Below, piece after piece: positions 1 through 64,000 of a stretch of 64,000 bases of DNA. The position numbers were made by a program, and so were the translations under genes. Source of the DNA: Escherichia phage chee24; sequence record NC_047885.1; one strand, 5' to 3'. The notes below the pieces were generated by a model. The model made no database searches and was not told the origin of the DNA. It was given only the letters and a program-made list of their open reading frames with translations. How positions within the stretch are numbered: position 1 is the first letter of the stretch; each line of letters starts with the position of its first letter.

Positions 1-16
1 ATTTCAACTTTAATTA

Positions 17-751
17 TTACGCAACTTTTAATTTCTCAATATATTGTTGCGGGCTGCAACTATATTCTGCGCGTTCTTCTTCGGTCATACCTTCCCAACA
101 TAATTGCAGGCGGTCGGCTAGGAACTGATAATCATTATCATCCTCAAGAGATTCATCAATAAAGGTTTCACCTATCAATGTCACGCCGATTGATAGAATA
201 TCGTTAACGGCTTGTGCGTCCAGCGTTTTAAATCCGTATGACGCTGCCGCTGATAGCACGCCTTTATGATCATCAATCATTGTAAAATCAGCGTTCGGAT
301 ATAATTGTTTGAATAGCCCAAAATAGTAACTTTTATAAACTGCGTCTTTGCTGTGGTATATCTCGCTAACTTTATCAGCCTCAAAATATTTGTGTAGTGT
401 ATCGCGGGAAAATACACGGATATTACTATCACCACGACCGCGCAAGCCTTGTTTGCGCAAATAATAATAGTCCGACTTGCTCATCAGTCGAGCGGTGCAA
501 ATAATGTTTAATGTATTTGCGTCATTCATGCACTGGCGCATATATGTAACAAGGGGCAATAAAGTATCTTGCATTATTAAATCATGTTTGCAGGCTTCAT
601 TTTTATACTTATTTAAATCTAAATTGCCCTCGCTATCAAAGCAAGGCGCTACACGATGGAAAGAATTAATGATAGTGCCGTCCAGATCCCAAATCATGAC
701 GCGGGAAATATGCGGGAAATTACGGGTAATATTCATTTTAACTTGATTCAT
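17..751 (-). CDS. dmp: 5'-deoxyribonucleotidase (Dmp-like HAD-family phosphatase)
   Basis: 244 aa ORF; N-terminal HAD motif IWDLDGTI; first gene of a T5-type pre-early block; RBS-like GGAGAA upstream. Confidence 0.7.
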   Translation of the reverse strand: MNQVKMNITRNFPHISRVMIWDLDGTIINSFHRVAPCFDSEGNLDLNKYKNEACKHDLIMQDTLLPLVTYMRQCMNDANTLNIICTARLMSKSDYYYLRKQGLRGRGDSNIRVFSRDTLHKYFEADKVSEIYHSKDAVYKSYYFGLFKQLYPNADFTMIDDHKGVLSAAASYGFKTLDAQAVNDILSIGVTLIGETFIDESLEDDNDYQFLADRLQLCWEGMTEEERAEYSCSPQQYIEKLKVA

Positions 752-831
752 TTTGTTACGTTCTCCATTAAAGGGATTAGATTAATTCAGCATTACCCGC
801 TATTTATAAGCGGGTAATAATAAATTAACTA

Positions 832-1224
832 TTAAAGACCATACGCCAACGCATCAGCAATAAAACTAATATCTTCACCAGATACACCGGAACGAATCCC
901 CGCACAAGTATATACCTTTGCGCTGGTCAATTGATCATCGAGGCAAGCGGGGCAAGGTGCGACTACTGCGAAAGCTAAACCAGATTTTACCGCGTCAATA
1001 ATGATGGTTTCTTGTTTCACCGTATCAACATAAACGCCTGCGGCCTTAATGTAACTACTTGCGCGGCCTTGCGTATAGGCAAAGGTAGTAACCTGCAAAG
1101 CGTCATTGAAATCTAATAGGTCATCAATAACGTGCCCCGCCTCGACGTGGTAACGTTCGCCATTAGAATAAACCAGAACAATTGAGGATTGAGCGCGATC
1201 GAATGGAATATTTTGCTTTTTCAT
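832..1224 (-). CDS. hypothetical protein (130 aa; HxE and PCxxC motifs)
   Basis: ORF co-directional with pre-early block; HVEAGH and PCPAC motifs, spacing atypical for a deaminase. Confidence 0.5.
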   Translation of the reverse strand: MKKQNIPFDRAQSSIVLVYSNGERYHVEAGHVIDDLLDFNDALQVTTFAYTQGRASSYIKAAGVYVDTVKQETIIIDAVKSGLAFAVVAPCPACLDDQLTSAKVYTCAGIRSGVSGEDISFIADALAYGL

Positions 1225-1262
1225 ATTTATAAAACTCCAATTAGTTTAATAAGGGGTTTAAT

Positions 1263-1553
1263 TTACTTGATAATAATTTGCATTTGATACGGCGTTAATT
1301 CACCGTTTACGGGTAAATTATTATCGCTTAGCCACTCATAAAAAGCACCATCATCATCAAAAGGGACAATATCGTTATCACGGGAATCGACGGAAATAAT
1401 ACCATCCGTATTAGTTTTGGCGGCTAGGATAGGCCCGAAGCTGTAAACTTTATCAGATTCCATTTCATCCGGTGAAATGAATACTTTTTCGTCCAATGTT
1501 TTGGGTAATGTAACTTTCATTTTTTGACTCCTATAATAGCGGCTATATTTCAA
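1263..1553 (-). CDS. hypothetical protein (96 aa)
   Basis: ORF in pre-early block, tight spacing with neighbours. Confidence 0.45.
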   Translation of the reverse strand: MKYSRYYRSQKMKVTLPKTLDEKVFISPDEMESDKVYSFGPILAAKTNTDGIISVDSRDNDIVPFDDDGAFYEWLSDNNLPVNGELTPYQMQIIIK

Positions 1554-1573
1554 GCCGCTAGGGTATTAATTAT

Positions 1574-3238
1574 TTACGCGAAAAATTTACCGTTTTTAAA
1601 GTCGATCAAAGTGCGCTGACCGTTTGCATAGGTAATAACATGCGTTTGCGTCCAGCTTGACGCGCCAACGTTGTAACCCATGTCCAGACTACCAGACACG
1701 CCAGCGGTGTATACGCCGCCGTAAATGCTGGCGGTATGAGTGTGCCCCGTGTTTAATTTGCCCAATTTCTTAAACTGTTTCGGATTGCCACGGCTCCCGT
1801 TTATGCCATTGTGACCGTGTACGCCGCATTCAATACCTGCAATCTTGAAAGATTGATCAGTGGTCAGAAAAATGGCGTTAAATTCACAACCTGCAACCTT
1901 GCGCAGCGCATAATCTAGCACGTTGAAAGTATCGTCATGATCACCGATTGCCGCGTAAATTGCAGCATTTAGGCGGTGATATAGTTCCGCGTTTGCTGGA
2001 TCGTCTTTAATGTTAGCATTACGATCATCTAACCAGCGGGATAGCGCCAGATCATGATTAGACTCAACAATGATTGTTTGCGAAAAATCGCGCTCCATTG
2101 ACTCCAGCACGCGACCGGTATCGATAAGATCATCCAGAACTTTATCACGTCCGGCGGCATACTGTTTTGCTAGGAATACACCCGAAGCGCGGTTGTGATG
2201 GTTGCGTGATGTAAAGTCGTGAACGTCATGGATAAACTGATATTTTGGTTTAAGAATATCAAGCAAGCTATTTTCGCCAGCCCATGACGCAACGGCGCAA
2301 GCGTCATCCAATTTTTCGGCGTGTACGTCGCCATATTGTAAACCTAAAACGTGCCCCGTTGTTTCATAACATCCGGCGGGAGTGGCGCAAACATTCAGAT
2401 CATAAAACACCCCGCTTTCGTCCATTGTTTCAAGCTGGCGCACAAAAAACTCACCGTCTTCGTCGAACTCAACAATCAGCGCCCCGAAATTATGCAGTGC
2501 TTCCGCTTTCTGTCCTGCTTTCTGCTGAATGTAGTTTTTAAGCGTTGCCGTTCCGGTTGAATACATACGGCGCACAATTTCACCTTTTAAAGCTGGAACG
2601 CTTTCGGCGGTAATTTTTGCCGCTCCAATTGCCAGACCTTCGATATTTAAAGCCGTTGCAGTTTCTGCAAATCCAGAAAGCGGATAATCTGCGGTTGGCA
2701 AAACATTAATTTCAGCCATGAAAGCAAAGCGGCGGTTATTTAAAAACACGTTTTTGCTGCAAATATATTTATCGAACGCGGAATCATATTTGATTCCGTC
2801 GGCGCCCTCGCCATTTTGAAAACCGTTTTTATTATAAATATACTTGCTAACTAGCAAATCAGCACCAATAAATTGGGCGTATTGTTCAAGCGAGGCTAAA
2901 AAGTTTTTATGAGGGAACGTATTATTCTGAATCGATGTAATAATAAAGCGTTTACCCTGCTTTACTTCCCATTGTTCAACCGTGCTAGAAACAATCCCCG
3001 CCGCTTCTGGGCGCTCATCGTTTTTAATGGCTTTTGCTACTTTCGCCGCTTTCGGTTTCGCTGGTTTATTTGCTTCCAGCCAATCGCAAATTGCGGTGGA
3101 GTGTTTTGTTGTATCATAAACCGCTTTAGAAATATCGTCGCACACTTCCAGCTTAGTAGCGCGCAGGCGTTTACCGTAGAAATTGAAATCAGCGGCCATT
3201 TTCAGGATAACGGTTTGTTTTTCTGCGGAAATAACCAT
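1574..3238 (-). CDS. A1: A1-like pre-early protein with calcineurin-like metallophosphoesterase domain
   Basis: 554 aa; phosphoesterase motifs GDVHAE and GHTHT; size and position match T5 A1. Confidence 0.75.
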   Translation of the reverse strand: MVISAEKQTVILKMAADFNFYGKRLRATKLEVCDDISKAVYDTTKHSTAICDWLEANKPAKPKAAKVAKAIKNDERPEAAGIVSSTVEQWEVKQGKRFIITSIQNNTFPHKNFLASLEQYAQFIGADLLVSKYIYNKNGFQNGEGADGIKYDSAFDKYICSKNVFLNNRRFAFMAEINVLPTADYPLSGFAETATALNIEGLAIGAAKITAESVPALKGEIVRRMYSTGTATLKNYIQQKAGQKAEALHNFGALIVEFDEDGEFFVRQLETMDESGVFYDLNVCATPAGCYETTGHVLGLQYGDVHAEKLDDACAVASWAGENSLLDILKPKYQFIHDVHDFTSRNHHNRASGVFLAKQYAAGRDKVLDDLIDTGRVLESMERDFSQTIIVESNHDLALSRWLDDRNANIKDDPANAELYHRLNAAIYAAIGDHDDTFNVLDYALRKVAGCEFNAIFLTTDQSFKIAGIECGVHGHNGINGSRGNPKQFKKLGKLNTGHTHTASIYGGVYTAGVSGSLDMGYNVGASSWTQTHVITYANGQRTLIDFKNGKFFA

Positions 3239-3336
3239 AATAATAAAACTCCATTAAAGGGATTAAAAAACGTTTGTTATTGGCAAATATTGCCAAATAT
3301 AACGCCGCTCATTTACAGCGTTATAATTTGCAACAT

Positions 3337-3582
3337 TTAACTAATTGGCACTAGGCTAGAACTAACACCACAAACAACGGCAGCAATAAAACAAAGTAAG
3401 CCCAAACGCTTTGCTAATTTAGATTTACGTTTAAAATAATACGAATCTAAATCATTTTGAAAATAAGCGAACAATAGGGAGGCCGCTACAATAAATAAGC
3501 CTAAAATTAGCGATTCAGTGGGAAAGAAAACCATTTTAATAACTCCAGTCAAAGGGAAATTATAGTGGGGAATATTCCCCAC
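3337..3582 (-). CDS. small hydrophobic membrane protein (81 aa)
   Basis: ORF with two hydrophobic segments; in pre-early operon. Confidence 0.45.
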   Translation of the reverse strand: MGNIPHYNFPLTGVIKMVFFPTESLILGLFIVAASLLFAYFQNDLDSYYFKRKSKLAKRLGLLCFIAAVVCGVSSSLVPIS

Positions 3583-3591
3583 TAATTAAAT

Positions 3592-3999
3592 TTATTCGCC
3601 TGCGGCTTGTTTTACTTCATCGGCAACGCCTAACAGTTGCGCCACGGCGTCCAGCGTTTCTAATTTTGCGCTTTCCAGCGATGCCAGATCGTCGGCGTCT
3701 TTGATAATGCCGGAATCAATAGCATGTTTAGCGATAACGCGCACATAGTGAGCCTTACGAATTGAACTGCCGCCGCCAACTTTGCGCGGCTTATCGCTTT
3801 TCTGGTACGCTTTTGCGCTGGTCAATTTTGAGCGAACAGACACGGGAGAAGCCGCACCAACTGTTTTTGCGATCTCTTTCAGGCCGTCGCTGTTGGCGAA
3901 CTCCAAGCCGTTTTCATTGATCAACTGTTGATACATGGTAACAGCCTGCTGGGTGTTTTCTTCATTCCAAGAGAATTTTGCGGTTTTAGCGTTAGTCAT
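3592..3999 (-). CDS. A2: A2-like pre-early protein (135 aa)
   Basis: 135 aa ORF immediately downstream of A1 on same strand; size and position match T5 A2; no catalytic motif seen. Confidence 0.55.
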   Translation of the reverse strand: MTNAKTAKFSWNEENTQQAVTMYQQLINENGLEFANSDGLKEIAKTVGAASPVSVRSKLTSAKAYQKSDKPRKVGGGSSIRKAHYVRVIAKHAIDSGIIKDADDLASLESAKLETLDAVAQLLGVADEVKQAAGE

Positions 4000-4097
4000 G
4001 ATTATAACTCCTATTGATTTAATTTAAGGGATAAGATTAACATAATGTTAATCGTTATATACCCCGAACTACTGGGGTATATAAAGTTAACACTAAA

Positions 4098-4349
4098 TTA
4101 TAAAACAGCTTCCCATTTTTCGTTGCGCTGGGCAACCTTTACAACGTCGCCGGATTTAACCCGAACGCTATAAATAGTTTTCCCGTTGTTACTCCGTTCC
4201 GTTTCAGCGTATACCGCATCAATTACATCAAACGGCATAAGCGCCGCGCCTTTAATGCGTTCGGCCTTTCCGGTTAATTCGTCCGTTTTAGTAACGAAAG
4301 GAATAAAAACGGATTGACCAATTTTTGGCGCATTAGTAACGTTTTTCAT
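4098..4349 (-). CDS. hypothetical protein (83 aa)
   Basis: ORF in pre-early block. Confidence 0.45.
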   Translation of the reverse strand: MKNVTNAPKIGQSVFIPFVTKTDELTGKAERIKGAALMPFDVIDAVYAETERSNNGKTIYSVRVKSGDVVKVAQRNEKWEAVL

Positions 4350-4577
4350 GGTATAAACTCCAGTTTATTCAGTGGATTGTTCCGCATTACCTGCTAGAAA
4401 GTAGCAGGTAATAAGCAACAATCCGCTCGCCATTATAATCAATTTAAAGAACTCCACTCAGGCCGCTATATCCCAGTTAGGGGGCGGGACACATTATGGT
4501 AAGTGCCGACCGTCAAATTTTATCAAGTTATCGCTCTCATCGAACTGGGTACATCTTAAAGCCTATCGGCTAGGGTG

Positions 4578-4781
4578 TCAAACAGTTTTTTGCAGTTTTT
4601 TATGATTTTCTTTCAGGTCAATCATAATATTGCGCCAGATCATTTCCAAACCTTGCTGGCGGCCTTTCTTGTACTGCATGAATCTGAATTTTACGGATTG
4701 TTGAGCTATTGTCAACAGCTTTCTAGTATTGCCATCCAATTTTTTGGCGGGTTTACCAGTGATTAATAAAGTTTGTTTCAT
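4578..4781 (-). CDS. hypothetical basic protein (67 aa)
   Basis: ORF with GGAGGG RBS; start ATG overlaps stop of upstream small ORF (ATGA). Confidence 0.45.
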   Translation of the reverse strand: MKQTLLITGKPAKKLDGNTRKLLTIAQQSVKFRFMQYKKGRQQGLEMIWRNIMIDLKENHKKLQKTV

Positions 4782-4936
4782 TCCACGCCCTCCAGTGCAT
4801 ACAGACCTTTACCATCATTACAGAATACAACCGCTTCTGAATGGTTGGCGTGATATTCGTTTGCCGCTTTTACCCATTGCTCGATCTTTTCGATCGTGTC
4901 ATGGGTTGCTGGATGATCGTTATATATTGTTTGCAT
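4778..4936 (-). CDS. hypothetical small protein (52 aa)
   Basis: Hand-translated ORF (below track cutoff) with AAGGAA RBS; translationally coupled to 4578-4781. Confidence 0.35.
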   Translation of the reverse strand: MQTIYNDHPATHDTIEKIEQWVKAANEYHANHSEAVVFCNDGKGLYALEGVE

Positions 4937-5372
4937 ATCTGCGATTCCTTATAATGAATAAGTTTACCGCCGATAGACTTTAAGATATACCCAATTTTTA
5001 AAGAGCGCGGCGGTAAACTTCCCGCCGTGTAGTTCGTCATTGCCGCCCTACGTGATAAATAATAGGGTATTCCCGAAAATGGCGCAACCTTATTTTTGTA
5101 AAGAAACGTAAAGAAAGCAACACGTTCGGCGCTCACCTAAGTTTAAAGGAAACGGGCGCGCGAATACCATAAAACCAAGCAGATAGGCAAGTAATTTTTT
5201 CATTTATATTTGCCTTGCCCTACTTGACAAAATCTAAAAAGCTCGTGGTAGCGATAAACGGCTTATCCCCTTATGATGGGATGGCTAAAAACTTCATCGC
5301 GTTCTAGGACGTTTTAGGCGCATTCTAGCCTTGTTGATAACTTATCCCCAAAAGCAAAAATGAAATTTTCCT

Positions 5373-5410
5373 AGTTATCCACTTGACTTTTATTTTCCAG
5401 TGGATAACTA
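5373..5410. repeat. inverted repeat containing two facing DnaA-box-like sequences
   Basis: AGTTATCCAC ... GTGGATAACT, perfect 10-bp arms. Confidence 0.6.
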
Positions 5411-5720
5411 CTTATTTTATAAAATTAATTAATTGACTTTTATTTGTTAGTGTGTATCGGAAAGATAGCAGACTAATAATTGTTAGGATTATAATCATGC
5501 TGGTGGATTGTAACAGCCTGAACTATTAGCAGACTATTAATCTCGGAAAATCTCATTAGCCAACTAACTATTTCATATTATATAATATACATATAAATTA
5601 ATGAGAAATAATAATTATAAGAAATCGTAACCGATAGAAATAATAACTACAAAAATAATCACCGTTATAATAATAACGATAAGAAACTATCGGCCTAAGT
5701 GAGAACCACTATCATTTAAG

Positions 5721-5813
5721 TTATTCACAAAGTTATCCACAGCACAAAATGATTTGACACGATAGGCGGCGATATAAGGACTTATCCACAGACTTATCCA
5801 CATGTTATCCTAC
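5721..5813. promoter_or_regulatory. cluster of five DnaA-box-like 9-mers
   Basis: TTATTCACA, TTATCCACA (x3), TTATCCTAC within about 90 bp. Confidence 0.6.
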
Positions 5814-5828
5814 TGTATATTTATACAG
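5813..5828. repeat. 16-bp perfect palindrome CTGTATATTTATACAG (copy 1)
   Basis: Exact palindrome adjacent to DnaA-box cluster; identical copy at 9368-9383. Confidence 0.7.
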
Positions 5829-6094
5829 GGTAAAAAGGTAGTGTTAACAACTGCAATCAATTTTAAGCGGCCTAAAACGCTTTCTAACGAGCAAAACGCT
5901 ATAGGGTAATATTAAAGTAAAGCCTCAACGCGTCGCCCTGGTGACTTCGCCGTGTTTTGCTCTTTACTATACCGCTGCGCGTTTAACATAAAAATAAGCG
6001 TTAGGCAAGGAAAATAAAAAGGTAAAATAATATTTGCCCCTAGAAAGAAAATACCTTTATCATTCACTCACCGATTAACGAGGGAGGCCAACAA

Positions 6095-7087
6095 ATGCGG
6101 CTATATAAACCAGATAACGCAACCGTCTTAAAAGGTGCGTTGCGTAACCTGCTGGATGGTAGCAGAACAACCAGCATTAAACATTTTGTTTTCAATATTG
6201 AAACACTTCATCGTAATTTTCTTGATGATTACGATGCTTATAATATGAATAGTTTTCTACCGTTATATAATCAAGGGGCAACGCTTGTTTTATATAATCA
6301 GGAATCTCACTTGCTTACTAGTCGAGGGCCAGATACTGATTTTATTATAGTGAAAGGCAGTACAGTAAAAGCCTATGATGCGGGGGCGGGCTTAGAAGTT
6401 TTCACGATAGAAAATTATGAGCCTTATGATAAGGATCTTTATGACGTAGAAAATTTTCTCGATTCATTTTGGCGTTATTTATCAATTGGGTGGAATCGAT
6501 CAGATTATCACGGGTATCGTTTTGCGGCTATAATGGCTTTTGATGATAACGGTAATTTTTTGCTACCGTCGGAATTATACCCGTATGTATATAATGATTT
6601 AATAGAGGAGGCTGGTTTTACTTTCTGGAAAGATGAAGATCAGCCTATTGACAACACGGAAAAACATGCTGTAAATTCTAACACTCAAAGCGTTAACACT
6701 CAAATTACTGAAAACAAAGGAAAAAATACCATGACCAAGATCGCTAATATCGTTGCCGCCAATAAGTCTGCTGTTGTAAATGCTGCAAAACTGGAAGCGG
6801 GTAAAATTGCATTAACTCAAATCACGAAAGTAGCGGCTAAAAAAGCGCCGTTTATGATTAAAGGTTATATTGATACGCCGATTGGTCGGGTAGTTATTGC
6901 CAACCTGCTGAGCGTAGCGGTTGACCAGTACGCCCCAGCTAACCAGAAAGCGAAAGCGGTAGCAGGTGCAGCTATGGAAGCGGCTATGTTAGAAATGGTG
7001 CAAAGTTTTAACATCGCTGAAATGATCGATGAAATGGTGAAAGGTATTGATATTTCTACTTTTACCACTAGCACCGAAAGCGAGTAA
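6095..7087 (+). CDS. hypothetical protein (330 aa, Ala/Lys-rich C-terminal region)
   Basis: ORF with GAGGGAGG RBS; first gene of rightward cassette bounded by inverted DnaA-box/palindrome repeats. Confidence 0.6.
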   Translation: MRLYKPDNATVLKGALRNLLDGSRTTSIKHFVFNIETLHRNFLDDYDAYNMNSFLPLYNQGATLVLYNQESHLLTSRGPDTDFIIVKGSTVKAYDAGAGLEVFTIENYEPYDKDLYDVENFLDSFWRYLSIGWNRSDYHGYRFAAIMAFDDNGNFLLPSELYPYVYNDLIEEAGFTFWKDEDQPIDNTEKHAVNSNTQSVNTQITENKGKNTMTKIANIVAANKSAVVNAAKLEAGKIALTQITKVAAKKAPFMIKGYIDTPIGRVVIANLLSVAVDQYAPANQKAKAVAGAAMEAAMLEMVQSFNIAEMIDEMVKGIDISTFTTSTESE

Positions 7088-7151
7088 TAATATTAAGCGG
7101 GGATTGTTACCCCGCTTTACTATTCCCTTGTTAATTAATAGGAGGCTAATT

Positions 7152-7646
7152 ATGCCAGAAGAAAAATATGGCTTCTCACTGGGAGAAGTGAGTACGGCTA
7201 AACATGATATGATTGTTTTAGTCGATTGCCATACCGGTTATTGCGGGGAAGGGAATACTGAGGAATATTTTGTTCCTGCTGGTACGGATCTCGACGCTTT
7301 CGCCCATGAAATGGCTGTTGATAATGCTTCTCGTTTTGGTAGCGATGGTTACGAAGACGAAGAAACGGGCGATTGGTATGAGAATGATAATGTATATGCA
7401 AGCCTTTATCATTATCAATTAAGTAAATCCGGCACATATGTAAACGGCGGTGATCCTATTAATTCCGTCATGAAATTAATTATTAAATATGGCGGCGTCG
7501 AGATAGTCGATAACAAAGCGGTAATATATGCAAACCGATTAAAACAGCTTGTTTATATCCCTGATAGTACCCGATGGGAGGAATATGCTGTTTTGCATGA
7601 TGAATTAAAACGATGTTTCAATATTGAAACCTTACAAGTAGTTTAA
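7152..7646 (+). CDS. hypothetical protein (164 aa)
   Basis: In-frame ATG with GGAGG RBS inside track ORF 7047-7646; followed by hairpin plus T-run terminator. Confidence 0.6.
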   Translation: MPEEKYGFSLGEVSTAKHDMIVLVDCHTGYCGEGNTEEYFVPAGTDLDAFAHEMAVDNASRFGSDGYEDEETGDWYENDNVYASLYHYQLSKSGTYVNGGDPINSVMKLIIKYGGVEIVDNKAVIYANRLKQLVYIPDSTRWEEYAVLHDELKRCFNIETLQVV

Positions 7647-7661
7647 TGTAAAGTTTTGTAA

Positions 7662-7690
7662 AGGCCGCCTCTTATGGTGGCCTTTTTTGT
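7662..7690 (+). terminator. rho-independent terminator
   Basis: Hairpin AGGCCGCC..GGTGGCCT followed by TTTTTT. Confidence 0.65.
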
Positions 7691-7754
7691 TATAATGCCT
7701 TTACACCGTTTAAGGACGGTTGAAAATTTTCCCAAAAAATTTTGGAGGCTTATA

Positions 7755-7985
7755 ATGGTTGCTTATTCTTCTTCTGACGCTCTTTTCACTGGAAAAGGCT
7801 GGGTATCAAATCGCTGGATCATTCAAGAAATGGTGCAAGAATATGGCATTGCTAAAACTTACACTACCATTCAGGCGCTTTATGATAATGATCAAATTGA
7901 TCAGCAAACGGCGGGCTTTTTGCTGGATACCCTAAAAGCGGAACACTGCACCAAAAAACAAGCTGCAAAAATTGTTTTAATGTAA
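7755..7985 (+). CDS. hypothetical protein (76 aa)
   Basis: In-frame ATG with GGAGG RBS inside track ORF 7674-7985. Confidence 0.5.
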   Translation: MVAYSSSDALFTGKGWVSNRWIIQEMVQEYGIAKTYTTIQALYDNDQIDQQTAGFLLDTLKAEHCTKKQAAKIVLM

Positions 7986-8181
7986 TTAATAAAGGGGGAT
8001 ACTATATCCCCCACTAACTAGAGAGAATAAAAATGGTTATTTTTCGAGCTATTCTAGCAGGTATCTTGGGCGCTATTTTATCACTTTTTGCAATAGCTTT
8101 CGGCGTTCACGCGGTTATTATTGGCGCGGGGATTGCCGTTTTTTCTTATCTGCTGGGCTGCATGAATAAAGGAGAATAAAA

Positions 8182-8394
8182 ATGATCCGCAACGTTTCCC
8201 TTGCCCGCTCCAAAGGCTTTAAGCTGGTGGACGTTAACACGTTTGAGCGGGAGGATTGTAAAATCGAATATGTAGCACGCAACAAAAATGCCTTTCGTGT
8301 TACAGAAAAGAAATTTGACAAGCGCGGCAACGTGATCGCTGAAACGGTTAAACACTTTGCCACCTTTTACGCTGCGTTTCGTGGGGTGTTATAA
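8182..8394 (+). CDS. hypothetical protein (70 aa)
   Basis: ORF with AAGGAG RBS. Confidence 0.5.
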   Translation: MIRNVSLARSKGFKLVDVNTFEREDCKIEYVARNKNAFRVTEKKFDKRGNVIAETVKHFATFYAAFRGVL

Positions 8395-8395
8395 A

Positions 8396-8740
8396 ATGGT
8401 TATTTATGAGGGCAATCGTTTTGTTGCTAATTGCCGTCCGGCATTACTAGCAAACTATTTAAATCAGGTTTCACCTGAATATAAAGGCGTCATTAATATT
8501 TACGAGGGTAAGGCGCACTATAAAATTAATGCGGTCGTTGCCCGTGAATTAGCATTTCAATTTTTGACCTTTGCATCTTGTGACGTTCAGGTTATGGGTG
8601 AAGCATTAATTGCAGAAAATGAAGATGATTTTATTAATATTTTCCGCAAGATATGCACCGAGCGCCTGATCATGAAAGGCGCATATATTCAATCCACTGC
8701 GGATAGCATTGAAACAGCGTTTCGAAAGGTGGCGCAATGA
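8396..8740 (+). CDS. hypothetical protein (114 aa)
   Basis: In-frame ATG overlapping upstream stop (coupled); inside track ORF 8357-8740. Confidence 0.5.
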   Translation: MVIYEGNRFVANCRPALLANYLNQVSPEYKGVINIYEGKAHYKINAVVARELAFQFLTFASCDVQVMGEALIAENEDDFINIFRKICTERLIMKGAYIQSTADSIETAFRKVAQ

Positions 8741-8913
8741 AAAAGTTTTTAATAGCTGGTATGTTTCCTTTGTTGCCTTATGTAATTTGCTGGGCTTTAT
8801 ACGCTCATGGTGCTAGTGTTCCCGGTGTGGCCTCGTTTGGTGTATCGGCTGGTTTTCTAACCGGACTATTGGCAAGCGTATATCTGCGCAAATAATTAAT
8901 AACGGGAGTTATT

Positions 8914-9108
8914 ATGAGCAATAAAATTGTTGTAACCAAAATCAGTACAATGGTTGACGTTTTTTATGTGCCCGATACGCCGGAAAACCGGCAAGCGGTC
9001 GAGCGTGGCGAGTATGATAAAGTGATTTATGATCACGATGGTTACTATCAACATTTGGTGGATTCCTACGGGGAGGGGGAAAAAATCACGCATCGACTAC
9101 CAGACTAG
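8914..9108 (+). CDS. hypothetical protein (64 aa)
   Basis: ORF with GGGAG RBS; last gene of rightward cassette. Confidence 0.45.
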   Translation: MSNKIVVTKISTMVDVFYVPDTPENRQAVERGEYDKVIYDHDGYYQHLVDSYGEGEKITHRLPD

Positions 9109-9367
9109 TAATCACGGGGGCGCAACTACCAGGGAGTGCCCCCAATTCTCAAATGAGAATGATTCTCATTTGACCGCGCCCGCGATGGTTAGCCTGCTAA
9201 TGATTAGGGTGTTACGTGTCGCCTTGTGTGATCGTTAGCAGGCTAACTAATTTTTAAGCCTCCTCCAATTTTGCCCTTGTTTTAGTATCCCCATCAAAAT
9301 TAAACGCGTTAGAATGCGATTCAGGACGTTTTAGGCCTATATTAGAATTATTCACTACATAGGAGTA

Positions 9368-9383
9368 CTGTATATTTATACAG
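9368..9383. repeat. 16-bp perfect palindrome CTGTATATTTATACAG (copy 2)
   Basis: Identical to 5813-5828; followed by reverse-orientation DnaA boxes. Confidence 0.7.
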
Positions 9384-9405
9384 TAGAATAACCTGGGGAT
9401 AAGTC

Positions 9406-9475
9406 TGTGGATAACGCCTCAAAATGGCTAGGATTCTGTCAAGTCAAATCGTGCTGTTGATAAGTCTGTGGATAA
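9406..9475. promoter_or_regulatory. two DnaA-box-like sequences in reverse orientation (TGTGGATAA)
   Basis: Each within the motif GATAAGTCTGTGGATAAC, mirroring 5781-5803. Confidence 0.6.
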
Positions 9476-9500
9476 CTTAAATAACAGTGTTTCTCACTTC

Positions 9501-9680
9501 CATTTTTAAATGCGAATCATTATCATTTGCATTTCACTGTCTAACTGATAATCATTTCACTTTTTAAATGAGAATCATTTCACTTTTTGAATAGTTCTCA
9601 TTCCGCTTTTTAAATGAGAATAATTATCATTCGCATTTCACTTTTTAAATGAGATTGATTCTCATTATCATTCGCATTTA
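9501..9680. repeat. AT-rich repeat array (five copies of CACTTTTTAAATGAGAAT-like unit with palindromic AATGAGAATCATT cores)
   Basis: Visible repeated units at roughly 20-40 bp intervals. Confidence 0.6.
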
Positions 9681-9709
9681 GGCGAGCAGGGCAATTGCCC
9701 TGCGCTTTT

Positions 9710-9932
9710 GTGCAAATCCGACATTGCTCCACGGGTGTTACGTGCGGGCGTGTATGTGCGAATCCGACAATTTTTGGTAGTGTGCGAATCCGACCCGAAA
9801 AATTTTTATAGTGTGCAAATCCGACAATGAATTTTCCCAAAAACTCCAGCAATCTCGAACTGCGTTCGAATCCTGTGGAATTAGCTAGAATATGTGCAAA
9901 TCCGACATGTGTTGAGATGTGCGAATCCGACA
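9710..9932. repeat. iteron array: six direct copies of GTGC(A/G)AATCCGAC(A/C)
   Basis: Copies at 9710, 9756, 9782, 9813, 9894, 9919; irregular spacing. Confidence 0.75.
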
Positions 9933-10261
9933 AGATTTTTGTGACTTCGATTGGAGGGTGTGTGATTGTATGGGTTTGAGGAGAAGGTGAGAGAGCGAGA
10001 GAAATTTTGGTACTAGAAGGGTGTGGGCGCAGGATTGGTGCGGAGCACCTGATTTGCGGGGATTTTGGGGAAGATGTAAGATAATTTGGGAAGATTTGAG
10101 ATAGGTGCAGAAAAAGTGAAATTTTATTAGCAAAATGGGGCAAAATAGCTTGACAAGTGAAAATTCCTGTGGCTCTAAAAACTCAGGCAATCATGGGCCT
10201 TCGGCCCGAAATAATGCTGCTATTTTCAGGGGAGTAAAAGTTCCTAAAAACTTAGGCGTTT

Positions 10262-10310
10262 GTGCAAATCCGACCATAAATTTCTAGAAATGCAGTGTGC
10301 AAATCCGACA
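10262..10310. repeat. two further copies of the GTGCAAATCCGAC iteron
   Basis: Copies at 10262 and 10297, each followed by a TTCTAGAAA or TTCTGGAAA palindrome-like motif. Confidence 0.7.
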
Positions 10311-10339
10311 GTAATTTCTGGAAATGTGTTTTCAAAAAA

Positions 10340-10440
10340 TGTCTTCTAGAAATAACCGCCCTCCCTATAACCGCCCTGTATTAACCGCCTAGTATATGTT
10401 CCTAGAAACTTAGGAGAACCGCCCACTAGAAGTGTGATAT
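10340..10440. repeat. AACCGCC short direct repeats (four copies) interleaved with TTCTAGAA-type palindromes
   Basis: ATAACCGCC, ATAACCGCC, TTAACCGCC, GAACCGCC seen within 100 bp. Confidence 0.55.
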
Positions 10441-10787
10441 TTCGTGAGAACTCTGGAGTTTCTAGGAAAGTGTTATGCCATCCTAGCAGATGAGCGACAA
10501 CAGGTGTATCATCTTGAATGTAAATTATGTGGACAAAAGTTTTACCTTTTATTTAAATAAAAGATCCCCCAATCTCGTAAGTCTGCTGCTCTAGGCGTTC
10601 AAGATCTGTATGCTAATCCCGTGAAAACTGCTGCAGAATACATCCTAACGCCAGGGGCGCTGGTGTACTCTTCGAGTTGGGATAGCAATAATCTTGTTGC
10701 CTAGAGCTAAAAACAGAAGTTGTTTTTAATCTATGAGATTATTATAACATGTGCCTTAATGAGTTGTCAAGAAGATTTTGTTAACGT

Positions 10788-11519
10788 TTATTCCTTCCGC
10801 TTGTATTTGAGAACGATACCCTTCGAGACCATGAAGAGGAAAGTTGCAAGATAGGAATGTGGGGATTTTAGCGCATCATAATCTACAGTTCCGAAAGAAC
10901 CTTCGCCAAATACCTCAGAGTTCTCAAATGTAGGAAGTAAACGTGCCAATCCTACAGCTCCTATAATCTTAAAGAATTGATCCCAGTCATTTAACATTGC
11001 TTTATGTGCAGACTGTAAGATTAATGGCATCTCTAGGTTCTTTTCGAGACATAGATGAACCTGCGCAATCGTAGAAGCAATCCCTAGCAACACTTCATCT
11101 TTTGTATAAGGGAATCCAGTATCTTTTCTTTGGAGTCTAGGAAGATGATCATATTCACAACGTTTAGGTGGGATGAACTTTTCCTCGGGATATAATTCTA
11201 ATGCAACTCTAACGTTTCCTTCTTTAAATACTGGAAGTTCCTGATCTGCAAAGACATGATATGAATCTGCCTTGAACCCTACAATCTTATCACCAACAGA
11301 ATTGATGATCTTTCTCATTGCAATATAAGAAGGGGATAGAGTTACGAATTTTTCTTCTTTATTATATTTAACAATTCCAGCTTCTGTATAAGCTGCGGGA
11401 TGAAACTCAGAACAGAATGCTACTGCATGAGCTTCATCAGGAGTTAGTTCAGAAACACATTTGCCGTCAGCATTCTTAGCCAGCTTAATAATAGTCTTTA
11501 AATTCTCACTAATACTCAT
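10788..11519 (-). CDS. hypothetical early protein (243 aa)
   Basis: ORF; first in a run of tightly packed leftward ORFs. Confidence 0.6.
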   Translation of the reverse strand: MSISENLKTIIKLAKNADGKCVSELTPDEAHAVAFCSEFHPAAYTEAGIVKYNKEEKFVTLSPSYIAMRKIINSVGDKIVGFKADSYHVFADQELPVFKEGNVRVALELYPEEKFIPPKRCEYDHLPRLQRKDTGFPYTKDEVLLGIASTIAQVHLCLEKNLEMPLILQSAHKAMLNDWDQFFKIIGAVGLARLLPTFENSEVFGEGSFGTVDYDALKSPHSYLATFLFMVSKGIVLKYKRKE

Positions 11520-11875
11520 ATATCGCTCGCTTGTTCTTCTAATGGGTTGGTAGGGGAGGTTTTCTTCTGTTGACTAGGTTTCTTAATTGTACTTGGCTGT
11601 TTACCTCTAGAAGTTTCAGCGTTATAAACATCTGCACCTCTGTTTCTAAGAACACTAGCAATCCCTGCTAGTGTTGGCCAAGCATATTCTGGCATTTCAA
11701 CAATCTGAGAAACAATATCTTCCATAACTAGATCTTCTGTAAATACAATATATTGAGGCCAATCTATATCTATCTCATCCTCTTTCCAATATTTATTAAG
11801 CGTCCAGCCATTTTCAGAGAATCTCTCTATTTTGAACTTTCCTTCTTTAATATAGCTTGTTAACTTTTTATTCAT
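11516..11875 (-). CDS. hypothetical protein (119 aa)
   Basis: ORF overlapping neighbours by 1-4 nt (operon-like). Confidence 0.55.
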   Translation of the reverse strand: MNKKLTSYIKEGKFKIERFSENGWTLNKYWKEDEIDIDWPQYIVFTEDLVMEDIVSQIVEMPEYAWPTLAGIASVLRNRGADVYNAETSRGKQPSTIKKPSQQKKTSPTNPLEEQASDI

Positions 11876-12489
11876 TAACTACCTCTCTTATTCTCGTCAA
11901 TAACAGCTCCCAATGCCTCCATAATAGTATCTTCTAAGCTTCCATGTTTACTAGGATTATTAAAATGAATAGTATAAACAGAGTTCCTAGAAACTCCAGC
12001 ATCCGCAGGTGCTACGCTTCGCATATCAGATTCAAAAGCTTCTTGGGTATGTTGCAGCTGTACAGAAGGGCCGTAATCTTCACCAAACTTATATGACTTC
12101 GTACTACTTACCACACCCCCACAAGGAACATTGTGCATATCCGACATTAATCTTTTATCGGAGTTATTCAGCATTGAGATTGTCCCTGACTGCCACGGAT
12201 CTCTAATAGTCACTGGAGTACTAGGGCGGTTCACCTCAGTCTTCACAAGTTTGTATCCTGCATCGATCAGTGCATTAATCAGGTTATCCGCCGGGATGCG
12301 AGCCGTACCAAAAATCTTACGAGCGTCCTCGAGCTTACCTTCAAGATCTTTACATGCTCTAAGGTCAGTGTGTGCAAATGTTAGCTTCATAGATTTGAAT
12401 TGTACAGTAGCAGTCAAATCTTTAAAGCTATAATCCCATGTGTTCAGTTCATGGTCTGGTACTACTTGAATAGGTTGTTGTGTAAACAT
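11875..12489 (-). CDS. hypothetical protein (204 aa)
   Basis: ORF in leftward operon. Confidence 0.6.
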   Translation of the reverse strand: MFTQQPIQVVPDHELNTWDYSFKDLTATVQFKSMKLTFAHTDLRACKDLEGKLEDARKIFGTARIPADNLINALIDAGYKLVKTEVNRPSTPVTIRDPWQSGTISMLNNSDKRLMSDMHNVPCGGVVSSTKSYKFGEDYGPSVQLQHTQEAFESDMRSVAPADAGVSRNSVYTIHFNNPSKHGSLEDTIMEALGAVIDENKRGS

Positions 12490-12674
12490 TATTTATTCTC
12501 CAGTTTGTCTAATAGTTTATGGGCTGCTAGGTTATATTGCTCAAGTTCACGATTAAGGATTTGGTTTTCACACTTTAGCTCTAGATTCTTATTATTAAGA
12601 ATATTGCAGATCAGTAGAAGTGCTAATATAACTAGCAAGGAACCTACGAGCATTAAAATAAAAAGAGTTTCCAT
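12489..12674 (-). CDS. small membrane protein (61 aa)
   Basis: ORF with N-terminal hydrophobic helix. Confidence 0.45.
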   Translation of the reverse strand: METLFILMLVGSLLVILALLLICNILNNKNLELKCENQILNRELEQYNLAAHKLLDKLENK

Positions 12675-12907
12675 TATTTAATTCCCATATAACGTTTGAG
12701 ATATATGATGAAGTCTTCTGCTGTATGCTCTACGCTACCTTGAGCTACAAATAGCTTGAGGGCTTCACGTTGTAGTTTAAGAGCAGCCAACTCACCACGT
12801 AATTTTATTAGATCTTCTGCTAGTTCTCTAGCTCTACGCATAATAGCAAAAGATACAAGTACTACGATGAATAACATAACTACTAAAATAATTGCTATGA
12901 TTTCCAT
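12674..12907 (-). CDS. small membrane protein (77 aa)
   Basis: ORF with N-terminal hydrophobic helix. Confidence 0.45.
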   Translation of the reverse strand: MEIIAIILVVMLFIVVLVSFAIMRRARELAEDLIKLRGELAALKLQREALKLFVAQGSVEHTAEDFIIYLKRYMGIK

Positions 12908-13185
12908 ATTAACATCCAGCTTTTATCACACATTTGGGCATGATCTATCAGTTCATTCATTGATGTATTGTTATCATAAATGCACTCTAGTATATACCTT
13001 CTGTCAAATTCGTCAACCAAATATTCTACATTATTTATTACTACTTTATACAGATCTGGGACTAGAGAGCATGTATTTGGTATTGGTCGACTGCTTAAGT
13101 CTATTTCATTATAGCCCCATGTTGTTTTAAATAGTTTGTTACTAAGTGCTGCTAATGGATTTGACCATATAATATAGCTACTCAC
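12895..13185 (-). CDS. hypothetical protein (96 aa)
   Basis: ORF in leftward operon. Confidence 0.45.
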   Translation of the reverse strand: MSSYIIWSNPLAALSNKLFKTTWGYNEIDLSSRPIPNTCSLVPDLYKVVINNVEYLVDEFDRRYILECIYDNNTSMNELIDHAQMCDKSWMLIWKS

Positions 13186-13726
13186 TACTTATCTCCATTC
13201 TTAGCTTTGAAAACTTATTATACCAAACTATGTGATTATCGTCAATTACAAATTTATGGTAACATGCTGGTACGGTATAAGTTCCATAATCCGTGACACG
13301 CTGCACAACCTTGTGTGCACACAGTCGACAACCATGACCTTCTAAATGAGATCTAGCAGTTTGCCAGTAATAACCATTATGGTCTGGACAATAGATCTCG
13401 ACTTGCTGTTGCATTGTCTTATAATTTACACGCTCATACCCGAAGAAAGCTCCATGAGCTGCAACAGCTTTCTTGATAAATATAAGGTTTAGCGCTTCTT
13501 GCTGGAAGTCGGGATGTAGTTGCTTAATCTTAGTTCTATTAATAGACCCATCCGATTTTACGAATCTATTTATAGGGAAGTTGTTAGCTTCCTCGATTAA
13601 TAATTCATTTACTTTTTCTCTCATACTAAATAGTCTCACAGCTAAGGTGGAAACATTCGTAAGCATCTCCAGTAAACTCTTTATCTTGTAGTATACACTT
13701 AGCCTGGTCTTCCGGTACTCCAACAT
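13178..13726 (-). CDS. hypothetical protein with Cys/His cluster (possible HNH-type nuclease fold)
   Basis: 182 aa; CPDHNGYYW ... GHGCRLCAHK Cys/His motifs. Confidence 0.45.
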   Translation of the reverse strand: MLEYRKTRLSVYYKIKSLLEMLTNVSTLAVRLFSMREKVNELLIEEANNFPINRFVKSDGSINRTKIKQLHPDFQQEALNLIFIKKAVAAHGAFFGYERVNYKTMQQQVEIYCPDHNGYYWQTARSHLEGHGCRLCAHKVVQRVTDYGTYTVPACYHKFVIDDNHIVWYNKFSKLRMEISSE

Positions 13727-13850
13727 CTAATAATTGTTGTTTACTTGGCTTTTCAGCGAATACTTTTACAAAATACTCACCATCCTGATTATACTCATTT
13801 ATATCTCTAGTAAGAACATACACTTGCATTTGAAGTTCCTTGAAACACAA
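13626..13850 (-). CDS. hypothetical protein (74 aa)
   Basis: ORF; overlaps upstream gene end. Confidence 0.4.
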   Translation of the reverse strand: MCFKELQMQVYVLTRDINEYNQDGEYFVKVFAEKPSKQQLLDVGVPEDQAKCILQDKEFTGDAYECFHLSCETI

Positions 13851-13883
13851 AAGGCCAGAACAATTAAGTCCTGGCCTCTAGAA

Positions 13884-14255
13884 TTAATGAAGTTGTTTAC
13901 CACTTCTTAACATAGTGGCCGTTTCCATAAGACCTAGCGTAGCATCACGCTTATTGATCTGTTTACCAAGTTCATCAGTACGTTTACTGATGTAAGCATT
14001 AATAGCCATATTCATAGCTGTAGCGAGATCTTCTTTGGTTATCTCTTCATCGTCTAAAGCTAATTTAGCCAAAGAATCAAATGTGTTAGAGAGTCCTATA
14101 AGATCTGAGGTTTCTCCAGCCAAAATAGGATTAATATTATCTACTGTTACTTCTAGCATGGAGTTGACAATATCTTCACCGTCTATTAGACCAGTTTCAA
14201 TATTACTCTCCCACTCCTTCATCTGCTCCAATAATGGATTTTTCTTTTCTGTCAT
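13884..14255 (-). CDS. hypothetical acidic protein (about 123 aa)
   Basis: Track ORF 13884-14321; internal ATG (MTEKK) preferred because it avoids overlap with 14203-14664; printed text and track differ by one base near 14220. Confidence 0.5.
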   Translation of the reverse strand: MTEKKNPLLEQMKEWESNIETGLIDGEDIVNSMLEVTVDNINPILAGETSDLIGLSNTFDSLAKLALDDEEITKEDLATAMNMAINAYISKRTDELGKQINKRDATLGLMETATMLRSGKQLH

Positions 14256-14664
14256 GGTAGAGGTTTCCTGTGTCAGTCGGTAAGAAGGATGATTGCGTTT
14301 TAGGTGGATGTTGCTTAGCAATCCAGTTAAGAATCAGCACGCGACTAGGAACAATATCGGTGTTATACCAAAAATCGTGAACCCATTGACGAGCGTCTTC
14401 AAACTTACCAAATTTATATGCTTTCTTAAACAATTCAAATCCAAAACAATCTGGTGTAAAGTCTACTTCGCGATATTGAATTACTTTAGAACCAGTTAGG
14501 TCTTGGATCGCTGCATTAATTTCTGTATGTGAGAATTTTGTTTCATGAAACTTATTAAAGAATCGGTAGTTGAAGCGTCCGTTCGTTTCGACAAACAACT
14601 GGATGAAAAGATCGTTAAATTGGTTATCAAACCAGTAATTCTGTAGTTGTTGTAGTGCTGTCAT
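14203..14664 (-). CDS. hypothetical protein (153 aa)
   Basis: ORF in leftward operon. Confidence 0.55.
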   Translation of the reverse strand: MTALQQLQNYWFDNQFNDLFIQLFVETNGRFNYRFFNKFHETKFSHTEINAAIQDLTGSKVIQYREVDFTPDCFGFELFKKAYKFGKFEDARQWVHDFWYNTDIVPSRVLILNWIAKQHPPKTQSSFLPTDTGNLYHDRKEKSIIGADEGVGE

Positions 14665-14861
14665 TTACGAACCCCGTTAATTGCCATAATGATGCCTTCG
14701 TACATAAAAGGAAGTAACCCAGAAGTATAGAATATATTTTCCGTTATTCCTAGATGTCGAAAAAGTATATTAAATAATGCTGTTAGAAATACAATCTGAG
14801 GCAGTAATACAAAATACTCAGTTACAATCTTTGGTGCCTGATAAACAAGACGTTTTACCAT
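14661..14861 (-). CDS. small membrane protein (66 aa)
   Basis: ORF, hydrophobic. Confidence 0.4.
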   Translation of the reverse strand: MVKRLVYQAPKIVTEYFVLLPQIVFLTALFNILFRHLGITENIFYTSGLLPFMYEGIIMAINGVRK

Positions 14862-14960
14862 TGTTTTTAAGTCTCCTTATTACTTTGGCCTGCTCCACAA
14901 TAATGAAAACTGCGAGCACTAATAGTGCTATTAGTCCCGCAGTAACTGGTACTAGATCAA

Positions 14961-15338
14961 TCATGGTAGACGCCATACATAATTAGCTGTCTGTAGAACT
15001 TCGGAAACACCATCATGTTGCATCACTACAGACGTTGGAGAGTAACTATTCGCCAGTTCTGTACGAACCATCTCACGTTCTTCTCCAGTTTCAATATTTT
15101 TAACAACCACCTTCATTTTGAGAGGTGTCAGTTCAGAGAGCGGTTTCCAAGAGTCCTCAATTTCAATTCCTACCTTTTTCTCGATTACCATGAGAACTTC
15201 TAGTGTGTCATCTGGAATACTAATATTATTATTTACAAACTGTAACAGCTCATGCAAAGTATTTAATTCGTTAAAATTAAGTTTCATCTTTAAGAATATC
15301 CTCAACCATATCACAGGACTGTTGCAATTCGTCAGCAA
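14961..15338 (-). CDS. hypothetical protein (125 aa)
   Basis: ORF. Confidence 0.5.
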   Translation of the reverse strand: MLTNCNSPVIWLRIFLKMKLNFNELNTLHELLQFVNNNISIPDDTLEVLMVIEKKVGIEIEDSWKPLSELTPLKMKVVVKNIETGEEREMVRTELANSYSPTSVVMQHDGVSEVLQTANYVWRLP

Positions 15339-15522
15339 TGCGCTTAATATCGGTCTTCGTCACTTTACCGATTAACATCACCAGTAACATAGAAAGTATA
15401 ATAAGTGGGACTGGAATAACAAATAATGCTACCTTAGCTATATTCTTTGGTGTCCATGTGTGATACTTAGTAACTATAACTCCTACCACGATTAGGTAAA
15501 ATGCTAGAATAAACATCATCAT
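15277..15522 (-). CDS. small membrane protein (81 aa)
   Basis: ORF with two hydrophobic helices. Confidence 0.45.
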   Translation of the reverse strand: MMMFILAFYLIVVGVIVTKYHTWTPKNIAKVALFVIPVPLIILSMLLVMLIGKVTKTDIKRIADELQQSCDMVEDILKDET

Positions 15523-15800
15523 TTTTTAATCTCCGTGATTACCTGTGCACGCATTACTTTAGCAGGTAATTTATTATTCCCGACTATTGCTTCTATACTA
15601 TTTAGTTTTTTCTTAAGAATATCCGAGCGTCTTTGTGCTAATTCAATATCTTGCTCTTGCTCTAGTAAGCGGTGGTGTAGTCCATCATTAGTAATAAGCA
15701 TGCTTTCCATGTTTTTTCGTGCGTTTACAATCCCAATAACTCCACCAATCGCTACTAGCGTAGTAAGAATTAGTAACCCAATAAGAATTTCAATCAACAT
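15519..15800 (-). CDS. small membrane protein (93 aa)
   Basis: ORF with N-terminal TM helix then charged region. Confidence 0.45.
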   Translation of the reverse strand: MLIEILIGLLILTTLVAIGGVIGIVNARKNMESMLITNDGLHHRLLEQEQDIELAQRRSDILKKKLNSIEAIVGNNKLPAKVMRAQVITEIKK

Positions 15801-15963
15801 TAAATATCCTTACATTTTTCATTGTTTGGAACTAGGTTACATAACTCCACATTTAACTCGTGGATAGAATTGTCTAGTTCTGCTAAACGTGTGTGAAGAG
15901 AAACTATACTATATATTAACACTCCTAAAAGGAGTGACAACATAAAAATGGATAGTCTTTCCA

Positions 15964-16233
15964 TTATTTCTTACCTTTCAGTTGTTTAACTTCACGCTCA
16001 AAAGATGCCGCACGACGTTCGGCAGTTGCCTGATGCTCTTTAGCAAAACGTGCTTCTTGTTTTGCAAGGTTGAATGCCATAGCATTCTTGTTAAGAGAAT
16101 CGTACATCTTTTTCATTGCCGGAATAGACATCTTCATGAGCTGTCCTTCAAAACCCTGCATATCGAGGAGAATTGCCAGAACGTTAGCCATTTCATTTTT
16201 AGTCATGTTTTCCATTAGAATTTCCTCTCTCAT
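15964..16233 (-). CDS. hypothetical protein (89 aa)
   Basis: ORF preceded by T5-type promoter at 16248-16276. Confidence 0.5.
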   Translation of the reverse strand: MREEILMENMTKNEMANVLAILLDMQGFEGQLMKMSIPAMKKMYDSLNKNAMAFNLAKQEARFAKEHQATAERRAASFEREVKQLKGKK

Positions 16234-16247
16234 TAATTTATGAACTT

Positions 16248-16276
16248 ATTATACAGAATTTTAAGGCTTAAAGCAA
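16248..16276 (-). promoter_or_regulatory. sigma70-type early promoter (-35 TTGCTT, 17-nt spacer, -10 TATAAT)
   Basis: Reverse complement of ATTATA-N17-AAGCAA; A/T-rich upstream tract. Confidence 0.6.
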
Positions 16277-16293
16277 CTGAATTTTTTAATTAT

Positions 16294-16725
16294 TTACCAA
16301 TCGTTAACAACACCAGAGAACTCAGAAGCAAAAACTTTTTCAAATTTTTCTGCAATTTCAGGATGATCTTTACAGATCAACTCAATACATGCTTCTGGAG
16401 TCATTCCTTCGTCTTCAGGATCACCGTAATATTTGTCCCAAAGATCATCAGGGATGATGTGCTCTGCCAAATCTTGGAAAGAGATTAACTGATAACGTTC
16501 TGCTTCCTCGGCGATAAGGATTTCACAAAGATCTTTACCTATATCGCTACGGTAATCAGCAATTAGCAGGGCATTGCAAGCATGACATTCCCAGACCATC
16601 AAACGTTCAGAGATAGGATTAGACTTATCCTGAACGTAAGACTGGAACAAGGTTCGGAAAGTTGCCTTAACTTGTTCAAACTTATCTGCTGCTGCGAAAA
16701 CTAGAGCTTTATCAACTTTGTTCAT
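16294..16725 (-). CDS. hypothetical acidic protein (143 aa)
   Basis: ORF preceded by promoter at 16756-16784. Confidence 0.55.
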   Translation of the reverse strand: MNKVDKALVFAAADKFEQVKATFRTLFQSYVQDKSNPISERLMVWECHACNALLIADYRSDIGKDLCEILIAEEAERYQLISFQDLAEHIIPDDLWDKYYGDPEDEGMTPEACIELICKDHPEIAEKFEKVFASEFSGVVNDW

Positions 16726-16755
16726 TTTGATTCCTTCTCATCAATTTATAAAGTA

Positions 16756-16784
16756 ATTATACAGAAACTTAAGCATTTTAGCAA
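16756..16784 (-). promoter_or_regulatory. sigma70-type early promoter (-35 TTGCTA, -10 TATAAT)
   Basis: ATTATA-N17-TAGCAA on plus strand. Confidence 0.6.
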
Positions 16785-16892
16785 ATAAAACTTTCAATTA
16801 AAATGCCTAACCCTGTACCAACAGCAATACAAATAATTATAAGTATTGCAACTAATTGTACTACTCGTTTAATAATAGCCTCAGCTATATAC

Positions 16893-17414
16893 TTAGACAT
16901 TTAACATCCAGCTAGTTTTACCATGTGAAGTATACTTACCACTCATGATGTCTTCCAGTCGTACTGGTGATTTTGCATACTCAACACAAATGTTAATATA
17001 ACGAGGGTCTCCCATTAACTCAAAGTGAGTATGCCCATGTAAGTTCTTTTTACCCCTCAGCTCCTCTGGATGTACTGGAGCATGGGAAAGCCAAAAGTTT
17101 TTATATTTAACTAGTGATTGTATGTTATCTACAACTCCTACTAAGTCTTTGAAAGATAATCCTTCTCGCTCTAAGTCGTGGTTCCCCAAAACTAATGTAG
17201 TTCTAACATTGCTAAAGAGTTTTTCGAACTTCTCCAAGCCATTTCTAGATACAAATGCATCTCCTAAAATATAAAATACTGTACGCTTATCTTTCATGGA
17301 TGTAATAGTATCCATAATAAATTCATCATGCTCTTCCATAGTAGAGAAGATTGGTCTGAATTTAGTAATATTTGCATGTCCTAAGTGGAGATCACTCCAA
17401 AAGCAAACTTTCAT
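16893..17414 (-). CDS. metallophosphoesterase (calcineurin-like)
   Basis: 173 aa; motifs DLHLGH, GDAF, LGNHD, GHTH. Confidence 0.65.
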   Translation of the reverse strand: MKVCFWSDLHLGHANITKFRPIFSTMEEHDEFIMDTITSMKDKRTVFYILGDAFVSRNGLEKFEKLFSNVRTTLVLGNHDLEREGLSFKDLVGVVDNIQSLVKYKNFWLSHAPVHPEELRGKKNLHGHTHFELMGDPRYINICVEYAKSPVRLEDIMSGKYTSHGKTSWMLNV

Positions 17415-18289
17415 TAAAGAATCCTCTGTATGCCACAGCTATCTTCTCGAAGCGTGGTAAATGTTGTGATTTTCCCAGTTTCATCATTAACTTGCGCAAC
17501 CGTCAACTGCCCGTTGAAAACACCGCCAGTATCTAAGTAAACACGATTTTGGTGTAAAATAGGGTAAGGTACTCCAGTATGTCCATGAAACACAAAGTCT
17601 ACCCCACTAACTGGAGGTACTTCTACCATGTATTTTTCTTTAAACCCAGAATAACGCTGGAAATAGGGGTGTTCCTCACCATTTTTGGACAAATGGAAGC
17701 CTATTTCTTGTACTACATCTCGATCCCATAAATATGGCTCAACATGGTATCCAGGATGGTCATGTGGGTCTTCCTTAGCTGCTTCTACTTGTGCAATAAG
17801 GTTATCCCATACTGGAGTTTCTACTTCGTTACCACATTCTTTGTATGTAAAAGGTACACCACCATGAACAACACCATACTTCTTGCCACGATGCAGCACA
17901 GTCAGAAATACTGGAAGTTTTTCAGCCATGTCTTCGGCAATATTTTTAATGGTATCTGCGTCCAGCTCATTCATAGCCCACATACCACCATTATACATCC
18001 AGTTAGCCCAATCTCCTACAATCATAAACTGGTCATGATTTCCACGAACGCTACAAAAACGTGGATTATATAAGAATTTAGCTAAAACTTGTAGGTTCTG
18101 CGTGCCTCGATCAATTAAGTCACCAACACATACTACGCAATCTTTCTTGCCGTTATAGCCAGCTAATTGTAGGGCATCTTCTAGCAAATCATTGCATCCA
18201 TGAATATCGCCAACAAAGAATAAGTTAACATCATCAGGTACTACTAGTGTTTTATGCACATTAAATTCTTTTTTCATAATTATTCCCAA
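17414..18289 (-). CDS. serine/threonine protein phosphatase-like metallophosphatase
   Basis: 291 aa; motifs GDIHG, GDLIDRG, GNHD typical of PPP-family phosphatases. Confidence 0.7.
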   Translation of the reverse strand: MGIIMKKEFNVHKTLVVPDDVNLFFVGDIHGCNDLLEDALQLAGYNGKKDCVVCVGDLIDRGTQNLQVLAKFLYNPRFCSVRGNHDQFMIVGDWANWMYNGGMWAMNELDADTIKNIAEDMAEKLPVFLTVLHRGKKYGVVHGGVPFTYKECGNEVETPVWDNLIAQVEAAKEDPHDHPGYHVEPYLWDRDVVQEIGFHLSKNGEEHPYFQRYSGFKEKYMVEVPPVSGVDFVFHGHTGVPYPILHQNRVYLDTGGVFNGQLTVAQVNDETGKITTFTTLREDSCGIQRIL

Positions 18290-18525
18290 ATAACATTTAA
18301 AATAGTTGTGCCATATTCATTAGATAGTTGGAGAGTATAACCCTCTTTATAGAGGGTTTTTATAGCTTCATAACTAATTTCGTCACGATTAAGCTGTACA
18401 AAAGAACCTCCAATCTCTACAGAAGATACTATCCTCCGCTTAACCCATCTATACGTTTTCTTTCGGCTCTTAAGGGACGCGGCTCTATTTATCCTAGCTA
18501 AACGTTTTGCTTGTTCCGCTAACAT
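18280..18525 (-). CDS. hypothetical protein (81 aa)
   Basis: ORF. Confidence 0.45.
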   Translation of the reverse strand: MLAEQAKRLARINRAASLKSRKKTYRWVKRRIVSSVEIGGSFVQLNRDEISYEAIKTLYKEGYTLQLSNEYGTTILNVIWE

Positions 18526-18529
18526 TTAA

Positions 18530-18964
18530 TTATCTCCAATGGTTAGTATGTTTTTCAGCCTCTTCATCATTAGGCTCAAATACTACGTGGCAATCTACAG
18601 CTTCCCAAAAGGCTTCACGGATTAAGGAGTTTTTAGCTGAGATATCTAACTCTTCCCACTCCTCCAAAGTCTCTAAGTCTGTATCAACTTCGGTATCACA
18701 GCCAACCAAACCCAGAGACACAACAAGAGTAAGACGATCTTCACGTTCTTCGGGATAAACCTCAGCATACTCCCAAGCAGCTTCTTCAACATAATATTGT
18801 TGTTCCTTTTCTGGAAGTGACTTATACTTTTCCTCTGTAATACCCATCTCAACAGCGCGAGTACCACAAACTACGTTATTATTAATAATTAGATATGCAT
18901 AGTTCATTGGAATACTCCTATTTCTTGTAGTGCGTAGATAGCCCTTAGTATGACTAGAACCCAT
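18530..18964 (-). CDS. hypothetical acidic protein (144 aa)
   Basis: ORF preceded by promoter at 18998-19026. Confidence 0.5.
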   Translation of the reverse strand: MGSSHTKGYLRTTRNRSIPMNYAYLIINNNVVCGTRAVEMGITEEKYKSLPEKEQQYYVEEAAWEYAEVYPEEREDRLTLVVSLGLVGCDTEVDTDLETLEEWEELDISAKNSLIREAFWEAVDCHVVFEPNDEEAEKHTNHWR

Positions 18965-18997
18965 ACGAAGATAGCCTTCTCATCAATTTATACAAAT

Positions 18998-19026
18998 ATT
19001 ATACCAAAATTTTTAGCAAAAAGCAA
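18998..19026 (-). promoter_or_regulatory. sigma70-type early promoter (-35 TTGCTT, -10 TATAAT)
   Basis: ATTATA-N17-AAGCAA on plus strand. Confidence 0.55.
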
Positions 19027-19067
19027 GTAAAATAAAAGCCTGATCCGCTAAGATCAGGCTTGGTTTA

Positions 19068-19358
19068 TTAATCCTCTGGATTATCATCCAGGAAATTTTT
19101 AATAGCTTCGTGCATAGTTTCTTTACGAAGCTGACGTCCAATCAAAATATGATTAGCTTCTACTCGACCATTAGGTAAGCGATCCGCTAGAACTACTACA
19201 GGAACTTGGCGTACGCCAAATTTCTGCATTAATTCTGTATTATCAGTCTCTTTATGGACTTCCAAATTATACTCATTGACTACTTTATCAAATACTGGCT
19301 CAAACATTTTGCAAGGATTGCAAGTAGAACCTTTCAATAGATATACTAATTTACTCAT
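19068..19358 (-). CDS. thioredoxin/glutaredoxin-like protein
   Basis: 96 aa; CxxC redox motif (CNPC); thioredoxin-fold size. Confidence 0.6.
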   Translation of the reverse strand: MSKLVYLLKGSTCNPCKMFEPVFDKVVNEYNLEVHKETDNTELMQKFGVRQVPVVVLADRLPNGRVEANHILIGRQLRKETMHEAIKNFLDDNPED

Positions 19359-19782
19359 AATTATTAATGGCCTCTAAGAAGTTTTTCATAGTTTTTACGG
19401 TTGCGGTGCTCAGATCAAGATTTACACCCAAACACTCGGTTAATGCTTTCTGATAAGGAGCCTTTAATCTGCCTTCTGGGACTTCTACCTTCTTATATTC
19501 TTTATTTTTGACCTTTTTAATCATAGTCTCTAGTACAAGAAGTGGTAATTTAGCACCTTCAATATCAGTACCCAAAAGTTCAGTTAAAATTTTATTAAGA
19601 TCAAGACGAGTTAACTTTTTGCCCTTAGACATAGATGCACCTACCTTTGTATCAATAGATTTTTCCGCTTTCTTTTCGAGCTTTTTGTACTCAGGAGAGT
19701 CATGATCACGGAGTGCAATGTTTAGCTCGTAATGTGGTATACGAAAATGTTCCGCCATTTGAGTGTAGAAACGATCAGACAT
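19351..19782 (-). CDS. hypothetical protein (143 aa)
   Basis: ORF. Confidence 0.5.
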   Translation of the reverse strand: MSDRFYTQMAEHFRIPHYELNIALRDHDSPEYKKLEKKAEKSIDTKVGASMSKGKKLTRLDLNKILTELLGTDIEGAKLPLLVLETMIKKVKNKEYKKVEVPEGRLKAPYQKALTECLGVNLDLSTATVKTMKNFLEAINNYE

Positions 19783-19857
19783 AATATATACCTCTCTTAA
19801 CTAATTTATGTATATATTATATAATAACTAGGGCTAAAAGTCAACTACTTTTTTATC

Positions 19858-20274
19858 TTAATCTACTGCATGTATAAATCTTTTCCTAACTAGATACATA
19901 GTTATTGGGTAAATTGAGTACATAAGTATCGGGGAGAAAAGGGTGAAATACGCTGTAACTCCCCCAGCTAACATCAAAGGTATTAATGCTAGAGTAAGGG
20001 CCATAAGAATCATACCGAATGAAACAGCCAAAGCTATGGATATAGGATTCTCTAGTTCCATCCATAACCAACAATATTTCGTATCTCTATGGCAATTGCA
20101 TTTACAAACGCCGAATGAACCCATAATTATATACTCTAGTCCGTGAATAACCTTTATTAATAAGCTATTTCGGGTAGTTAATGCAACGATAGTAAAGACT
20201 ATCATTAAAACGAATACTACTAGACTTATTTTCCAGATACCTAGTAGCATCATAGTGAATAGTTCTGCAAACAT
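19858..20274 (-). CDS. multi-pass membrane protein (138 aa)
   Basis: ORF with 3-4 hydrophobic helices; directly downstream of endolysin. Confidence 0.5.
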   Translation of the reverse strand: MFAELFTMMLLGIWKISLVVFVLMIVFTIVALTTRNSLLIKVIHGLEYIIMGSFGVCKCNCHRDTKYCWLWMELENPISIALAVSFGMILMALTLALIPLMLAGGVTAYFTLFSPILMYSIYPITMYLVRKRFIHAVD

Positions 20275-20351
20275 GGCTTTCTCCTATCTTCAAAAGTTAT
20301 TAAAGCCCCCTTTGCCTAAAAAGGCGGGAATATTCCCGCCTAAGTTATTAA

Positions 20352-20765
20352 TTAAACTAGTTCGACATGACCGCCATCATAGGTACCACGTTTTATTTCA
20401 TCGTGATAATCTCCCGAAGCATTCCAATCAGCACCAAAACGAAGTTTAATGCCTAGTTCTTTACCTGCTTGTTCAAAAGCCTTTTTAACTGCCCAAAATG
20501 CTTCTAAATCATTCCAATCAATCTTACCATTAATGTATGGAGCAAAATCAAGAGCATCCCCAGTAATATGCTTGCTTTTACTAGGATCTTTTAAGAATGA
20601 AGTACCATTAGCAATATTCTGGGCACTTTGTGCTACTGTACGAATACCCTGTACGATCGTGAAATCATAAGGAGATAATTCTAAAGCTCTACGAGCTACT
20701 TTTTGTAGCTCTGGCTTAACGGTAGCTAATTGTTTTTCGCTATTTTTACCAAATTTAAAACTCAT
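20352..20765 (-). CDS. lys: endolysin, L-alanyl-D-glutamate peptidase
   Basis: 137 aa; peptidase M15-like residues (H..D..H); size matches T5 endolysin; adjacent holin-like gene. Confidence 0.75.
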   Translation of the reverse strand: MSFKFGKNSEKQLATVKPELQKVARRALELSPYDFTIVQGIRTVAQSAQNIANGTSFLKDPSKSKHITGDALDFAPYINGKIDWNDLEAFWAVKKAFEQAGKELGIKLRFGADWNASGDYHDEIKRGTYDGGHVELV

Positions 20766-21418
20766 ATTGATCTACCTAAAGATCTCTGTTGTGGGGAACA
20801 GAGCTTTGTTAAATACTCGTTAAATTTCTCAGAATCGGCTGCATCTACAGGATTATCTTTCCAAGCAATACCAATATATCCAGCATAGATATTGTTTAGA
20901 TTGAAGTACGGACAAGTGTATATGTAATTAAAAGTAACGTTCTTAAACGCAGGTATATTTAACCCCATGTATTTATTTACTTTTACACTTAAATCCGATG
21001 CGTAGTTAAAGCCGTCTAAGTGACGTCTATATAGCTCAGACGTCTTATTTACCGCTTTATCGGCCAAGTCAGCCCTATCTAATTGCGCATTGCTTTCCCA
21101 TGCAATAATGTTAGAATAATCATTAATGGCATCGGGTTTATACTTGACTACAAAAACAGCATCCGCACCCGTTTGGGAAAAAAGCACCATGCTCTTTTCT
21201 CTAGCTACGTTAGGAAAATTACTTATCCTTTGAGTTTGAACATCCTGTAGAACCGCAGACGTGGAGAAAGTCTTTAAGAACGACATCACCTCACTAGTAT
21301 TACTAACAAATAAGAAAATAATGACAGCAACTAAGATAGTTAGCAGACGTTTAAGAAGCGATGCTGGATCTTTCGCTTCTTGGAGCAGTACCGTTAATAA
21401 TTGTAAGAACTTTTCCAA
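20762..21418 (-). CDS. putative holin (single-TM membrane protein)
   Basis: 218 aa; N-terminal TM helix; overlaps endolysin start by 4 nt. Confidence 0.5.
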   Translation of the reverse strand: MEKFLQLLTVLLQEAKDPASLLKRLLTILVAVIIFLFVSNTSEVMSFLKTFSTSAVLQDVQTQRISNFPNVAREKSMVLFSQTGADAVFVVKYKPDAINDYSNIIAWESNAQLDRADLADKAVNKTSELYRRHLDGFNYASDLSVKVNKYMGLNIPAFKNVTFNYIYTCPYFNLNNIYAGYIGIAWKDNPVDAADSEKFNEYLTKLCSPQQRSLGRSI

Positions 21419-21574
21419 TTGTAACCTCCTCTAACCAGTACCATTATACTAATTTTGGAGGAAAATTACAATGTGTTTTTAAAGATCACTTCTGGAGCAT
21501 AAAATTTTGTCGTTGTCAAGAAGAATTTTAGATAAAAGAAAAGCCAGGGTCGTTAAACCCTGGCTTAAAATTAC

Positions 21575-22174
21575 TTACTCTTCGTTATGCTCCTCGGATT
21601 GAGGTAACTGGGCTTTATTATATTGCTCAGATCGATATTTTGCCAAGATTTCAATACGCTTATGGATTTCTTTGCTATCTAGATAGATATTTTTGTTGTC
21701 TTTTACCATCTCGTCGATTTCGTCTATAGAGAAGAACGGATAGTAGACATCTAGCATCATATCTTCTACGAACTTGTTGTAAGATTCATAAGCTTTCTTG
21801 ATTTCTTGACCCTTCTCACAGAATCCGCCAGAGAACGTGTGTCCCATTAGCGTAGCATGTGGATGTACTACCCATCCATGACAGGATAGGAAAATTGTGC
21901 AGTAAGCAGAAGCACTAGGACCAATCAGGTGTCCTATAACTGTTCCACGGCAATTAGCAATTAAGTTAGATAACTGTGCAGCAGTATCAACATAACCACC
22001 AGGGCCATTAATCATCAGATTAATTTCGTCGTCCTCATTTGCTTGCATAAGTACCATTGATAAATCACGGTATTCATCCGGCGGGCCTAATTCTTCATCA
22101 AAGAAAAAGGTATACTCATTAGATTGGCGAATGGAGTGAAACAGGTTAGTCTTTTCTTCTTTTTTATTAGTCAT
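21575..22174 (-). CDS. ClpP-like serine peptidase
   Basis: 199 aa; ClpP-family motif INGPGG plus Ser/His region. Confidence 0.6.
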   Translation of the reverse strand: MTNKKEEKTNLFHSIRQSNEYTFFFDEELGPPDEYRDLSMVLMQANEDDEINLMINGPGGYVDTAAQLSNLIANCRGTVIGHLIGPSASAYCTIFLSCHGWVVHPHATLMGHTFSGGFCEKGQEIKKAYESYNKFVEDMMLDVYYPFFSIDEIDEMVKDNKNIYLDSKEIHKRIEILAKYRSEQYNKAQLPQSEEHNEE

Positions 22175-22186
22175 AGCGATCCTTGA

Positions 22187-22939
22187 TTATCCAACTAGTG
22201 GTTCTAGCTCTAAGTCACAGAAGTTATAAACTTCTAGTTTAAGGTTATTGATACCATCGAATTTATTAACTAATTCGTGAGTAATATATTTTGCAGGAAT
22301 ACCACTTTCAGATGGATGATCTGATTTAATAGTGAACTTCTGCTCAGCGGGTACTACATTTACTATCAAAGAATCCATATCTAAATGATTTGTTTCTCTG
22401 AGTAACTCTCCTTCATTGGGGAATCTAACATCTGTTATTACGGCGACATCTGGGTCGTCTTTAGCGATGGATTGCTCCAGAATTATGAGCCAAATGCGTT
22501 CATGCACCAGCTGCCTTCCTAGCTCTGTTCCTACGAGCTGTAACATTTTTCTCGGAGAAATAAATAAACTATAAAGTCCGTCTTTTTTATTCTCTGAGAT
22601 AAGTTGTTGAGGATTAAGATATTTTTCCTCAAAAATAGGCCAAACGTACGAGAAGTCTTCAAACTTATCGATACCGTACTTAAACCACACATCTCTGGCT
22701 CGCTCCAGTTGAGATTGTGTGACCGTAAACCATTGGTCAATCTCTTTTCCCCTGCGCTCTCCTAGAAACTCTGGAGTTACACCGAGGATTACGGATGCAA
22801 GTTCATAAACGGGCTTAGCAAAACTATAACGACGGGATAAACACGTTGGATACGTGTCATTACACCAATCGATAATTAATTTTGCAACGGTATCTTTTCC
22901 CGAACCAGCTTCACCATGTAAACCGACTAATACTGACAT
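22187..22939 (-). CDS. deoxynucleoside monophosphate kinase
   Basis: 250 aa; P-loop GEAGSGKDT at N-terminus. Confidence 0.65.
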   Translation of the reverse strand: MSVLVGLHGEAGSGKDTVAKLIIDWCNDTYPTCLSRRYSFAKPVYELASVILGVTPEFLGERRGKEIDQWFTVTQSQLERARDVWFKYGIDKFEDFSYVWPIFEEKYLNPQQLISENKKDGLYSLFISPRKMLQLVGTELGRQLVHERIWLIILEQSIAKDDPDVAVITDVRFPNEGELLRETNHLDMDSLIVNVVPAEQKFTIKSDHPSESGIPAKYITHELVNKFDGINNLKLEVYNFCDLELEPLVG

Positions 22940-23292
22940 TAATCTTTCCTATTGTTAATTGGTGGATAATATACTAAACAACGTTTTTCATGCAAATCTT
23001 GGCGGTAGAAGCAAACCATACTTGTCAGTCGTGAGATATATGAATATTCTGCCTCACGGCATTTTGCCAACATATTCCAATCTTTATATGGTACGACTAC
23101 TACTACGCCATCTTCCCCATCTGTAGCTAATTTCTTTTCAAACTTAAAGTCAAAGCTACAAGGTTGAAGTCCTTTAGGCCAATCTACGTGAGCTGTTGGT
23201 AGCTCATGTGTAGGTTCTGGCTTTATTTCTTGTGCACAGCCTGTGATTGTGATTGCGGCTGCGAGCAGTATTCCAAGTTTCCAGTTAAACAT
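22939..23292 (-). CDS. lipoprotein, candidate o-spanin
   Basis: 117 aa; signal peptide with lipobox ITGC; start embedded in end of upstream TM/coiled-coil gene. Confidence 0.4.
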   Translation of the reverse strand: MFNWKLGILLAAAITITGCAQEIKPEPTHELPTAHVDWPKGLQPCSFDFKFEKKLATDGEDGVVVVVPYKDWNMLAKCREAEYSYISRLTSMVCFYRQDLHEKRCLVYYPPINNRKD

Positions 23293-23672
23293 GCTAATCT
23301 TTCCTCGAACTCCTTACTCTGCTTTTTAGCAATTAATGTAACCAATCCAGGCTTTGCAGCTATAATATCTTGACGACTAAGTGCTTTATCAAGCTGATTA
23401 ATTTTCTTGTCTAGATCTGCTTGCGAAACATTATTCATTGTGAAATACTGATTCATTCTAGTCTCACGAAGTTCGCTTTCAGCTTTCACCTTATTGAGGG
23501 AAGTCTCTAGAGAAGAAATCTTTTTAGTAGCTACCGCAAGATCTCCTGCTAAAGTCTCCACTTTATCTACTAAGTGATAAGCACCGAACCCGATGCCTAT
23601 CGCTAGACCTGCTCCCAGGATATACCACTTACCGTGCCATATTCCTGAAAGAAGTTTTTGTATCAAATCCAT
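23223..23672 (-). CDS. TM plus coiled-coil protein, candidate i-spanin
   Basis: 149 aa; N-terminal TM helix then predicted coiled coil; 70-nt overlap with lipoprotein gene. Confidence 0.4.
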   Translation of the reverse strand: MDLIQKLLSGIWHGKWYILGAGLAIGIGFGAYHLVDKVETLAGDLAVATKKISSLETSLNKVKAESELRETRMNQYFTMNNVSQADLDKKINQLDKALSRQDIIAAKPGLVTLIAKKQSKEFEERLACLTGNLEYCSQPQSQSQAVHKK

Positions 23673-24327
23673 GCGCTGCTAACCTGTCTTTATCTGATAC
23701 TTTAATCATATCAGGCTCACCAGTTCCTAGTACACCGAAGATATACTGTTCGAGAACTTGGTGTAAACGGTATAAGTTACTTTCAATTTCCTGCCACGGA
23801 ATACCGGACTGATGGAAACGAATGTTAGTCTGAATTACGAAGTTACGAACATCATCGTTATCGTTCTTCTTAATACCTTTCACATATGCAATTGGTACAC
23901 GCAGTTCGGATAAGATACGTTCTGCTTTAGGTTTTGCTTCAGCGAGCAAATCACGCATTGTTTCACGAACATCTCCGCGACTCTTATCCATTAAGTAAGA
24001 GCGAGCATGTAATCCCATCTCTTCCATTTTATCGAACATAGTGTCGAGGTTGAACGTTTTGAAGCTAAATGCTGGATGCCAGCAGTATAGCTCGTGTAAC
24101 CAGTAAACTTCACCTGCAACAAATAGTGGGTTTACAAAATATTCGAAATCACCACGGAAAGATAGCGAACCATCACGAAATACCTGGCGACTATGCACGA
24201 TGTTCTTTTCTGCATCATCAGTTACTTTAACTAGTAGCTCTTCAGTTTTACGCTCCCAAACACGATCTGGGTCGAACAAACTGTTCTGCAAATCATACAC
24301 ATCGGCGAACTTAGAAATAATCCTCAT
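23629..24327 (-). CDS. hypothetical protein (232 aa)
   Basis: ORF. Confidence 0.55.
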   Translation of the reverse strand: MRIISKFADVYDLQNSLFDPDRVWERKTEELLVKVTDDAEKNIVHSRQVFRDGSLSFRGDFEYFVNPLFVAGEVYWLHELYCWHPAFSFKTFNLDTMFDKMEEMGLHARSYLMDKSRGDVRETMRDLLAEAKPKAERILSELRVPIAYVKGIKKNDNDDVRNFVIQTNIRFHQSGIPWQEIESNLYRLHQVLEQYIFGVLGTGEPDMIKVSDKDRLAAHGFDTKTSFRNMAR

Positions 24328-24481
24328 ATTTAATCCTCTTGCCTCAATCTATAAACATATTATACAAAAGTTTGGGCATCTAAGCAACTAAAATTTTATT
24401 ATAAAAATAGCCCAGTCGCAAAAGTGCAGGCTGGGCTTTGTCATTATTTGCTTTTGCTAGTAAGCTGACTTAGTGTCAATC

Positions 24482-24862
24482 TTATGTAATATTAGTTTTT
24501 CTAGCTTTGTGCAGTACCCCTGCATTTCTCCATAACTTAATATCGTCTACTGTTTCTTTATAAGGAGCTATGGTAAAACCTAGTGGGCCAGCACTAAATA
24601 ATCCTAAGAATCCTATTGCACGCATATAGAATACGCATTCTTCGCCTGTCATTTCTTCAACTGCTTTTCTTTGTTTTTCGTTTTCAAACTCGTGCTCCTT
24701 GTTGTCTATACGAAGGTGTTTAATGAACCATTCAGCAGAATATTCATCTAAATGTCTAAGTATAGCTACTGCATACCCAGCGCCGATTAAAAACCAAGTG
24801 GTAACAAGAATTAGTACTATAGTCATATAATCTCCAGTTAAGGTCAGCGACCAACTCACCAC
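24482..24862 (-). CDS. membrane protein (126 aa)
   Basis: ORF with hydrophobic helices. Confidence 0.5.
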   Translation of the reverse strand: MVSWSLTLTGDYMTIVLILVTTWFLIGAGYAVAILRHLDEYSAEWFIKHLRIDNKEHEFENEKQRKAVEEMTGEECVFYMRAIGFLGLFSAGPLGFTIAPYKETVDDIKLWRNAGVLHKARKTNIT

Positions 24863-24936
24863 TTACCGCACTAAGGGGCACGACTCCCTTATCCGTAACA
24901 GTTGCAGGTGACGCAACTCGGTCCTACGCGAGTTCT

Positions 24937-25221
24937 TTAATTATTCTGCATTTCTGCTTTAAATTTTTTCATATTACGAGTTTTTCGGTAATAGAAAAAT
25001 ACAGATGCTGGTCCTAGCAGAATATCCATAATAAATATCACAGACATACCACATCTTAATAGTGTTTTATCATCAAGAGGTGCTAGATCTAGTGGACGTG
25101 TTTTATGTATAACATATAAAAGTACATCTTTGTTCTTAGAGATATACAGATCATCAATCAAGCTGTAAATAGCAACTATAGACCCAATGACGAACCAAAG
25201 AGCAAATGGAGAGATAATCAT
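24937..25221 (-). CDS. membrane protein (94 aa)
   Basis: ORF with hydrophobic helices. Confidence 0.45.
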   Translation of the reverse strand: MIISPFALWFVIGSIVAIYSLIDDLYISKNKDVLLYVIHKTRPLDLAPLDDKTLLRCGMSVIFIMDILLGPASVFFYYRKTRNMKKFKAEMQNN

Positions 25222-25514
25222 TTCAGATCCTTTTCATTAACTAGAATATTTGTAAATAATGGAGTATTTCCTAAGCACATGGTAGGCCCAAAGGTTTGCA
25301 TAGCTATCCACAACTGCATAGTAATCATACCATCCTTAATCTCTGGATCTTTATACTCCTCAATACGTTTTTTGGCAAAGGCAACTACATCTGGATTATT
25401 TTTATTTTCCTGAATATAGTCATGCCAAAATTGTGTATTCTCACTACGCAGGAATGTTAAGACATCCTTAGTTGCTGGAATCTGCACTGTGCTATTGATG
25501 TTTAGCTTTTTCAC
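25218..25514 (-). CDS. hypothetical protein (98 aa)
   Basis: ORF. Confidence 0.45.
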   Translation of the reverse strand: MKKLNINSTVQIPATKDVLTFLRSENTQFWHDYIQENKNNPDVVAFAKKRIEEYKDPEIKDGMITMQLWIAMQTFGPTMCLGNTPLFTNILVNEKDLK

Positions 25515-25911
25515 GTTCTTCTCTCCGACGTTTGCATTCTTTCATCATATGAGCTGCTACAACTTCATGGTAGTAGTCATTAATGTTATCTTCTGGCAAG
25601 AAATGCTTAATAGTCTCTAGCTGACAAATAACTCGATGAAGATGGTTATTTGGTAGACACAATTTTATACCTGCAACAAATCCAGAGAAGCCTGGAACAC
25701 TGAACATGGGTTGGGCTTCTACTCTACCTTCAGAGTTGATATTAAGCTCAATTGAGATACCCATTTTCATGCTATAAAGCTGGCAATATTCTCCATTACC
25801 AGACCTTGACCAAACGGTGAAGTCCTCATCAATTTGATCTTGGATTTCTGTAATTGCAAATTTAATTCTAGGATCTAAATTATTCATCTTCACCTTCAAA
25901 GTCGCAATCAT
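25492..25911 (-). CDS. hypothetical protein (139 aa)
   Basis: ORF. Confidence 0.5.
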   Translation of the reverse strand: MIATLKVKMNNLDPRIKFAITEIQDQIDEDFTVWSRSGNGEYCQLYSMKMGISIELNINSEGRVEAQPMFSVPGFSGFVAGIKLCLPNNHLHRVICQLETIKHFLPEDNINDYYHEVVAAHMMKECKRRREEREKAKHQ

Positions 25912-26290
25912 AACGACAAGTAAAAGAACTAGAGCTATTAGTACGTTGAGTAGTTATCTCACCACGTTTGCTAACAGTAACAGCCGGAGTAGAGAAGTTT
26001 TTATTAGTATATATTTCTACTTTGCCGTTACGTTCCTTAACATCACGCACTTTACCATACTCAGTAATGATGCCGTTTTGTTGGACTTTAACATTGCCGT
26101 TTTTCATAAAAACTTTGGTAGATGCTAGAGAACCGAAACTAACTGCCGAAACCATCAGTGCAATAATAAACTTATTCATCATGATCTTCCTCATTACAGT
26201 CACGGCATACATCATAATCGTTGAAGGAATGTTCGTGAGCTTCACACCACCAAGAACAAGAATCACAGAGGAATATTTCGGTTTTCTCAA
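25880..26290 (-). CDS. secreted/periplasmic protein (136 aa)
   Basis: ORF with signal-peptide-like hydrophobic N-terminus. Confidence 0.45.
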   Translation of the reverse strand: MRKPKYSSVILVLGGVKLTNIPSTIMMYAVTVMRKIMMNKFIIALMVSAVSFGSLASTKVFMKNGNVKVQQNGIITEYGKVRDVKERNGKVEIYTNKNFSTPAVTVSKRGEITTQRTNSSSSFTCRYDCDFEGEDE

Positions 26291-26453
26291 GTGCTTGGCC
26301 TAAAAGATCATCAGCTTCCTCAGCAGTAATCTTCAATCCACACACATCTGCCACACGTTCTTTAATTAAGCGACCTGCTTCATGGTAAGACATACAGGTT
26401 CCAACAACACTATGCTCGACAACGTGAATAGCACAGTCTAGACGAGTTTTCAT
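26172..26453 (-). CDS. Cys-rich zinc-finger-like protein (93 aa)
   Basis: ORF with CxxC..CxxC arrangement; promoter at 26484-26512. Confidence 0.45.
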   Translation of the reverse strand: MKTRLDCAIHVVEHSVVGTCMSYHEAGRLIKERVADVCGLKITAEEADDLLGQALEKTEIFLCDSCSWWCEAHEHSFNDYDVCRDCNEEDHDE

Positions 26454-26483
26454 TTCAAACCTCTCTCATCAATTTATATAAAT

Positions 26484-26512
26484 ATTATAACAAGAAAAGA
26501 GAGGTTTAGCAA
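26484..26512 (-). promoter_or_regulatory. sigma70-type early promoter (-35 TTGCTA, -10 TATAAT)
   Basis: ATTATA-N17-TAGCAA; shares 27-nt core AATTTATATAAATATTATAACAAGAAA with two other sites. Confidence 0.6.
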
Positions 26513-26529
26513 ATGAATTATTTCAGAAA

Positions 26530-26877
26530 TTAGTCATAGCACCACCATAATCCACGCTTACGCATGTCATGATCGCGATTATAGTCGTAATTTTCTGGAT
26601 CTTTCATCACGCGGTGGAGTTCTTGACGATTTCCTTGACGAACCATTTTATTAGAATGCCACTTAACATTCTTACTAATGGAATTCCAGTTATAACCATC
26701 CTTTTTCTCATTACGAATGGTTGCTTCCTTCATTTCTTTTTTGATGTCGTCCCAGGATTTAGCATAAGTAACACGAATCCAGTAGCCATTTTCTTTGAGG
26801 AAAGAATATTCTTGAGAGAATTGTTCTTTAGACTTCCACCACTGATCACCAGATTGTTTACGATAAGTACGGCTCAT
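26530..26877 (-). CDS. hypothetical protein (115 aa)
   Basis: ORF. Confidence 0.5.
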   Translation of the reverse strand: MSRTYRKQSGDQWWKSKEQFSQEYSFLKENGYWIRVTYAKSWDDIKKEMKEATIRNEKKDGYNWNSISKNVKWHSNKMVRQGNRQELHRVMKDPENYDYNRDHDMRKRGLWWCYD

Positions 26878-26998
26878 ATTACCTCCATTAAGTCTTTTAA
26901 ATTAACCTAATGTGGATGAATTTTATTATACATAAATTATTTACCTGTATATAGAAAAACCCCAGACTACTTATTCAATAGCTGGGGTTTGTTGTTAA

Positions 26999-27313
26999 TT
27001 ACAGATCGGGGTGGTCATCTTCGAAACAGCCTGAGCTAATTCCTTCTCCGAATCCTACGAAGCCATCAAATTCATCATTTGAAATATCCGTAATCATTGC
27101 TTCCATTTTCCTAATCTCCGAGGTTTTCATCCCTGCTTTACTATTCTTAAAGTGTTTGCGAGGATTCCCGCACATCCAACAAGAACAGATACAAGGAGTA
27201 GTAGTGATAATACCTAACCGTTTAGGGCTTTCTTCATGTGGGAAGACTGTCCAATACTTCTTGCGGTTGTTCTTTACACGTTGCCGGTGATGACGTCTTA
27301 ATGCTCGATCCAC
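26999..27313 (-). CDS. Cys-rich protein (104 aa)
   Basis: ORF with CICSCWMC Cys cluster. Confidence 0.45.
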   Translation of the reverse strand: MDRALRRHHRQRVKNNRKKYWTVFPHEESPKRLGIITTTPCICSCWMCGNPRKHFKNSKAGMKTSEIRKMEAMITDISNDEFDGFVGFGEGISSGCFEDDHPDL

Positions 27314-27394
27314 ACATTTCTCCTAAAACTTGGGAGATAAATGGAGTTTGCTCGACTACCTTACGTAGTTCGTAGAAACCGTATCCAAGCCCCA

Positions 27395-27763
27395 TTACAT
27401 CGCCTGAGTAAATGTACGACTAATAACGTCGTTCTGCTGTTCACGCGTCAGTGAGTTAAAACGTACAGCATACCCTGAAACACGGATAGTTAATTGAGGG
27501 TATTTTTCAGGATGTTTCTGTGCATCCAAAAGCTGATCACGACTTAACACATTGACATTTAGGTGCTGACCTCCCTCGATTTGAGGAACTACTTCCACCT
27601 TGACTTCACGGAAGGATTCGGGGTCAAAATGTGGTGTGATACCTTCTAGATCCTCAACTAGAACTTTTTGTTTAAGTTCACCATCTTTAGAGTACAGTTG
27701 AATAATCTGATTATCATGAACAAGATTAATTACGCCAGACTTAAGATTTTGATATGCTTTCAT
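27395..27763 (-). CDS. grcA: autonomous glycyl radical cofactor (GrcA/YfiD-like)
   Basis: 122 aa; C-terminus [11 protein letters not shown]...[32 protein letters not shown] closely matches GrcA as recalled, including the RVSGYA glycyl-radical motif. Confidence 0.8.
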
Positions 27764-27805
27764 TAGCTCTCCCCGATGTTAGAAATTGGCTCAGCTCTTT
27801 ATTCT

Positions 27806-28000
27806 TTATAGTTTACCACGATATACAGAAACTGTCTTACCAGTTTGGTTCATAACGTATGCTACTTCATCTTCTTTTAAGAAGATTGCTTGATCTATTC
27901 CAGAAATAGCTATGCTTTTATTTCTGGGATTAAACCCTACGCTTTTACCAACATGAATCTGCTCACCACCATCAGTGGACATTATTTTAACTGTTAACAT
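27806..28000 (-). CDS. hypothetical protein (64 aa)
   Basis: ORF. Confidence 0.4.
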   Translation of the reverse strand: MLTVKIMSTDGGEQIHVGKSVGFNPRNKSIAISGIDQAIFLKEDEVAYVMNQTGKTVSVYRGKL

Positions 28001-28027
28001 AATTGCTCCTATATTTAGCTATCTCTA

Positions 28028-28104
28028 GCTCTTTTAATGGTAGTTAGTAGTGGATTTGAACCACTATAGTCGCTCCGTATGAAGGAGGTGCATAACCACT
28101 CTGC
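28028..28104 (-). tRNA. tRNA-Met (anticodon CAT; could be fMet, Met or Ile2-type)
   Basis: Hand-folded cloverleaf: 7-bp acceptor, T-loop GGTTCAAATCC, anticodon loop TTCATAC, encoded CCA. Confidence 0.7.
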
Positions 28105-28209
28105 CAACTAACTATTATGTTTTACTAGACTAAGTAAGTATTCTTTGTACTCTTTAGGCCAATTAGCTTTTTTAAACTTTCCTGGACGCATAGTCTTAAT
28201 TCCTAAATT

Positions 28210-28286
28210 TGGTACTCCGGGAGGGATTTAAACCCCCGATCTCTCGGTTATCAGCCGAGTGCTTTAGATCGCTAAGCTACCGAAGC
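28210..28286 (-). tRNA. tRNA-Ile (GAT)
   Basis: Hand-folded; anticodon loop CTGATAA; acceptor with G-U pairs; CCA encoded. Confidence 0.65.
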
Positions 28287-28287
28287 A

Positions 28288-28494
28288 TTAATATTTGGTT
28301 GCAGAACGTTTACCATTTCTAGGCGCACCGGGAAGTCGGGCACATTCCGCCATTTTTCTTTTTATTTTGCGGATGTTTTCAGGTGTTTGATCTTCTGGTT
28401 TTAGGCCAGATACATTACACCATAGTTTACCCTCCCATGCTGTAATGATCATTACGCCGTTACACATAATCTTTTCTGTAAAAGAAATTCTCAT
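28288..28494 (-). CDS. hypothetical protein (68 aa)
   Basis: ORF between tRNA genes. Confidence 0.4.
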   Translation of the reverse strand: MRISFTEKIMCNGVMIITAWEGKLWCNVSGLKPEDQTPENIRKIKRKMAECARLPGAPRNGKRSATKY

Positions 28495-28787
28495 TATCGT
28501 ATCTCGTTTAGGTAAGAAGTATAATGGAATTTAGCTTCTCCAGTCTTATCTATTTCTACCTCAGTTCGTGGTACTTGACGAACTACATCATGAATCATCT
28601 TATAGCGAATGCCTTTAGCTGGTTCATGATCTTTTGGAAATACCTGTTTAACCGTTACTACTTTATACTCTTCACGCGGTGTTAACACAACTACTTGATC
28701 ACCTTCTTTGATTTTCCAAGAAGATGGAAATTCATAGGTATATCTTTGGCCACCAGTTTGGAATACTACAGAAAGATAACGCTTCAT
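28494..28787 (-). CDS. hypothetical protein (97 aa)
   Basis: ORF preceded by promoter at 28818-28846. Confidence 0.5.
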   Translation of the reverse strand: MKRYLSVVFQTGGQRYTYEFPSSWKIKEGDQVVVLTPREEYKVVTVKQVFPKDHEPAKGIRYKMIHDVVRQVPRTEVEIDKTGEAKFHYTSYLNEIR

Positions 28788-28817
28788 TTGGTTTCCCTCC
28801 CATTAATTTATATAAAT

Positions 28818-28846
28818 ATTATAACAAGAAATAAGAGAGAAGGCAA
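28818..28846 (-). promoter_or_regulatory. sigma70-type early promoter (-35 TTGCCT, -10 TATAAT)
   Basis: ATTATA-N17-AGGCAA; same 27-nt conserved core. Confidence 0.55.
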
Positions 28847-28861
28847 ATGAATTTTTAAATT

Positions 28862-28936
28862 TGGTGCTCCCACCAGGAATCGAACCCGGTTCAGATGCTT
28901 ACAAGGCAACTGCATCGCCAGCAATGCTTTAGGAGC
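28862..28936 (-). tRNA. tRNA-Thr (TGT)
   Basis: Hand-folded; T-loop GGTTCGATTCC; anticodon loop CTTGTAA. Confidence 0.65.
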
Positions 28937-29103
28937 GATAATCCCATTATTTCAATGGGATTTCTTTTTCAAATACAGGGGATTTATCTGACATTACTGT
29001 CATTGCCAACTGCTGAAGAAACTCGAAAGTTAGCTTTAAACGTTCTTCGCCTAATTCAATCTCAACGTATTTCTTTTGTTTGTCAACCTTTAATTTTAGG
29101 TTA

Positions 29104-29325
29104 TCAGCCATCTTCGGATTCTCGTTGCTTGGCTACTGCTAGCCAGTCTGGTAAAAGAAACTTAGTACGAAACTCTTCATACGTTTCTTCTGGGTAAAAG
29201 CTAAAACCTCCTTTCTCATCATTCAAGATAACAGAGCCGTCAGTTTGTTCATAAGCTCGGTATGTTTCCCCAATAATGATAACTCGTTTATCGGTACTTT
29301 TATTACGAAACTCAAAAACGTGCAT
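29104..29325 (-). CDS. hypothetical protein (73 aa)
   Basis: ORF between tRNA genes. Confidence 0.4.
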   Translation of the reverse strand: MHVFEFRNKSTDKRVIIIGETYRAYEQTDGSVILNDEKGGFSFYPEETYEEFRTKFLLPDWLAVAKQRESEDG

Positions 29326-29339
29326 AGAGATTCCTTATT

Positions 29340-29414
29340 TGGTGCGGGATACGAGAGTCGAACTCGTGTCTACTGGTTGGAAGCCAGTTATTCTAACCAC
29401 TGAACTAATCACGC
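29340..29414 (-). tRNA. tRNA-Gly (TCC)
   Basis: Hand-folded; anticodon arm ACTGG-CTTCCAA-CCAGT; T-loop TTCGACT. Confidence 0.65.
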
Positions 29415-29421
29415 ATTAATT

Positions 29422-29497
29422 TGGCTGGAGAAGGAGGAATCGAACCTACCATTAACGGAGTCAAAGGCCGTTGTGCTAACCGTTACACTACTCTCCA
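29422..29497 (-). tRNA. tRNA-Gln (TTG)
   Basis: Hand-folded; anticodon loop CTTTGAC; T-loop TTCGATT. Confidence 0.6.
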
Positions 29498-29503
29498 ATA
29501 ATT

Positions 29504-29579
29504 TGGCTGGGATGCCACGGATCGAACGTGGAACCTTCGGAGTCAGAGGCCGACGATCTGCCAATTGATCTACATCCCA
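29504..29579 (-). tRNA. tRNA-Gln (CTG)
   Basis: Hand-folded; anticodon loop CTCTGAC; perfect T-stem CCACG/CGTGG. Confidence 0.65.
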
Positions 29580-29592
29580 ATAATTCTTTACT

Positions 29593-29787
29593 CTACGGAA
29601 GTGGAGTAGTTGGCTCAGGTTCTTCAAGGCGCTTACCTTCATGATCTACTCGAATGACTCCGCATCCTTCGCAAACCACAACTGCACCATAACCTTCTTT
29701 GACTTCGGCTTCTGTAATCAGACCAGATAAGTCACCAGTATCTCTGCCCCACATATCAAGGGAGCATTGCTTGCAGAAATCAGCCAT
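29593..29787 (-). CDS. Cys-rich small protein (64 aa)
   Basis: ORF with CxxC..CxxC; between tRNA genes. Confidence 0.4.
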   Translation of the reverse strand: MADFCKQCSLDMWGRDTGDLSGLITEAEVKEGYGAVVVCEGCGVIRVDHEGKRLEEPEPTTPLP

Positions 29788-29811
29788 ATTTTATTTCCTA
29801 TTTAAGTTAAT

Positions 29812-29889
29812 TTGGGGTGGCTAGTGGAATTCGAATCCACATAGGCCTGATTCACAATCAGGATCATTAACCAATTATGATATAGCCAC
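29812..29889 (-). tRNA. tRNA-His (GTG)
   Basis: Hand-folded; anticodon arm CCTGA-TTGTGAA-TCAGG; extra 5' G typical of tRNA-His. Confidence 0.7.
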
Positions 29890-30117
29890 AATTGAAAACT
29901 CGCAGGGTTAGCGAAACCATCCTCAATTAGCATGTTCTAGAATACTAATCAAGTTATCTCCTATTGCACGCAGCTCAAGACGAGTACGAATTTTCAATTG
30001 TGGCGGCTCTCAGAAACTCTTCTATTCTAGCCCCAGAAGCTTACCCCCGAACGCATGTCGGGAAAGTCTTTCCAAGCGCATCAAATAGCACCGTTACACT
30101 TTGAGCCATTGATATAT

Positions 30118-30203
30118 CAAGGAACAGAAGGAGTTGAACCTTCACGAGATAGACCATTTATCTCAACCGCTTTTAAGGTATATTTCTAGGAGTGGATGTT
30201 CCT
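30118..30203 (-). other. tRNA-like element (perfect acceptor and T-arm, non-canonical D/anticodon region)
   Basis: Acceptor AGGAACA/TGTTCCT, T-arm GAAGG-TTCAACT-CCTTC, internal hairpin GAGATA..TATCTC; no standard anticodon loop found. Confidence 0.35.
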
Positions 30204-30257
30204 AGTAAACCTATTCGGCAGTCCCGTCTACCAATTCCGGCATATTCCAAGAATTTT

Positions 30258-30431
30258 TTATAAACCAGCAGAAGCCTCATTTAAAGCATCAACAATAGCT
30301 TCACGCTGGGTCATTCCGTACCCGGTGGAATCTAGGTGCGGCAAATAAGCCATCCACCCCTTATCTGTTTCATGAAGACATGCTTTAAATTTTTTACCAT
30401 CCTTCATTGTTACAGTAACTGTTTTGCTCAT
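30258..30431 (-). CDS. hypothetical small protein (57 aa)
   Basis: Hand-translated ORF with AAGGAAG RBS. Confidence 0.35.
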   Translation of the reverse strand: MSKTVTVTMKDGKKFKACLHETDKGWMAYLPHLDSTGYGMTQREAIVDALNEASAGL

Positions 30432-30451
30432 AAGACTTCCTTATAGTTAAT

Positions 30452-30541
30452 TGGCAGAAGATAATGGAGTCGAACCATCACCGTATCACTACAGCGGGCT
30501 GGTTTTCAAGACCAGTTACGTACCACTACGTCCTATCTTCT
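30452..30541 (-). tRNA. tRNA-Ser (TGA), class II
   Basis: 90 nt; anticodon arm CTGGT-CTTGAAA-ACCAG; long variable arm. Confidence 0.65.
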
Positions 30542-30554
30542 AGTATTTATTATA

Positions 30555-30902
30555 CTAATAGTCACTCGTACTAGTGAAATCTTCTACTTTTCCACAAATT
30601 TTACAAGTCCTACGATGATAGTAGGTAATTTTTACTTTAGACCAGCCATCGTGATCATTACCTAGGTTTTCTGTTACTCCCCAAGTATGGGAACACTCAT
30701 TTTCAATTTGCTTAGTAAGAGCGTTATAGCGAGTATAAAACTCCTCCTGGGCAATAGCAAACTCTTTCTGTAGTTTATCACGAGCAATAATAGCACGTTC
30801 CAGATATGTTAAATCGGGCATTCCAGCTTTTTCAGCAGCATCTATAACCTTATCTTCATCTAAAGATGCTAAAAACTCTAGAGCTTTATCTTTTGCTAAC
30901 AT
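30555..30902 (-). CDS. hypothetical protein (115 aa)
   Basis: ORF. Confidence 0.5.
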   Translation of the reverse strand: MLAKDKALEFLASLDEDKVIDAAEKAGMPDLTYLERAIIARDKLQKEFAIAQEEFYTRYNALTKQIENECSHTWGVTENLGNDHDGWSKVKITYYHRRTCKICGKVEDFTSTSDY

Positions 30903-30924
30903 TATTATTATTACCTCAAGTGTT

Positions 30925-31015
30925 TGGCGGAAGAGGAGAGATTTGAACTCTCAAGCCGTTTTACCAGTCAGCCACTTTCCAAGCGGTTTTCGTCGCCAAT
31001 TCGATTTGCTCTTCC
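30925..31015 (-). tRNA. tRNA-Ser (GGA), class II
   Basis: 91 nt; perfect T-arm GAGAG-TTCAAAT-CTCTC; anticodon loop TTGGAAA; long variable arm; resembles E. coli tRNA-Ser architecture. Confidence 0.55.
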
Positions 31016-31127
31016 AATAATAAGATGATGCCTCTATCACGCCAGACAGTTACGCCTCGCTGGGATTCGAACCCATTAAAACAGCTCAACCGAGATAGTA
31101 GGTTTAATTTACTCTGACCATCAAATT

Positions 31128-31204
31128 TGGTGCGTGACAAGGGATTCGAACCCTCAAAACCCGACTTCTAAGGACGGTATGTATGCCAATTCCATCAATC
31201 ACGC
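31128..31204 (-). tRNA. tRNA with anticodon TAG (Leu-type anticodon, class I shape)
   Basis: 77 nt; 7-bp acceptor, T-loop TTCGAAT, anticodon loop CTTAGAA, discriminator A; short variable arm. Confidence 0.5.
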
Positions 31205-31209
31205 GTATT

Positions 31210-31288
31210 TGGTGGAGGATAACGAATTCGAATCGTTCTGATGTCCTCGGTGCAAGCGAGGTGTCCACTCCCAGCAGACCCATCCCCC
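31210..31288 (-). tRNA. tRNA-Ala (TGC)
   Basis: Hand-folded; anticodon arm CCTCG-CTTGCAC-CGAGG; G3-U70 pair in acceptor stem. Confidence 0.65.
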
Positions 31289-31546
31289 AAAATCTTTAGT
31301 TTACTAAGGCTATTAGCTCGGCGTAACTACAGCACCTTCGCTTCGAGCGGAAGGAACTGCGTCATCTCGCAAACCCGATACACTATTCAGTTGCCATGAA
31401 TCTAGTGGACTAATCTAGAACTTCTCCCAAATCGTAGGGATCGTGCTTTTTGGCAGCCAGTCCTAGGTCGAGCTAATACCTTAGTGAACTATGATGAGGA
31501 TTTCTCCCCATCAATTTATATAAATATTATAACAAGAAATTAAGCA

Positions 31547-31906
31547 TTAAGCAAGTACATTTTTGCAGATTTCTTGTAATTCCTTTACATCACGAACGTA
31601 AAGGTAGTCTGAACTTCCAGAGTGCATACTTTGCATAAACACACCCTCATCTGGCGCAGTATCCTTCAGAGTAATTCCTAACCAAAAAGCGGCAAAACGA
31701 GGTGTTACCTCACCTTGACTTGCCTTGAATACATCGGCTTCTGTGATCTCCTGACCAGTAGAAAGTCCCATATACGGTACGTTCAGATCAATATCTTTGT
31801 AGAATTCAGCTAGGTCTTGTTCGAAGTCCCAACCTTTAGAGATAGCGAACTCTATTGTTACATGACCGAAATAGCCTTGAACCTTGCTTGATAATTGCAT
31901 TTGCAA
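31547..31906 (-). CDS. hypothetical protein (119 aa)
   Basis: ORF. Confidence 0.5.
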   Translation of the reverse strand: MQMQLSSKVQGYFGHVTIEFAISKGWDFEQDLAEFYKDIDLNVPYMGLSTGQEITEADVFKASQGEVTPRFAAFWLGITLKDTAPDEGVFMQSMHSGSSDYLYVRDVKELQEICKNVLA

Positions 31907-31925
31907 TTCCTTATTTTGAGTTAAT

Positions 31926-31999
31926 TGGTACTCGGTGATAGAATCGAACTATCGCAACCGCCGTGTAAAGACGGGGTTCTCCCATTAAACTAACCGAGC
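31926..31999 (-). tRNA. tRNA-Val (TAC)
   Basis: Hand-folded; perfect T-arm GATAG-TTCGATT-CTATC; anticodon loop TTTACAC. Confidence 0.6.
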
Positions 32000-32132
32000 A
32001 AAAGATTTGCTACTAAAAATGCTTCGAACAGAAATTCACAAAATCCCGCTAAAAACATACCTATTGTAAAATCGGCAGAAAATACATAGGAATCTTTTAT
32101 TTTCTGCTTCATTAAGTAAAACCAGATAGTCA

Positions 32133-32450
32133 TTAAAATCTCTCCATTCTAAAGCCAATGAAGTAAGGTGCATTACACGGAACATGCTTAAGATCTTTAA
32201 GAGTAATTTTACGTCCTAAGCGTCGTTCCATACAAGTGAAACATAGAACAATATCTTTGGGCTGCTCTTTTCTTATCTGATCCCAGACCCAATCTTCAAC
32301 CATACACATTTCATGGTATTGTTCACAGTCTCGACAATAATGACACTGATGTTCTGGTACTTTTTGATTTTTAATACACAGTTCAGTAAAGCGTTTTCCG
32401 GCTCTGCCAGACATTTCTGATATTGTTTCTAGAACTTTGTTAATATTCAT
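32133..32450 (-). CDS. Cys/His-rich protein (105 aa)
   Basis: ORF with several Cys/His clusters. Confidence 0.45.
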   Translation of the reverse strand: MNINKVLETISEMSGRAGKRFTELCIKNQKVPEHQCHYCRDCEQYHEMCMVEDWVWDQIRKEQPKDIVLCFTCMERRLGRKITLKDLKHVPCNAPYFIGFRMERF

Positions 32451-32467
32451 AACAAATTCCTTTAAAT

Positions 32468-32546
32468 TGGTAGATCGCCTGGGACTCGAACCCAGAACCT
32501 TCCGATTAAAAGTCGGATGCTACTAAACCTATTGAGCTAGCGACCT
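32468..32546 (-). tRNA. tRNA-Lys (TTT)
   Basis: Hand-folded; anticodon arm TCCGA-CTTTTAA-TCGGA; T-arm CTGGG-TTCGAGT-CCCAG. Confidence 0.7.
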
Positions 32547-32739
32547 ATTAGTAGCCATTATATACTTCTTTAATAGAATAGACTTTTAGGTAAGAATGAT
32601 TAATCCCAAACTCCGCCATTACTTCTTTTTCATTTTTTCCATAATGTGCAAGTAAGAATCTTGAGGTATTATTACCTAAACGTTTGTCACTTACTACTAA
32701 TCGAAATACTTTCATTTCGAAATCCTCTATTAAAAGGGA

Positions 32740-32813
32740 AGCGGGTGCAGGAATCGAACCTACCTCTTTCTAGCTTATGAGACTAGCGATCTCTACCAGA
32801 GATCTAACCCGCA
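32740..32813 (-). tRNA. tRNA-Met/Ile2 (CAT)
   Basis: Hand-folded; anticodon arm CTAGT-CTCATAA-GCTAG; CCA not encoded; acceptor register uncertain. Confidence 0.55.
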
Positions 32814-32819
32814 ATTGTT

Positions 32820-32895
32820 TGGTCAGTGCGGCAGGACTCGAACCTGCGACCCGAAGCATCCAAGGCTCCCACGCTACCAACTGCGCTACGCACTG
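32820..32895 (-). tRNA. tRNA-Pro (TGG)
   Basis: Hand-folded; perfect acceptor; D-arm GCGC-AGTTGGTA-GCGT; anticodon loop CTTGGAT. Confidence 0.7.
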
Positions 32896-33347
32896 TTAAT
32901 TTTGTTAACTCACTTTATAAGATATATTATACAGAGAATTAAGTAAAATAGCAAATGAATTTTTAATAAATTTACTTATTATGTAGGCCGCCTGGAGGCT
33001 ACCAACCCCACGGCTGACAAAGAAGTTTGCGAGACTTCTCTTAAAAGCCAGAATAGACCCGCCGGTCTATCGGAACCTACATAATAAGTAAACTTTATAG
33101 TGTCATTCTAGGCAGGACTCGAACCTGCTATCACTTGTGCGGACTTACGAGAACCATTCTTTCACTCGAATCGAACGAGCTTCTGCCCTCGCCAAGCTGG
33201 TTTCCCCCATCAACCACGCTAGAATGTTAGATTGTTTTCAGTGCAAGAGTCCGAGTCTTGGACACGACCGCTTCGCAAGTACATAGGCAGCTTATCATGA
33301 GTCAGCACTTCCGAATTGCTAGCTCCGTGTTCTGCACTGAAATTTTA

Positions 33348-33695
33348 TTAGTTTAATCGTAAAGTATTATCTACTTCACCATTAATTGTTCGGCATTCCT
33401 CTGGAATTGCCGGGGTGGCCTTGTATTCCCACCATTCAGCACCGTCATATTCCCCACGTTCTAGCCAAGTTCCATCGGCAAACCATACATTACCATAAAG
33501 TAATTGTCCGCCGTATCCAGAATCATATTCAAAGTCTAGGTTATTAAGAAAATCCTCAATATCTTCTTCTGTATAGCCTAAAGGTAATACCCAGACTTTT
33601 TTGTCCCCATAATACCCAAATTCTATTTTAATACACTTAACTTCAGAATTAGTATTTTTTAAGGCAAGTAACAGCTCTTCTTTAGCATTACGCAT
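33348..33695 (-). CDS. hypothetical protein (115 aa)
   Basis: ORF. Confidence 0.5.
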   Translation of the reverse strand: MRNAKEELLLALKNTNSEVKCIKIEFGYYGDKKVWVLPLGYTEEDIEDFLNNLDFEYDSGYGGQLLYGNVWFADGTWLERGEYDGAEWWEYKATPAIPEECRTINGEVDNTLRLN

Positions 33696-33720
33696 AATAT
33701 ATTCTCATACTGAATTAATT

Positions 33721-33797
33721 TGGCGCGACCGATGGGATTTGAACCCACATTCTCTCCCGTGACAGGGGAGTACCATTACCAAGCCAGCCCCGGTCGC
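33721..33797 (-). tRNA. tRNA-Asp (GTC)
   Basis: Hand-folded; anticodon arm CTCCC-CTGTCAC-GGGAG; T-loop TTCAAAT. Confidence 0.7.
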
Positions 33798-33806
33798 ATA
33801 ATTTAT

Positions 33807-33992
33807 TTACTCAGCTTTGAGTTTTTCAATAGCTGCATTAAGTTCTTTAAGAAACTCTTTTCGTACATTAAGACGATTGAGACTTACTAGTATATCATGT
33901 TTAAGTTCTTCGATGTATTTCTTCTCAACTTCAATATTGTTGATAGTACTATCACGATGAACTTCTAGCTGCGCAATCACATTCTTGGACAT
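33807..33992 (-). CDS. hypothetical protein (61 aa)
   Basis: ORF. Confidence 0.4.
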   Translation of the reverse strand: MSKNVIAQLEVHRDSTINNIEVEKKYIEELKHDILVSLNRLNVRKEFLKELNAAIEKLKAE

Positions 33993-34094
33993 GCTTGTTT
34001 CCTCAGTTATTAATGAAAATGGTATCTGTGGCTGAATTCGATGTCAGCAATGATAGCTGGTTGGCTACCGGTTTACTTAACTCTACACAGAATT

Positions 34095-34172
34095 TGGCGG
34101 TTCCTGCTGGATTCGAACCAGCAACCCTCAACTTAACAAGATGCCGCTCTAACCAATTAGAGCTAAGGAACC
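34095..34172 (-). tRNA. tRNA-Asn (GTT)
   Basis: Hand-folded; perfect T-arm GCTGG-TTCGAAT-CCAGC; anticodon loop TTGTTAA; anticodon stem imperfect. Confidence 0.55.
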
Positions 34173-34667
34173 ATATAAGTCAGAACTAGAGTTAATACGT
34201 CCTAGATATTTACTAAGATCCCTAGAATTTATACTAAACCACTCATGTTCTTTTAAATCTTTGAAATACTGGTGAATTAGTTTTTCACCTTTTCGTTTGT
34301 CAAACCAAAAAGACCAATGCTCTAACTTATAATCCCTATAGGGGGAATAAGTCTGATATTGAGCTAATCTCTCTTTTGGATTTTGACTCATACCTATTTT
34401 ATACTGATTTTTCCATGCAGGATTACTAATACAGTATACAAAACCTTCGGAAATAGGAAGTTTATTTTCCTGCTTAAACTTTATAAAGGAAAGTGCAGCA
34501 AGTTTTCTTGAATACATAGTATTCGTATTCTTTTTGGTATTACCATTGGTTCCTGAAAGATTTATATATTCTTCTATAAATCTCTGGATTAGTTCTGCGG
34601 TTATATAGAAGGGCTCATTAGTAACAACGCCTTTCTTTACCAAACTATCAAAAACTTTTGTATGCAC
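34149..34667 (-). CDS. T5orf172-domain (GIY-YIG-like) protein
   Basis: 172 aa; the Pfam T5orf172 family is named after a 172-aa ORF of phage T5; 3' end overlaps tRNA-Asn call by about 24 nt. Confidence 0.6.
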   Translation of the reverse strand: MHTKVFDSLVKKGVVTNEPFYITAELIQRFIEEYINLSGTNGNTKKNTNTMYSRKLAALSFIKFKQENKLPISEGFVYCISNPAWKNQYKIGMSQNPKERLAQYQTYSPYRDYKLEHWSFWFDKRKGEKLIHQYFKDLKEHEWFSINSRDLSKYLGRINSSSDLYGSLALIG

Positions 34668-34688
34668 TACTTCTTTCCTTTAGTAATT

Positions 34689-34764
34689 TGGACGACCGCA
34701 TGAGATTTGAACTCACATAAAAAGGATTTGCAATCCTTCGCCTAAGCCATTCAGCCAACGGTCG
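34689..34764 (-). tRNA. tRNA-Cys (GCA)
   Basis: Hand-folded; anticodon arm AAGGA-TTGCAAA-TCCTT; T-loop TTCAAAT. Confidence 0.7.
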
Positions 34765-34942
34765 ATTTATCTTGTTTTTCGAGATCTTCAAATTCTAAAT
34801 CATTGAAGTTCCCTAGAGTACGGGAGTAGAACCCGTCTCCTACGTCATAGCCTGATTTACCACAATCACACATTTTAAACTCTCTATAACGAGTGAAAAT
34901 ATGTTCAGAACCACAACACTTAAATTTAACTAACATTTTCAT
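34751..34942 (-). CDS. Cys-containing small protein (63 aa)
   Basis: ORF. Confidence 0.4.
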   Translation of the reverse strand: MKMLVKFKCCGSEHIFTRYREFKMCDCGKSGYDVGDGFYSRTLGNFNDLEFEDLEKQDKSTVG

Positions 34943-35181
34943 TTAACACGCTCCGGTAAATCTTCGAGTTTATATTGGGTAGCCACATTAGCAGCATCTA
35001 GTAACAAACCCATATGTTTAAGAATCCTGGTGATAGCCTCGCCTTCTGCTTCTTCTACAAAGCAACGTAGATTAACGAAGTCAATACCACCATCCATACC
35101 AGAGAAAATGTTTAGTAAGCGAAACATTACCAGCTTACGTTCTTTCAATTCTTGTTCTGTCATGTTGCTTCTCCAGTTCAA
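34939..35181 (-). CDS. hypothetical protein (80 aa)
   Basis: ORF. Confidence 0.45.
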   Translation of the reverse strand: MNWRSNMTEQELKERKLVMFRLLNIFSGMDGGIDFVNLRCFVEEAEGEAITRILKHMGLLLDAANVATQYKLEDLPERVK

Positions 35182-35213
35182 TTTATGTAATTATTATATA
35201 GAACTTTTGGAAA

Positions 35214-35501
35214 CTAAGCAACTACATTTTTTAGGAATTTGATCCCTTTCTTTTTCTTCTTATATTTCCACGTTAATGGATTCTGTCGATTATGAACGCT
35301 TGAGATCTTTGTCTCGTCAAAGTTCTTCAATATCATGTAATCACAGGATAATTGTTCTAGTGGAATGTGATCACCGTCAAAAGCGTATACATAAGGCTGT
35401 TGACTAGCACGATAATGATAGACTTTGTTAATTCTACGTTTCAGCGACTTATCCGCGCAGTAAATAAAGAAGTTTTCAGGATGCATCAGCATCTCCTTCA
35501 A
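35214..35501 (-). CDS. hypothetical protein (95 aa)
   Basis: ORF. Confidence 0.45.
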   Translation of the reverse strand: MKEMLMHPENFFIYCADKSLKRRINKVYHYRASQQPYVYAFDGDHIPLEQLSCDYMILKNFDETKISSVHNRQNPLTWKYKKKKKGIKFLKNVVA

Positions 35502-35503
35502 TT

Positions 35504-35578
35504 TGGTGCACCCTGTTCGTATCGAACGAACCTCTCAAGCTCTTCAGGCAAGCGCTAATCCATCTCAGCTAAAGGTGC
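35504..35578 (-). tRNA. tRNA-Phe (GAA)
   Basis: Hand-folded; anticodon loop CTGAAGA; T-arm GTTCG-TTCGATA-CGAAC; anticodon stem has mismatches. Confidence 0.5.
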
Positions 35579-35584
35579 AAATTT

Positions 35585-35660
35585 TGGCAAACCCACTAGG
35601 ACTCGAACCTAGACCGTACGGTTTTGGAGACCGACATGCTGTCCAGTAACACTCTAGGAA
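35585..35660 (-). other. tRNA-Trp-like 3' portion (anticodon CCA) lacking a pairing 5' acceptor strand
   Basis: T-arm CTAGG-TTCGAGT-CCTAG, CCA end and CGGTCTCCAAAACCG anticodon region resembling tRNA-Trp; no complementary 5' acceptor found. Confidence 0.35.
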
Positions 35661-35669
35661 TGCAGAAAT

Positions 35670-35763
35670 TGGTACACCCACGGAGAATTGAACTCCGATT
35701 CTCAGATTGAACTCCGATTCTCAGATTGAAATCCTGATGTCCTAGCCATTAGACGATAGGTGT
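35670..35763 (-). tRNA. tRNA-Glu (TTC) carrying a 19-nt tandem duplication
   Basis: 94 nt; acceptor, D-arm and anticodon arm TCAGG-ATTTCAA-TCTGA intact; unit ATTGAACTCCGATTCTCAG repeated at 35687-35705 and 35706-35724. Confidence 0.5.
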
Positions 35764-35771
35764 ATTAAATT

Positions 35772-35859
35772 TGGTGGGCGTTAATGGAGTCGAACCACTC
35801 GAGTCGCAATGACCAGGGATTTACAATCCCCTCCGCTACCACTTACGGAATAAACGCCC
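35772..35859 (-). tRNA. tRNA-Tyr (GTA), class II
   Basis: 88 nt; anticodon arm GGGGA-TTGTAAA-TCCCT; long variable arm; perfect acceptor. Confidence 0.65.
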
Positions 35860-35987
35860 ATATTTAGAAGCATTCAAATACTTGTTTAAACACTTTTAAA
35901 TATGTTTCCGAATTAGATAACTATTATACCAAGTTTTAAGGCACTGAGCAAGTCAAATTTTAAAGAACTTGCTCAGTGCTGTATTAG

Positions 35988-36263
35988 TTAGTCGAACTTA
36001 GGAGTGATAGTTAAGGAGAACGGAAGTTCGAAAACTTCTTCGCCCTCATTACTAACGGTAACTACACGACCTTTAAGTTCAGACATTAAAATATCAATAT
36101 CAGCTTTTGCATCTGGAGCCATGCCAGCTTCAATACATTTAGCTTTAACTTCCGGTAAAAGCTCTACGTTATAGAGATAGAGCCACTCAATCTCACCTTC
36201 CCAGTCTTCCCAGGATTTGCAGATTGCACTTTCAATACCAGTTGCTACAACACGATTTTGCAT
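35988..36263 (-). CDS. hypothetical protein (91 aa)
   Basis: ORF. Confidence 0.5.
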   Translation of the reverse strand: MQNRVVATGIESAICKSWEDWEGEIEWLYLYNVELLPEVKAKCIEAGMAPDAKADIDILMSELKGRVVTVSNEGEEVFELPFSLTITPKFD

Positions 36264-36353
36264 TAATTAACTCCTTCATCAATTTATATAACTATTATAC
36301 CAGAAATTTAAAGTAAAAGGCAAGTACATTTTTAAAAATTCTGTTTGGAGGAG

Positions 36354-36560
36354 CTAAACTCCAGATTTTTCGGCCAAGTCTAGACTAATAAGAGTTATAG
36401 CCATAATTGCTGCACCGTGTTCTTTTTCTCCGGTGTTTTTAGCAGAGTCTATAATATCCTTAATCTGTTCGTAATAACTTTTTACTTCTTGTTCAATGCC
36501 TGCCTCGGCTATCATGCCTTTAGCCATGAATCGTTGCATGGTAATTTCAGGATTAGCCAT
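36354..36560 (-). CDS. hypothetical protein (68 aa)
   Basis: ORF. Confidence 0.4.
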   Translation of the reverse strand: MANPEITMQRFMAKGMIAEAGIEQEVKSYYEQIKDIIDSAKNTGEKEHGAAIMAITLISLDLAEKSGV

Positions 36561-36735
36561 GTTGTTTCTCCAGTTTCATTTTTAATAGTTTACAGATGAA
36601 ATCAACGTCTTCATCTGTGCCTAAGTCTCTATCCTCAAGGGTCGCCTTGAAGTTTTTCGTCAATTCCATGAGGATGACTTCCCTAGAACGACGTGTTGGC
36701 GGAGGTGGATGTCTATACATCTTATTTCCTTAATT

Positions 36736-36812
36736 TGGTAGGGGTGGTGGGATTCGAACCCACAAAACCTGAATTTTAAGTCCAGTACCTATGCCAATTC
36801 GATTACACCCCC
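36736..36812 (-). tRNA. tRNA with anticodon TAA (Leu-type anticodon, class I shape)
   Basis: Hand-folded; acceptor GGGGGTG/CACCCCT, T-arm GTGGG-TTCGAAT-CCCAC, anticodon arm CTGGA-CTTAAAA-TTCAG, discriminator A. Confidence 0.5.
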
Positions 36813-37107
36813 ATGTAATCAGTTTATTAGTTGATACATATTATAGCCTAAAGAAAACCCTACTACTAATCCTACGAACCAACCAATATAATAATCTTTT
36901 AATTTCACGGGTGTCAACCTCGTTCAATATCTAGAGAAATACCACAGGTAGGATTAATGCCTGTGCCTTTGCACGTCGGACAAACCCAGATATTACAGAA
37001 TGTATCCCCTGCTTCTGCATCAGAACTTTTCCAACTCCTAGACAGTTAGGACAGGCACATTCTTCTAGCTCTTGCTTGAGTTCTTGAAACTTAGACATAT
37101 AGTTTCC

Positions 37108-37296
37108 TTATTCAATTACTTTTGAGGCTTCAAGGGAGTCGATATAGTGTACGTTTTCTACCATGATCATATAATCTGCCACTTTATCCATAGCCTGAGC
37201 TTCAGAGGTAGCCCTGGCTAACCTATATCCTTTTTTATATTCATCCGGGTATTCCCTATCTGGAATAAACACAACACAAACTAGGTATAGTTCCAC
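37108..37296 (-). CDS. hypothetical protein (62 aa)
   Basis: ORF. Confidence 0.4.
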   Translation of the reverse strand: MELYLVCVVFIPDREYPDEYKKGYRLARATSEAQAMDKVADYMIMVENVHYIDSLEASKVIE

Positions 37297-37317
37297 TTGT
37301 AACCTCTCTAATCAAGA

Positions 37318-37395
37318 TGGTGGCTCCCCGAGGATTCGAACCTACGTACCTTCCGGTTATGAGCCGGATGCTCATACCATATGAGCTTGAGAACC
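37318..37395 (-). tRNA. tRNA-Met/Ile2 (CAT)
   Basis: Hand-folded; perfect anticodon arm TCCGG-CTCATAA-CCGGA; D-arm GCTC..GAGC; T-stem weak. Confidence 0.6.
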
Positions 37396-37401
37396 AGAAT
37401 T

Positions 37402-37490
37402 TGGCGGAAGAAGTGGGAATCGAACCCACAAGGCTATATTTCAAACCGACAGATTAGCAATCTGCTGCAATACCGTTATGCTATTCTTCC
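37402..37490 (-). tRNA. tRNA-Ser (GCT), class II
   Basis: 89 nt; perfect acceptor GGAAGAA/TTCTTCC; anticodon arm GCAGA-TTGCTAA-TCTGT; long variable arm. Confidence 0.65.
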
Positions 37491-37511
37491 GAATTTATAA
37501 GATATATTATA

Positions 37512-38030
37512 TTAGAAATTTAGCTTCATAGCAAGAAAATTTTTCAAGTTTTCGGTAGACATCTCATCCACATCTACAGGAGAAACAAATCCATTTAATT
37601 GTCTAGCAAATTTTTCACCAGCAGGATCATTATCCCCAACAGCTACCAATTTAAAAGGTAGTAATTTCAATTGCTTTAACAACGCTTTTCCTGGAGAAGA
37701 ACCCAACATTGCCAGGGCTGGATAACCAGCGTTATGTAATGCTACGGCCTTAAATACAGATTCCGCAACCAATACTACTTTTTCATCCCCATTGAGAGTT
37801 TCCAGCCCCCATACACACTGTGTAGTAGAATAAGTAAAATACTTAGCTTCAAAAGGAGATTTACCATGACCTTTTGGAGCAGAAGGATTATAAGTCTGAT
37901 AGCCTCTCAACATCCCAGAGAAGTCATACAATGGGACTGTTAGCCATCCTTCCGGACTTAACCAGCAATGATATTTATCTGTATCAAACCCTCTAGATAA
38001 GAGATGTTCTGTTAGTTCATCAACAGTCAT
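37512..38030 (-). CDS. Toprim-like domain protein
   Basis: 172 aa; VVLVAES ... VAVGDNDPAGEKFARQL resembles Toprim acidic motifs; promoter at 38059-38087. Confidence 0.5.
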   Translation of the reverse strand: MTVDELTEHLLSRGFDTDKYHCWLSPEGWLTVPLYDFSGMLRGYQTYNPSAPKGHGKSPFEAKYFTYSTTQCVWGLETLNGDEKVVLVAESVFKAVALHNAGYPALAMLGSSPGKALLKQLKLLPFKLVAVGDNDPAGEKFARQLNGFVSPVDVDEMSTENLKNFLAMKLNF

Positions 38031-38058
38031 ATTAGATTCCTCTCAAATTTATAAATAT

Positions 38059-38087
38059 ATTATACAGAGGATTTAGCATTCAAGCAA
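38059..38087 (-). promoter_or_regulatory. sigma70-type early promoter (-35 TTGCTT, -10 TATAAT)
   Basis: ATTATA-N17-AAGCAA; drives 37512-38030. Confidence 0.6.
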
Positions 38088-38203
38088 TTGAATTTTTTAA
38101 CTTTTTAGAGGAAAATCACAGGATGCTTACGGGTAGCAGGTAAGTGGTCAGGACCGAAATTTGTGACCCCACTAAAAATCTGGGGTCAATTTTTAAAGAC
38201 CCC

Positions 38204-38232
38204 TTGACATTTTTGCCGGGGTAGTGTAAAGT
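38204..38232 (+). promoter_or_regulatory. sigma70 promoter (-35 TTGACA, 17-nt spacer, -10 TAAAGT)
   Basis: Consensus -35; preceded by overlapping GACCCC/GGGGTC hairpins. Confidence 0.55.
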
Positions 38233-38294
38233 ATATGTTATGGATGAGTGATCAAAGAGACACACATTTTCTATATACTAGGAGGTGTCAAAAA

Positions 38295-39275
38295 ATGACA
38301 GAAGAAGTAGCTAAGAGTCCTGAAACCGTCGCTAGCGTAGCAGCAGAACTGCATCGTCACGAGGAATCAGATAAGAAAAAGTGGGAGAAAGTCAAAGCCT
38401 ACGAAGAAGAACATCGTGAACACGATGATAAAGATGAAGAAGATGACGATGATGAACATTGTCATAAATATGGAAAACATAAAATGCAAGAACCAGTAAA
38501 CGTATTTACTAATGGCTTCCCTGGCATGGGTGCATTCCCAGCTAACGCAAGTGCTTTCGGTGGAGAAGGTATGGGTCTATTCGGAGCTATCCTAATCGGT
38601 GCTCTATTAACAGGCGGATTTGGTGGTTTTGGTGGTTTTGGCCGTGGTGCTGGCGTTGCCGCTGAAGGGACTGCTGTGGACGCGATCCTTTCTAACCAAG
38701 ATACTGCAAGTATTCTAGCTGCAATCAATACTACTCGTACAGAAGCTAACCAGGGCACTGGGGCTGTTCTAAGCGCAGTAAACGGTGTGGGAGCTGCTCA
38801 AGCTGCTAGCACTCAGCAAGTTCTGACTACTATCTACGGTACAGGTGCTAATCTGTCAAACCAGATCTGTGCTGAAACTCGTAACGTTATTCAGGGTCAG
38901 TTCGATCTTTCTCGTCAGATGGATCAATCTTTCGCTGCTAACCAGATCGCACGTGCTCAAGATAAGTTTGACTCTGCTCAGATTGCTTTCCAGCAGTCTA
39001 TTCAGACCAATAACCAGTTTGCCGCTGTTCAGGCTCAGATGTGTGCTAACCAGAATGCTATAGAGCGTCAGCTTGCTGAATGTTGCTGTGAACTTCAGAC
39101 TGCGATCGCTGGTGTAACTACTGCGCGTATCCAGGACGAACTGAATGAATGCCGTCTGCGTGAAGCAATCGCTCAAGGTAGTGGTGCTAACGGTCAGGTA
39201 ATTAACCAAATCGCTGTAAGTCTTGGTGCTATCACTCAGACTCTGGCTGGTCTGCAGGCTAAACTGCCGGCTTAA
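38295..39275 (+). CDS. low-complexity protein: acidic N-terminus, Gly-rich hydrophobic segment, Gln/Ala-rich C-terminus
   Basis: 326 aa from ATG with AGGAGG RBS inside track ORF 38235-39275; consensus promoter at 38204-38232. Confidence 0.6.
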   Translation: MTEEVAKSPETVASVAAELHRHEESDKKKWEKVKAYEEEHREHDDKDEEDDDDEHCHKYGKHKMQEPVNVFTNGFPGMGAFPANASAFGGEGMGLFGAILIGALLTGGFGGFGGFGRGAGVAAEGTAVDAILSNQDTASILAAINTTRTEANQGTGAVLSAVNGVGAAQAASTQQVLTTIYGTGANLSNQICAETRNVIQGQFDLSRQMDQSFAANQIARAQDKFDSAQIAFQQSIQTNNQFAAVQAQMCANQNAIERQLAECCCELQTAIAGVTTARIQDELNECRLREAIAQGSGANGQVINQIAVSLGAITQTLAGLQAKLPA

Positions 39276-39296
39276 AATTAAGGGGAGGAGCCCATT

Positions 39297-39713
39297 ATGA
39301 GTAAATATGGTTTTGTAAACAACGGATTTAATCAACAAATGGGCTCCCAGCAGCCCGTTCCGGGTCTGGATAATCCTTACCTACAACAGTTGCAACAGCG
39401 TTTAGCAGAAGCGCAACAGATGCAGCAACAACTCCAGCAAAACCCTGGAAGTGTGAGTCCTATGCAAATGATGCAGCAAATGAGCGGGCAGTCGCAAATG
39501 CCTCAACAAATGCAGCAACAGGTGCCTCAGCAGCAAGTTCAGCAACAAACCCAACAACCGCAGGTTTCTGCGGAAGGACAGGCAGTACTAGCTCTTTTCG
39601 AAGATTTCGCAAAGACAGAGGATGGGAAACAGCTTGTATCACTTATGGGTAAGTTTAATAGCTTCTGCCAAAGCCAGGTTGCAAAAGCTCAAAATGGTGA
39701 TAATAACTCCTAA
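39297..39713 (+). CDS. glutamine-rich protein (138 aa)
   Basis: ORF with GGGGAGGAG RBS; second gene of rightward operon. Confidence 0.55.
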   Translation: MSKYGFVNNGFNQQMGSQQPVPGLDNPYLQQLQQRLAEAQQMQQQLQQNPGSVSPMQMMQQMSGQSQMPQQMQQQVPQQQVQQQTQQPQVSAEGQAVLALFEDFAKTEDGKQLVSLMGKFNSFCQSQVAKAQNGDNNS

Positions 39714-39722
39714 GGAGGAATT

Positions 39723-39917
39723 ATGTGTTGCAGAAAATCTGTTTCGTGCTGCCCAATGCCTGTAGCACGTTGTTGCTCTCCAGCAATGTTTACACAAATA
39801 CCGGCGTTCAATCCCTTTGCCTTTAAGCCTACTCTTATCCTGCCCCCTAGAGTAGATTTTCAGTCAAGATTGGCCTCCCGTATGGGTGGTTGCTGTAACA
39901 AGAGTATATGGTTCTAA
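39723..39917 (+). CDS. Cys-rich small protein (64 aa)
   Basis: ORF with AAGGAGG RBS; contains 8 Cys including CC pairs; followed by hairpin terminators. Confidence 0.5.
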   Translation: MCCRKSVSCCPMPVARCCSPAMFTQIPAFNPFAFKPTLILPPRVDFQSRLASRMGGCCNKSIWF

Positions 39918-39933
39918 AGAACCAATAATAAAA

Positions 39934-39968
39934 AGCCCCTAGTCGAAAGACTTAGGGGCTTTTCTCTT
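39934..39968 (+). terminator. rho-independent terminator (possibly bidirectional)
   Basis: Hairpin AGCCCCTAGTC..GACTTAGGGGCT flanked by AAAA upstream and TTTT downstream. Confidence 0.65.
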
Positions 39969-39984
39969 ATCTTAAATACAGAAA

Positions 39985-40016
39985 AGCCCTGCGCTCTCCA
40001 GGGAACGCAGGGCTTA
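39985..40016 (-). terminator. rho-independent terminator for leftward SPFH gene
   Basis: Hairpin AGCCCTGCG..CGCAGGGCT with T-run on minus strand. Confidence 0.6.
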
Positions 40017-40038
40017 CTTCGAATATTACGTGTGGGTA

Positions 40039-40986
40039 TTACTTGTTACGCATATCCATAATCATCTGGCCATCATAACCAGTGCCAACCACAGTCTGCG
40101 GTACACCACCTTGATACTTCTGAGCACGAATCATTTCAACTTCTAGTTGCTTCCAGCGAATCATCTCAGGAGTAATGGTACGTTGCAGAGCAGCGTTAGC
40201 TTCAGCTTCTTTCTTAGCTGCATACAGTTTAGCATCTGCATCACGTTCGTTTGCAATAGCTTGGTTGTTACGAGCTTCACGATCTGCTTCTGCTTGTTTA
40301 ACCTTCTGCTGTGCTTCTTGTTCAACGCGAGCTAATTCAGCTTTCGCAGCATTAACTTGTTCTTCGCGAACTTTGGTATTCTGTACCTGTTCCATAATTA
40401 CCGGTGGCAATGTAATATCCTGAAGGAACACTTGCTTAACTGTGTAACCATAGGGGCGTGCATACTCTTCAACTTCCTGTTGAATTGCAGTTTGCAATTG
40501 TGCTTGAATTTTAGCATCAAACAAATCTTGTGCTTTAGGTACAGACTTACCAAACTCACGAATAGTAGACAGTAATTTTTCAGTTACATACTTATCTAGA
40601 GCCTGATCTTGAGTACCCGCATTAATACGGTTGATCGGTGCCTTAGAACCATCAAACTGCAACATAACAGTCAGGTCAACAGTGGATTTAAACTTATCCT
40701 GGCTAGGAACCTGAAGTTTATCTAATTTTACAGCAATATCTTTTGTACTAAAAGTATCGAAAGATGCAAATGGGTTTACAAGATGGAAACCAGGTAATAC
40801 TGGGTTAGGATCTACTTTACCTAGAAATGTTTGGGTTTTAACCGTACCATCAGAAACAATAGTATATGAATTAAAAGCTAGGATTAAACCTGCTAAACCA
40901 ACTACAGCACCAATACTCCAACGTTTAATAGTGCGAATTACTTTTTGCTCAGAAGTCAGTTCTTTCATATTTTTAGTATTAGACAT
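40039..40986 (-). CDS. SPFH/band-7 (prohibitin/HflC-like) membrane protein
   Basis: 315 aa; N-terminal TM helix, SPFH-like core, charged coiled-coil C-terminus. Confidence 0.6.
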   Translation of the reverse strand: MSNTKNMKELTSEQKVIRTIKRWSIGAVVGLAGLILAFNSYTIVSDGTVKTQTFLGKVDPNPVLPGFHLVNPFASFDTFSTKDIAVKLDKLQVPSQDKFKSTVDLTVMLQFDGSKAPINRINAGTQDQALDKYVTEKLLSTIREFGKSVPKAQDLFDAKIQAQLQTAIQQEVEEYARPYGYTVKQVFLQDITLPPVIMEQVQNTKVREEQVNAAKAELARVEQEAQQKVKQAEADREARNNQAIANERDADAKLYAAKKEAEANAALQRTITPEMIRWKQLEVEMIRAQKYQGGVPQTVVGTGYDGQMIMDMRNK

Positions 40987-41020
40987 ATATTTCCTTTGTT
41001 TTAGTTACAGTTAATAAAAT

Positions 41021-41095
41021 TGGCCGAGGTGACAGGATTCGAACCTGCATAAAGGAATTTAGAAGACTCCTGCCTCTCCCTTAGACTACACCCCG
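41021..41095 (-). tRNA. tRNA-Arg (TCT)
   Basis: Hand-folded; anticodon arm GGAGT-CTTCTAA-ATTCC; T-arm GCAGG-TTCGAAT-CCTGT. Confidence 0.65.
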
Positions 41096-41597
41096 TTTAA
41101 GTATTTTTAAGAACTCTCGTAAAAACTCTTAAAAATACAGACGATACCGGGAGAGTCATAAGTCTCACTCATTAAGTATTTCAAGACAAAATACAGTAAC
41201 GTCTATTATTTTCCAGTTTAAGTCAAGGTGACTTAGTGGTTATGTCCTGCGGTATACTGAGGACTAGGTTAGGTTAGGGTCATGACTCCCCACCTTTTTG
41301 CTGCTACTCAACAGGAGTTATCGCGAATTACCTGTGCTATTGTGCACCATTAGTGGCATCTCTCATGCCAGCATTTCCCACTTTGTGGATAGTTTGAAAA
41401 ACTACTCCGATATGGAGAAAGAACTTCACTATCCTAGAATACCTTCTAAAGTTCTTCTTTAGCCTGGACATAGTTAAATCGTAATAAAACTATTCAGCAG
41501 ACTGGTTGGTTAGTCTGGAACCAACTACCGCGTGGTTTAGGCAGTGCGCAACTAACCTCGGAAGCTTTTACATTAAAAGCACCAGTTATCCAGTTCT

Positions 41598-41670
41598 TAC
41601 CGACCGTAGGATTCGAACCTACATCTTCCACCAGTTACGGCTTGATAATACCGTTTTATACTAGATCGGC
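41598..41670 (-). other. tRNA-like element (acceptor and perfect T-arm; anticodon arm unresolved)
   Basis: T-arm GTAGG-TTCGAAT-CCTAC and acceptor GCCGATC/GGTCGGT; CCA not encoded. Confidence 0.35.
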
Positions 41671-41893
41671 AGTGTTACTACATAAGTGATTTCCACACCC
41701 CACTATCAGTAAATTAGAGAAGAGTTTAGGGGAGAGGTTTCAGACGCCCCATTTTACACGTTCTAGCCACTAACCGGGATTGCCGCCCCCTGTGTACTAG
41801 TTTTCCAACTAACCCACCGACTCTATTCAATGCGCTCCGGTTGGGATTCTGCACTCAGCGTAATCGGCTCGCTGTTCTCTAATTTATGAATAT

Positions 41894-41922
41894 ATTATAC
41901 AGAATTTATAAGCATTTAGCAA
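41894..41922 (-). promoter_or_regulatory. sigma70-type early promoter (-35 TTGCTA, -10 TATAAT) facing an ORF-free region
   Basis: ATTATA-N17-TAGCAA; downstream leftward region 41100-41880 has no ORF of 60 aa or more. Confidence 0.6.
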
Positions 41923-41930
41923 ATAAATTT

Positions 41931-42374
41931 TTAATTAAATTCGCCAGCAATCTGAGCAGCAGTACCACCATCATAACGCCCAGGAAATTCTTCCTTAATC
42001 GCTTTCATCAGCATACCTTTTGTAATTCCAGGGTTTAGCTTAACTAATTCTGCAAAGTATTTACGAATCTCAGTATCAGATAACTGAGGAGGCAGATACT
42101 CCTGCAACCACTTATTTAGAATGTATTCATACTGAGTGGACTGCAAGCTATAACTATCAAGATCTTGACCATGAAGTTTAGCTTTCATCTGGTTAATGCT
42201 TTTTAGTTGAGCTTTGAGATAAGACACAAATTGTTCAGAAGTGATGAAATCTTTATCAATACGCTGAAGATCCCCGATTATGGTCTGATAGCTTTTAGCG
42301 ACTTCTTTATCAGAACCATTAAACTTAGAATCCTGCAAAGCTCTACGCAAAACATCTAAAATATTCTCTTCCAT
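41931..42374 (-). CDS. hypothetical protein (147 aa)
   Basis: ORF; T5-type promoter motif upstream near 42560-42600. Confidence 0.5.
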   Translation of the reverse strand: MEENILDVLRRALQDSKFNGSDKEVAKSYQTIIGDLQRIDKDFITSEQFVSYLKAQLKSINQMKAKLHGQDLDSYSLQSTQYEYILNKWLQEYLPPQLSDTEIRKYFAELVKLNPGITKGMLMKAIKEEFPGRYDGGTAAQIAGEFN

Positions 42375-42612
42375 TATTTCATTCCTAACGCTTGGTTAAA
42401 AGATTGTTCTGTCATAACTGCTGAGACTTTGGCGAAATCAAACTTTTTAGGGTTCGTAGTGATCTCAGCAACGTTGGAAGTTTTAACAGTTTTCGTAGTA
42501 CGAATACCGCGAGTATTAACACCAATAATTACAACTGATTTCATATTTCGCTTCCTCTCATTAATTTATGAAAGTATTATACAGAAGTTTAAGTATTTAA
42601 GCAAATAAATTT

Positions 42613-43080
42613 TTAAGTTTTAGTGACAACAGGCTTATAAAATGTATGTCCCTTAATCTTAGTTGTTTTCTTAAACTTCTTTGTCCAGTATGGTTTATCT
42701 TTACCACTATGGAAGTATAAAGCTCCATGTGTAGGATCTTGTGGTAAATCAACGTAGTATATCACTCTAGCTAAATTCTTGGCGGTTTGCCAAGCCTCAT
42801 CAGTTTTATCAACTTTTGGTCTCTTAGATACCCAAGAGAACTGGTTAGACTGATATACTACTTTACAGTAGGAATCTGGGAATTTACCGGAGTTTACACG
42901 GTTTTTAGTAACATGTGCAATCGCCGTCATTCCCTTTATGCCCTCACCACGACTTTCGAAATAGATATTTTTAGCAATGCAATCTATTTCTTTTGCATCG
43001 TGCGATGCCTGACTACTAAAGCTGAAGGTAAGGGCAGCTACTAAAAGCAAAGCTGCCTTCATTCTTTTTACTCCTGCCAA
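42613..43080 (-). CDS. secreted cell-wall hydrolase (SleB-like)
   Basis: 155 aa; signal peptide; SleB-like hydrolase signature. Confidence 0.6.
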   Translation of the reverse strand: MAGVKRMKAALLLVAALTFSFSSQASHDAKEIDCIAKNIYFESRGEGIKGMTAIAHVTKNRVNSGKFPDSYCKVVYQSNQFSWVSKRPKVDKTDEAWQTAKNLARVIYYVDLPQDPTHGALYFHSGKDKPYWTKKFKKTTKIKGHTFYKPVVTKT

Positions 43081-43385
43081 TCATATTCAACACGATTGGG
43101 ATTTTCTTTATACCCTAAGTCAAGCAAATCATTACGCATAGTTTGCTTAGCTACGGGATTCGAGGTTACTAGTACCACTTTCTTTGGTCTCTGCCCAAAT
43201 TCTAAGAGTAAACGAAGAATTTGATAACCTTCCATACCATCTACAGCCAAGTCATTATCCATATAAACAAAGTGGCCTGTGGTATCAGTTTTATTCAGAA
43301 ACTCGACAGCGGCTTCTGGGGTTCGAATGATAATGTCCATTCCATGAAGATTACGCACATCATCAATCAAAATATGAAAAGTCAT
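43068..43385 (-). CDS. receiver-like domain protein (105 aa)
   Basis: ORF; ILIDDV ... DGMEGYQIL resembles CheY-like receiver fold. Confidence 0.45.
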   Translation of the reverse strand: MTFHILIDDVRNLHGMDIIIRTPEAAVEFLNKTDTTGHFVYMDNDLAVDGMEGYQILRLLLEFGQRPKKVVLVTSNPVAKQTMRNDLLDLGYKENPNRVEYDWQE

Positions 43386-43827
43386 AATAGCCTCGTTTCA
43401 TCAATTTAAAAATATATTATACAGAAAACTTAATAAATTAGCAAATACATTTTTAAATTGTGAAACTAGTAAACCGATAAACAGCCTAGAGGCGCCACAG
43501 GCCATATCTTACGAGCCATGTACCTTTGATCTAGGGTTTGAATCATCAACGAATACTTTGCATCTTTTAGCTTTAGAAGTTTAGAAGTTTGAGTTCTTTA
43601 AACTTTTCAGCTTTCATACTTAAATGTTGATCTTTGAAGTTGTGTCGGTAATATCAACGACGCTTTGTTTTTACGTGTCAGATTAAATGTCTGATGTAAT
43701 AAACATAATCTCCAATAGATTATACTTTATAGTATGGTCAGCGGTCTTATTTAACCTCGTATTTCAACCGCTGCTGCGAGGTAAGATGCTTGGGCTTTCG
43801 TCTACCGATTTACTAGCTTTTAAATTA

Positions 43828-44466
43828 TTACTCTACTTCAATGAAGGTAGAGGCGTTAGACTCGGACAGAACAAAGTCAACATTTGTTGCAAAGTCCTGA
43901 TATTCCTCGTCATGCTGCTTAATCAGCTTCTCCAGTTCCAGCGGATCAATCAAGAATGGAGTATTCTTGAGTTCCAGCAGGTTGAGCTGCATTTTAACTT
44001 CATCTTCGGAAGTTTTCTTATCGCGGGTAGCCATGCTATCCTGCAAACGCTCATATTTAGCATCAAACTGTGCTTTCTGCGTATTAAACTTAACCGTAGC
44101 GGCATGGAACTGCTTACGCATGTTAGCCAGCAGCTGAGCTTTAAGCTCCATAGAACGCTTAGCTTCAATTGCTTCCGCAACAGTCATCTTACGAGAACCA
44201 ATCTCAACTACTGTTTCCGCATTGCTCTTAATCAGAGCAGCTTTGATACGATCACGCTTGGACATCATATCCATGAGAGATTGGAAATCTGCCTTAATAC
44301 GTGCAGACAGATCGTCTACTTCGATTGCAGCGCCAACTACAACCTTATTTTTATCCTTACCTTCACCAACAGCGATCAGAAGCTGTTGTTCAGTAGCTTT
44401 ACGGATTTTAGCTTCCAGAGATTTGATAGTTGCCAGAGCGCGAGTTTTAGAGATACGAGTAGTCAT
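43828..44466 (-). CDS. hypothetical coiled-coil protein (212 aa)
   Basis: ORF with protein-like composition; antisense ORF 43687-44499 rejected. Confidence 0.55.
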   Translation of the reverse strand: MTTRISKTRALATIKSLEAKIRKATEQQLLIAVGEGKDKNKVVVGAAIEVDDLSARIKADFQSLMDMMSKRDRIKAALIKSNAETVVEIGSRKMTVAEAIEAKRSMELKAQLLANMRKQFHAATVKFNTQKAQFDAKYERLQDSMATRDKKTSEDEVKMQLNLLELKNTPFLIDPLELEKLIKQHDEEYQDFATNVDFVLSESNASTFIEVE

Positions 44467-44519
44467 TATTTGCTTCCTTATATGAAGTTTGAGATTTGAA
44501 TTTGTTTAAATTTGGTATA

Positions 44520-44702
44520 TTACAGACCAATTGCCAGCAGAGTGCGCAGAACAGTATCATTACTGTTATCAATTTTAGGATTAGCACGATTTAACAGATC
44601 AAAGATTTTCTGGATACCTGATTGACGTTCAGCCATACGACGTATACCAAGATTACGAGTAGCTTTCTTACCATTTTTACGAACATTTTTAGATACTGGC
44701 AT
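44520..44702 (-). CDS. hypothetical basic protein (60 aa)
   Basis: ORF; promoter at 44743-44771. Confidence 0.4.
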   Translation of the reverse strand: MPVSKNVRKNGKKATRNLGIRRMAERQSGIQKIFDLLNRANPKIDNSNDTVLRTLLAIGL

Positions 44703-44742
44703 ATTTGTTTTCCTTTTATTGTTTTCTCAAATTTATGAATAT

Positions 44743-44771
44743 ATTATACAGAATTTTGGAGCCGGAAGCAA
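44743..44771 (-). promoter_or_regulatory. sigma70-type early promoter (-35 TTGCTT, -10 TATAAT)
   Basis: ATTATA-N17-AAGCAA. Confidence 0.6.
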
Positions 44772-44772
44772 A

Positions 44773-45474
44773 TCAAATTTTCATTTTTTCGATCATAGCT
44801 GCAACACAATAGCTTTCAACTAAGGCATCAAATGCAGGATCATGCTTAACCGGATATATCCCATAACGAATGGTGTCCATCTTCTCCATTTTAGCTATTG
44901 CCCAGCTAACACCTTCGGTCTCTAGAGCCTTATAACTGTATCCAGCTTGCATCCAGAGATTACGAAGAGATCGAACATTACCCAAATTCCAGAATTTCCA
45001 CGGAACTACCTCTTCATTGGTTCCAGCATGGAACGTGTTTGCAGAGTAGATAGTCATATCAAACTCTGGGCCATTGCCATAATACAAAGCATTTTCGCCT
45101 AGAGCCAACTCCATAATATTTTGGGCCATAGAGAAGGCAGCATAGTTTGAGCCTAATTTATTAGTGCAATGATGTTTACCATTTTGGAAGGCAATCAGTT
45201 TTGGATTACGTTCCTTCATAGCTTCCATAATATGTAGAGCTGATGGGCTATTCTTAGCTTGATCCATCCAGAATGCTAGAGTAGATGCCGTAACTTTAGC
45301 TCCAGAATTAAGCTGATCCTGCACATCCAAAGTAACAAATACTAAGTCAGGGTCTTTATCAATCCCATGCATAGCCACAAAAGCGAAAGAAGGCATTGCG
45401 ATATGAGTAGTACCACAATCTCCTGGAGTTCCTAGAGATTCAATATCTAGCATACCAAATGGTTTTACTTTCAT
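44773..45474 (-). CDS. DEDD-type 3'-5' exonuclease-like protein
   Basis: 233 aa; N-terminal MLDIESLG resembles DnaQ-like Exo I motif. Confidence 0.5.
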   Translation of the reverse strand: MKVKPFGMLDIESLGTPGDCGTTHIAMPSFAFVAMHGIDKDPDLVFVTLDVQDQLNSGAKVTASTLAFWMDQAKNSPSALHIMEAMKERNPKLIAFQNGKHHCTNKLGSNYAAFSMAQNIMELALGENALYYGNGPEFDMTIYSANTFHAGTNEEVVPWKFWNLGNVRSLRNLWMQAGYSYKALETEGVSWAIAKMEKMDTIRYGIYPVKHDPAFDALVESYCVAAMIEKMKI

Positions 45475-45502
45475 AACTTATCCTTTATTGTGTAGAAAAC
45501 TA

Positions 45503-45739
45503 TTAAAGAGCTGTCTCTTTAATAGACTCCCACTTCTTGGGGTCTTTAAAACCAGGAAGCATATCCTCACTGACATCCCAGTTCTCTTCCATAGAGAAGT
45601 CGGGCCATTCATTCCAGCTACCTTCCAGCTCTTCATAACAGGTATCCATTACCTCATGACTAGAAAGTCGTGTATAATCCCTAGCTGACTTATGGGTGCT
45701 AGCACGGTTAAAATCATTCTTTGCTACAAAATTACGCAT
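45503..45739 (-). CDS. hypothetical protein (78 aa)
   Basis: ORF. Confidence 0.45.
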   Translation of the reverse strand: MRNFVAKNDFNRASTHKSARDYTRLSSHEVMDTCYEELEGSWNEWPDFSMEENWDVSEDMLPGFKDPKKWESIKETAL

Positions 45740-45780
45740 AGTTTCTCCAAATAAGAGGGGCTTTCGCCCCCTGATTTAAA

Positions 45781-45996
45781 TTACTTGCCCAGCAGTTTAA
45801 GGATATTTTCCATAATAGTTTGGGCAGATTTTTCACTCTTGTTGGTTTCAGCCAACTTTAAAGCGAGTTCTTCCTGCTGTTTCTGAATATCCGCAGCAAT
45901 TTTTTGATCAGCCTCAATACGAGCTTGAAGCTCATCAGTGATAGTGGTAAAGGAAGCAACGATTTCAGTAACGGAACGTGGTTTCTTAGAGAACAT
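45781..45996 (-). CDS. hypothetical protein (71 aa)
   Basis: ORF. Confidence 0.45.
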   Translation of the reverse strand: MFSKKPRSVTEIVASFTTITDELQARIEADQKIAADIQKQQEELALKLAETNKSEKSAQTIMENILKLLGK

Positions 45997-46060
45997 AAAA
46001 AATATCCTTGATTAGTTAGAGAATCAGTAGATTCTAGGGGCTCTCGCCCCTATTTATCTA

Positions 46061-46576
46061 TTACTTCGCTTTACGCTTGCGAGCTGGTTTAGCAGATTTA
46101 CGAGCAGAATCACCCGTGAACTTAATGCCTACACCGTAACACAGAGCACGAACATTATCTTTACTATACTCTACGCCAAAGATATTTGGCTTAACAGAAC
46201 CAAACTGTCCACGAGTATCACGCAATACATCTGCTGTTGGTTTACGCTTCTGGTTAACTGCCTTCTCATAGTCTTTCATAGACATACCATTACGAGAGAA
46301 CAATTCAGCCCCAGCGTTGAAGCTCAGGGAAACTGGGACAGATTTGTGGCCGTAATTTTCTACATACATAACCATTTTGTAGGATTTACGGGTAGCATTT
46401 TTAGCTTTAGGCTTCTGACGAATCGGAGCCGGATTATTCAGTGCTTGCGCAGCCTGAGCATCGGTAGGATGCTTACGCAGGTGACGTTCCAGGCGAGCTT
46501 TGCGATTAGCCTCAGTCTTCGGGAAAGTTTTAACTGCCGGAGCTGCTTGAGTTTTTGCGTTTTTCTGCTTAGCCAT
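46061..46576 (-). CDS. hypothetical basic protein (171 aa), possible nucleic-acid binding
   Basis: ORF with Lys/Arg-rich termini. Confidence 0.5.
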   Translation of the reverse strand: MAKQKNAKTQAAPAVKTFPKTEANRKARLERHLRKHPTDAQAAQALNNPAPIRQKPKAKNATRKSYKMVMYVENYGHKSVPVSLSFNAGAELFSRNGMSMKDYEKAVNQKRKPTADVLRDTRGQFGSVKPNIFGVEYSKDNVRALCYGVGIKFTGDSARKSAKPARKRKAK

Positions 46577-46659
46577 TATTTATTTTCCTTTTTGTTTATC
46601 AATTTATGAAGTATATTATACGAGAATTTGAAGCGTTTAGCAACTGAATTTTTTAAAAA

Positions 46660-46938
46660 TTATCTACCAACCATCTTGGCTTGTTCTGCATCGGAAACAT
46701 ATTGATACGCTCCTTTATTATACGCTGGAGCAGTACACATTTTCTTACGCTCAATCTCTTCTTGAGCTTTTCTTTCGCGTTCAGCTAATTCTTCATCCAG
46801 ATAAACTAAACGTTGTTCTGGAGGAGGTGGAAGACGTGTTTCTGGCTCACCAATATTAGCCTTTCTTATTTGACGAGGTGATTGTGCACGTTTTCTCAAC
46901 GGTTTAAATCCTAATGAATTTGAGTTATAAATTCGCAT
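46660..46938 (-). CDS. hypothetical protein (92 aa)
   Basis: ORF. Confidence 0.45.
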   Translation of the reverse strand: MRIYNSNSLGFKPLRKRAQSPRQIRKANIGEPETRLPPPPEQRLVYLDEELAERERKAQEEIERKKMCTAPAYNKGAYQYVSDAEQAKMVGR

Positions 46939-47014
46939 AAAGCCCTCCTCACTTTCAATACGAATATTATACTAAATTAGAGGGCTTTAAGCAAGAAGAT
47001 TTTTAATTTATTTA

Positions 47015-47503
47015 TCACATCTCGGCCATTTCAGCTTCAGTAATAACTGTGTTACACAGTGCATCTACAGCTTCATTACCACTAATACCAGAATGTCCTT
47101 TAACCTTAATAAAGGTAGGATTAGTATTATGAAAGTTGATATACTTCTGTGTTAATTTAAATGCTTCCTGCCAAAGTTCTAGATTAAGAGGAACTTCACC
47201 ATCTGCTTTCTTCCAGCCTTTCCTTTGCCAAGAAAACATCCAACTTTCCATACCATTTTTGCAATAAGCAGAGTCAGTATAGATAATAATTGGTCTATTA
47301 TCTTTTTTAACGGACCAACGTAGAGCTTCTACAATAGCTGTGAGTTCCATCTCATTATTTGTAGTTTTAGGACTATAACCAGATTTAGAGCCTAAACGAT
47401 CATCGTTATCATCATAGACAATAAAGCCCCAAGCACCCGGGCCAGGGTTGGACTTACAAGCACCATCTGTGTAAATGTGGAAAACCGACATTATACCTCC
47501 CAA
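47015..47503 (-). CDS. rnhA: ribonuclease H
   Basis: 162 aa; RNase HI motifs YTDGAC, ELTAI, YTDS, GHSG. Confidence 0.8.
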   Translation of the reverse strand: MGGIMSVFHIYTDGACKSNPGPGAWGFIVYDDNDDRLGSKSGYSPKTTNNEMELTAIVEALRWSVKKDNRPIIIYTDSAYCKNGMESWMFSWQRKGWKKADGEVPLNLELWQEAFKLTQKYINFHNTNPTFIKVKGHSGISGNEAVDALCNTVITEAEMAEM

Positions 47504-47772
47504 CTAATTTTAAGACCCATGTCTACAAAGGCGGCTTCTCGGTAGTATTGTGAGAGATGATACCCCTTATCCGATAAGGTTTTTAGTACCGATTTAGCGG
47601 CTCCTGGCATTTCTCTAGGATTATATAGCCACCTAGCGTAAGGATTATCTCGAATAATTACTTCTGTATTTCCAGACTTAGCAGCTTCTACAATCTTTTC
47701 TTCTATAAACTTTAGAAATGCGGGTACTTCTGTTAATCCTGCAAGTTCTTGGGCTTCTTTGGCTGAAATCAT
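47491..47772 (-). CDS. hypothetical protein (93 aa)
   Basis: ORF. Confidence 0.45.
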   Translation of the reverse strand: MISAKEAQELAGLTEVPAFLKFIEEKIVEAAKSGNTEVIIRDNPYARWLYNPREMPGAAKSVLKTLSDKGYHLSQYYREAAFVDMGLKISWEV

Positions 47773-47865
47773 TGTATACCTCCAATTTATAAAATATATT
47801 ATATTTAAATTTCACTAAATAAGCAAATGAAATTTAAATATAATAGCCCCGAAGGGCTATTTAAG

Positions 47866-48705
47866 TTAAGAGGACATTTTAGCTTTAAGAGCTGGATGAG
47901 GATCGTACCCCTCTAAATGGAATGACCATGCTGCCGTATTATTTTCTAGTAAGTCGTAAAGATCTACAAACTCTGGCATTACTAGAGTTGGCAGAGGGCG
48001 TGGCTTGCGTTTTACCTGTTCTTCTACCTGTTCCATGTGGTCATTATAGATATGAGTATCACCGCCACTAAAGATAAGATAACGAGGTTTTAATCCTGTC
48101 AGTTTTGCTAATATATGCGTTAATAAAGCATAACTAGCAATATTGAAAGGTAAACCGAGGAAACAATCCACAGAGCGTTGTGTCCATTTAAGATCTAGGT
48201 ATCCATCGTTACTTACATAGCACTGGAAGCCATAGTGACACGGTGGTAGTGCCATTTTATCAAGTTCAGCTACGTTCCACGCAGAAACTAGGTGTCTACG
48301 ACCATGTGGATTATTCTTGAGTCCCTCAATGAGTTCTAAAATCTGATCTCGTCCGCCAAAGTTGCGCCATTGTTTACCATATACTGGTCCTAGATTACCA
48401 TTGTCATAACCCATGCTTATAGCTTGGTCTTCATAATTTGGGGTCCAGATAGTCCACTGTCCTTCGTCACGCCCAAATGTGAATATACGCAGATCATGGA
48501 GATTTGTAGACCCAGATAGGAACCATAAGAGTTCTCCAACTACCGATTTCCAAGCTAGACGTTTAGTGGTTACGGCAGGGAATCCCTCACGTAGATCGAA
48601 CTTAGCATAGGAATCAAAAATTGAAACTGTGCCTGTTCCTGTACGGTCATTACGGGGTTCACCTAGTAAAATTACATCTGTCAAAATTTTTAAGTATTGT
48701 TGCAT
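47866..48705 (-). CDS. thyA: thymidylate synthase
   Basis: 279 aa; ThyA N-terminal signature NDRTGTGT and conserved core. Confidence 0.9.
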   Translation of the reverse strand: MQQYLKILTDVILLGEPRNDRTGTGTVSIFDSYAKFDLREGFPAVTTKRLAWKSVVGELLWFLSGSTNLHDLRIFTFGRDEGQWTIWTPNYEDQAISMGYDNGNLGPVYGKQWRNFGGRDQILELIEGLKNNPHGRRHLVSAWNVAELDKMALPPCHYGFQCYVSNDGYLDLKWTQRSVDCFLGLPFNIASYALLTHILAKLTGLKPRYLIFSGGDTHIYNDHMEQVEEQVKRKPRPLPTLVMPEFVDLYDLLENNTAAWSFHLEGYDPHPALKAKMSS

Positions 48706-49238
48706 TAATAAGTAACCAATTCCTGTACAAATCGCAGGCTGTTATCACTGTTTGCGCCAACTGCATAGACTAATCGAGTGGATTCATAGTTATAATCCAG
48801 TATCATACTATCTAGGTATGTATCTGCCTCTAGCTTCTGTTCGCTAAAGATTGTAGATACAAAAGCACTTTCAATATGCCCATGTTGGTACATTTCTAGA
48901 AGAAGATTAGCTCCACCTAGAACTACTGTTTGCTGATCTTTTAGAAAAGTAGGTAATGTATCACCTATCATTGATATGGGAGTGTAAATATCGTGTGTAA
49001 TATCATCTGGCAGTGGACGATCAGCACGAATAAATAGGTCAGAAGCTCCAATCATACGTTCCCTAACGGCGTATGGAAGAGCTAAATAAGTACCTGCCCC
49101 AATAATAATATTATCAGGATTTAGTACATCTAATTGTGAATAAAAAGCATCTAGTTCTTCTTTAAAAGAACCCCAGGGAAGCTTACCTCGGAGGCCGAAC
49201 TCCCCATTCGGCCCAACTGCATACATTGCTGTAATCAT
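48705..49238 (-). CDS. dihydrofolate reductase
   Basis: 177 aa; DHFR-like GKLPW and VLGGANLL motifs; between thyA and nrdB. Confidence 0.7.
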   Translation of the reverse strand: MITAMYAVGPNGEFGLRGKLPWGSFKEELDAFYSQLDVLNPDNIIIGAGTYLALPYAVRERMIGASDLFIRADRPLPDDITHDIYTPISMIGDTLPTFLKDQQTVVLGGANLLLEMYQHGHIESAFVSTIFSEQKLEADTYLDSMILDYNYESTRLVYAVGANSDNSLRFVQELVTY

Positions 49239-50380
49239 AGGAAATCTCCAAATTCATTGCCCAGATCTTTCAGAGTATCAGTAGAGGTCTCAGTTACCTG
49301 ACCTACACGGTAAGCTGCACCAATCTGGATTTCTTGTGGAGCAGGCTGTAGAGAAGTAGTATCCAACCAGTTCATGATCCACGGAATAGGGTTTTTGGTG
49401 ATTACTGGTAAGTGACTAGGCCATTCTACACCAATGTGCATAAATGCGTTACGTCCCACAAAGTACAAGTATTCTTCTAGAAGTTCTGCATTCAAACCAA
49501 TCAGACTACGACCTTTGAAGATGAAATGACCCCATTCAATTTCAGTTTTCAGAGTTTTCAGGAGCTGTGCTGGTGCTTTAGCCACTGCTTCATCTACCAG
49601 ATCTTTGTCAAACTGCTGGAACATAATCTGGATGATTGTTTTAGACATCTGAGTATGTAGGGCTTCATCTTTAGCAATCAATTGCAGATTTTTAGCAATA
49701 CCTTGCAGAATATCGTTCTCTGCTAACGCAAAGGTACATGCAAAGGATGCGTAGAACTGCATTGCTTCCAGACCGTAGATTGCAAAATAAGCATCTAACA
49801 GTTTAGCCTGAGTTTCACGCTTAACTTCAGGGAACTCAGTTTCTGGATATGTATTGTCACCACGATGATCACGTACTGCAATGAAATACTGACCTAACTG
49901 GTACAGTTCATCAAACAGTTCAACAGAATCTGCGATACGTGCAAATGCTTCTTGGTTTTTAGTTACAGAATCAATAAATTCTGCCGGATCAGTCAGCACA
50001 TTACGGATAATGTTGCTATACGCACGGCTATGCAGGTCTTCGAAGTAGCTCCACTGTTTTAGCATTCCTTCCAGTTCAGGGCGGCTTACAAGCGGCATAA
50101 TAGCTGCTTCAGGCGCTCGACTGATAAAGGAATCAGTTTGAGTCTGCCATGCTAAGTTCAGGAGTGTAATTTCCTGAATTTCACGTGGGAGGTTAGGCCA
50201 TTGTTTCTTATCTGCTTCCAGACTGATTTCAGTTTCAGTCCAAAATTGAGAGCGTTGCAGAAGTGCCAGACGCTCTAATTCTGGATGTGCTACACGTACA
50301 TAATCTGCGATACCTAGAGAATCGCCCAGGAAAAGATCAGCGTTAGTATGATCCCAATTCAGGTTTAGTAAAGTAGTCAT
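49235..50380 (-). CDS. nrdB: ribonucleotide reductase class Ia small subunit
   Basis: 381 aa; ferritin-like R2 fold; adjacent to nrdA. Confidence 0.85.
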   Translation of the reverse strand: MTTLLNLNWDHTNADLFLGDSLGIADYVRVAHPELERLALLQRSQFWTETEISLEADKKQWPNLPREIQEITLLNLAWQTQTDSFISRAPEAAIMPLVSRPELEGMLKQWSYFEDLHSRAYSNIIRNVLTDPAEFIDSVTKNQEAFARIADSVELFDELYQLGQYFIAVRDHRGDNTYPETEFPEVKRETQAKLLDAYFAIYGLEAMQFYASFACTFALAENDILQGIAKNLQLIAKDEALHTQMSKTIIQIMFQQFDKDLVDEAVAKAPAQLLKTLKTEIEWGHFIFKGRSLIGLNAELLEEYLYFVGRNAFMHIGVEWPSHLPVITKNPIPWIMNWLDTTSLQPAPQEIQIGAAYRVGQVTETSTDTLKDLGNEFGDFL

Positions 50381-50487
50381 TGATTTTCCTCTTTCTCACT
50401 ATTTCAGGAATATTATAGCAAATCAGGTAGCGATTAGCAAGTAAAATTTCAAAGAAAAAGGAGACCCGAAGATCTCCTTGTTTTTTA

Positions 50488-52818
50488 TTATAACTGGCAA
50501 CCACCAGAAGCACAACCCGCTGCTTCTTCACCAGCTCCTCCACCATTCGCAGTGTTAAAGTTAGCATAATACCAAGTTTTTATACCGTACTTAACAGCAG
50601 TCATGAAATCACGAACTACTACTGGGCCAGGGATGATTTCATTCTCGAATTTAGAGTAATCATAATACATCTGGAAACTTGATGACTGATTCAAGAATTT
50701 TTGGTAAACGGCGTTCCACTTGATCCACTCAGTGCGATCAATATCATAGGCCAGTTTATAGCTCATGAGAGTATCCCAATCGGTTGCACCTGGAGCAATT
50801 GCAATTACTTTATTCACTGCACTACCCTTGATAGATACAATCTTACGAGGTGGCTCAATTGAGTTGGTAACACCCAATAGTACAGAAGAGCTTTCTCCCG
50901 GCATCTGCGCAGTCAGAACAGAGTTACGCATACCGTATTTCAGAATATCTGCACGCAGAGATTCCCAGTCCATTTCTAGACCTACGGATACCAGTTCATC
51001 AACAGTTTTCTTGTACGTGTCGATTACCAGAGTTCCTTTAGATGGTTTAGTACGATCGAACCATTCACATGCACCTTGCTCTTTGGCTAGACGTACAGAG
51101 GCTTTATGCAGGAAGTAAGACAGTTTTTCAGCCTCACGATGAATCCAGTTACGTGCTTCAACACCTTCGTAGGCCAAACCTTCCGCCGCCATTGCACCTG
51201 CTGCGTTCATCAGACCAATACCAACATTACGACGTTTCTTAGCCGTATATTCCATAGTTGGGAACGGATAATCCTGAATTTCAATGATGGTATCAACGAA
51301 TTTCAGAAGAATATAGCAAGTCTTTTCCCACTCAGCCAGAGATTCCATGCGTCCTAGTACAACACCACCTAAGTTACACAGAGATACTTCCCCAATATCC
51401 TCCGGCTTCATTTGATCAAGTTGTTCTTTTGTTTTATACAGCTCTGTAATGTGGTGGAATGGGCGTGTAGGCTGAGTAATTTCAACACAAAGGTTTGTCA
51501 TACGGATTGGATCAAGGAAGTTACCGTGACGATTAGATTCCCCGATGTGGTGCGCATACATACGTCCTGTTTCCATTCGGATACGTAGCCAGGTATCTAG
51601 GATTTCTTTTGCAGAGACTTTAGGAGCTGCTGGAACTGTTTTTCCTTCGTGGTCGATCTTTGTAAGAGATGCCACACGTTTCTCCGCTGCCACATAAATT
51701 TCTTCAAATTTAGCCTCGTCATCACTATAAAACGCTTCATGAACTTCTGGAGCATAGAAGTATGACATTAGCGTAATATCTTCATTTTTCAGATAACGTT
51801 TTAACAAAAGATTGTTGAAGCTCAGAGAATAATCCATCTTATCGATTTTATTCTCGTCTGTAGCACGTTGTTGCTTAACCTGCATCAACTGGATGATTTC
51901 AGGGTCAAAGTAAGGATAGGATACAGTAGCAGAACCACCACGAGTTTGCTGAGTATTAGCCTTTACTGATCGGTCAATGTGTCGATAATATGGCAGTTTT
52001 CCGGAATGCGGGAATGCCCCATTTCGCACCGGATCAGCAATTGATCGGCTTTCAAGATGATACCCGATTCCCGCTCTGGCTGCGACCATTTTAAAAACGA
52101 TGTGCTCGGCTGTGTCGATTGAATCCAATGTGTCAGTGGAATCAACGAGGCAACAACTAGCAAATCCACGATCACTAGAGCGCAAGCCAACCAATGGCGG
52201 CGTAGGAACGTTGATCTTGTGGAGCGACATTGCATTGTAGAGATCGATTGCATCTAGAATTGTCCAGTTAGGTTGAGATAACATCGCCATTGCCATACCC
52301 ATATAGGCGAATTGCGGAGTTTCGTAAATTTCTCCAGTTGCTATATTACGGCGAGAATACTTATCAAAGAATTGTTTCAGTCCTCCACTAGTGAAAAGAC
52401 GGTCACGATCATGGTCAATAACCTGATTCAAAGCCTCAAACTGCTCATCGGTAATCCATGCACTCATGTCTTCCCATGCACCTACACTAACCATATGATC
52501 ATGGAAGAAGCGTAGAGAAGGTGGTTCAAAGGAATCATAAAGGCGTTTACGCATCTGCGCAAGACGTAATTCCTTTGCTGGCACGTCGTATGCTGGATTA
52601 TCTTTGATAAGACTTTCAGCAGCCTTAATTAAAGCATCCATCAGAGTGTCGGAATCTACAACCCCTTTGGGCAGAGTTTTTTGAGCAGCCATAGTAATGG
52701 CTGACCAACTTACATCAACTGTTTTGCAACCATACTCCGCCCAACCATTGAGTTTTTCAGGAGCAAAGTCTTCTACAGTACCGTCACGTTTAATTACTTT
52801 TTCAATGCGATGGCTCAT
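50488..52818 (-). CDS. nrdA: ribonucleotide reductase class Ia large subunit
   Basis: Start at internal ATG (MSHRIEKVIKRDG, ATP-cone) with AAGGAAA RBS; track ORF extends to 52923; C-terminal Cys pair. Confidence 0.9.
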   Translation of the reverse strand: MSHRIEKVIKRDGTVEDFAPEKLNGWAEYGCKTVDVSWSAITMAAQKTLPKGVVDSDTLMDALIKAAESLIKDNPAYDVPAKELRLAQMRKRLYDSFEPPSLRFFHDHMVSVGAWEDMSAWITDEQFEALNQVIDHDRDRLFTSGGLKQFFDKYSRRNIATGEIYETPQFAYMGMAMAMLSQPNWTILDAIDLYNAMSLHKINVPTPPLVGLRSSDRGFASCCLVDSTDTLDSIDTAEHIVFKMVAARAGIGYHLESRSIADPVRNGAFPHSGKLPYYRHIDRSVKANTQQTRGGSATVSYPYFDPEIIQLMQVKQQRATDENKIDKMDYSLSFNNLLLKRYLKNEDITLMSYFYAPEVHEAFYSDDEAKFEEIYVAAEKRVASLTKIDHEGKTVPAAPKVSAKEILDTWLRIRMETGRMYAHHIGESNRHGNFLDPIRMTNLCVEITQPTRPFHHITELYKTKEQLDQMKPEDIGEVSLCNLGGVVLGRMESLAEWEKTCYILLKFVDTIIEIQDYPFPTMEYTAKKRRNVGIGLMNAAGAMAAEGLAYEGVEARNWIHREAEKLSYFLHKASVRLAKEQGACEWFDRTKPSKGTLVIDTYKKTVDELVSVGLEMDWESLRADILKYGMRNSVLTAQMPGESSSVLLGVTNSIEPPRKIVSIKGSAVNKVIAIAPGATDWDTLMSYKLAYDIDRTEWIKWNAVYQKFLNQSSSFQMYYDYSKFENEIIPGPVVVRDFMTAVKYGIKTWYYANFNTANGGGAGEEAAGCASGGCQL

Positions 52819-53161
52819 TTGGCTTTCCTTTTTATGGTTATCAGGATTTAAGGAATATTCTACTTTATTATTGGTCATTAGGCAAATAAAATTTTCTGAT
52901 AGAAAAGGCCCGAGTATTTTCATACCCAGGCCTTCTGTGTTGTCAGTCTAGTTTTTGGCCACTTAAGTTCTCAGCAGAATATCTATTGAGGTACTTAGTT
53001 CATTATAATTGAAGGGCCGATTTGGATTTGAGGTTACAATTTTCCACGCTAGGGTAGTCTTAGGACTTTCTTCCCCTTCCTTACGTGTAATCATATTAGC
53101 AGCACTCAGTGAAGTACGATGTATTTTAGTTTTACGGTGTAGATGTACAACGTCTCCCATA

Positions 53162-53923
53162 TTACACCTTCCCCATGTCTTTAAAAATATCGTAGAATGC
53201 TTTAGACTCAACAGAACGAACGTTATCAATCAATTCGATCATTGAGAATGGAGCATTTTCATATTTCTCATAAACTTCCATAAGAAGTGCTAGACCTGAG
53301 TCACCTTTAATGTCTTTCTGAGCTATATCCCCGCAGATAATTAAACGGCAGTCTTGTCCTACACGAGTTAGGAGACAAATCATTGCCTCAACGGAAATAT
53401 TCTGAGCTTCATCGACAATTACATAGGAGTTGTTGAAAGTTCTGCCACGAGCATGTTCTATAGCCAAAAATTTAATTTTCTGACGTTCGACATACCCCTT
53501 ATAGGCATGATCACCGATGGCCCATTTCATACCATCAGCTATTGGCTCTAACCAAGGCTCTAGCTTTTCTGCTAGATCACCAGGAAGCATACCAAGAGAC
53601 TTACCTAGAGGTTCATTAGGACGTACGAGGATCACTTGCTCAATATCTGAGTGAATGTCTACGAGTTCCTGAGCTGCAAGAACAGACGGGATAAAGGTTT
53701 TACCAGTACCTGGCTCACCAATACCCACAGTCACTGTGTTGTTCTTGATCATATTGATATATGATTTTTGCTCTCGGTTTTTACCTACTAGGGATTTAGC
53801 AACTGGGTTAGCGTAATCATTAGAAAAATCAGCCTGAATTACGTTATTCTCATATTTGTTGCCACGCTTTCTTGAACCATTGCGGTTCTCTCTTTTTTGA
53901 CGTGCTTTTCCCATAAATAACAC
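53162..53923 (-). CDS. phoH: PhoH-like ATPase
   Basis: 253 aa; Walker A GEPGTGKT and PhoH-like core. Confidence 0.8.
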   Translation of the reverse strand: MLFMGKARQKRENRNGSRKRGNKYENNVIQADFSNDYANPVAKSLVGKNREQKSYINMIKNNTVTVGIGEPGTGKTFIPSVLAAQELVDIHSDIEQVILVRPNEPLGKSLGMLPGDLAEKLEPWLEPIADGMKWAIGDHAYKGYVERQKIKFLAIEHARGRTFNNSYVIVDEAQNISVEAMICLLTRVGQDCRLIICGDIAQKDIKGDSGLALLMEVYEKYENAPFSMIELIDNVRSVESKAFYDIFKDMGKV

Positions 53924-54226
53924 TCCTATAGTGTACTTCGCTAACAGAGGATCAACAAAAAGATCTTGTTTATCAACTTACAAATATATTATACCAGTAT
54001 ATGCAGTAAAAAGCAACTACAATTTTAAATAAGCCTATGATATTGCATTTAAATAAAAAATTTGCTTGCTTTTAACGGGAAATGTATGGTATTAGATAAT
54101 CATTTTATACCGCGTACATAGGCGCGTGATTATACTATTTTAAGTACAAAATAGCAAATAAATTTTTTAACAATTTGCTAACCTTTTAGCACAGATCAAA
54201 ATACAATATCTAAGAGAAAAATTATA

Positions 54227-54255
54227 TTGACATTTGCCCTTGAATAAGCTATAAT
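54227..54255 (+). promoter_or_regulatory. consensus sigma70 promoter (TTGACA-N17-TATAAT) for nrdD
   Basis: Perfect -35 and -10 hexamers with 17-nt spacer, about 30 nt upstream of nrdD ATG. Confidence 0.75.
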
Positions 54256-54284
54256 AGTAGTCTTAGTTAGAGAAGGAGAGTATA

Positions 54285-56159
54285 ATGAATCGTAATGAAG
54301 AACTAAAGTATAAAGAAATGCAGGCGTTAATTAGAAACTGCAAAGAGATTATCGAAGGATCAGCAGATGAAGAGCTGCTGTTTAATAATGCCAATAAACC
54401 CTCAGAACGTTTCCCTACACAAAGGGATATGCTTGCAGGTGAATTGAGTAAGTATCTGATTCTAGAAGAAATGCCAATTCAGATTCGAAATGCTCATATG
54501 ATTGGGGATATTCATTTCCATGATGCTGATTATGCCGCGTTAGGCATGACTAACTGTTGTCTGGTAGCTCTGGAAGATATGTTGAAGAATGGTATGAAGG
54601 TTGGTAATGCTGAAATTAGCACTCCAAACTCTATCACTACTGCTGCTGCTATTACAGCTCAGATTATCACACAGGTTAGCTCCCATCAGTATGGTGGTAC
54701 TTCTGTAGACCGATTAGATGAAGTATTAGCCCCTTATGTTCGTAAGTCCTATGATAAAAATCATGCGTTTGCAAAACGTTGGACTAAGGATGAAGCCAAA
54801 GCATCCGTAATGGCTACGGAGATGACTGAAAAAGAAGTCTATGACGCTTGTCAGGGTTTAGAATATGAAATCAATACCATGTTCAACTCTAATGGTCAGA
54901 GTCCATTTATTACCTTTGGTTTTGGTCTAGGAACTTCTTGGGAAGCACGTCTAGTACAGAGGGCAATACTGAAAGTACGCATGGATGGTTTAGGTATCAA
55001 TAAACGTACAGCTATCTTTCCTAAACTGGTATTTGTACTTCGTGATGGCGTAAATATGAAACCAGGAGATGTTAATTATGACATCAAGAAGTTAGCTATG
55101 AAATGTACTGCTGAACGTATGTATCCAGATTATATCAGCTATGACAAAGTTGTAGAAGTTACTGGAGACTACAAAGTTTCTATGGGCTGCCGTTCATTCC
55201 TAGCTGCTGCAGAAGATGGTGAAACTGCTGGCCGTAATAACTTAGGTGTTGTTTCTGTAAACTTGCCTAGAATTGCTATCGAAGCTGAAGGAAATATTGA
55301 TCTATTCTTTGATTTGCTTGAGCTACGTGTGGATACAGCGTTAAAAGCATTGGAGTGGAGAGTTGATCGCTTAAAATACATCCAAGCTAAAGCTGCACCC
55401 ATCCTCTATATGTCAGGAGCCTTTGGGTTACGCTTGGAGCCTGATGAATATGTATTTGATCATTTTTATAACCGTGCTTCTGTATCTCTGGGGTATATTG
55501 GTTGCCATGAAATGCTACAGTTCATGTTTGGCAAAGATGTAGACACAATGTCCGAGACCTGCATCAAGTTTGTTCAGCGTGTATTGCAGTACATGCGGGA
55601 TAGAGTCGATCAGAAGAAGGAAGAAACTAAGTTAGGTTATAGCCTGTATGCTACACCATCAGAATCCCTATGTGACCGTTTTTGTCGTCTAGACCGTGAA
55701 TATTTCCCGGAGCATGAAGATATTCTGTCCAAAGGATACTACACTAACTCTCACCACCTTGATGTGGAACGTAAAGTTGCTCCTAACGTGAAATTTGATT
55801 ATGAATCTAATTTTACTCCAATTGCATCTGGTGGGTGTATTTCCTACGTGGAATTACCAGACATGAAACGATTCCCGGATGCACTGGAATGGGTTATTAA
55901 CTATGCTGCTAGTAAGGTTCATTACTTTGGTATTAATACTCCAGTGGATTCTTGTGGTAAATGTGGATTCTTGGGTGAGACAGTAGCATCCGAAGATGGA
56001 TTTAAGTGCCCTATCTGTGGTAATCATGACCCTGAAACTCTTGAAGTAACTCGTCGAGTTTGTGGGTATCTTGGAAATCCAGGCGCTCGTCCGTTTAACC
56101 CAGGCAAACAACATGAGGTTATGGGCAGGGTGAAACATCAGGATATTCGAGCTAAATAA
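54285..56159 (+). CDS. nrdD: anaerobic ribonucleoside-triphosphate reductase (class III)
   Basis: 624 aa; C-terminal Cys cluster and glycyl-radical motif RRVCGY; consensus promoter and RBS upstream. Confidence 0.85.
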   Translation: MNRNEELKYKEMQALIRNCKEIIEGSADEELLFNNANKPSERFPTQRDMLAGELSKYLILEEMPIQIRNAHMIGDIHFHDADYAALGMTNCCLVALEDMLKNGMKVGNAEISTPNSITTAAAITAQIITQVSSHQYGGTSVDRLDEVLAPYVRKSYDKNHAFAKRWTKDEAKASVMATEMTEKEVYDACQGLEYEINTMFNSNGQSPFITFGFGLGTSWEARLVQRAILKVRMDGLGINKRTAIFPKLVFVLRDGVNMKPGDVNYDIKKLAMKCTAERMYPDYISYDKVVEVTGDYKVSMGCRSFLAAAEDGETAGRNNLGVVSVNLPRIAIEAEGNIDLFFDLLELRVDTALKALEWRVDRLKYIQAKAAPILYMSGAFGLRLEPDEYVFDHFYNRASVSLGYIGCHEMLQFMFGKDVDTMSETCIKFVQRVLQYMRDRVDQKKEETKLGYSLYATPSESLCDRFCRLDREYFPEHEDILSKGYYTNSHHLDVERKVAPNVKFDYESNFTPIASGGCISYVELPDMKRFPDALEWVINYAASKVHYFGINTPVDSCGKCGFLGETVASEDGFKCPICGNHDPETLEVTRRVCGYLGNPGARPFNPGKQHEVMGRVKHQDIRAK

Positions 56160-56166
56160 GCTAATC

Positions 56167-56200
56167 AGCCGGGTTGCTAGTCGACCTGGCTTTTATTTTA
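56167..56200 (+). terminator. rho-independent terminator after nrdD
   Basis: Hairpin AGCCGGG..CCTGGCT followed by TTTTATTTTA. Confidence 0.55.
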
Positions 56201-56201
56201 T

Positions 56202-56230
56202 TTGCTTTCAGCTAAAAATATATGTATAAT
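56202..56230 (+). promoter_or_regulatory. sigma70 promoter (TTGCTT-N17-TATAAT)
   Basis: Upstream of 56258 ORF; preceded by A/T tract. Confidence 0.6.
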
Positions 56231-56257
56231 AGATTTATAAATTTGAGAGGAGGGTAT

Positions 56258-56617
56258 ATGGAACTAAAACCATTTATTGTTGTATCTAAGTTAGGACATT
56301 ATCACTTAGGAGTAGATACTATTCAGGAAGCTATTTTTGCTGCTACAGGTGATTACTCATTACTAGAAGGTATTGGATATCCTACATTACTAGGTGACTT
56401 TGTAGAGCAAGAATTAGATATTACTGTCTATAATCCTATATATGAAGAACCTGAAGACTTAAAAGAGACTCTAGAATTTGTATATTGGAACCACTTACAA
56501 GTATTTAATGTTACCACCAATGGCACAGAGGATTTCTCTTCTGCTATTAAATATCATATTAAGCAAGTTTACTACGATTACTTCTATGAGGATATTGGAG
56601 CGGAGCTAAAAGTATGA
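56258..56617 (+). CDS. hypothetical acidic protein (119 aa)
   Basis: ATG (MELKPF) with GAGAGGAGGG RBS inside track ORF 56222-56617; promoter at 56202-56230. Confidence 0.55.
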   Translation: MELKPFIVVSKLGHYHLGVDTIQEAIFAATGDYSLLEGIGYPTLLGDFVEQELDITVYNPIYEEPEDLKETLEFVYWNHLQVFNVTTNGTEDFSSAIKYHIKQVYYDYFYEDIGAELKV

Positions 56618-56844
56618 AAAACGTAAAACATCTTAAATATCGCTTAATCTATAACGGACGTATGGAAACTGAAGAGCTAGCTCAATTAGCTATTAACTCT
56701 AATGAGGTTATGGTGCGTGCGCTGGCAATTGAAAAGTTGCGGGCTTCTTATGAAAGCCGTATTATGCGGCTGGAGGAAACCCTTTATGGACTTCTTGAAT
56801 CAGAAGCTAAAAGCAACCCAGAGGACAGGCCTACTAAGCAATAG
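56614..56844 (+). CDS. hypothetical protein (76 aa)
   Basis: ORF overlapping upstream stop by 4 nt. Confidence 0.45.
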   Translation: MKNVKHLKYRLIYNGRMETEELAQLAINSNEVMVRALAIEKLRASYESRIMRLEETLYGLLESEAKSNPEDRPTKQ

Positions 56845-56898
56845 AAGGTATGCATATAGGGAATAATTTTACTCCCAAAACATTATCGAAGGATTTAA

Positions 56899-57738
56899 GT
56901 GAGGAATTGTACAGTGCGTAGATTAATTATTATCAGTGGTGCAGGTTTGAGTGTTGAAAGTGGTGTACGAGCCTTCCGTACTGATACTGCTAGTGGTAAA
57001 GCATTGTGGGATGATTATGACTTAGAAGAGGTATGTAATATTCATGCCTTTCGTGGTAACTTTTATCATAAAACCCATATGTTTTACAACAAGCGACGTG
57101 AAGAGCTAGAAACTGTTGAACCTAACCTTGCGCATCTTCGTATTGGTGAGTGGTATAAGAAATATCCGGGTCAAGTAGTAAATTTGACTACTAACGTTGA
57201 TGACCTTATTGAGCGTGCTGGTGTTCCCCATAATGATATTCTCCACATTCATGGATACTTAAAGGAGGTTGTTGTAGCTGATAGCTATAATAGTAGCAAT
57301 AAACGAGTTATTGATGTTGGGTATAGCTCTATTGACCCAGATGATTATAAATGGGTTAAACCTAATGTAATCTTCTTTGGTGAGCATGCTCCAGCGTACG
57401 CAGAAATGTACAATATTTTTGATGGTATTACTAGTCAAGATATGATCGTTGTAGTTGGTTGCTCTAACCAAGTAATTAATTTCTACTGGGAATTATTTCC
57501 TATTCTTAACCGTACTGCTGCGAAACTTATGGTGGTTAACTACTACGATAGTGCCCTAGCGGCAGAACCAGGCTATCAAGGTATGACTCGTAGTGATATG
57601 TACCAGTTGGAAGATCGTGGTATTCCTTACTGGAGTAAAGGTGCGGTAGATGCTTTCAGTGATCCTGGTTTTATTGCTCGTGTAGAAGCTCATCTAGAGG
57701 GTAGACCTTATATGCCGGGAAAACAAATATGTCCATAG
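56899..57738 (+). CDS. Sir2-family NAD-dependent deacetylase/ADP-ribosyltransferase-like protein
   Basis: 279 aa; N-terminal Rossmann motif GAGLSVESGVRAFR matches sirtuin GAGIS.ESG..FR; true start may be GTG at 56914 (RBS GAGGAA). Confidence 0.7.
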   Translation: MRNCTVRRLIIISGAGLSVESGVRAFRTDTASGKALWDDYDLEEVCNIHAFRGNFYHKTHMFYNKRREELETVEPNLAHLRIGEWYKKYPGQVVNLTTNVDDLIERAGVPHNDILHIHGYLKEVVVADSYNSSNKRVIDVGYSSIDPDDYKWVKPNVIFFGEHAPAYAEMYNIFDGITSQDMIVVVGCSNQVINFYWELFPILNRTAAKLMVVNYYDSALAAEPGYQGMTRSDMYQLEDRGIPYWSKGAVDAFSDPGFIARVEAHLEGRPYMPGKQICP

Positions 57739-57897
57739 TTAAATCTGTATATACACATCCCGATGATATATTTGTATGGGCGGATGGTAGTTGGTGCTAT
57801 CGATGTGAGCTATGGGAAATGGACTATAAATCCGATGACTATGGTGTCATATATGTTGATACGGTTGAGTATGATACGTTCTTAGAAAGGGACAAAA

Positions 57898-58404
57898 ATG
57901 GAAATAAGTAATACTCCAATTATTTTTCTAGATATTGATGGGGTGCTCAACTCTAGCATCTCCCATCACCATGCACCTGATGATGAGAAGATTTTCTTCG
58001 GAAGTGACTGGGTTTTTAAGCCGCTTCTCAAGGCTTTTCAGGACTTTATTCGTCCTTCTCCAATAATGATTGTTGGGGTATCTTCATGGTTCTCTGTCAG
58101 GAATGAGATGGAGAACGTTCAGATTATGACCGGATTAGATCTTATCGATCGTTTTCTTGGTACAACGGATTTTACTGGTGGTGGGCTATCTAGGGGTAAT
58201 TCTGTTCTTCGCTTCGTTGAAAAGCATAAGCTCAAACATTGGTGTGTGCTGGATGACGCTGGTGCTATGATGTATCAGTATCCAACGGTTATAGTCAACG
58301 GTAGAACTGGAATAAATCTTCAAGATTTAAGAGCTGTTAGCTATATGTTAGAATTTAGTCCAGATCTTGAAATGTGTAAAGCCCTACAACAATTTAAGGT
58401 GTAA
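57898..58404 (+). CDS. HAD-superfamily phosphatase-like protein
   Basis: 168 aa; N-terminal motif IIFLDIDGVLN (DxDG) and C-terminal WCVLDD. Confidence 0.6.
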   Translation: MEISNTPIIFLDIDGVLNSSISHHHAPDDEKIFFGSDWVFKPLLKAFQDFIRPSPIMIVGVSSWFSVRNEMENVQIMTGLDLIDRFLGTTDFTGGGLSRGNSVLRFVEKHKLKHWCVLDDAGAMMYQYPTVIVNGRTGINLQDLRAVSYMLEFSPDLEMCKALQQFKV

Positions 58405-58406
58405 AT

Positions 58407-58835
58407 ATGTTCAATAATGTATTTTCTAAAGAAGCTAACCCAATATTGGTTAATTTTTGGCGTACTCTTCCAGCCAATCTGTACAATGAGGCTATTAACT
58501 CCTTGAAAATATGGTGTGAGAATAACGAAATCTCCTTTGCTTTTAAAGATGATATTGATGAGGCTCCCTGTATTGGTTTAATTGTTCAGGTAGAGGAGGG
58601 TCTTGAAGAAATTGTCGGTTGGAAAGAGTTAGATGAAATGGGCTTAGTTTTTGCGTTAAACTATAAGCTGTTTATGCCTGCTAAGCATCGCCTCGTTGTT
58701 AACTATAAAACTAGTGAATCTCCTGGTTTTCAGGTTAATGAACGTTATGGTTGGTCTTACTCACCGGAAGAAGTAAATGAGGGGATTCAGAAACTTCGAC
58801 ATTTCGGGTATATGATCCCAGGTTTAACTGCTTAA
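58407..58835 (+). CDS. hypothetical protein, paralog A (142 aa)
   Basis: ORF; shares DDxPCIG, ELxxMGLxxALN, YxPGL motifs with the next ORF. Confidence 0.55.
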   Translation: MFNNVFSKEANPILVNFWRTLPANLYNEAINSLKIWCENNEISFAFKDDIDEAPCIGLIVQVEEGLEEIVGWKELDEMGLVFALNYKLFMPAKHRLVVNYKTSESPGFQVNERYGWSYSPEEVNEGIQKLRHFGYMIPGLTA

Positions 58836-58844
58836 GGAGGCAGA

Positions 58845-59237
58845 ATGGAACAAGTATATTGGCGTCAGATTGACCCTAGTTTGGTGAAACGTGCGGAGAA
58901 GCTGCTACAACGTTGGTTGGGGGTAAGACAAGTCTCCTTCACTTTTCCGGAGCAGCAAACGGATGATCCATGCATTGGCGTTTTCCTGTCTGGATATGCC
59001 GGGGAATGGGAATTGGATTGGAATGAATTGTCTGCTATGGGCTTGATTGTTGCCCTAAACTTCTCTTTGTTCCATCCACGTGGTTTGGCCATATGTCGTG
59101 TGCCTGATGATGGTTGTTCGCCCCATCTTTTACAGGTGGAAGATGATATTTGGGAGTACACTCCAGATATTCTCACAGAAGCTAAAGAACAATTAAATCG
59201 TGTTGGGATTTATGTTCCGGGCTTAAATGATGAATGA
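58845..59237 (+). CDS. hypothetical protein, paralog B (130 aa)
   Basis: ORF with AAGGAGG RBS; paralog of 58407-58835. Confidence 0.55.
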   Translation: MEQVYWRQIDPSLVKRAEKLLQRWLGVRQVSFTFPEQQTDDPCIGVFLSGYAGEWELDWNELSAMGLIVALNFSLFHPRGLAICRVPDDGCSPHLLQVEDDIWEYTPDILTEAKEQLNRVGIYVPGLNDE

Positions 59238-59328
59238 TTTTTATTAGCTGAACTCTGATTACCGAGTCATTTTGGCTCGGTTTTATCCGTACTCAAGACC
59301 AATGATAGCACCATCCGGAAAATTTTAC

Positions 59329-59357
59329 TTGCATGATGCCCAAAATCTTGATATAAT
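59329..59357 (+). promoter_or_regulatory. sigma70 promoter (TTGCAT-N17-TATAAT)
   Basis: Starts a 500-nt ORF-poor leader upstream of the helicase-like gene. Confidence 0.55.
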
Positions 59358-59856
59358 ATTTATATTGAATTGAGAGACATTAGTAAAAATTGATTTTGCT
59401 AATTTTTCTTGTTTACAATCCGCGATACGGAACAGTTAGGCTGCCCCATTAAGGGTTGTTTTAACTGTTACGTGTTAGTTTTTAAACAAATAGTTAATAG
59501 AATACTTAGCGATCTGCGTCCCGTAGGAACCCTGGTAAGGCCTCGAAGCAACCTAGATAGAGGTGGTTGTGAAGTGAGACGGGAGGAGTGAAAAACTCCG
59601 AGACGTGATTCTGTAAGTTATATTGCATCTAGTATGAGCTAGTATATGAAGCATTAGGTGAGCAAATCTGGCTTAGCGGCCATCCTCAAGGATTTGTGCG
59701 GTATAGCAAAGCAGCAGCGCAGCGTGAAAGTGGAAGTTGCCACCCCACTTCAGTATTTGCGATTAATTTGTTGAGAAATTGACAGTAACAGTTGTTCTAT
59801 TCTTTCTGAATAGTCCTAAAGAAAACTTATTTCATTTCCAACACAGGAGTATTGTT

Positions 59857-62646
59857 GTGTTTTCAATCCTACAAGGTCATGCAGGATTTCATCGCGATTT
59901 AGCCACAGGCAATTGGCGAGAAGTTAAAGCAGAAGATTATCTTTTTGCTAAAAGATTTTCCTCAAAGCATCCTGAAGGTAAACCAGCTTCAATGCCCTTC
60001 AAGTTTGATGTAATTGACGAAGTTGATCCTCAAACCCTAGTAGAAATGCTTCCTCTTATGAGACGTTTAACGTCTGACCCTCATATCGTTGCGGTACGAG
60101 GTCGATGTCTTGCACCTAAAAATAATGTGCGACGTAAGAAGGGCAACTTTAATGTATCTAATCCAAGTCATATAATCGCAATGGATGTGGATGGTATTGT
60201 AGATACAGGAGGTTGTAACAAGTTTGATCTTGTTGGCATGGCGCGTCATATTATTAGGATGTTGAATAGTATTAGTGAGGATATGTTTCCTCTTGATGCA
60301 GGGTTTATTGCTCATGCATCATCTTCGGCTGGACTAAAACCAGGTATCCGAATGCACTTAATACTAGAATCTAATGTTAAAGTTACACAGGGCCAGATCA
60401 AGTTCTTATTTACATCTATCAACGAAAGTAGTAGACAAAAGTATGGTTTTGATATTGCCGACTTAGCTTATTACTCTTCCGTACAGCTCCACTATTTTGC
60501 AGATCCTTTATTTACTGATGGTATAGTTGATCCGTTTAAAGCGGAGAGTGCTTCACGTCTGGTATTTGTTAAAGGCTCAAAAGTAAATTTACCTAATAAT
60601 CTAGTTGACTATGAAACAACTAGAGGAGAGTTTAAAGAGGAATTCTACTCTTTACTCGATCAAATTAAAGGTAAAAAAGCTGCCTCTGATAAAGTAGAGG
60701 AAACTATCAGTGAGCTAGAAGAGGCTGATGATGGGGTATACTTACGTATTATTCCAAAGCTATATCACCGAGCGTTAGAGGATGGGGTAGATTTTGGTTG
60801 GCTAGAGAAAGAAATCCGCCCAGCTTTATCAGAATATATTGCAACTAAAGATAATAGCCGTAATATTCAGGATTATTTCAATAACGGACGGAAGCAGGCA
60901 TTAAAAGCCTTTGTGAATAACTCTAAGCGTGAGATCCCTGAAGTATTAAAAGGTATCCCCCTTAAAAAGCTAGAAACTAACTCACTAGAGACCGACAACT
61001 TCTTGAAATTAAATACTGTACCACCAGAAGGCTATATGACTTTTGTAAAAGCAAGTCTAGGTACAGGTAAAACCACGGCTGTTGTTCGTTGGCTGGATTC
61101 AGGGGTTATTAAAGGTAATTTCTTAGCAATTACCAATACTAGGGCACTAGTGTCTTCAAATGCTAAGAAATTTAGCGCAGGTCAATATGATAAATCTGTA
61201 GATATGCTCAACTTTAAACGTGGGGCTATTGATCGTATGTCCACAACCATTCACTCTTTGCATAAGTTTAAGAGTTTTATTGGTCAAATTGATGCAATCT
61301 TTATAGATGAATGTGATGCAGTAATGAATGACCTATTATTCGCCCCGGTTGTTAAGCAACGTCGCGAGTGTATTCAGGTTCTTCGAGATATTCTTGCAAC
61401 TGCAAAAATAATTATATTATCTGATGGAGATATTAGTGCAGAAACAATTGAAGCATATGGTTCTTTGATTGAGTTTGATAAACCAGTTGCATTTTACAAT
61501 CACCACCGTAAAATGTTATCAAAGGCTCATGCTTATGAGTTTCCTGATGAATCCAGTATTTGGGTTGCACTTCAAACATCACTAGAGATGGGTGAGAAAT
61601 CTATTCTAGTATCTGATTGTGGCCCTGATGAGCTGAATGAGAAGGGTATGGCACTACGTCGTAATACTGGTGCGTTAGTTAAGGAAATCCATTCAAACTC
61701 TACCTCAGATGTGGATATTCGACGTATTCTGGATTATACAACTAATGAGCTAATTGATCAACAAATTGATTGCTTATTATGTAGTCCATCCGTAACGAGT
61801 GGTGTTGACTTCAACTATTTTGATAACGTATTCGTTATTACTAGAACCAGTAATCAAGCGCCAAACATGCGTTTTCAAGCAATCAGGCGCGACCGTGGTG
61901 CTCAGAACATCTATTATTTTATTGATAAATCCACTAGTGGATTCTCCGCAGGTTCTGAACAATATAATATTGATGAAGGTTGGCTGGAGTTAGCACAGCA
62001 ATTATACGCACGTCGCAGGGAGCTGGAATCTAGAAACTATACTAGTACCTTACGTTATTACTTGCTTGATCAGGGTGCAACTATTGATATTTTCAGCGAA
62101 AGCTGGGGAACTATTGAAGGTGCTGGTAAAGAGTACACAGAAGAGCGAATCAAAGCTATTCTACATTCAACCCCGGATTATTGTGCTCCACGTCATGCGG
62201 ATGCGTATGAAGCTAAACTACTTCTTGTTCGCTATTATCATCTTGAGTCTATTAAAGATGTAACAGTTGAGCATGTTGAACAATATATCAAAGATAAACC
62301 GAATGATCGAGCTGCATTCTTCCATAAGATGCACGAGATGTTCTGGGAAGATATTAAGAAGTGTTCAAATATAACCATTAAACCATTCATAGAAGCTCTA
62401 AAAGGTAAGAAAAAGGACTTCTTCCTTAAAACAGGTCAGAGTGCTAACCCAAAATATGCTAGAATGTATCTTGGTATGATGGGTATCGGTAAGGATATGA
62501 ACACTGAAAATATCGTAGACTGGTATAGAACCTACTGCAAAATCGAGTGTATGCCAATTCCTTATAAGTTCATGACTGATGAGGAAAAACATATGCACGA
62601 TGAAGCAATGTCAGAACTAGGTGCTAGAAATGACAGTGAAGAATAA
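59857..62646 (+). CDS. P-loop NTPase/helicase-like protein (candidate replication origin-binding helicase)
   Basis: GTG start with AGGAG RBS inside track ORF 59779-62646; Walker A GTGKTT and Walker B FIDECD in central region. Confidence 0.65.
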   Translation: MFSILQGHAGFHRDLATGNWREVKAEDYLFAKRFSSKHPEGKPASMPFKFDVIDEVDPQTLVEMLPLMRRLTSDPHIVAVRGRCLAPKNNVRRKKGNFNVSNPSHIIAMDVDGIVDTGGCNKFDLVGMARHIIRMLNSISEDMFPLDAGFIAHASSSAGLKPGIRMHLILESNVKVTQGQIKFLFTSINESSRQKYGFDIADLAYYSSVQLHYFADPLFTDGIVDPFKAESASRLVFVKGSKVNLPNNLVDYETTRGEFKEEFYSLLDQIKGKKAASDKVEETISELEEADDGVYLRIIPKLYHRALEDGVDFGWLEKEIRPALSEYIATKDNSRNIQDYFNNGRKQALKAFVNNSKREIPEVLKGIPLKKLETNSLETDNFLKLNTVPPEGYMTFVKASLGTGKTTAVVRWLDSGVIKGNFLAITNTRALVSSNAKKFSAGQYDKSVDMLNFKRGAIDRMSTTIHSLHKFKSFIGQIDAIFIDECDAVMNDLLFAPVVKQRRECIQVLRDILATAKIIILSDGDISAETIEAYGSLIEFDKPVAFYNHHRKMLSKAHAYEFPDESSIWVALQTSLEMGEKSILVSDCGPDELNEKGMALRRNTGALVKEIHSNSTSDVDIRRILDYTTNELIDQQIDCLLCSPSVTSGVDFNYFDNVFVITRTSNQAPNMRFQAIRRDRGAQNIYYFIDKSTSGFSAGSEQYNIDEGWLELAQQLYARRRELESRNYTSTLRYYLLDQGATIDIFSESWGTIEGAGKEYTEERIKAILHSTPDYCAPRHADAYEAKLLLVRYYHLESIKDVTVEHVEQYIKDKPNDRAAFFHKMHEMFWEDIKKCSNITIKPFIEALKGKKKDFFLKTGQSANPKYARMYLGMMGIGKDMNTENIVDWYRTYCKIECMPIPYKFMTDEEKHMHDEAMSELGARNDSEE

Positions 62647-62863
62647 AAAATGGGAAACAAGGAAGTTTCCAGTGAAAGAGCGTAAAGTTCCTGTTTATGA
62701 TACTTCGGAAAAGCTATGTAGGGTGGTACCACATAGATTAGCTGGTATCCCTAACATATCCGAGTGGTTACTTAAACAACGGAGGACTAACGTATCTCTT
62801 CGCATAGGGTTTGAGTTAGATAAAGTATATGCTGAACTTTCTTCTTTGCTCAAGGAATCGTAA
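62621..62863 (+). CDS. hypothetical protein (80 aa)
   Basis: ORF overlapping end of helicase-like gene. Confidence 0.4.
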   Translation: MLEMTVKNKKWETRKFPVKERKVPVYDTSEKLCRVVPHRLAGIPNISEWLLKQRRTNVSLRIGFELDKVYAELSSLLKES

Positions 62864-62871
62864 AAATTTAT

Positions 62872-62900
62872 TTGCTTTCAGGAAAATTTTTCTGTATAAT
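62872..62900 (+). promoter_or_regulatory. sigma70 promoter (TTGCTT-N17-TATAAT)
   Basis: Near-identical to promoter at 56202-56230 including flanking AAAATTTATTTGCTTTCAG. Confidence 0.6.
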
Positions 62901-62931
62901 AGATTCATAAATTTGAGAGAGGAGTTTAAAT

Positions 62932-63636
62932 ATGGCTGGTTCTCGCAGAAAGAAACATATCCATGAAATCCCTGATGAAGTCTTTAAAAAAGTTATAGAG
63001 CATCTGGAGAACGGTGGTACCAAGAAAGCAGCTTGTGAAATGCTCGGCGTATCATCCAATCCAACTATGGAAAGGATGATTGAAGAATGGCAAGATCGCC
63101 AAATTCAAGTTGCCGAGATGAAGAAAAAGAAACGTGGTACACTCATTGAAGGTATTGAGTTGGCCAACGTTATTGAACAGTATCTATCTGGCGATTCTTT
63201 TGAAGAGATTGCCGATCGTAATTACCGCTCTGTAGCAATGGTTAAATCTGTTCTGGAACGATATGGTGCTCTACTTCGTTTGAACGATATTGTAGACCCA
63301 TTGAATCCTCCAATTATCCCTGACGATGCTGTAGCAGAAGAATTTGAAGTTGGAGAACTAGTTTGGGTTCCTGGATACCAGTGTATCGGTGAAATCAAAA
63401 AAGCAATGGATAATCCTGTTGGTTGTTATCGAGTCTGGTTACTATCGGAAGGAAAACAACAGAACGTTCATTATATGAATTACGAGCTGGCTTCTGTTAA
63501 ACATCTGGAAAAGTTAGGGGTTGACGTAAAATCTCTGGGGTACAAGTGGACTCGTGAAGAAGTTATTACGTTGATTAATGAAGCTGTTAAGGCTGCCTTG
63601 AAACTTGATAAAGAAAAAGGAAAACGCCGTGAGTAG
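62932..63636 (+). CDS. putative DNA-binding protein with helix-turn-helix (234 aa)
   Basis: ORF with GAGAGGAG RBS; HTH-like segment KKAACEMLGVSSNPTMERMI; promoter at 62872-62900. Confidence 0.55.
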   Translation: MAGSRRKKHIHEIPDEVFKKVIEHLENGGTKKAACEMLGVSSNPTMERMIEEWQDRQIQVAEMKKKKRGTLIEGIELANVIEQYLSGDSFEEIADRNYRSVAMVKSVLERYGALLRLNDIVDPLNPPIIPDDAVAEEFEVGELVWVPGYQCIGEIKKAMDNPVGCYRVWLLSEGKQQNVHYMNYELASVKHLEKLGVDVKSLGYKWTREEVITLINEAVKAALKLDKEKGKRRE

Positions 63637-63880
63637 ACTAACTGATTTACTTAAAGATGGAGAAGTAAAAACTCTGTATCGTAGAAGCTGGGATAATGAT
63701 AATAATGGCTTAGTGTTACTAACTTTAGATGCTGACTCGGATGTAGCTACTCAGCATACCTGGGTAGCCGGTAACTATCCATATAGCGAGGTTGTTTCAT
63801 TAACAGTATGCGAAGCTATTGCAGACGATTGGGAGGTTGCCAGCATCGAGGATATGCTCGCTGTTGGCCTGGTGGAGTAA
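63605..63880 (+). CDS. hypothetical protein (91 aa)
   Basis: ORF overlapping upstream gene end. Confidence 0.45.
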   Translation: MIKKKENAVSRLTDLLKDGEVKTLYRRSWDNDNNGLVLLTLDADSDVATQHTWVAGNYPYSEVVSLTVCEAIADDWEVASIEDMLAVGLVE

Positions 63881-63897
63881 CTACTTAAAAATTTCAG

Positions 63898-63926
63898 TTG
63901 CTTAATCCTATAATTCTTGATATAAT
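63898..63926 (+). promoter_or_regulatory. sigma70 promoter (TTGCTT-N17-TATAAT)
   Basis: Upstream of ATG at about 63984, start of a gene running off the window. Confidence 0.55.
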
Positions 63927-64000
63927 ATTCTCATAGTTTGAAAGAACTATTCTGTTTAATTCTTAATTAAGGAAATATAAAATATGACTACTCCAACTCA

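What the first reader, a model, noticed from the sequence alone, without database searches (positions are those of the whole stretch)
28028..37490. Leftward tRNA array of about 24 genes including three CAT-anticodon tRNAs
Hand folding identifies tRNAs for Met/Ile2 (x3), Ile, Thr, Gly, Gln (x2), His, Ser (x3), Ala, Val, Lys, Pro, Asp, Asn, Cys, Phe, Glu, Tyr, plus Arg at 41021, interleaved with small ORFs. Three CAT tRNAs suggest initiator, elongator and lysidine-type Ile2 species. Anticodons were assigned by eye and need software confirmation.
Basis: seen in the sequence. Interest (0 to 1): 0.45.

Follow-up and report, generated by a model that had tools for sequence, protein, structure and literature searches.

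The report
Phage T5-type tRNA gene cluster
This is the well-known cluster of about 25 transfer-RNA genes carried by T5-like phages, already annotated in the public record, so the finding is correct but ordinary apart from a few small oddities in individual genes.

Summary
The window is the first 64 kb of T5-like phage pork29 (MF431732.1, 100% identical). ARAGORN tRNA genes, all on the minus strand and all between 28038 and 41671. There are none elsewhere in the window and none in 20 shuffles. It missed Leu-TAG, Leu-TAA and Trp-CCA. The three CAT genes correspond to T5's curated tRNA-Met, initiator tRNA-fMet and tRNA-Ile2, and their identity elements mostly agree. Across ten related phages, 221 of 577 stem pairs show compensatory changes. 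The anticodon set favours A-ending codons that the phage uses 1.3 to 7.5 times more than E. coli (TCA is level). Published work shows that T5 tRNAs also replace host tRNAs cut by defence nucleases.

The cluster is already known. Minor points that are not annotated in the records examined:
- tRNA-Glu carries a lineage-specific 19-nt duplication predicted to misfold it.
- Both Leu tRNAs lack the long variable arm.
- tRNA-His has no encoded G-1.
- The fMet gene ends CCC rather than CCA.

The parts
28038..28113 (-). tRNA-Met (CAT), elongator type; counterpart of T5 tRNAM
   Evidence: ARAGORN 112.8. Rfam 51.4 bits. A73, U4-A69 and A5-U68. One base different from T5.
28210..28286 (-). tRNA-Ile (GAT)
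   Evidence: ARAGORN and Rfam 64.7 bits. 13 compensatory pairs among relatives.
28862..28936 (-). tRNA-Thr (TGT)
   Evidence: The anticodon arm reads UAAGC|A rather than the host UAAUC|A motif that AriB recognises.
29340..29579 (-). Three abutting genes: tRNA-Gly (TCC) 29340-29414, tRNA-Gln (TTG) 29422-29497, tRNA-Gln (CTG) 29504-29579
   Evidence: Spacers are 7 and 6 nt.
29813..29889 (-). tRNA-His (GTG), with C73 but T at position -1
29891..30251 (-). Counterparts of the T5 stable RNAs RNAIII (29891-29996), RNAI (30001-30107) and tRNA-like RNA1 (30108-30251)
   Evidence: 99-100% identical to the T5 features.
30452..30541 (-). tRNA-Ser (TGA), class II
   Evidence: ARAGORN 111.9. The best Rfam clan hit is the tRNA-Sec model at 40.2 bits, below its threshold. 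G73.
30925..31015 (-). tRNA-Ser (GGA), with a weak D arm
   Evidence: Annotated in GenBank. ARAGORN calls it only at -ps90. 7 compensatory pairs and 100% of cells paired across 7 distinct homologues.
31128..31204 (-). tRNA-Leu (TAG), 77 nt, with a 5-nt variable loop instead of a long arm
   Evidence: The same allele is in 162 phage records.
31210..31288 (-). tRNA-Ala (TGC), 79 nt
   Evidence: ARAGORN 103.3. No Rfam hit. G3.U70 pair. 15 compensatory pairs.
31308..31478 (-). Counterpart of T5 stable RNA2H
   Evidence: 97% identical to the T5 feature.
31926..31999 (-). tRNA-Val (TAC)
32468..32546 (-). tRNA-Lys (TTT); an allele different from T5's
   Evidence: 13 compensatory pairs. The anticodon arm reads U36-A-A-U-C-G41.
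32737..32813 (-). Initiator-like tRNA-fMet (CAT); the gene ends TTCCC
32820..32895 (-). tRNA-Pro (TGG)
32982..33226 (-). Counterparts of T5 stable RNAIV (32982-33082) and tRNA-like RNA2 (33101-33226)
   Evidence: Relaxed ARAGORN calls a tRNA-like fold at 33156-33224.
33721..33797 (-). tRNA-Asp (GTC)
   Evidence: Identical to T5.
34020..34092 (-). Counterpart of T5 RNA3 (putative tRNA-like, ends ACCA)
   Evidence: 100% identical to the T5 feature.
34095..34172 (-). tRNA-Asn (GTT); its first 24 nt overlap the end of ORF 34149-34667
34689..34764 (-). tRNA-Cys (GCA)
   Evidence: U73.
35504..35578 (-). tRNA-Phe (GAA), with two U.U mismatches in the anticodon stem
35585..35661 (-). tRNA-Trp (CCA), with two U.U mismatches in the acceptor stem
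   Evidence: ARAGORN 104.8. Rfam 34.1 bits.
35670..35763 (-). tRNA-Glu (TTC), 94 nt because of a 19-nt tandem duplication
35772..35859 (-). tRNA-Tyr (GTA), class II, 88 nt
   Evidence: ARAGORN 104.3. The best Rfam clan hit is the tRNA-Sec model at 33.2 bits, below its threshold. 12 compensatory pairs.
36736..36812 (-). tRNA-Leu (TAA), 77 nt, no long variable arm; T5 itself has no Leu-TAA gene
   Evidence: The same allele is in 323 phage records.
37318..37395 (-). tRNA with anticodon CAT, Ile2 type; counterpart of T5 tRNAI2
37402..37490 (-). tRNA-Ser (GCT), class II
   Evidence: Identical to T5.
37512..38030 (-). Toprim-domain ORF (172 aa), probable homologue of the anti-retron protein Rad
   Evidence: Pfam Toprim_2. 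97% identical to the SP15 189-aa protein. Rad is described as 189 aa with a Toprim domain in the tRNA-rich region.
41021..41095 (-). tRNA-Arg (TCT)
   Evidence: ARAGORN 119.7. Rfam 49.3 bits.
41096..41726 (-). Counterpart of T5 stable RNAX; it contains a degenerate tRNA-like element at 41597-41671
   Evidence: The element is called 'Ser-ACT' by ARAGORN (score 100.4) and scores 34.5 bits in Rfam. It has A at position 33 and no CCA.

Best explanation
This is the tRNA-rich region of a T5-like phage (genus Tequintavirus). It holds 25 tRNA genes at 28038-37490 and tRNA-Arg at 41021, all read leftward.

How it most likely works:
1. The genes are transcribed from several early promoters as multi-gene precursors, together with small ORFs and stable non-coding RNAs. 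This step is inferred from the promoters annotated in T5 and from the very short spacers between genes.
2. The precursors are cut by host RNases. This step is inferred.
3. The tRNAs are charged by host aminoacyl-tRNA synthetases. This step is inferred, with experimental support in T5 from amber-suppressor derivatives.

The set covers all 20 amino acids. It is built mainly from U34 anticodons for four-codon and split boxes and G34 anticodons for NNY boxes.

I propose two roles, which are not exclusive:
- The tRNAs supply decoders for the A/U-ending codons that the AT-rich phage uses much more than E. coli, especially CTA, AGA, ATA, GGA and TTA.
- They replace host tRNAs that defence nucleases destroy during infection. 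This is published for the T5 Lys, Thr and Asn tRNAs against PARIS AriB, and for T5/SP15 tRNA-Tyr against retron-Eco7.

The three CAT genes are an elongator tRNA-Met, an initiator-like tRNA-fMet and a tRNA-Ile2 that would read ATA after lysidine modification.
For: Identity of the region:
- The window is 100% identical to MF431732.1 over 14 kb, with the same coordinates, and that record already lists 26 tRNAs.
- T5 RefSeq annotates the same array, with promoters and functional notes.
- Most of those promoters map to the window. Several coincide with the best -35/-10 matches on the minus strand.

Evidence that these are real tRNA genes:
- ARAGORN finds 26 genes against 0 in shuffles. Rfam finds 23.
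- 25 of the 26 genes encode CCA. Eight neighbouring pairs are only 5-8 nt apart.
- Gene order is conserved in ten phages of three genera. 221 of 577 predicted pairs change on both sides, and 93.5% of cells stay paired.

Codon usage:
- Every A-ending codon in a split or four-codon box that is read by a phage U34 or Ile2-type tRNA is at least as frequent in the phage as in the E. coli sample: CTA 7.5x, AGA 3.9x, ATA 2.5x, GGA 2.4x, TTA 2.3x, GTA 1.8x, ACA 1.7x, CCA 1.65x, CAA 1.5x, GCA 1.3x, TCA 1.0x.
- Under E. coli wobble rules the set reads 50 of 61 sense codons and about 90% of phage codons.

Literature:
- T5 tRNA-Lys, Thr and Asn against PARIS: PMC11464382 and PMC12409363.
- tRNA-Tyr against retron-Eco7: PMC11555353.
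- tRNA-region deletion mutants of T5 are viable but sensitive to defence systems.
Against: - No expression, processing, charging or modification data exist for this particular phage.
- A plain test of Watson-Crick-matched codons against all other codons is not significant (Mann-Whitney p = 0.15). G34 tRNAs pair with the C-ending codon while the phage prefers the U-ending one, and any AT-rich genome would show enrichment of A-ending codons.
- Several members deviate from the canonical form: Glu (duplication), Trp and Phe (U.U mismatches), His (no G-1), Ser-GGA (weak D arm), fMet (CCC end).
- The E. coli codon sample is only 50 kb and is rich in ribosomal protein genes.
- No reader for CGN codons is present, so the set is not self-sufficient.
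Confidence: 0.93

Rival explanations
1. The array acts only as codon-usage compensation. The tRNAs simply raise the supply of decoders for codons that are rare in the host, and resistance to host nucleases plays no part.
For: There is strong enrichment of CTA, AGA, ATA, GGA and TTA, which are the rarest E. coli codons, and the phage carries a tRNA for each. In late structural genes, ATA makes up 28% of Ile codons and AGA 37% of Arg codons.
Against: The phage also carries tRNAs for codons it does not over-use: AAA 0.93x, GAA 0.98x, and the C-ending NNY codons at 0.4-0.8x. Published experiments show that T5 tRNAs are needed specifically on hosts carrying PARIS or retron-Eco7. At fixed positions, alleles differ mainly in anticodon stems and variable arms, which are the sites those nucleases cut.
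Confidence: 0.2
2. A substantial part of the array is decaying. Many members would be pseudogenes or tRNA-like processing signals rather than working tRNAs, kept only because the region is non-essential and is shuffled by homing endonucleases.
For: - The region is dispensable in T5.
- The T5 notes say that about half of the amber-suppressor derivatives do not suppress, and one Gln gene is flagged as a pseudogene.
- The window has a misfolding Glu gene and a degenerate tRNA-like element at 41597.
- It also has tRNA-like stable RNAs.
- Older annotations call some members 'tRNA-Pseudo'.
Against: - Compensatory substitutions are widespread (221 pairs).
- Discriminator bases and key identity elements fit the anticodon-assigned amino acid for nearly all genes.
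- Identical alleles persist in hundreds of genomes.
- Failure of a suppressor derivative is expected whenever the synthetase reads the anticodon, so it is not evidence that the gene is dead (established knowledge; identity sets).
Confidence: 0.1

Closest known systems
Bacteriophage T5 tRNA gene region (NC_005859 / AY543070, T5t01-T5t25 plus stable RNAs)
   Same: - Same genomic position, strand and gene order.
- tRNA-His, Asp, Asn, Cys, Ser-GCT and Arg-TCT are identical. Met, Ile, fMet, Thr, Val, Phe and Ile2 differ by 1-3 bases (Ile2 is 96% identical).
- All eight T5 stable RNAs and most of the annotated promoters are present.
   Different: - There is no hegA, hegC, hegD or hegE homing endonuclease gene.
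- Gly, both Gln, Ser-GGA, Leu-TAG, Ala, Lys, Pro, Trp, Glu and Tyr are different alleles.
- There is an extra Leu-TAA gene.
- The Glu gene carries a duplication.

GenBank record MF431732.1 (T5-like pork29) and its four sibling isolates
   Same: The sequence is identical, and 25 of the tRNA genes discussed here are annotated there, including the 94-nt 'tRNA-Glu'.
   Different: - The record gives no anticodons, does not separate fMet, Met and Ile2, and does not list the stable RNAs.
- It annotates a 45-aa CDS over the tRNA-like element at 41597-41671.
Phage T4 tRNA cluster (eight tRNAs, including a CAU tRNA-Ile)
   Same: A virulent coliphage carrying clustered tRNA genes for codons that are rare in the host, processed by host enzymes. 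This rests on established knowledge; T4's eight tRNA genes are mentioned in PMC4810235.
   Different: T4 has far fewer genes. It lacks an initiator and does not cover all 20 amino acids. T4 was not compared by sequence here.

Membership tests
Canonical tRNA genes (Rfam RF00005 / ARAGORN cloverleaf) | The cloverleaf scores above the program's threshold | tested here: met
   ARAGORN at default settings finds 26 genes. Rfam at its gathering score finds 23. Ser-TGA, Tyr and Ala-TGC are supported by ARAGORN only, and Ser-GGA only at a relaxed threshold.
Canonical tRNA genes (Rfam RF00005 / ARAGORN cloverleaf) | Stems are maintained by compensatory substitutions in relatives | tested here: met
   221 of 577 pairs change on both sides, and 93.5% of cells stay paired across ten phages. 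The alignments mix alleles and were not corrected for phylogeny.
T5-type (Demerecviridae) tRNA-rich region | Shared gene order and position with phage T5 and its relatives | tested here: met
Bacterial initiator tRNA-fMet (gene at 32737-32813) | Mismatch at 1:72 | tested here: met
   U1xU72, where E. coli has C1xA72.
Bacterial initiator tRNA-fMet (gene at 32737-32813) | Purine 11 : pyrimidine 24 pair, plus G2-C71 and C3-G70 | tested here: met
   A11:U24 is present, and the acceptor positions 2-6 read GCGGG as in metZ. The determinants are listed.
Bacterial initiator tRNA-fMet (gene at 32737-32813) | Three consecutive G-C pairs (29-31 : 39-41) in the anticodon stem | tested here: not met
   The stem is CUAGU/GCUAG, and only G30-C40 is present. 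That this feature defines initiators is from established knowledge.
Bacterial initiator tRNA-fMet (gene at 32737-32813) | The tRNA is formylated and used at the ribosomal P site | not testable with these tools
   The T5 record calls its counterpart 'initiator tRNA fMet'. A 1975 paper with that claim in its title is cited in PMC4810235 but could not be read.
tRNA-Ile2 (lysidine type; gene at 37318-37395) | CAU anticodon together with the IleRS elements A73, U12-A23, C29-G41, A37 and A38 | tested here: met
   C29-G41 is also kept in the second allele family, whose stem is otherwise different.
tRNA-Ile2 (lysidine type; gene at 37318-37395) | C4-G69 pair | tested here: not met
   The gene has U4-A69, although C5-G68 is present.
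tRNA-Ile2 (lysidine type; gene at 37318-37395) | C34 is converted to lysidine by TilS | not testable with these tools
   Indirect support only. ATA makes up 18% of phage Ile codons (28% in late genes) against 7% in the E. coli sample, and the array has no other ATA reader.
Elongator tRNA-Met (gene at 28038-28113) | CAU anticodon, A73, U4-A69 and A5-U68 | tested here: met
Class II bacterial tRNA-Leu (genes at 31128 and 36736) | Long variable arm | tested here: not met
   Both genes are 77 nt with a 5-nt variable loop. Other alleles at the same positions are 81-86 nt (one Sugarlandvirus Leu-TAA call is 74 nt), and E. coli leuW is 85 nt.
Class II bacterial tRNA-Leu (genes at 31128 and 36736) | A73 and a Leu-type D arm (3-bp stem, 11-nt loop with GG) | tested here: met
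   A73 is present. The D loop reads GAATTGGCATA, against GAAATTGGTAGA in leuW. E. coli LeuRS does not need the long arm (PMC9976931).
Bacterial tRNA-Glu (gene at 35670-35763) | U11-A24, the U13-G22:A46 triple, and absence of residue 47 | tested here: not met
   The un-duplicated allele has all of these, with a 4-nt variable loop GAAU. In the window the loop is 23 nt. The determinants are listed.
Bacterial tRNA-His (gene at 29813-29889) | Gene-encoded G-1 opposite C73 | tested here: not met
   C73 is present, but position -1 is T. The same is true in all nine relatives that carry the gene. The rule is given.

The most novel reading that the evidence does not exclude
The class II tRNAs of this array may be undergoing remodelling in their variable arms. 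Both Leu genes have lost the long arm completely (77 nt), and alleles at the same positions in other T5-like phages run 77/81/85 nt for Leu-TAG, 74/77/86 nt for Leu-TAA, 81-91 nt for Tyr and 89-95 nt for Ser-GCT.

The proposed reading has two parts. First, the armless Leu tRNAs are fully functional. They would then be natural exceptions to the rule that tRNA-Leu keeps a long arm everywhere except in animal mitochondria. Second, the length variation reflects selection by defence nucleases that cut the variable arm, as is published for retron-Eco7 and Septu acting on tRNA-Tyr.
Probability: 0.25. Interest if true: 0.5.

Novelty: already known. Interest (0 to 1): 0.15.

Why it matters
The cluster itself adds nothing new. 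It has been studied in T5 since the 1970s and is annotated in the matching GenBank record.

Its practical value is as a worked example of how phage tRNA sets combine codon supply with escape from tRNA-cutting defence systems. The allele-level details recorded here are each cheap to test and bear on how far host synthetases and defence nucleases tolerate deviant tRNAs:
- an armless tRNA-Leu
- a tRNA-His without G-1
- a tRNA-Lys allele that keeps most of the PARIS cleavage motif
- a tRNA-Glu broken by a duplication

Tried and rejected
- **Class II 'Glu' tRNA.** I considered that the 94-nt Glu gene might be a genuine class II-like tRNA, for example a Ser- or Leu-accepting tRNA reading GAA. I rejected this. 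The extra 19 nt are an exact tandem copy of the adjacent sequence. The same allele is 75 nt in 64 other phage records, and the junction occurs only in five sibling isolates. The duplicated RNA is predicted to leave the cloverleaf: the MFE is -26.5 kcal/mol against -19.4 for the cloverleaf, whereas the un-duplicated form has the cloverleaf as its MFE.
- **'tRNA-Ser(ACT)' at 41597-41671.** I rejected this as a working tRNA. It has A at position 33, a 3-bp anticodon stem and no CCA. It lies inside the counterpart of T5 RNAX. Its relatives show different, equally irregular anticodon loops and are called Ser-CGA or SeC-TCA.
- **Classifying the CAT genes by similarity.** Overall similarity to E. coli metZ, metT and ileX was uninformative, at 46-54 matches out of 77-78 for every pairing. 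I used identity elements instead.
- **Overall promoter count.** The number of promoter-like sites in the region is no higher than in shuffles (39 against 39.4). Only the coincidence of the top hits with T5's annotated promoters is meaningful.
- **Codon test.** A simple test of Watson-Crick-matched codons was not significant.
- **Literature on armless Leu.** A search for phage tRNA-Leu genes without the long arm found nothing relevant in the held library.
- **The 1975 paper.** The paper on T5 Met and fMet tRNAs is not held.

Full report
**Source of the sequence.** A megablast of 28000-42000 against the phage collection gives 100% identity over the full 14 kb to five sibling records. The coordinates coincide with MF431732.1, 'Bacteriophage T5-like pork29' (Tequintavirus chee24). 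That record already annotates 26 tRNA genes in this stretch. The window is therefore the left 64 kb of a T5-like phage genome, and its first 9968 bases are the annotated left terminal repeat.

**Checking the observation.**
- ARAGORN finds 26 tRNA genes, all on the minus strand and all between 28038 and 41671. None lie in the remaining roughly 50 kb, and none appear in 20 shuffles of the window.
- A 25th, Ser-GGA at 30925-31015, is in GenBank and is called by ARAGORN only at a relaxed threshold. It is a diverged allele of T5 tRNA-Ser2(GGA). Its stems covary: one anticodon-stem pair is G-C, G.U or A-U in different phages, and 7 pairs change on both sides with no breaks.
- The Rfam tRNA model passes its gathering score at 23 loci. 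The class II Ser-TGA and Tyr genes match the tRNA-Sec model better, but below its threshold.
- Ala-TGC has no Rfam hit. It does have the G3.U70 pair and 15 compensatory pairs.
It missed Leu-TAG (31128), Leu-TAA (36736) and Trp-CCA (35585).

**Comparison with relatives.** The curated T5 RefSeq record shows the same array, with named genes, promoters and eight stable RNAs. I fetched the region from eight further phages of the genera Tequintavirus, Epseptimavirus and Sugarlandvirus.
- Gene order is conserved, but individual positions carry different alleles.
- Using ARAGORN's structures for the window genes, 221 of 577 stem pairs change on both sides among relatives, and 93.5% of cells stay paired. 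This is good evidence that the cloverleaves are maintained. The caveat is that the alignments mix alleles and no phylogenetic correction was made.
- 25 of the 26 genes encode CCA, and eight neighbouring pairs are separated by only 5-8 nt. This fits transcription as multi-gene precursors.
- Most of T5's annotated promoters map to the window at 90-99% identity. The best -35/-10 matches on the minus strand fall on several of them, although the total number of promoter-like sites is no higher than in shuffles.

**The three CAT genes.** They match T5's tRNAM, tRNAfM ('initiator tRNA fMet') and tRNAI2 by position and sequence. I compared them with E. coli metT, metZ and ileX and with the bacterial identity sets tabulated in PMC9976931.
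- CAT-a (28038) has A73, U4-A69 and A5-U68, which is the Met set.
- CAT-b (32737) has a U1xU72 mismatch, A11:U24, and GCGGG at positions 2-6 as in metZ. These are the formylation determinants. It lacks the three G-C pairs of the anticodon stem and has U73, so it is initiator-like rather than canonical.
- CAT-c (37318) has A73, U12-A23, C29-G41 and A37A38, which is the Ile set. It has U4-A69 instead of C4-G69. C29-G41 is also kept in a second allele family whose stem is otherwise different.
- ATA makes up 18% of phage Ile codons (28% in late genes), against 7% in the E. coli sample, and the array has no other ATA reader.
Lysidine modification and formylation remain inferred for this phage.

**Function.**
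- I computed codon usage from long ORFs of the phage (122 ORFs) and of a 50-kb E. coli K-12 segment. Every A-ending codon in a split or four-codon box that is read by a phage U34 or Ile2-type tRNA is used at least as much in the phage: CTA 7.5x, AGA 3.9x, ATA 2.5x, GGA 2.4x, TTA 2.3x, GTA 1.8x, ACA 1.7x, CCA 1.65x, CAA 1.5x, GCA 1.3x, TCA 1.0x.
- Six of the U34 anticodons (UGC, UAC, UGU, UGG, UGA, UAG) are the ones that carry cmo5U in E. coli and so also read U-ending codons (established knowledge). U-ending codons are the phage's other preference.
- Under those wobble rules the set reads 50 of 61 sense codons and about 90% of phage codons. It has no reader for CGN.
- A cruder test of Watson-Crick-matched codons alone is not significant.
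- Published work shows that T5 tRNA-Lys, Thr and Asn resist and neutralise the PARIS nuclease AriB, which recognises U36-A-A-U-C|A41 (PMC11464382 and PMC12409363). It also shows that T5/SP15 tRNA-Tyr neutralises retron-Eco7 (PMC11555353).
- T5 mutants with deletions in the tRNA region are viable but become sensitive to these systems.
- My best explanation is therefore a dual role: codon supply, and replacement of host tRNAs cut by defence systems.

**The interleaved ORFs and RNAs.**
- All 30 ORFs tested in and flanking the array (27398-43062) match PHROG families, 25 of them with no assigned function and 27 essentially end to end.
- Pfam identifies a T5orf172/MUG113 domain (34149-34667), a Toprim domain (37512-38030), an SPFH/Band 7 protein (40039-40986), a weak YqeY-like match (41931-42374) and a glycyl-radical domain just outside the array (27395-27763).
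- The Toprim ORF is 97% identical to the 189-aa SP15 protein. That protein fits the description of the anti-retron protein Rad: 189 aa, primase/Toprim domain, located in the tRNA-rich region.
- All eight T5 stable RNAs are present in the window. Several fold with tRNA-like acceptor and T arms.
- The four T5 HNH homing endonuclease genes hegA, hegC, hegD and hegE have no counterpart in the window.

**Oddities in individual genes.**
1. tRNA-Glu is 94 nt because 19 nt (CAATCTGAGAATCGGAGTT) are tandemly duplicated between the TTCAAT of the anticodon loop and the TTCAAT of the T loop.
   - The same allele without the duplication occurs in 64 records. The junction occurs only in the five sibling isolates.
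   - The duplication turns the 4-nt variable loop into 23 nt. This removes the 'no residue 47' determinant for GluRS.
   - It also makes a non-cloverleaf fold 7 kcal/mol more stable than the cloverleaf.
   - The gene is probably inactive, or the duplication is an assembly artefact.
2. Both Leu genes are 77 nt with a 5-nt variable loop, but they have A73 and a Leu-type D arm.
   - The same alleles occur in 162 records (Leu-TAG) and 323 records (Leu-TAA).
   - Other phages carry 81-86-nt alleles at the same positions.
   - E. coli LeuRS does not need the long arm.
3. tRNA-His has C73 but T at position -1, in the window and in all nine relatives that carry the gene. In bacteria, G-1 is normally encoded in the gene.
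4. The fMet gene ends TTCCC, whereas all relatives have TTCCA.
5. The window's tRNA-Lys allele reads UAAUC-G41. It keeps U39, which T5 has changed to A, and differs from the host only at position 41. It may therefore be less resistant to PARIS than T5's tRNA-Lys. This is an inference.
6. The ARAGORN 'Ser-ACT' at 41597-41671 is a degenerate tRNA-like element inside the counterpart of RNAX.

**Verdict.** Interest is low. The most novel reading still open concerns the armless Leu tRNAs and the variation in variable-arm length among class II alleles. That variation might reflect pressure from nucleases that cut the variable arm.

Noticed in passing
window 35670-35763 (-): tRNA-Glu(TTC) carries an exact 19-nt tandem duplication. 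Among 69 phage records with this allele, the duplication is found only in the five sibling isolates. It is predicted to misfold the tRNA and to remove the 'no residue 47' determinant for GluRS. It could instead be an assembly artefact.
   Followed up: yes
window 31128-31204 and 36736-36812 (-): Both tRNA-Leu genes lack the long variable arm (77 nt, 5-nt variable loop) while keeping A73 and a Leu-type D arm. The same alleles occur in 162 and 323 phage records. Other T5-like phages have 81-86-nt alleles at the same positions.
   Followed up: partly
window 29813-29890 (-): tRNA-His has C73, but the base at position -1 is T, so G-1 is not encoded. The same junction (CAATT|GTGGCTA) is present in all nine relatives that carry the gene.
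   Followed up: partly
window 32737-32739 (-): The initiator-like tRNA gene ends TTCCC, whereas T5 and all other relatives examined have TTCCA. The terminal A would have to be added after transcription.
   Followed up: partly
window 32468-32546 (-): The tRNA-Lys(TTT) allele reads U36-A-A-U39-C40-G41. It retains U39 of the published AriB (PARIS) recognition motif, which T5 tRNA-Lys has mutated. Its resistance to PARIS may therefore differ from T5's.
   Followed up: partly
window 29891-30251, 31308-31478, 32982-33226, 34020-34092, 41096-41726 (-): Counterparts of the eight T5 'stable RNAs' (RNAIII, I, 1, 2H, IV, 2, 3, X), at 92-100% identity. They are not annotated in the pork29 record. RNA1, RNA2 and RNA3 have tRNA-like acceptor and T arms, and their function is unknown.
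   Followed up: partly
window 41597-41671 (-): A degenerate tRNA-like element lies inside the RNAX counterpart. ARAGORN calls it 'Ser-ACT' and Rfam scores it 34.5 bits. It has A at position 33 and no CCA. GenBank annotates a 45-aa CDS over it, and a relative annotates its counterpart as tRNA-SeC(TCA).
   Followed up: partly
window 37512-38030 (-): A 172-aa Toprim-domain ORF immediately upstream of tRNA-Ser(GCT). It is 97% identical to the SP15 189-aa protein that fits the description of the anti-retron protein Rad.
   Followed up: partly
window 34149-34667 (-): An ORF with T5orf172/MUG113 domains. Its last 24 nt overlap the 5' end of tRNA-Asn. It is conserved in T5 as T5.069.
   Followed up: no
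window 38235-39968 (+): A short rightward-transcribed island inside the leftward region. Its GC content is higher (0.447) and its GC skew is reversed. It holds two conserved ORFs of unknown function (326 and 138 aa), lying between the counterpart of T5 promoter P12 and a strong bidirectional terminator at about 39984-40015.
   Followed up: partly
window 28000-38000, compared with T5 locus L002: The four HNH homing endonuclease genes that interrupt the T5 tRNA region (hegA, hegC, hegD, hegE) have no counterpart in the window. Alleles of many tRNA genes differ between phages at fixed positions, as if they were exchanged like cassettes.
   Followed up: partly
window 27395-27763 (-) and 41931-42374 (-): Two ORFs flank the array. 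One is a 122-aa protein with a glycyl-radical domain, similar to a spare part for pyruvate formate-lyase. The other is a 147-aa protein labelled 'tRNA amidotransferase', with only a weak, sub-threshold YqeY match.
   Followed up: no

What the first reader, a model, noticed from the sequence alone, without database searches (positions are those of the whole stretch)
30118..35660. Degenerate tRNA-like elements scattered in the array
Several elements have perfect T-arms and acceptor stems but no canonical anticodon or D arm (30118-30203), or only a 3' half (tRNA-Trp-like at 35585-35660; T-arm remnant at about 31055-31127). They may be tRNA pseudogenes, processing signals, or tRNA-derived structured RNAs.
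Basis: seen in the sequence. Interest (0 to 1): 0.4.

Follow-up and report, generated by a model that had tools for sequence, protein, structure and literature searches.

The report
Phage T5 tRNA-like stable RNAs
The window is the tRNA gene cluster of a T5-like coliphage: one flagged "degenerate tRNA" is the already catalogued T5 stable RNA "RNA1", one is an ordinary tRNA-Trp, and the third is part of a conserved folded RNA that no record I fetched annotates.

Summary
The window is 100% identical to "T5-like pork27" (Tequintavirus).

- **30118-30203.** This is the 3' 86 nt of T5 "RNA1", which GenBank lists for T5 and BF23 as a "tRNA-like stable RNA with unknown functions". The real element is 30119-30249(-). 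It is a tRNA-Leu-type cloverleaf whose 7-nt anticodon loop is replaced by a 47-nt helix capped by an invariant ACAUCCAC loop. No CCA is encoded. Thirteen of 36 pairs show compensatory changes across 18 relatives.
- **35585-35661.** This is a complete tRNA-Trp(CCA). It scores weakly because of two U.U mismatches in the acceptor stem.
- **"T-arm remnant".** This lies inside a ~107-nt element at 31021-31127(-). It is conserved in about 245 T5-like phages of Escherichia, Salmonella, Klebsiella, Erwinia and Pectobacterium hosts. It has four helices, and 10 of 22 pairs are compensated. A T arm stacks on a loop-closed, acceptor-like hairpin. It is absent from T5, has no Rfam match and is unannotated in the records fetched.

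Two more annotated tRNA-like RNAs, RNA2 and RNA3, lie in the same range.

Verdict: real elements and mostly known. The boundaries were corrected, one claim was refuted, and one modestly new member was found. Function is unknown.

The parts
30119..30249 (-). RNA1, a tRNA-Leu-derived stable RNA. The T5 annotation maps to 30108-30251; the tRNA-like body is 30119-30249.
   Evidence: 143/144 identical to rna1 of AY543070. RF00005 aligns end to end at 24.0 bits, with 47 nt in place of the anticodon loop. My own covariance model scores 155.9 bits.
30243..30249 (-). RNA1 true 5' acceptor strand, UGGAAUA. It pairs with UGUUCCU at 30120-30126; pair 1-72 is U.U.
   Evidence: Four of 7 pairs show compensatory change in 18 relatives.
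30224..30240 (-). RNA1 D arm, CCG-GAAUUGGUAGA-CGG (class II, tRNA-Leu type).
   Evidence: Invariant in 18 relatives. Aligned as the D arm by Rfam.
30166..30222 (-). RNA1 extended 'anticodon' arm. It has stem ACUGC/GCGGU, an inner 4-bp helix, the hairpin CUAGGA/UCCUAG and the invariant apical loop ACAUCCAC (30192-30199).
   Evidence: Eight of the 15 pairs are compensated. The loop is invariant.
30146..30164 (-). RNA1 long variable arm, GAGAUA-AAUGGUC-UAUCUC.
   Evidence: 100% paired, one compensated pair.
30127..30143 (-). RNA1 T arm, GAAGG-UUCAACU-CCUUC.
31021..31127 (-). Element B, a conserved structured spacer RNA between tRNA-Leu(UAG) and tRNA-Ser(GGA). It is unannotated in the records fetched. 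Helices: P1 31116-31123 / 31026-31032; X 31094-31098 / 31034-31038; T arm 31061-31075; hairpin H 31041-31060.
   Evidence: A covariance model built only from Pectobacterium, Erwinia and Klebsiella phages hits here at 78.7 bits, E 2e-18. 99.4% of cells are paired and 10 of 22 pairs are compensated. Helix X pairs in 30/30 cells.
35585..35661 (-). Complete tRNA-Trp(CCA) with a weak acceptor stem.
   Evidence: Shared at 96-99% identity with other T5-like phages, many of which annotate it tRNA-Trp.
33101..33226 (-). RNA2, annotated in T5 as a 'tRNA-like stable RNA'. It has an 8-bp terminal stem and two T-arm-like hairpins.
   Evidence: 96% identical to rna2 of AY543070. Fold; T-arm motifs.
34020..34092 (-). 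RNA3, annotated in T5 as a 'putative tRNA-like RNA'. It is 73 nt, ends in ACCA and has no D stem.
   Evidence: 100% identical to rna3 of AY543070. Fold z-score -3.0.
30925..31015 (-). tRNA-Ser(GGA), missed by ARAGORN and by Rfam at gathering threshold.
   Evidence: Annotated in MF431731 and BF23. Weak covariance-model hits only.

Best explanation
The region is the tRNA operon cluster of a T5-like phage. Besides about 27 working tRNAs, it carries several tRNA-derived non-coding RNAs.

RNA1. The element at 30118-30203 is the 3' two-thirds of T5 RNA1. It descends from a tRNA-Leu and keeps the acceptor stem, the Leu-type D arm, a long variable arm and the T arm. These are the parts that make the L-shaped body. 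The anticodon loop is replaced by a 47-nt irregular helix with an invariant ACAUCCAC apical loop, and no CCA is encoded.

Inferred mechanism for RNA1. It is co-transcribed with the neighbouring tRNAs. RNase P and 3' trimming probably excise it, because its T-arm and acceptor module looks like a tRNA. The tRNA body makes it stable. It cannot decode. The conserved extended arm is the likely functional surface, binding an unknown protein or RNA partner.

Element B (31021-31127). It uses the same logic in a different topology. A T arm stacks directly on an acceptor-like hairpin that is closed by a loop. Two further helices (X and P1) hold this together, and the flanking tRNAs' processing sites would release it.

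tRNA-Trp is simply a functional-looking tRNA with a mismatched acceptor stem.

Shown here: identity, boundaries, secondary structures and conservation. Inferred: processing route, stability in this phage and function.
For: - Identity. The window is 100% identical to MF431731. The RNA1-RNAI-RNAIII-tRNA-His block differs from T5 by one substitution. T5 and BF23 records annotate rna1, rna2 and rna3 as tRNA-like stable RNAs of unknown function.
- RNA1 structure. The minimum-free-energy fold is a cloverleaf. Rfam's tRNA model aligns end to end with a 47-nt loop. In 18 distinct homologs from four genera, 95.4% of cells are paired and 13 pairs are compensated, against 1-2 in slid controls.
- Descent from tRNA-Leu. 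The RNA1 model's best non-self hits are five tRNA-Leu genes at 32-40 bits, with one tRNA-Ser(GCU) at 34.6 bits among them. The D loop GAAUUGGUAGA is read from the sequence; that it is typical of bacterial tRNA-Leu is my own knowledge.
- Element B. About 245 phage records hold it. There is one copy per genome, and it is found by a model trained on other genera. Ten of 22 pairs are compensated, and helix X has 6 strand variants that all pair.
- tRNA-Trp.
Against: - No expression, end-mapping or processing data exist for this phage. 'Stable RNA' rests on depositors' annotation for T5 and BF23.
- The annotated RNA1 ends (30108 and 30251) do not coincide with the tRNA-like ends (30119 and 30249).
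- The Klebsiella-phage version of RNA1 has an acceptor helix that appears to extend to about 14 bp by my manual pairing. That is not a typical RNase P / CCA substrate.
- The T5 deletion mutant T5-123 (deletion 29191-32442) appears to span rna1 and is viable (PMC11464382). Any function is therefore dispensable in the laboratory.
- Single-sequence folding energy of element B is unremarkable (z = -0.16).
- The alignment used was fitted to the model, so it leans towards the structure.
Confidence: 0.75

Rival explanations
1. They are decaying tRNA pseudogenes or recombination scars. In this view there is no selected function, and they were left behind by the gene shuffling and homing-endonuclease traffic typical of T5 tRNA regions.
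For: The array is mosaic. T5 has an HNH endonuclease gene (hegC) exactly where element B sits. tRNA-Glu in this lineage carries a fresh 19-nt tandem duplication. RNA1 and its neighbours appear deletable in T5.
Against: RNA1 and element B are conserved across Tequintavirus, Epseptimavirus, Sugarlandvirus and Hongcheonvirus with many compensatory pair changes and invariant loops. Element B is more conserved than the tRNAs flanking it.
Confidence: 0.07
2. RNA1 is a real tRNA-Leu gene interrupted by an intron. The 40-47-nt insert would be spliced out to give a decoding tRNA, for example CUUAAAA = Leu(UAA) in this phage.
For: The insert sits exactly in the anticodon loop of an otherwise complete tRNA. 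In the window, joining C32 to UUAAAA would give a Leu(UAA) loop, as read from the sequence.
Against: The putative exon junctions are not conserved. Relatives would give CAUAAA or AAAAC rather than a constant anticodon (alignment A6). The insert is far too small for a group I intron and there is no intron hit in Rfam. The insert itself is the most strongly covarying and loop-invariant part, which is the opposite of a spacer. There is no encoded CCA and the discriminator is U73.
Confidence: 0.05
3. The elements act only as punctuation. In this view they are tRNA-shaped RNase P / RNase E landmarks that free the neighbouring RNAs (RNAI, RNAIII, tRNAs, small ORF mRNAs), and the excised pieces have no role of their own.
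For: RNA1 abuts RNAI, RNAIII and tRNA-His with 0-4-nt spacers. Element B fills the whole gap between two tRNAs. RNAI and RNA3 end in CCA after a terminal stem.
Against: Punctuation needs only an acceptor and T-arm minihelix. It does not explain invariant apical loops (ACAUCCAC, AAUGGUC), the covarying 47-nt arm or helices X and P1 of element B.
Confidence: 0.13

Closest known systems
Bacteriophage T5 / BF23 'RNA1' (GenBank AY543070 rna1, AJ604530 rna1), together with RNA2 and RNA3 of the same records
   Same: 143/144 identical sequence and the same position between ORF T5.063 and RNAI. RNA2 and RNA3 are also present at 96-100% identity.
   Different: Nothing for RNA1 itself. The records give only coordinates and 'unknown functions'. 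The cloverleaf with a 47-nt anticodon-loop replacement, its tRNA-Leu ancestry and its covariation were worked out here.
Canonical tRNA (Rfam RF00005), specifically class II tRNA-Leu
   Same: Acceptor stem, U8, a 3-bp D stem with a GG-containing loop, a 5-bp anticodon stem, a long variable arm and a T arm with a UUCRANU loop. tRNA-Leu genes are the best secondary hits of the RNA1 model.
   Different: A 47-nt structured insert replaces the 7-nt anticodon loop. Pair 1-72 is a U.U mismatch, no CCA is encoded, the score is below Rfam's threshold (24.0 against 29), and ARAGORN does not call it.
Phage T4 'species 1' and 'species 2' stable RNAs (rnaC, rnaD) in the T4 tRNA cluster
   Same: From my own knowledge, not tested here: small stable RNAs of unknown function, encoded among phage tRNA genes and matured by the tRNA-processing machinery.
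   Different: No sequence comparison was made. T4 sequences were not fetched.
Bacterial Y-RNA-like YrlA RNAs (tRNA-like module with ends leaving through a long stem)
   Same: Element B has a T arm stacked on an acceptor-like helix that is closed by a loop, and the RNA's ends leave through other helices. This resemblance is recalled from memory.
   Different: No Y RNA family appeared among the hits even at E <= 10 on the isolated element. There is no local D-arm hairpin. Helix X encloses the T arm and hairpin, which is a different topology. E. coli K-12 lacks Ro, from my own knowledge.

Membership tests
T5 stable RNA 'RNA1' | Sequence identity and synteny with the annotated rna1 of T5 or BF23 | tested here: met
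   143/144 identical. Flanked by the T5.063 homolog and RNAI, RNAIII and tRNA-His as in T5.
T5 stable RNA 'RNA1' | Accumulates as a stable RNA in infected cells | not testable with these tools
   This rests on the depositors' annotation only. No paper in the searchable library describes it.
Canonical tRNA (RF00005) | Score at or above the Rfam gathering threshold, or a call by a tRNA finder | tested here: not met
   RNA1 scores 24.0 bits against 29. ARAGORN makes no call. tRNA-Trp at 35585-35661 does meet it, at 34.1 bits plus an ARAGORN call.
Canonical tRNA (RF00005) | 7-nt anticodon loop presenting an anticodon | tested here: not met
   RNA1 has 47-48 nt between the two strands of the anticodon stem, with no conserved triplet at the junctions.
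Canonical tRNA (RF00005) | Acceptor stem, D arm and T arm in cloverleaf order, supported by covariation | tested here: met
   the acceptor has 4 compensated pairs, the D stem is invariant and the T arm is 100% paired.
Intron-containing tRNA (group I or bulge-helix-bulge type) | A conserved mature anticodon loop after removal of the insert, and recognisable intron structure | tested here: not met
   The junctions vary among relatives. There is no intron family hit. The insert is only 47 nt.
Y RNA / YrlA (considered for element B) | Match to an Rfam Y-RNA-type model; a Ro-binding stem plus a tRNA-like module with a D arm | tested here: not met
   No such hit at E <= 10 on 30990-31140. No D-arm hairpin appears in the covariation-supported structure.
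tRNA pseudogene | Loss of constraint: pairs break freely and there are no compensatory changes | tested here: not met
   95-99% of cells are paired, with 13 (RNA1) and 10 (element B) compensated pairs.

The most novel reading that the evidence does not exclude
Element B (31021-31127) may be an undescribed class of phage tRNA-mimic RNA. In it, a T arm stacked on a loop-closed acceptor-like hairpin is presented by two covarying helices. It is conserved from Escherichia and Salmonella T5-like phages to Klebsiella, Erwinia and Pectobacterium ones. Together with RNA1, RNA2 and RNA3, it would form a phage toolkit of non-decoding tRNA look-alikes. These could bind or titrate a host tRNA-recognising factor, such as a processing or modification enzyme or a tRNA-targeting defence nuclease, rather than serve translation.
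Probability: 0.25. Interest if true: 0.6.

Novelty: new member of a known kind. Interest (0 to 1): 0.35.

Why it matters
T5's tRNA cluster is now known to matter in the arms race with tRNA-cleaving defences; a T5 tRNA-Lys neutralises PARIS (PMC11464382). The non-decoding tRNA look-alikes in the same cluster have carried 'unknown functions' in the T5 and BF23 GenBank records. Correct boundaries, supported secondary structures, a tRNA-Leu ancestry for RNA1 and one more conserved member make these RNAs directly testable by deletion, pull-down and defence-system screens. For annotation, the result shows that hundreds of T5-like genomes leave RNA1 and element B blank or cover them with spurious ORFs.

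Tried and rejected
Rejected by covariation.
- **Intron reading of RNA1.** Rejected because the junctions are not conserved.
- **'tRNA-Ser' labels under RNA1 hits in relatives.** These only abut the element by one base.
- **Pairing targets in the window for the loops ACAUCCAC and AAUGGUC.** Only chance-level 8-mers were found.
- **RNA1 pattern in 185,579 bacterial and archaeal genomes.** The 5 hits were all chance matches.
- **One viral-contig scan wasted** on a gap range that was one base too tight.
- **Looser element-B pattern in viral contigs.** It mostly picked up ordinary tRNAs and coding DNA.
- **Aeromonas T5-like phage tRNA region.** Neither RNA1 nor element B is present.
- **A CAGUG/CACUG helix in element B.** It is invariant in three groups, lost in the Tequintavirus group and would cross helix X, so it is left unresolved.
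- **Literature searches.** These found no open-access description of the T5 stable RNAs.
- **Promoter and terminator scan.** Nothing specific appeared in the spacers. The RNA1 T arm is a false 'terminator'.
Full report
**What the window is.** Bases 29800-31400 are 100% identical to "Bacteriophage T5-like pork27/pork29/saus47N" (Tequintavirus chee24) and 93-98% identical to many T5-like phages. ARAGORN finds 26 tRNA genes, all on the minus strand between 28038 and 41671. Rfam finds 23 at gathering threshold. Five-bp T-arm motifs occur 27 times on the minus strand of 27500-42500 and never on the plus strand, against 0.31 expected from shuffles. This is the classical T5 tRNA gene region.

**Element 1 (30118-30203).**

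There is a perfect T arm, GAAGG-UUCAACU-CCUUC (30143-30127). The 3' strand UGUUCCU (30126-30120) is perfectly complementary to AGGAACA (30203-30197). Those 86 nt contain no D arm.

The annotated reference genome of T5 (AY543070) and the BF23 tRNA-region record (AJ604530) place three misc_RNA features between tRNA-His and a small ORF. They are RNAIII, RNAI and RNA1, and RNA1 is described as a "tRNA-like stable RNA with unknown functions". The window differs from T5 by one substitution over this block. RNA1 therefore maps to 30108-30251, RNAI to 30001-30107 and RNAIII to 29891-29996.

The whole RNA folds as a cloverleaf. When the isolated region is scanned, Rfam's tRNA model aligns end to end to 30119-30249 at 24.0 bits, below the threshold of 29. 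The aligned parts are:
- acceptor UGGAAUA/UGUUCCU, with a U1.U72 mismatch;
- D arm CCG-GAAUUGGUAGA-CGG;
- anticodon stem ACUGC/GCGGU enclosing 47 nt instead of 7;
- a ~20-nt variable arm;
- the T arm.

I collected 18 distinct homologs from Tequintavirus, Epseptimavirus, Sugarlandvirus (Klebsiella) and Hongcheonvirus (Pectobacterium) phages. On this alignment the full model has 95.4% of cells paired. Thirteen of 36 pairs have changes on both sides, against 1-2 for slid controls. Four of those pairs are in the upstream acceptor, for example GGAAUA/UGUUCC changing to GAAGUA/UGCUUC. Eight are in the three helices of the inserted arm.

AGGAACA is in fact the 3' end of a hairpin stem plus the start of its loop. 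The apical loop ACAUCCAC and the variable-arm loop AAUGGUC are almost invariant.

A covariance model of RNA1 finds one copy each in the window, T5 and the Pectobacterium phage (137-156 bits). Its next best hits (32-40 bits) are five tRNA-Leu genes and one tRNA-Ser(GCU). With the Leu-type D loop, this indicates descent from a tRNA-Leu.

No CCA is encoded; the sequence runs UGUUCC-UUGA. An intron reading fails because the would-be mature anticodon loop is not conserved: CUUAAAA here, other sequences in relatives. About 491 phage records contain RNA1. Scans of bacterial genomes gave only chance hits, and an Aeromonas T5-like phage lacks it.

**Element 2 (35585-35660).**

This is a complete tRNA-Trp(CCA) at 35585-35661 by ARAGORN and by Rfam at 34.1 bits over model positions 1-71. 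Its 5' half is present but weak: U2.U71 and U3.U70 mismatches in the acceptor, G.U pairs in the D stem and U27.U43. That probably made it look like half a tRNA by eye. The same gene is shared at 96-99% identity with other T5-like phages, and many of them annotate it tRNA-Trp.

**Element 3 (T-arm remnant, about 31055-31127).**

The 112-nt spacer between tRNA-Leu(UAG) 31128-31204 and tRNA-Ser(GGA) 30925-31015 has no counterpart in T5. There, the HNH endonuclease gene hegC occupies the site. The spacer is present but unannotated in BF23.

It occurs in about 245 phage records. These include Klebsiella (Sugarlandvirus), Erwinia and Pectobacterium phages at 72-78% identity. In those phages it is better conserved than the tRNAs beside it.

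I built a covariance model only from the Pectobacterium, Erwinia and Klebsiella versions. It finds exactly one copy per phage. In the window the hit is 31021-31127, at 78.7 bits and E 2e-18. It also finds a divergent copy in a 1.1-kb metagenome contig next to tRNA-Arg and tRNA-Thr.

The structure has four helices:
- P1: 31116-31123 with 31026-31032.
- X: CUAUC 31094-31098 with GAUAG 31034-31038.
- T arm: UGGG-UUCGAAU-CCCA, 31061-31075.
- Hairpin H: 31041-31060, a 7-position stem (6 pairs plus a G.G mismatch) that starts immediately after the T stem, as acceptor position 66 follows 65 in a tRNA, but is closed by a loop.

On the MAFFT alignment, the three helices first recognised (P1, the T arm and H) are 100% paired, with 3 compensated pairs. 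Helix X, checked by script, has six strand variants, all fully paired (30/30 cells, against 4-21 for slid registers). On the model-guided alignment, which leans towards the structure, 99.4% of cells pair and 10 of 22 pairs are compensated, against 0-1 for slid controls.

No Rfam family matches. The fold energy of the single sequence is unremarkable. The 5' domain between P1 and X remains unresolved. This is a selected RNA structure, not a remnant. Its T arm plus acceptor-like stack is a tRNA-like module in a non-tRNA topology.

- T5's RNA2 maps to 33101-33226. It has an 8-bp terminal stem and two T-arm-like hairpins.
- RNA3 maps to 34020-34092. It is 73 nt, has a U.U first pair, has no D stem and ends in ACCA.
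- RNA2H maps to 31308-31478 and RNAIV to 32982-33082.
- tRNA-Ser(GGA) 30925-31015 is a real annotated tRNA that both tRNA finders miss.

**How it most likely works.**

Shown here: identities, boundaries, structures and conservation.

Inferred: these RNAs are co-transcribed with the tRNAs. Their acceptor and T-arm modules make them substrates for RNase P and 3' trimming, so they are cut out and persist as compact, tRNA-shaped molecules. RNA1 cannot decode. Its conserved extended arm and invariant loops are the likely functional surface for an unidentified partner.

A pure "punctuation" role is possible but does not explain the conserved loops and extra helices. A pseudogene origin is contradicted by covariation.

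Function is dispensable in the laboratory. A viable T5 deletion mutant (deletion 29191-32442) appears to remove RNA1, RNAI and RNAIII (PMC11464382, citing Glukhov et al. 2018).

**Novelty and verdict.** RNA1, RNA2 and RNA3 are already catalogued in GenBank. From memory, they come from the Ksenzenko laboratory's work of the 1980s to 2000s, which I could not retrieve. tRNA-Trp is ordinary. Element B is unannotated in every record I fetched, so it is a modest new member of the same kind. The finding is real and mostly known. It is partly mis-bounded and wrong on one of its three items.

Noticed in passing
window 35670-35763 (-): tRNA-Glu(UUC) is 94 nt long because of a perfect 19-nt tandem duplication, AUCUGAGAAUCGGAGUUCA x2. 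The repeat runs from the 3' anticodon stem into the T loop. Rfam still aligns it as a tRNA with a 20-nt insertion (47.5 bits). The relatives oselot and S124 are 19 nt shorter, so the duplication looks specific to the pork27/chee24 lineage.
   Followed up: partly
window 31128-31204 and 36736-36812 (-): Both tRNA-Leu genes (UAG and UAA) are 77 nt with a short variable loop, so they are class-I sized. T5's own tRNA-Leu(UAG) is an 85-nt class II tRNA with an unrelated sequence. The BF23 record says the 77-nt version works as an amber suppressor once its anticodon is changed.
   Followed up: no
window 30925-31015 (-): tRNA-Ser(GGA) is annotated in MF431731 and BF23 but is missed by ARAGORN and by Rfam at gathering threshold. 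Only a 19.7-bit tRNA-Sec hit appears. The BF23 note says it does not become a suppressor.
   Followed up: partly
window 31210-31288 (-): tRNA-Ala(UGC) is 79 nt. ARAGORN calls it, but Rfam does not report it even at E <= 10. It is unrelated in sequence to T5's 75-nt tRNA-Ala.
   Followed up: no
L006 / L033 (Klebsiella Sugarlandvirus RNA1 homologs): By my manual pairing, the acceptor helix of RNA1 continues to about 14 bp (GCGCGUUGAUGCCG / CGGGGUUAGCGUGU) with no free 3' tail. This suggests a different maturation route, for example cleavage by a double-strand-specific RNase.
   Followed up: no
L061 (metagenome contig ERZ808232 NODE-7939), minus strand ~120-70: Directly after the divergent element-B copy there is a minimal 'stem + T arm' unit: UGCUUU...AUUGG-UUCGAAU-CCAAU-AAAAGCA. 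It shares the GUUUUAA motif before the T arm with element B.
   Followed up: no
window 30001-30107 and 29891-29996 (-): RNAI ends in a 5-bp terminal stem followed by GCCA, which resembles a tRNA acceptor end. RNAIII folds into a long, closed three-way structure (z = -2.85). Both are annotated in T5 as stable RNAs of unknown function.
   Followed up: partly
L080 (Aeromonas phage vB_AdhS_TS3 tRNA region): This distant T5-like phage has several unannotated gaps of 240-390 nt between tRNA genes and a 'tRNA-Pyl(CUA)' call. Neither RNA1 nor element B is present, so the gaps may hold other non-coding RNAs.
   Followed up: no

What the first reader, a model, noticed from the sequence alone, without database searches (positions are those of the whole stretch)
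31128..36812. Two class-I-shaped tRNAs carrying leucine anticodons (TAG and TAA)
The tRNAs at 31128-31204 and 36736-36812 fold with short variable arms and discriminator A73 but have anticodons TAG and TAA. Bacterial tRNA-Leu normally has a long variable arm. These could be unusual isoacceptors, mischarged tRNAs, or hand-folding errors.
Basis: partly seen in the sequence, partly recalled or inferred. Interest (0 to 1): 0.5.

Follow-up and report, generated by a model that had tools for sequence, protein, structure and literature searches.

The report
Phage leucine tRNAs lacking the long arm
A T5-like phage carries two real leucine tRNA genes that lack the long extra arm normal for bacterial leucine tRNAs but keep every feature the E. 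coli charging enzyme needs, and the same arm-less form turns out to be common in phages, so this is an under-described variant rather than an error.

Summary
ARAGORN and the Rfam tRNA model call tRNAs at exactly 31128-31204(-) and 36736-36812(-), with anticodons UAG and UAA, 5-nt variable loops (GUUUU), A73 and encoded CCA.

The window is 100% identical to the T5-like phage pork27 (Tequintavirus), and these are its only two Leu tRNAs.

They are not hand-folding errors. I found no sign of mischarging either. Both keep the Leu-specific D arm (3-bp stem, 11-nt loop GAAUUGGCAUA, as in E. coli leuW and leuZ). They also keep every published E. coli LeuRS determinant: A73, U8:A14, A15-U48, G18G19, A20a and the D/T-loop pairs. 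The long arm is known to be dispensable for that enzyme.

Relatives occur in hundreds of T5-like phages, in Mooglevirus, Vequintavirinae, Vibrio and Pseudomonas phages, and in about 28% of sampled IMG/VR contigs with this type of Leu tRNA. All 20 stem pairs show compensatory changes. Ser and Tyr tRNAs in these phages stay long-armed.

The window's long ORFs use CUA and UUA far more than E. coli does.

Best reading: these are genuine leucine tRNAs charged by host LeuRS. Charging was not tested. Type-I tRNA-Leu is already known from mitochondria and Streptomyces, so this is a new member of a known kind, of moderate interest.

The parts
31128..31204 (-). tRNA-Leu(UAG), class-I shape, 77 nt including the encoded CCA. 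Sequence: GCGUGAU UG AUG GAAUUGGCAUA CAU A CCGUC CUUAGAA GUCGG GUUUU GAGGG UUCGAAU CCCUU GUCACGC A CCA. Anticodon at 31170-31168. It has a U30.U40 mismatch, and A37 where E. coli leuW has G37.
   Evidence: ARAGORN; Rfam 47.5 bits; GenBank tRNA-Leu; at least 95% identical in 160 phage records.
36736..36812 (-). tRNA-Leu(UAA), class-I shape, 77 nt including the encoded CCA. Sequence: GGGGGUG UA AUC GAAUUGGCAUA GGU A CUGGA CUUAAAA UUCAG GUUUU GUGGG UUCGAAU CCCAC CACCCCU A CCA. Anticodon at 36778-36776. The A36-A37-A38 loop matches that of E. coli leuZ.
   Evidence: ARAGORN; Rfam 57.4 bits; at least 95% identical in 324 phage records.
31210..31288 (-). tRNA-Ala(UGC), 79 nt, lying 5 nt upstream of Leu(UAG). 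The two form an Ala-CCAAAU-Leu cassette that is shared with Cronobacter phage EspYZU14 and replaced by a different Ala plus an 85-nt Leu in phage T5.
   Evidence: and alignment A5.
36888..36917 (-). Best sigma-70-like site in the region (TTGACA-18-TATTAT, 11 of 12 matches), about 75 nt upstream of Leu(UAA). It is a possible promoter, but the evidence is weak.
   Evidence: The total number of promoter-like sites in the region is no higher than in shuffled sequence.

Best explanation
Both genes encode functional leucine-accepting tRNAs of a phage-borne 'type I' form. This is a tRNA-Leu body whose long variable arm has been reduced to a 5-nt loop, while the Leu-specific D arm, the A15-U48 pair, the G18G19/T-loop elbow and A73 are kept. 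The phage encodes no LeuRS that I noticed. The tRNAs are therefore most likely charged by the host's single LeuRS, which in E. coli reads A73 and the tertiary core and does not need the arm. They read UUA/UUG (anticodon UAA) and CUA/CUN (anticodon UAG), the Leu codons that this AT-rich phage uses far more than its host does. They may also back up host tRNAs lost during infection. Shown here: gene reality, class-I shape, conservation and covariation, presence of the identity elements, and the codon bias. Inferred, not shown: leucylation by host LeuRS, and use in translation.
For: (1) The shape and register are confirmed by two programs.
(2) Alignment with E. coli leuW and leuZ shows shared invariant U8, A14, G18, G19, A20a, U48, the T loop and A73. 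The difference is essentially a clean deletion of the arm (A2).
(3) The published E. coli LeuRS identity set is A73, A15-U48, G18G19, A20a, G18:U55, G19:C56 and U54:A58, with the long arm not required (PMC9976931 section 12; PMC6614811 introduction). Every element is present in both tRNAs.
(4) The D-arm signature (3-bp stem plus loop N-A-A-N-N-G-G-N-A-N-A) occurs in 114/154 class-I Leu and 23/55 class-II Leu tRNAs, but in only 6 of about 1,080 tRNAs of other isotypes in IMG/VR loci.
(5) In 68 distinct class-I Leu tRNAs, 99.2% of cells are paired, all 20 pairs have changes on both sides, and the covariation score is 1.02 against 0.27 in shuffles and at most 0.21 when partners are slid. A73 is invariant, and A15 and U48 are conserved in at least 90%.
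(6) The genes are conserved in phages grown on E. coli K-12, including JLBYU40, TrudiRoth and IrmaTschudi.
(7) In the same phages, Ser and Tyr tRNAs stay long-armed. From established knowledge, the enzymes for these two do use the arm.
(8) Published tRNAscan-SE isotype scores rank the Leu model first for all three class-I-shaped Leu tRNAs of phage Sf14 (PMC12482277 Table 2; sizes and shape checked).
(9) In the window's long ORFs, CUA is 19% and UUA 25% of Leu codons, against about 4% and 13% in E. coli K-12 (the E. coli values are from memory of the Kazusa table).
Against: There is no charging or expression data for these two tRNAs.
E. coli LeuRS failed to charge the Streptomyces coelicolor type-I tRNA-Leu(CAA), and that paper states EcLeuRS charges only type-II tRNA-Leu (PMC6614811). 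However, that tRNA system uses different identity elements (C74 rather than A73), and EcLeuRS had only 50% activity even on the Streptomyces type-II tRNA.
The crystal structure shows the EcLeuRS C-terminal domain touching the arm, so losing the arm may cost efficiency.
Leu(UAG) has a U.U mismatch in the anticodon stem and A37 instead of G37.
Single-sequence MFE folds are not cloverleaves.
The covariation set was selected by ARAGORN's layout, so the percentage paired is partly by construction.
Confidence: 0.8

Rival explanations
1. Counter-defence variant. The tRNAs are leucine tRNAs, but loss of the arm (with the changed anticodon loop, A37 in Leu(UAG)) is selected because it makes them invisible to host or rival-phage nucleases that recognise host class-II tRNA-Leu. 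They would then keep translation going when host tRNA-Leu is destroyed.
For: T5 tRNAs are shown to escape tRNA-cleaving immunity, for example T5 tRNA-Lys, Thr and Asn against PARIS AriB (PMC12409363). Phage tRNAs often carry anticodon-loop changes (PMC10264068; PMC12482277 Table 8). Loci with class-I Leu sit in large tRNA clusters, with a median of 9 tRNAs per locus against 4 for loci with only class-II Leu. Both class-I and class-II alleles of Leu(UAG) segregate at the same slot in T5-like phages.
Against: My searches turned up no bacterial defence nuclease that targets tRNA-Leu through its arm. The arm is dispensable for LeuRS, so neutral loss is enough to explain the shape. Chromosomal class-I tRNA-Leu in Actinobacteria shows the shape also exists outside any phage arms race.
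Confidence: 0.12
2. Mischarging or recoding. A class-I body with a Leu anticodon is charged by another synthetase, so that UUR or CUN codons in phage genes are read as a different amino acid, as with the yeast mitochondrial tRNA-Thr(UAG).
For: Precedents exist in mitochondria: tRNA-Thr(UAG) in yeast and tRNA-Ala(UAG) in Ashbya (PMC7609411). Overall sequence identity to class-II Leu tRNAs is only slightly higher than to other isotypes.
Against: Position 3:70 is G-C in both tRNAs, so AlaRS is excluded. There is no long arm for SerRS. The anticodons UAG and UAA lack the bases used by the Thr, Lys, Ile, Met, Val, Phe, Gln and Arg enzymes (established identity rules; review). The Leu-specific D arm and A73 are conserved family-wide. 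The anticodon loop is the normal 7 nt. The family spans the Leu anticodons UAG, UAA, CAA, CAG, GAG and AAG, which fits one amino acid.
Confidence: 0.03
3. Non-translational tRNA-like RNAs or decaying pseudogenes, with no role in decoding.
For: The T5 tRNA region does contain tRNA-like stable RNAs and degenerate tRNAs. Examples are rna1-3 and RNAX in T5, and in the window the tRNA-Glu with a 19-nt duplication and the weak Ser(GGA).
Against: The cloverleaf is intact, CCA is encoded and Rfam scores are high. The sequences are identical across hundreds of isolates. Compensatory substitutions across phage families indicate purifying selection on a folded tRNA. The anticodons match the phage's preferred Leu codons.
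Confidence: 0.05

Closest known systems
E. coli class-II tRNA-Leu (leuW, anticodon UAG, 85 nt; leuZ, anticodon UAA, 87 nt)
   Same: Same anticodons. Same 3-bp D stem and 11-nt D loop (GAAUUGGCAUA here, against AAAUUGGUAGA in leuW and GAAUCGGUAGA in leuZ). Same U8, A14, A15, G18G19, A20a, U48, T-loop pairs, A73 and CCA (A2).
   Different: The variable region is 5 nt instead of 13-15 nt and has no arm helix. Leu(UAG) has A37 rather than G37, C32 rather than U32, and a U30.U40 mismatch. There is no blastn-detectable similarity in 5,426 E. coli genomes.
Phage T5 tRNA-Leu1(UAG), 85 nt (NC_005859 31624-31708)
   Same: Same genomic slot, 5 nt downstream of tRNA-Ala, with the same CCAAAU spacer, the same anticodon and the same A37. 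The two sequences align end to end.
   Different: T5 keeps a 13-nt variable region. The stems differ by many compensated changes. T5 has no Leu(UAA) gene; the HNH endonuclease gene hegA sits in the region where the window has its Leu(UAA) gene. The T5 annotation records that an anticodon swap turns its tRNA into an amber suppressor. No such test exists for the class-I form.
Type-I tRNA-Leu(CAA) of Streptomyces coelicolor and other Actinobacteria (Fan et al. 2019, PMC6614811)
   Same: A bacterial-type tRNA-Leu with a 5-nt variable loop that coexists in one cytoplasm with class-II tRNA-Leu and a single LeuRS. It has the same CCC-AAUUGGCAGA-GG style of D arm seen in many phage relatives.
   Different: It is chromosomal and is charged by an actinobacterial LeuRS with an adapted leucine-specific domain. 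Identity in that system rests on C74, not A73. E. coli LeuRS did not charge it. The window's tRNAs must work with enterobacterial LeuRS.
Animal mitochondrial tRNA-Leu(UUR/CUN)
   Same: Class-I shape with Leu anticodons. A73 and A14 are identity elements.
   Different: A dedicated mitochondrial LeuRS, degenerate D and T loops, and no sequence relationship.
Minimalist and in-vitro-selected E. coli tRNA-Leu variants lacking the variable arm (Asahara 1998; Larkin 2002; both as summarised in PMC9976931)
   Same: Arm-less tRNA-Leu bodies that keep A73 and the D/T-loop core and are still leucylated by E. coli LeuRS.
   Different: Those are laboratory constructs, whereas these are natural, conserved genes. 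I could not read the original papers.

Membership tests
tRNA (Rfam RF00005) | Cloverleaf with a conserved T loop, G18G19 and a 7-nt anticodon loop, scoring above the gathering threshold | tested here: met
   47.5 and 57.4 bits against a gathering score of 29; ARAGORN cloverleaves.
Bacterial class-II tRNA-Leu | Long variable arm (more than 10 nt, with a helix) | tested here: not met
   The variable loop is 5 nt (GUUUU) in both. E. coli leuW and leuZ have 13 and 15 nt.
Bacterial class-II tRNA-Leu | Leu-type D arm: 3-bp stem and 11-nt loop, with A14, A15, G18G19 in a fixed register, and A20a | tested here: met
   Alignment A2. The signature is near-exclusive to Leu tRNAs.
E. coli LeuRS substrate (identity set) | Discriminator A73 | tested here: met
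   A73 is present in both tRNAs, in 150 of 157 class-I Leu relatives, and is invariant in A3.
E. coli LeuRS substrate (identity set) | Tertiary core: U8:A14, A15-U48, G18:U55, G19:C56, U54:A58 | tested here: met
   All of these bases are present. A15 and U48 are conserved in at least 90% of relatives. Whether the pairs actually form is inferred from sequence only.
E. coli LeuRS substrate (identity set) | Actual leucylation by the host enzyme | not testable with these tools
   This needs an aminoacylation assay or charged-tRNA sequencing. The only related datum is negative and concerns a different type-I tRNA.
Type-I (short-loop) tRNA-Leu | Leu anticodon on a body with a 4-5-nt variable loop, conserved as a gene family | tested here: met
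Nonsense suppressor tRNA | Anticodon complementary to a stop codon (CUA, UUA or UCA) | tested here: not met
   The anticodons are 5'-UAG-3' and 5'-UAA-3'. These pair with CUA and UUA, which are Leu codons.
tRNA-Ala-type anticodon-independent identity | G3:U70 pair | tested here: not met
   Position 3:70 is G-C in both tRNAs.
tRNA-Ser-type identity | Long variable arm plus G73 | tested here: not met
   Both tRNAs have a short loop and A73. The window's own Ser tRNAs are 89-90 nt.

The most novel reading that the evidence does not exclude
Loss of the arm is an adaptive disguise. Phage-borne type-I tRNA-Leu (with altered anticodon loops) would be a widespread class of immune-evasive tRNAs that escape nucleases recognising host class-II tRNA-Leu. 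Alternatively, it would let the phage distinguish its own tRNA-Leu from the host's, which would explain why about a quarter of sampled viral contigs with this type of Leu tRNA carry the arm-less form. A corollary is that enterobacterial LeuRS routinely charges natural type-I tRNA-Leu, contrary to the published statement that EcLeuRS charges only type II.
Probability: 0.1. Interest if true: 0.7.

Novelty: new member of a known kind. Interest (0 to 1): 0.35.

Why it matters
Textbooks and recent papers treat the long variable arm as a hallmark of bacterial tRNA-Leu. They name Streptomyces LeuRS as the only prokaryotic enzyme able to charge both tRNA-Leu types. Here natural, conserved, arm-less tRNA-Leu genes sit in well-studied coliphages (T5-like, Moogle-like, rV5-like) that grow on E. 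coli K-12, which has one LeuRS. If they are charged, as the sequence features predict, they are ready-made natural substrates. They would show that E. coli LeuRS accepts type-I tRNA-Leu in vivo, and they would give a simple system for asking what the arm is for. They are also compact Leu-tRNA scaffolds of possible use in tRNA engineering. For annotation, the practical message is that a short tRNA-Leu in a phage or a tRNA array is not an error. The finding does not change any major concept.

Tried and rejected
- Single-sequence MFE folding gave non-cloverleaf structures with weak z-scores and was not informative for tRNAs.
- Whole-body pairwise identity, with the anticodon masked and the variable region removed, against about 1,400 tRNAs ranked class-II Leu first among non-class-I tRNAs, but only marginally (0.73-0.76 against 0.72 for Gly, Lys and Ser). 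I used the D-arm signature instead.
- blastn of both tRNAs against 5,426 E. coli genomes found nothing, so there is no prophage or host copy.
- Six literature searches and reading of nine papers found no explicit description of class-I tRNA-Leu in phages or tRNA arrays. Subscription-only papers from the 1980s on T5 and BF23 tRNA sequences, and Larkin 2002, could not be read, so prior description cannot be excluded.
- Two fetches of Sf14 regions missed its tRNA cluster before one search found it.
- Two script calls failed for technical reasons.
- The suppressor-tRNA reading was rejected on anticodon polarity.
- No ORF longer than 59 aa overlaps either gene on either strand.
Full report
WHAT THE WINDOW IS. 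The 8 kb around the finding is 100% identical to 'Bacteriophage T5-like pork27' (MF431731, Tequintavirus) and four sibling isolates. Window coordinates equal record coordinates plus 1. The finding lies in the phage's tRNA region, where ARAGORN lists 26 tRNAs on the minus strand between 28038 and 41671.

CHECK OF THE OBSERVATION. The Rfam tRNA model scores them 47.5 and 57.4 bits against a gathering score of 29. ARAGORN's structure for both is a 7-bp acceptor stem, 3-bp D stem, 11-nt D loop, 5-bp anticodon stem, 7-nt loop, 5-nt variable loop (GUUUU) and 5-bp T stem, followed by A73 and an encoded CCA. These anticodons read the Leu codons CUA and UUA, not stop codons. GenBank also annotates both as tRNA-Leu. 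They are the only Leu tRNAs in the window, and both are short. Single-sequence MFE folding does not reproduce the cloverleaf, as is common for tRNA genes, so I give that no weight. No ORF longer than 59 aa overlaps either gene.

WHAT THEY RESEMBLE. Aligned with E. coli K-12 leuW (UAG, 85 nt) and leuZ (UAA, 87 nt), the two phage tRNAs differ essentially by a clean deletion of the variable arm. The shared invariant columns include U8, A14, G18, G19, the A two positions after G19 (A20a), U48, the T loop and A73 (A2). The D arm is the unusual one typical of tRNA-Leu, a 3-bp stem with an 11-nt loop. It reads GAAUUGGCAUA in both phage tRNAs, AAAUUGGUAGA in leuW and GAAUCGGUAGA in leuZ. I turned this into a test: a 3-bp stem plus the loop pattern N-A-A-N-N-G-G-N-A-N-A. 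In IMG/VR loci the pattern is present in 114/154 class-I Leu and 23/55 class-II Leu tRNAs, but in only 6 of about 1,080 tRNAs of all other isotypes. Overall sequence identity discriminates far less well.

IDENTITY RULES. The Giege and Eriani review summarises E. coli leucine identity. A73 is crucial, and neither the anticodon nor the long variable arm is. SELEX identified A15-U48, G18G19 and A20a as essential. [quoted passage not shown] The introduction of PMC6614811 gives the same list. Both window tRNAs have every one of these bases. They lack G3:U70 (AlaRS) and the long arm with G73 (SerRS), and their anticodons do not match the anticodon-reading synthetases. LeuRS is therefore the only plausible charging enzyme. 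This step is an inference from sequence, because charging was not and cannot be tested here. The main counter-datum is that E. coli LeuRS did not charge the Streptomyces coelicolor type-I tRNA-Leu(CAA), and the authors state that EcLeuRS charges only type II. That system is atypical, however. Its identity rests on C74 rather than A73, and EcLeuRS had only half activity even on the Streptomyces type-II tRNA.

RELATIVES.
- The class-I Leu(UAG) gene is at least 95% identical in 160 phage records and the class-I Leu(UAA) gene in 324. These include phages isolated on E. coli K-12.
- More distant but clearly homologous 77-79-nt Leu tRNAs occur in several other groups. Mooglevirus phages ESh21 and Sf14 each have three, with anticodons UAG, CAA and UAA. 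Cronobacter phage EspYZU14 (Vequintavirinae) has two. Vibrio phage River4 has one class-I and one class-II. Pseudomonas phage ZC03 also has one of each.
- In all these phages the Ser and Tyr tRNAs remain long-armed, as expected if only LeuRS can do without the arm.
- For Sf14, published tRNAscan-SE isotype scores rank the Leu model first for all three (67.4, 49.1 and 60.2; PMC12482277). That paper does not mention the variable arm.
- Phage T5 itself differs. At the same slot, 5 nt after tRNA-Ala, it has an 85-nt Leu(UAG) with a 13-nt variable region, and it has no Leu(UAA) gene. The T5-type allele is at least 95% identical in 52 records. Both shapes therefore segregate within Tequintavirus.
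- The window's Ala-CCAAAU-Leu cassette is closest to that of the Cronobacter phage, with compensated stem changes (A5).

WIDER CENSUS. ARAGORN finds 157 Leu tRNAs of 80 nt or less in those loci. Of these, 150 have A73, and the anticodons are UAG, CAA, UAA, GAG, AAG and CAG. When the pattern was relaxed to allow class-II spacing, 34 of the 120 contigs found in the same portion of the collection were class-I carriers, which is about 28%. Class-I loci lie in larger tRNA clusters. The hits were single chromosomal UAA or CAA genes in many Actinobacteria (Mycobacterium, Nocardia, Rhodococcus, Corynebacterium, Bifidobacterium, Streptomyces), plus long tRNA arrays in Acidobacteriota, cyanobacteria and others. 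Neither window tRNA has any blastn match in 5,426 complete E. coli genomes.

COVARIATION. For 68 distinct class-I Leu tRNAs with the window's layout (A3), the cloverleaf gives 99.2% paired cells. All 20 pairs have changes on both sides, and the covariation score is 1.02, against 0.27 in shuffles (0 of 500 reach the observed value) and at most 0.21 when partners are slid. Because the set was chosen by ARAGORN's layout, the paired percentage is partly by construction. The abundance of double changes is not.

LIKELY ROLE. In 51 long ORFs of the window, CUA makes up 19% and UUA 25% of Leu codons, and CUG only 17%. In E. coli K-12 the figures are about 4%, 13% and 50% (from memory of the Kazusa table). 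The two tRNAs therefore supply exactly the Leu decoders the phage needs most. T5 tRNAs are also known to rescue infection from tRNA-cleaving immunity, shown for Lys, Thr and Asn. Whether arm loss, or the A37 and U30.U40 features of Leu(UAG), helps in that way is untested. I keep it as the main rival and add-on explanation.

NOVELTY. Type-I tRNA-Leu is an established kind, known from animal mitochondria and from Streptomyces. The genes here are already annotated as tRNA-Leu. Six full-text searches found no paper pointing out that coliphage or tRNA-array Leu tRNAs lack the arm, although older subscription literature could not be checked. I classify the finding as a new member of a known kind, of moderate interest. 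It is real and conserved, it mildly contradicts a published generalisation about E. coli LeuRS, and it is fully in line with what has been known since the 1990s about that enzyme's indifference to the arm.

Noticed in passing
window 35670-35763 (-): The 'tRNA-Glu(UUC)' is 94 nt long because of a 19-nt tandem duplication (35687-35734, 2.5 copies, 96% match). The repeat runs from the 3' side of the anticodon stem to the 5' side of the T stem. This may be a disabled gene or a recent slippage event. T5's own tRNA-Glu is 77 nt and unrelated in sequence.
   Followed up: partly
window 30925-31015 (-): GenBank annotates a tRNA-Ser(GGA) here. By hand it has a perfect acceptor stem, G73 and CCA. ARAGORN does not list it, and Rfam gives no hit even at E<=1. 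The T5 annotation says its counterpart cannot be turned into an amber suppressor.
   Followed up: partly
window 31050-31085 (-): An orphan T arm plus a 3'-acceptor-like segment (GGGTTCGAATCCC AGCGAGGC) with no matching 5' half. It lies in the spacer between Ser(GGA) and Leu(UAG), where phage T5 carries the HNH endonuclease gene hegC. It may be a tRNA remnant.
   Followed up: no
window 41597-41671 (-): A tRNA-like element that ARAGORN calls 'Ser(act)', with an 8-bp acceptor stem (Rfam tRNA 34.5 bits). It overlaps the annotated small CDS P27_0079. The matching element in T5 lies inside the stable 'RNAX' of unknown function.
   Followed up: no
window 31120-31295 (-) and L004 7906-8081: The Ala(79 nt)-CCAAAT-Leu(UAG) cassette is shared between this Demerecviridae phage and Cronobacter phage EspYZU14 (Vequintavirinae). 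Phage T5 has a different Ala and an 85-nt Leu at the same slot. tRNA genes in this region therefore appear to be exchanged as small cassettes, often next to HNH homing endonuclease genes.
   Followed up: partly
window 31128-31204 (-), tRNA positions 30:40 and 37: Leu(UAG) has a U30.U40 mismatch that is kept in the Cronobacter and Shigella phage homologues while the neighbouring pair covaries. It also has A37 (loop CUUAGAA) where E. coli leuW has G37, so the m1G37 modification made by TrmD cannot form. CUUAGAA is the commonest loop among viral class-I Leu(UAG) tRNAs.
   Followed up: partly
L132-L251 (bacterial genome loci): Class-I tRNA-Leu(UAA or CAA) is a single chromosomal gene in many Actinobacteria, and several class-I Leu isoacceptors sit together in long tRNA arrays (up to 34 tRNAs in 8 kb) of Acidobacteriota, cyanobacteria, Polyangia and Mycobacterium. 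The shape is much commoner than textbook statements suggest.
   Followed up: partly
L002 17618-18052 (T5.081) and L005 9493-9936: A small protein annotated 'tRNA amidotransferase' lies beside or inside the tRNA cluster in both T5 and Vibrio phage River4. I did not examine its function or any link to the tRNAs.
   Followed up: no
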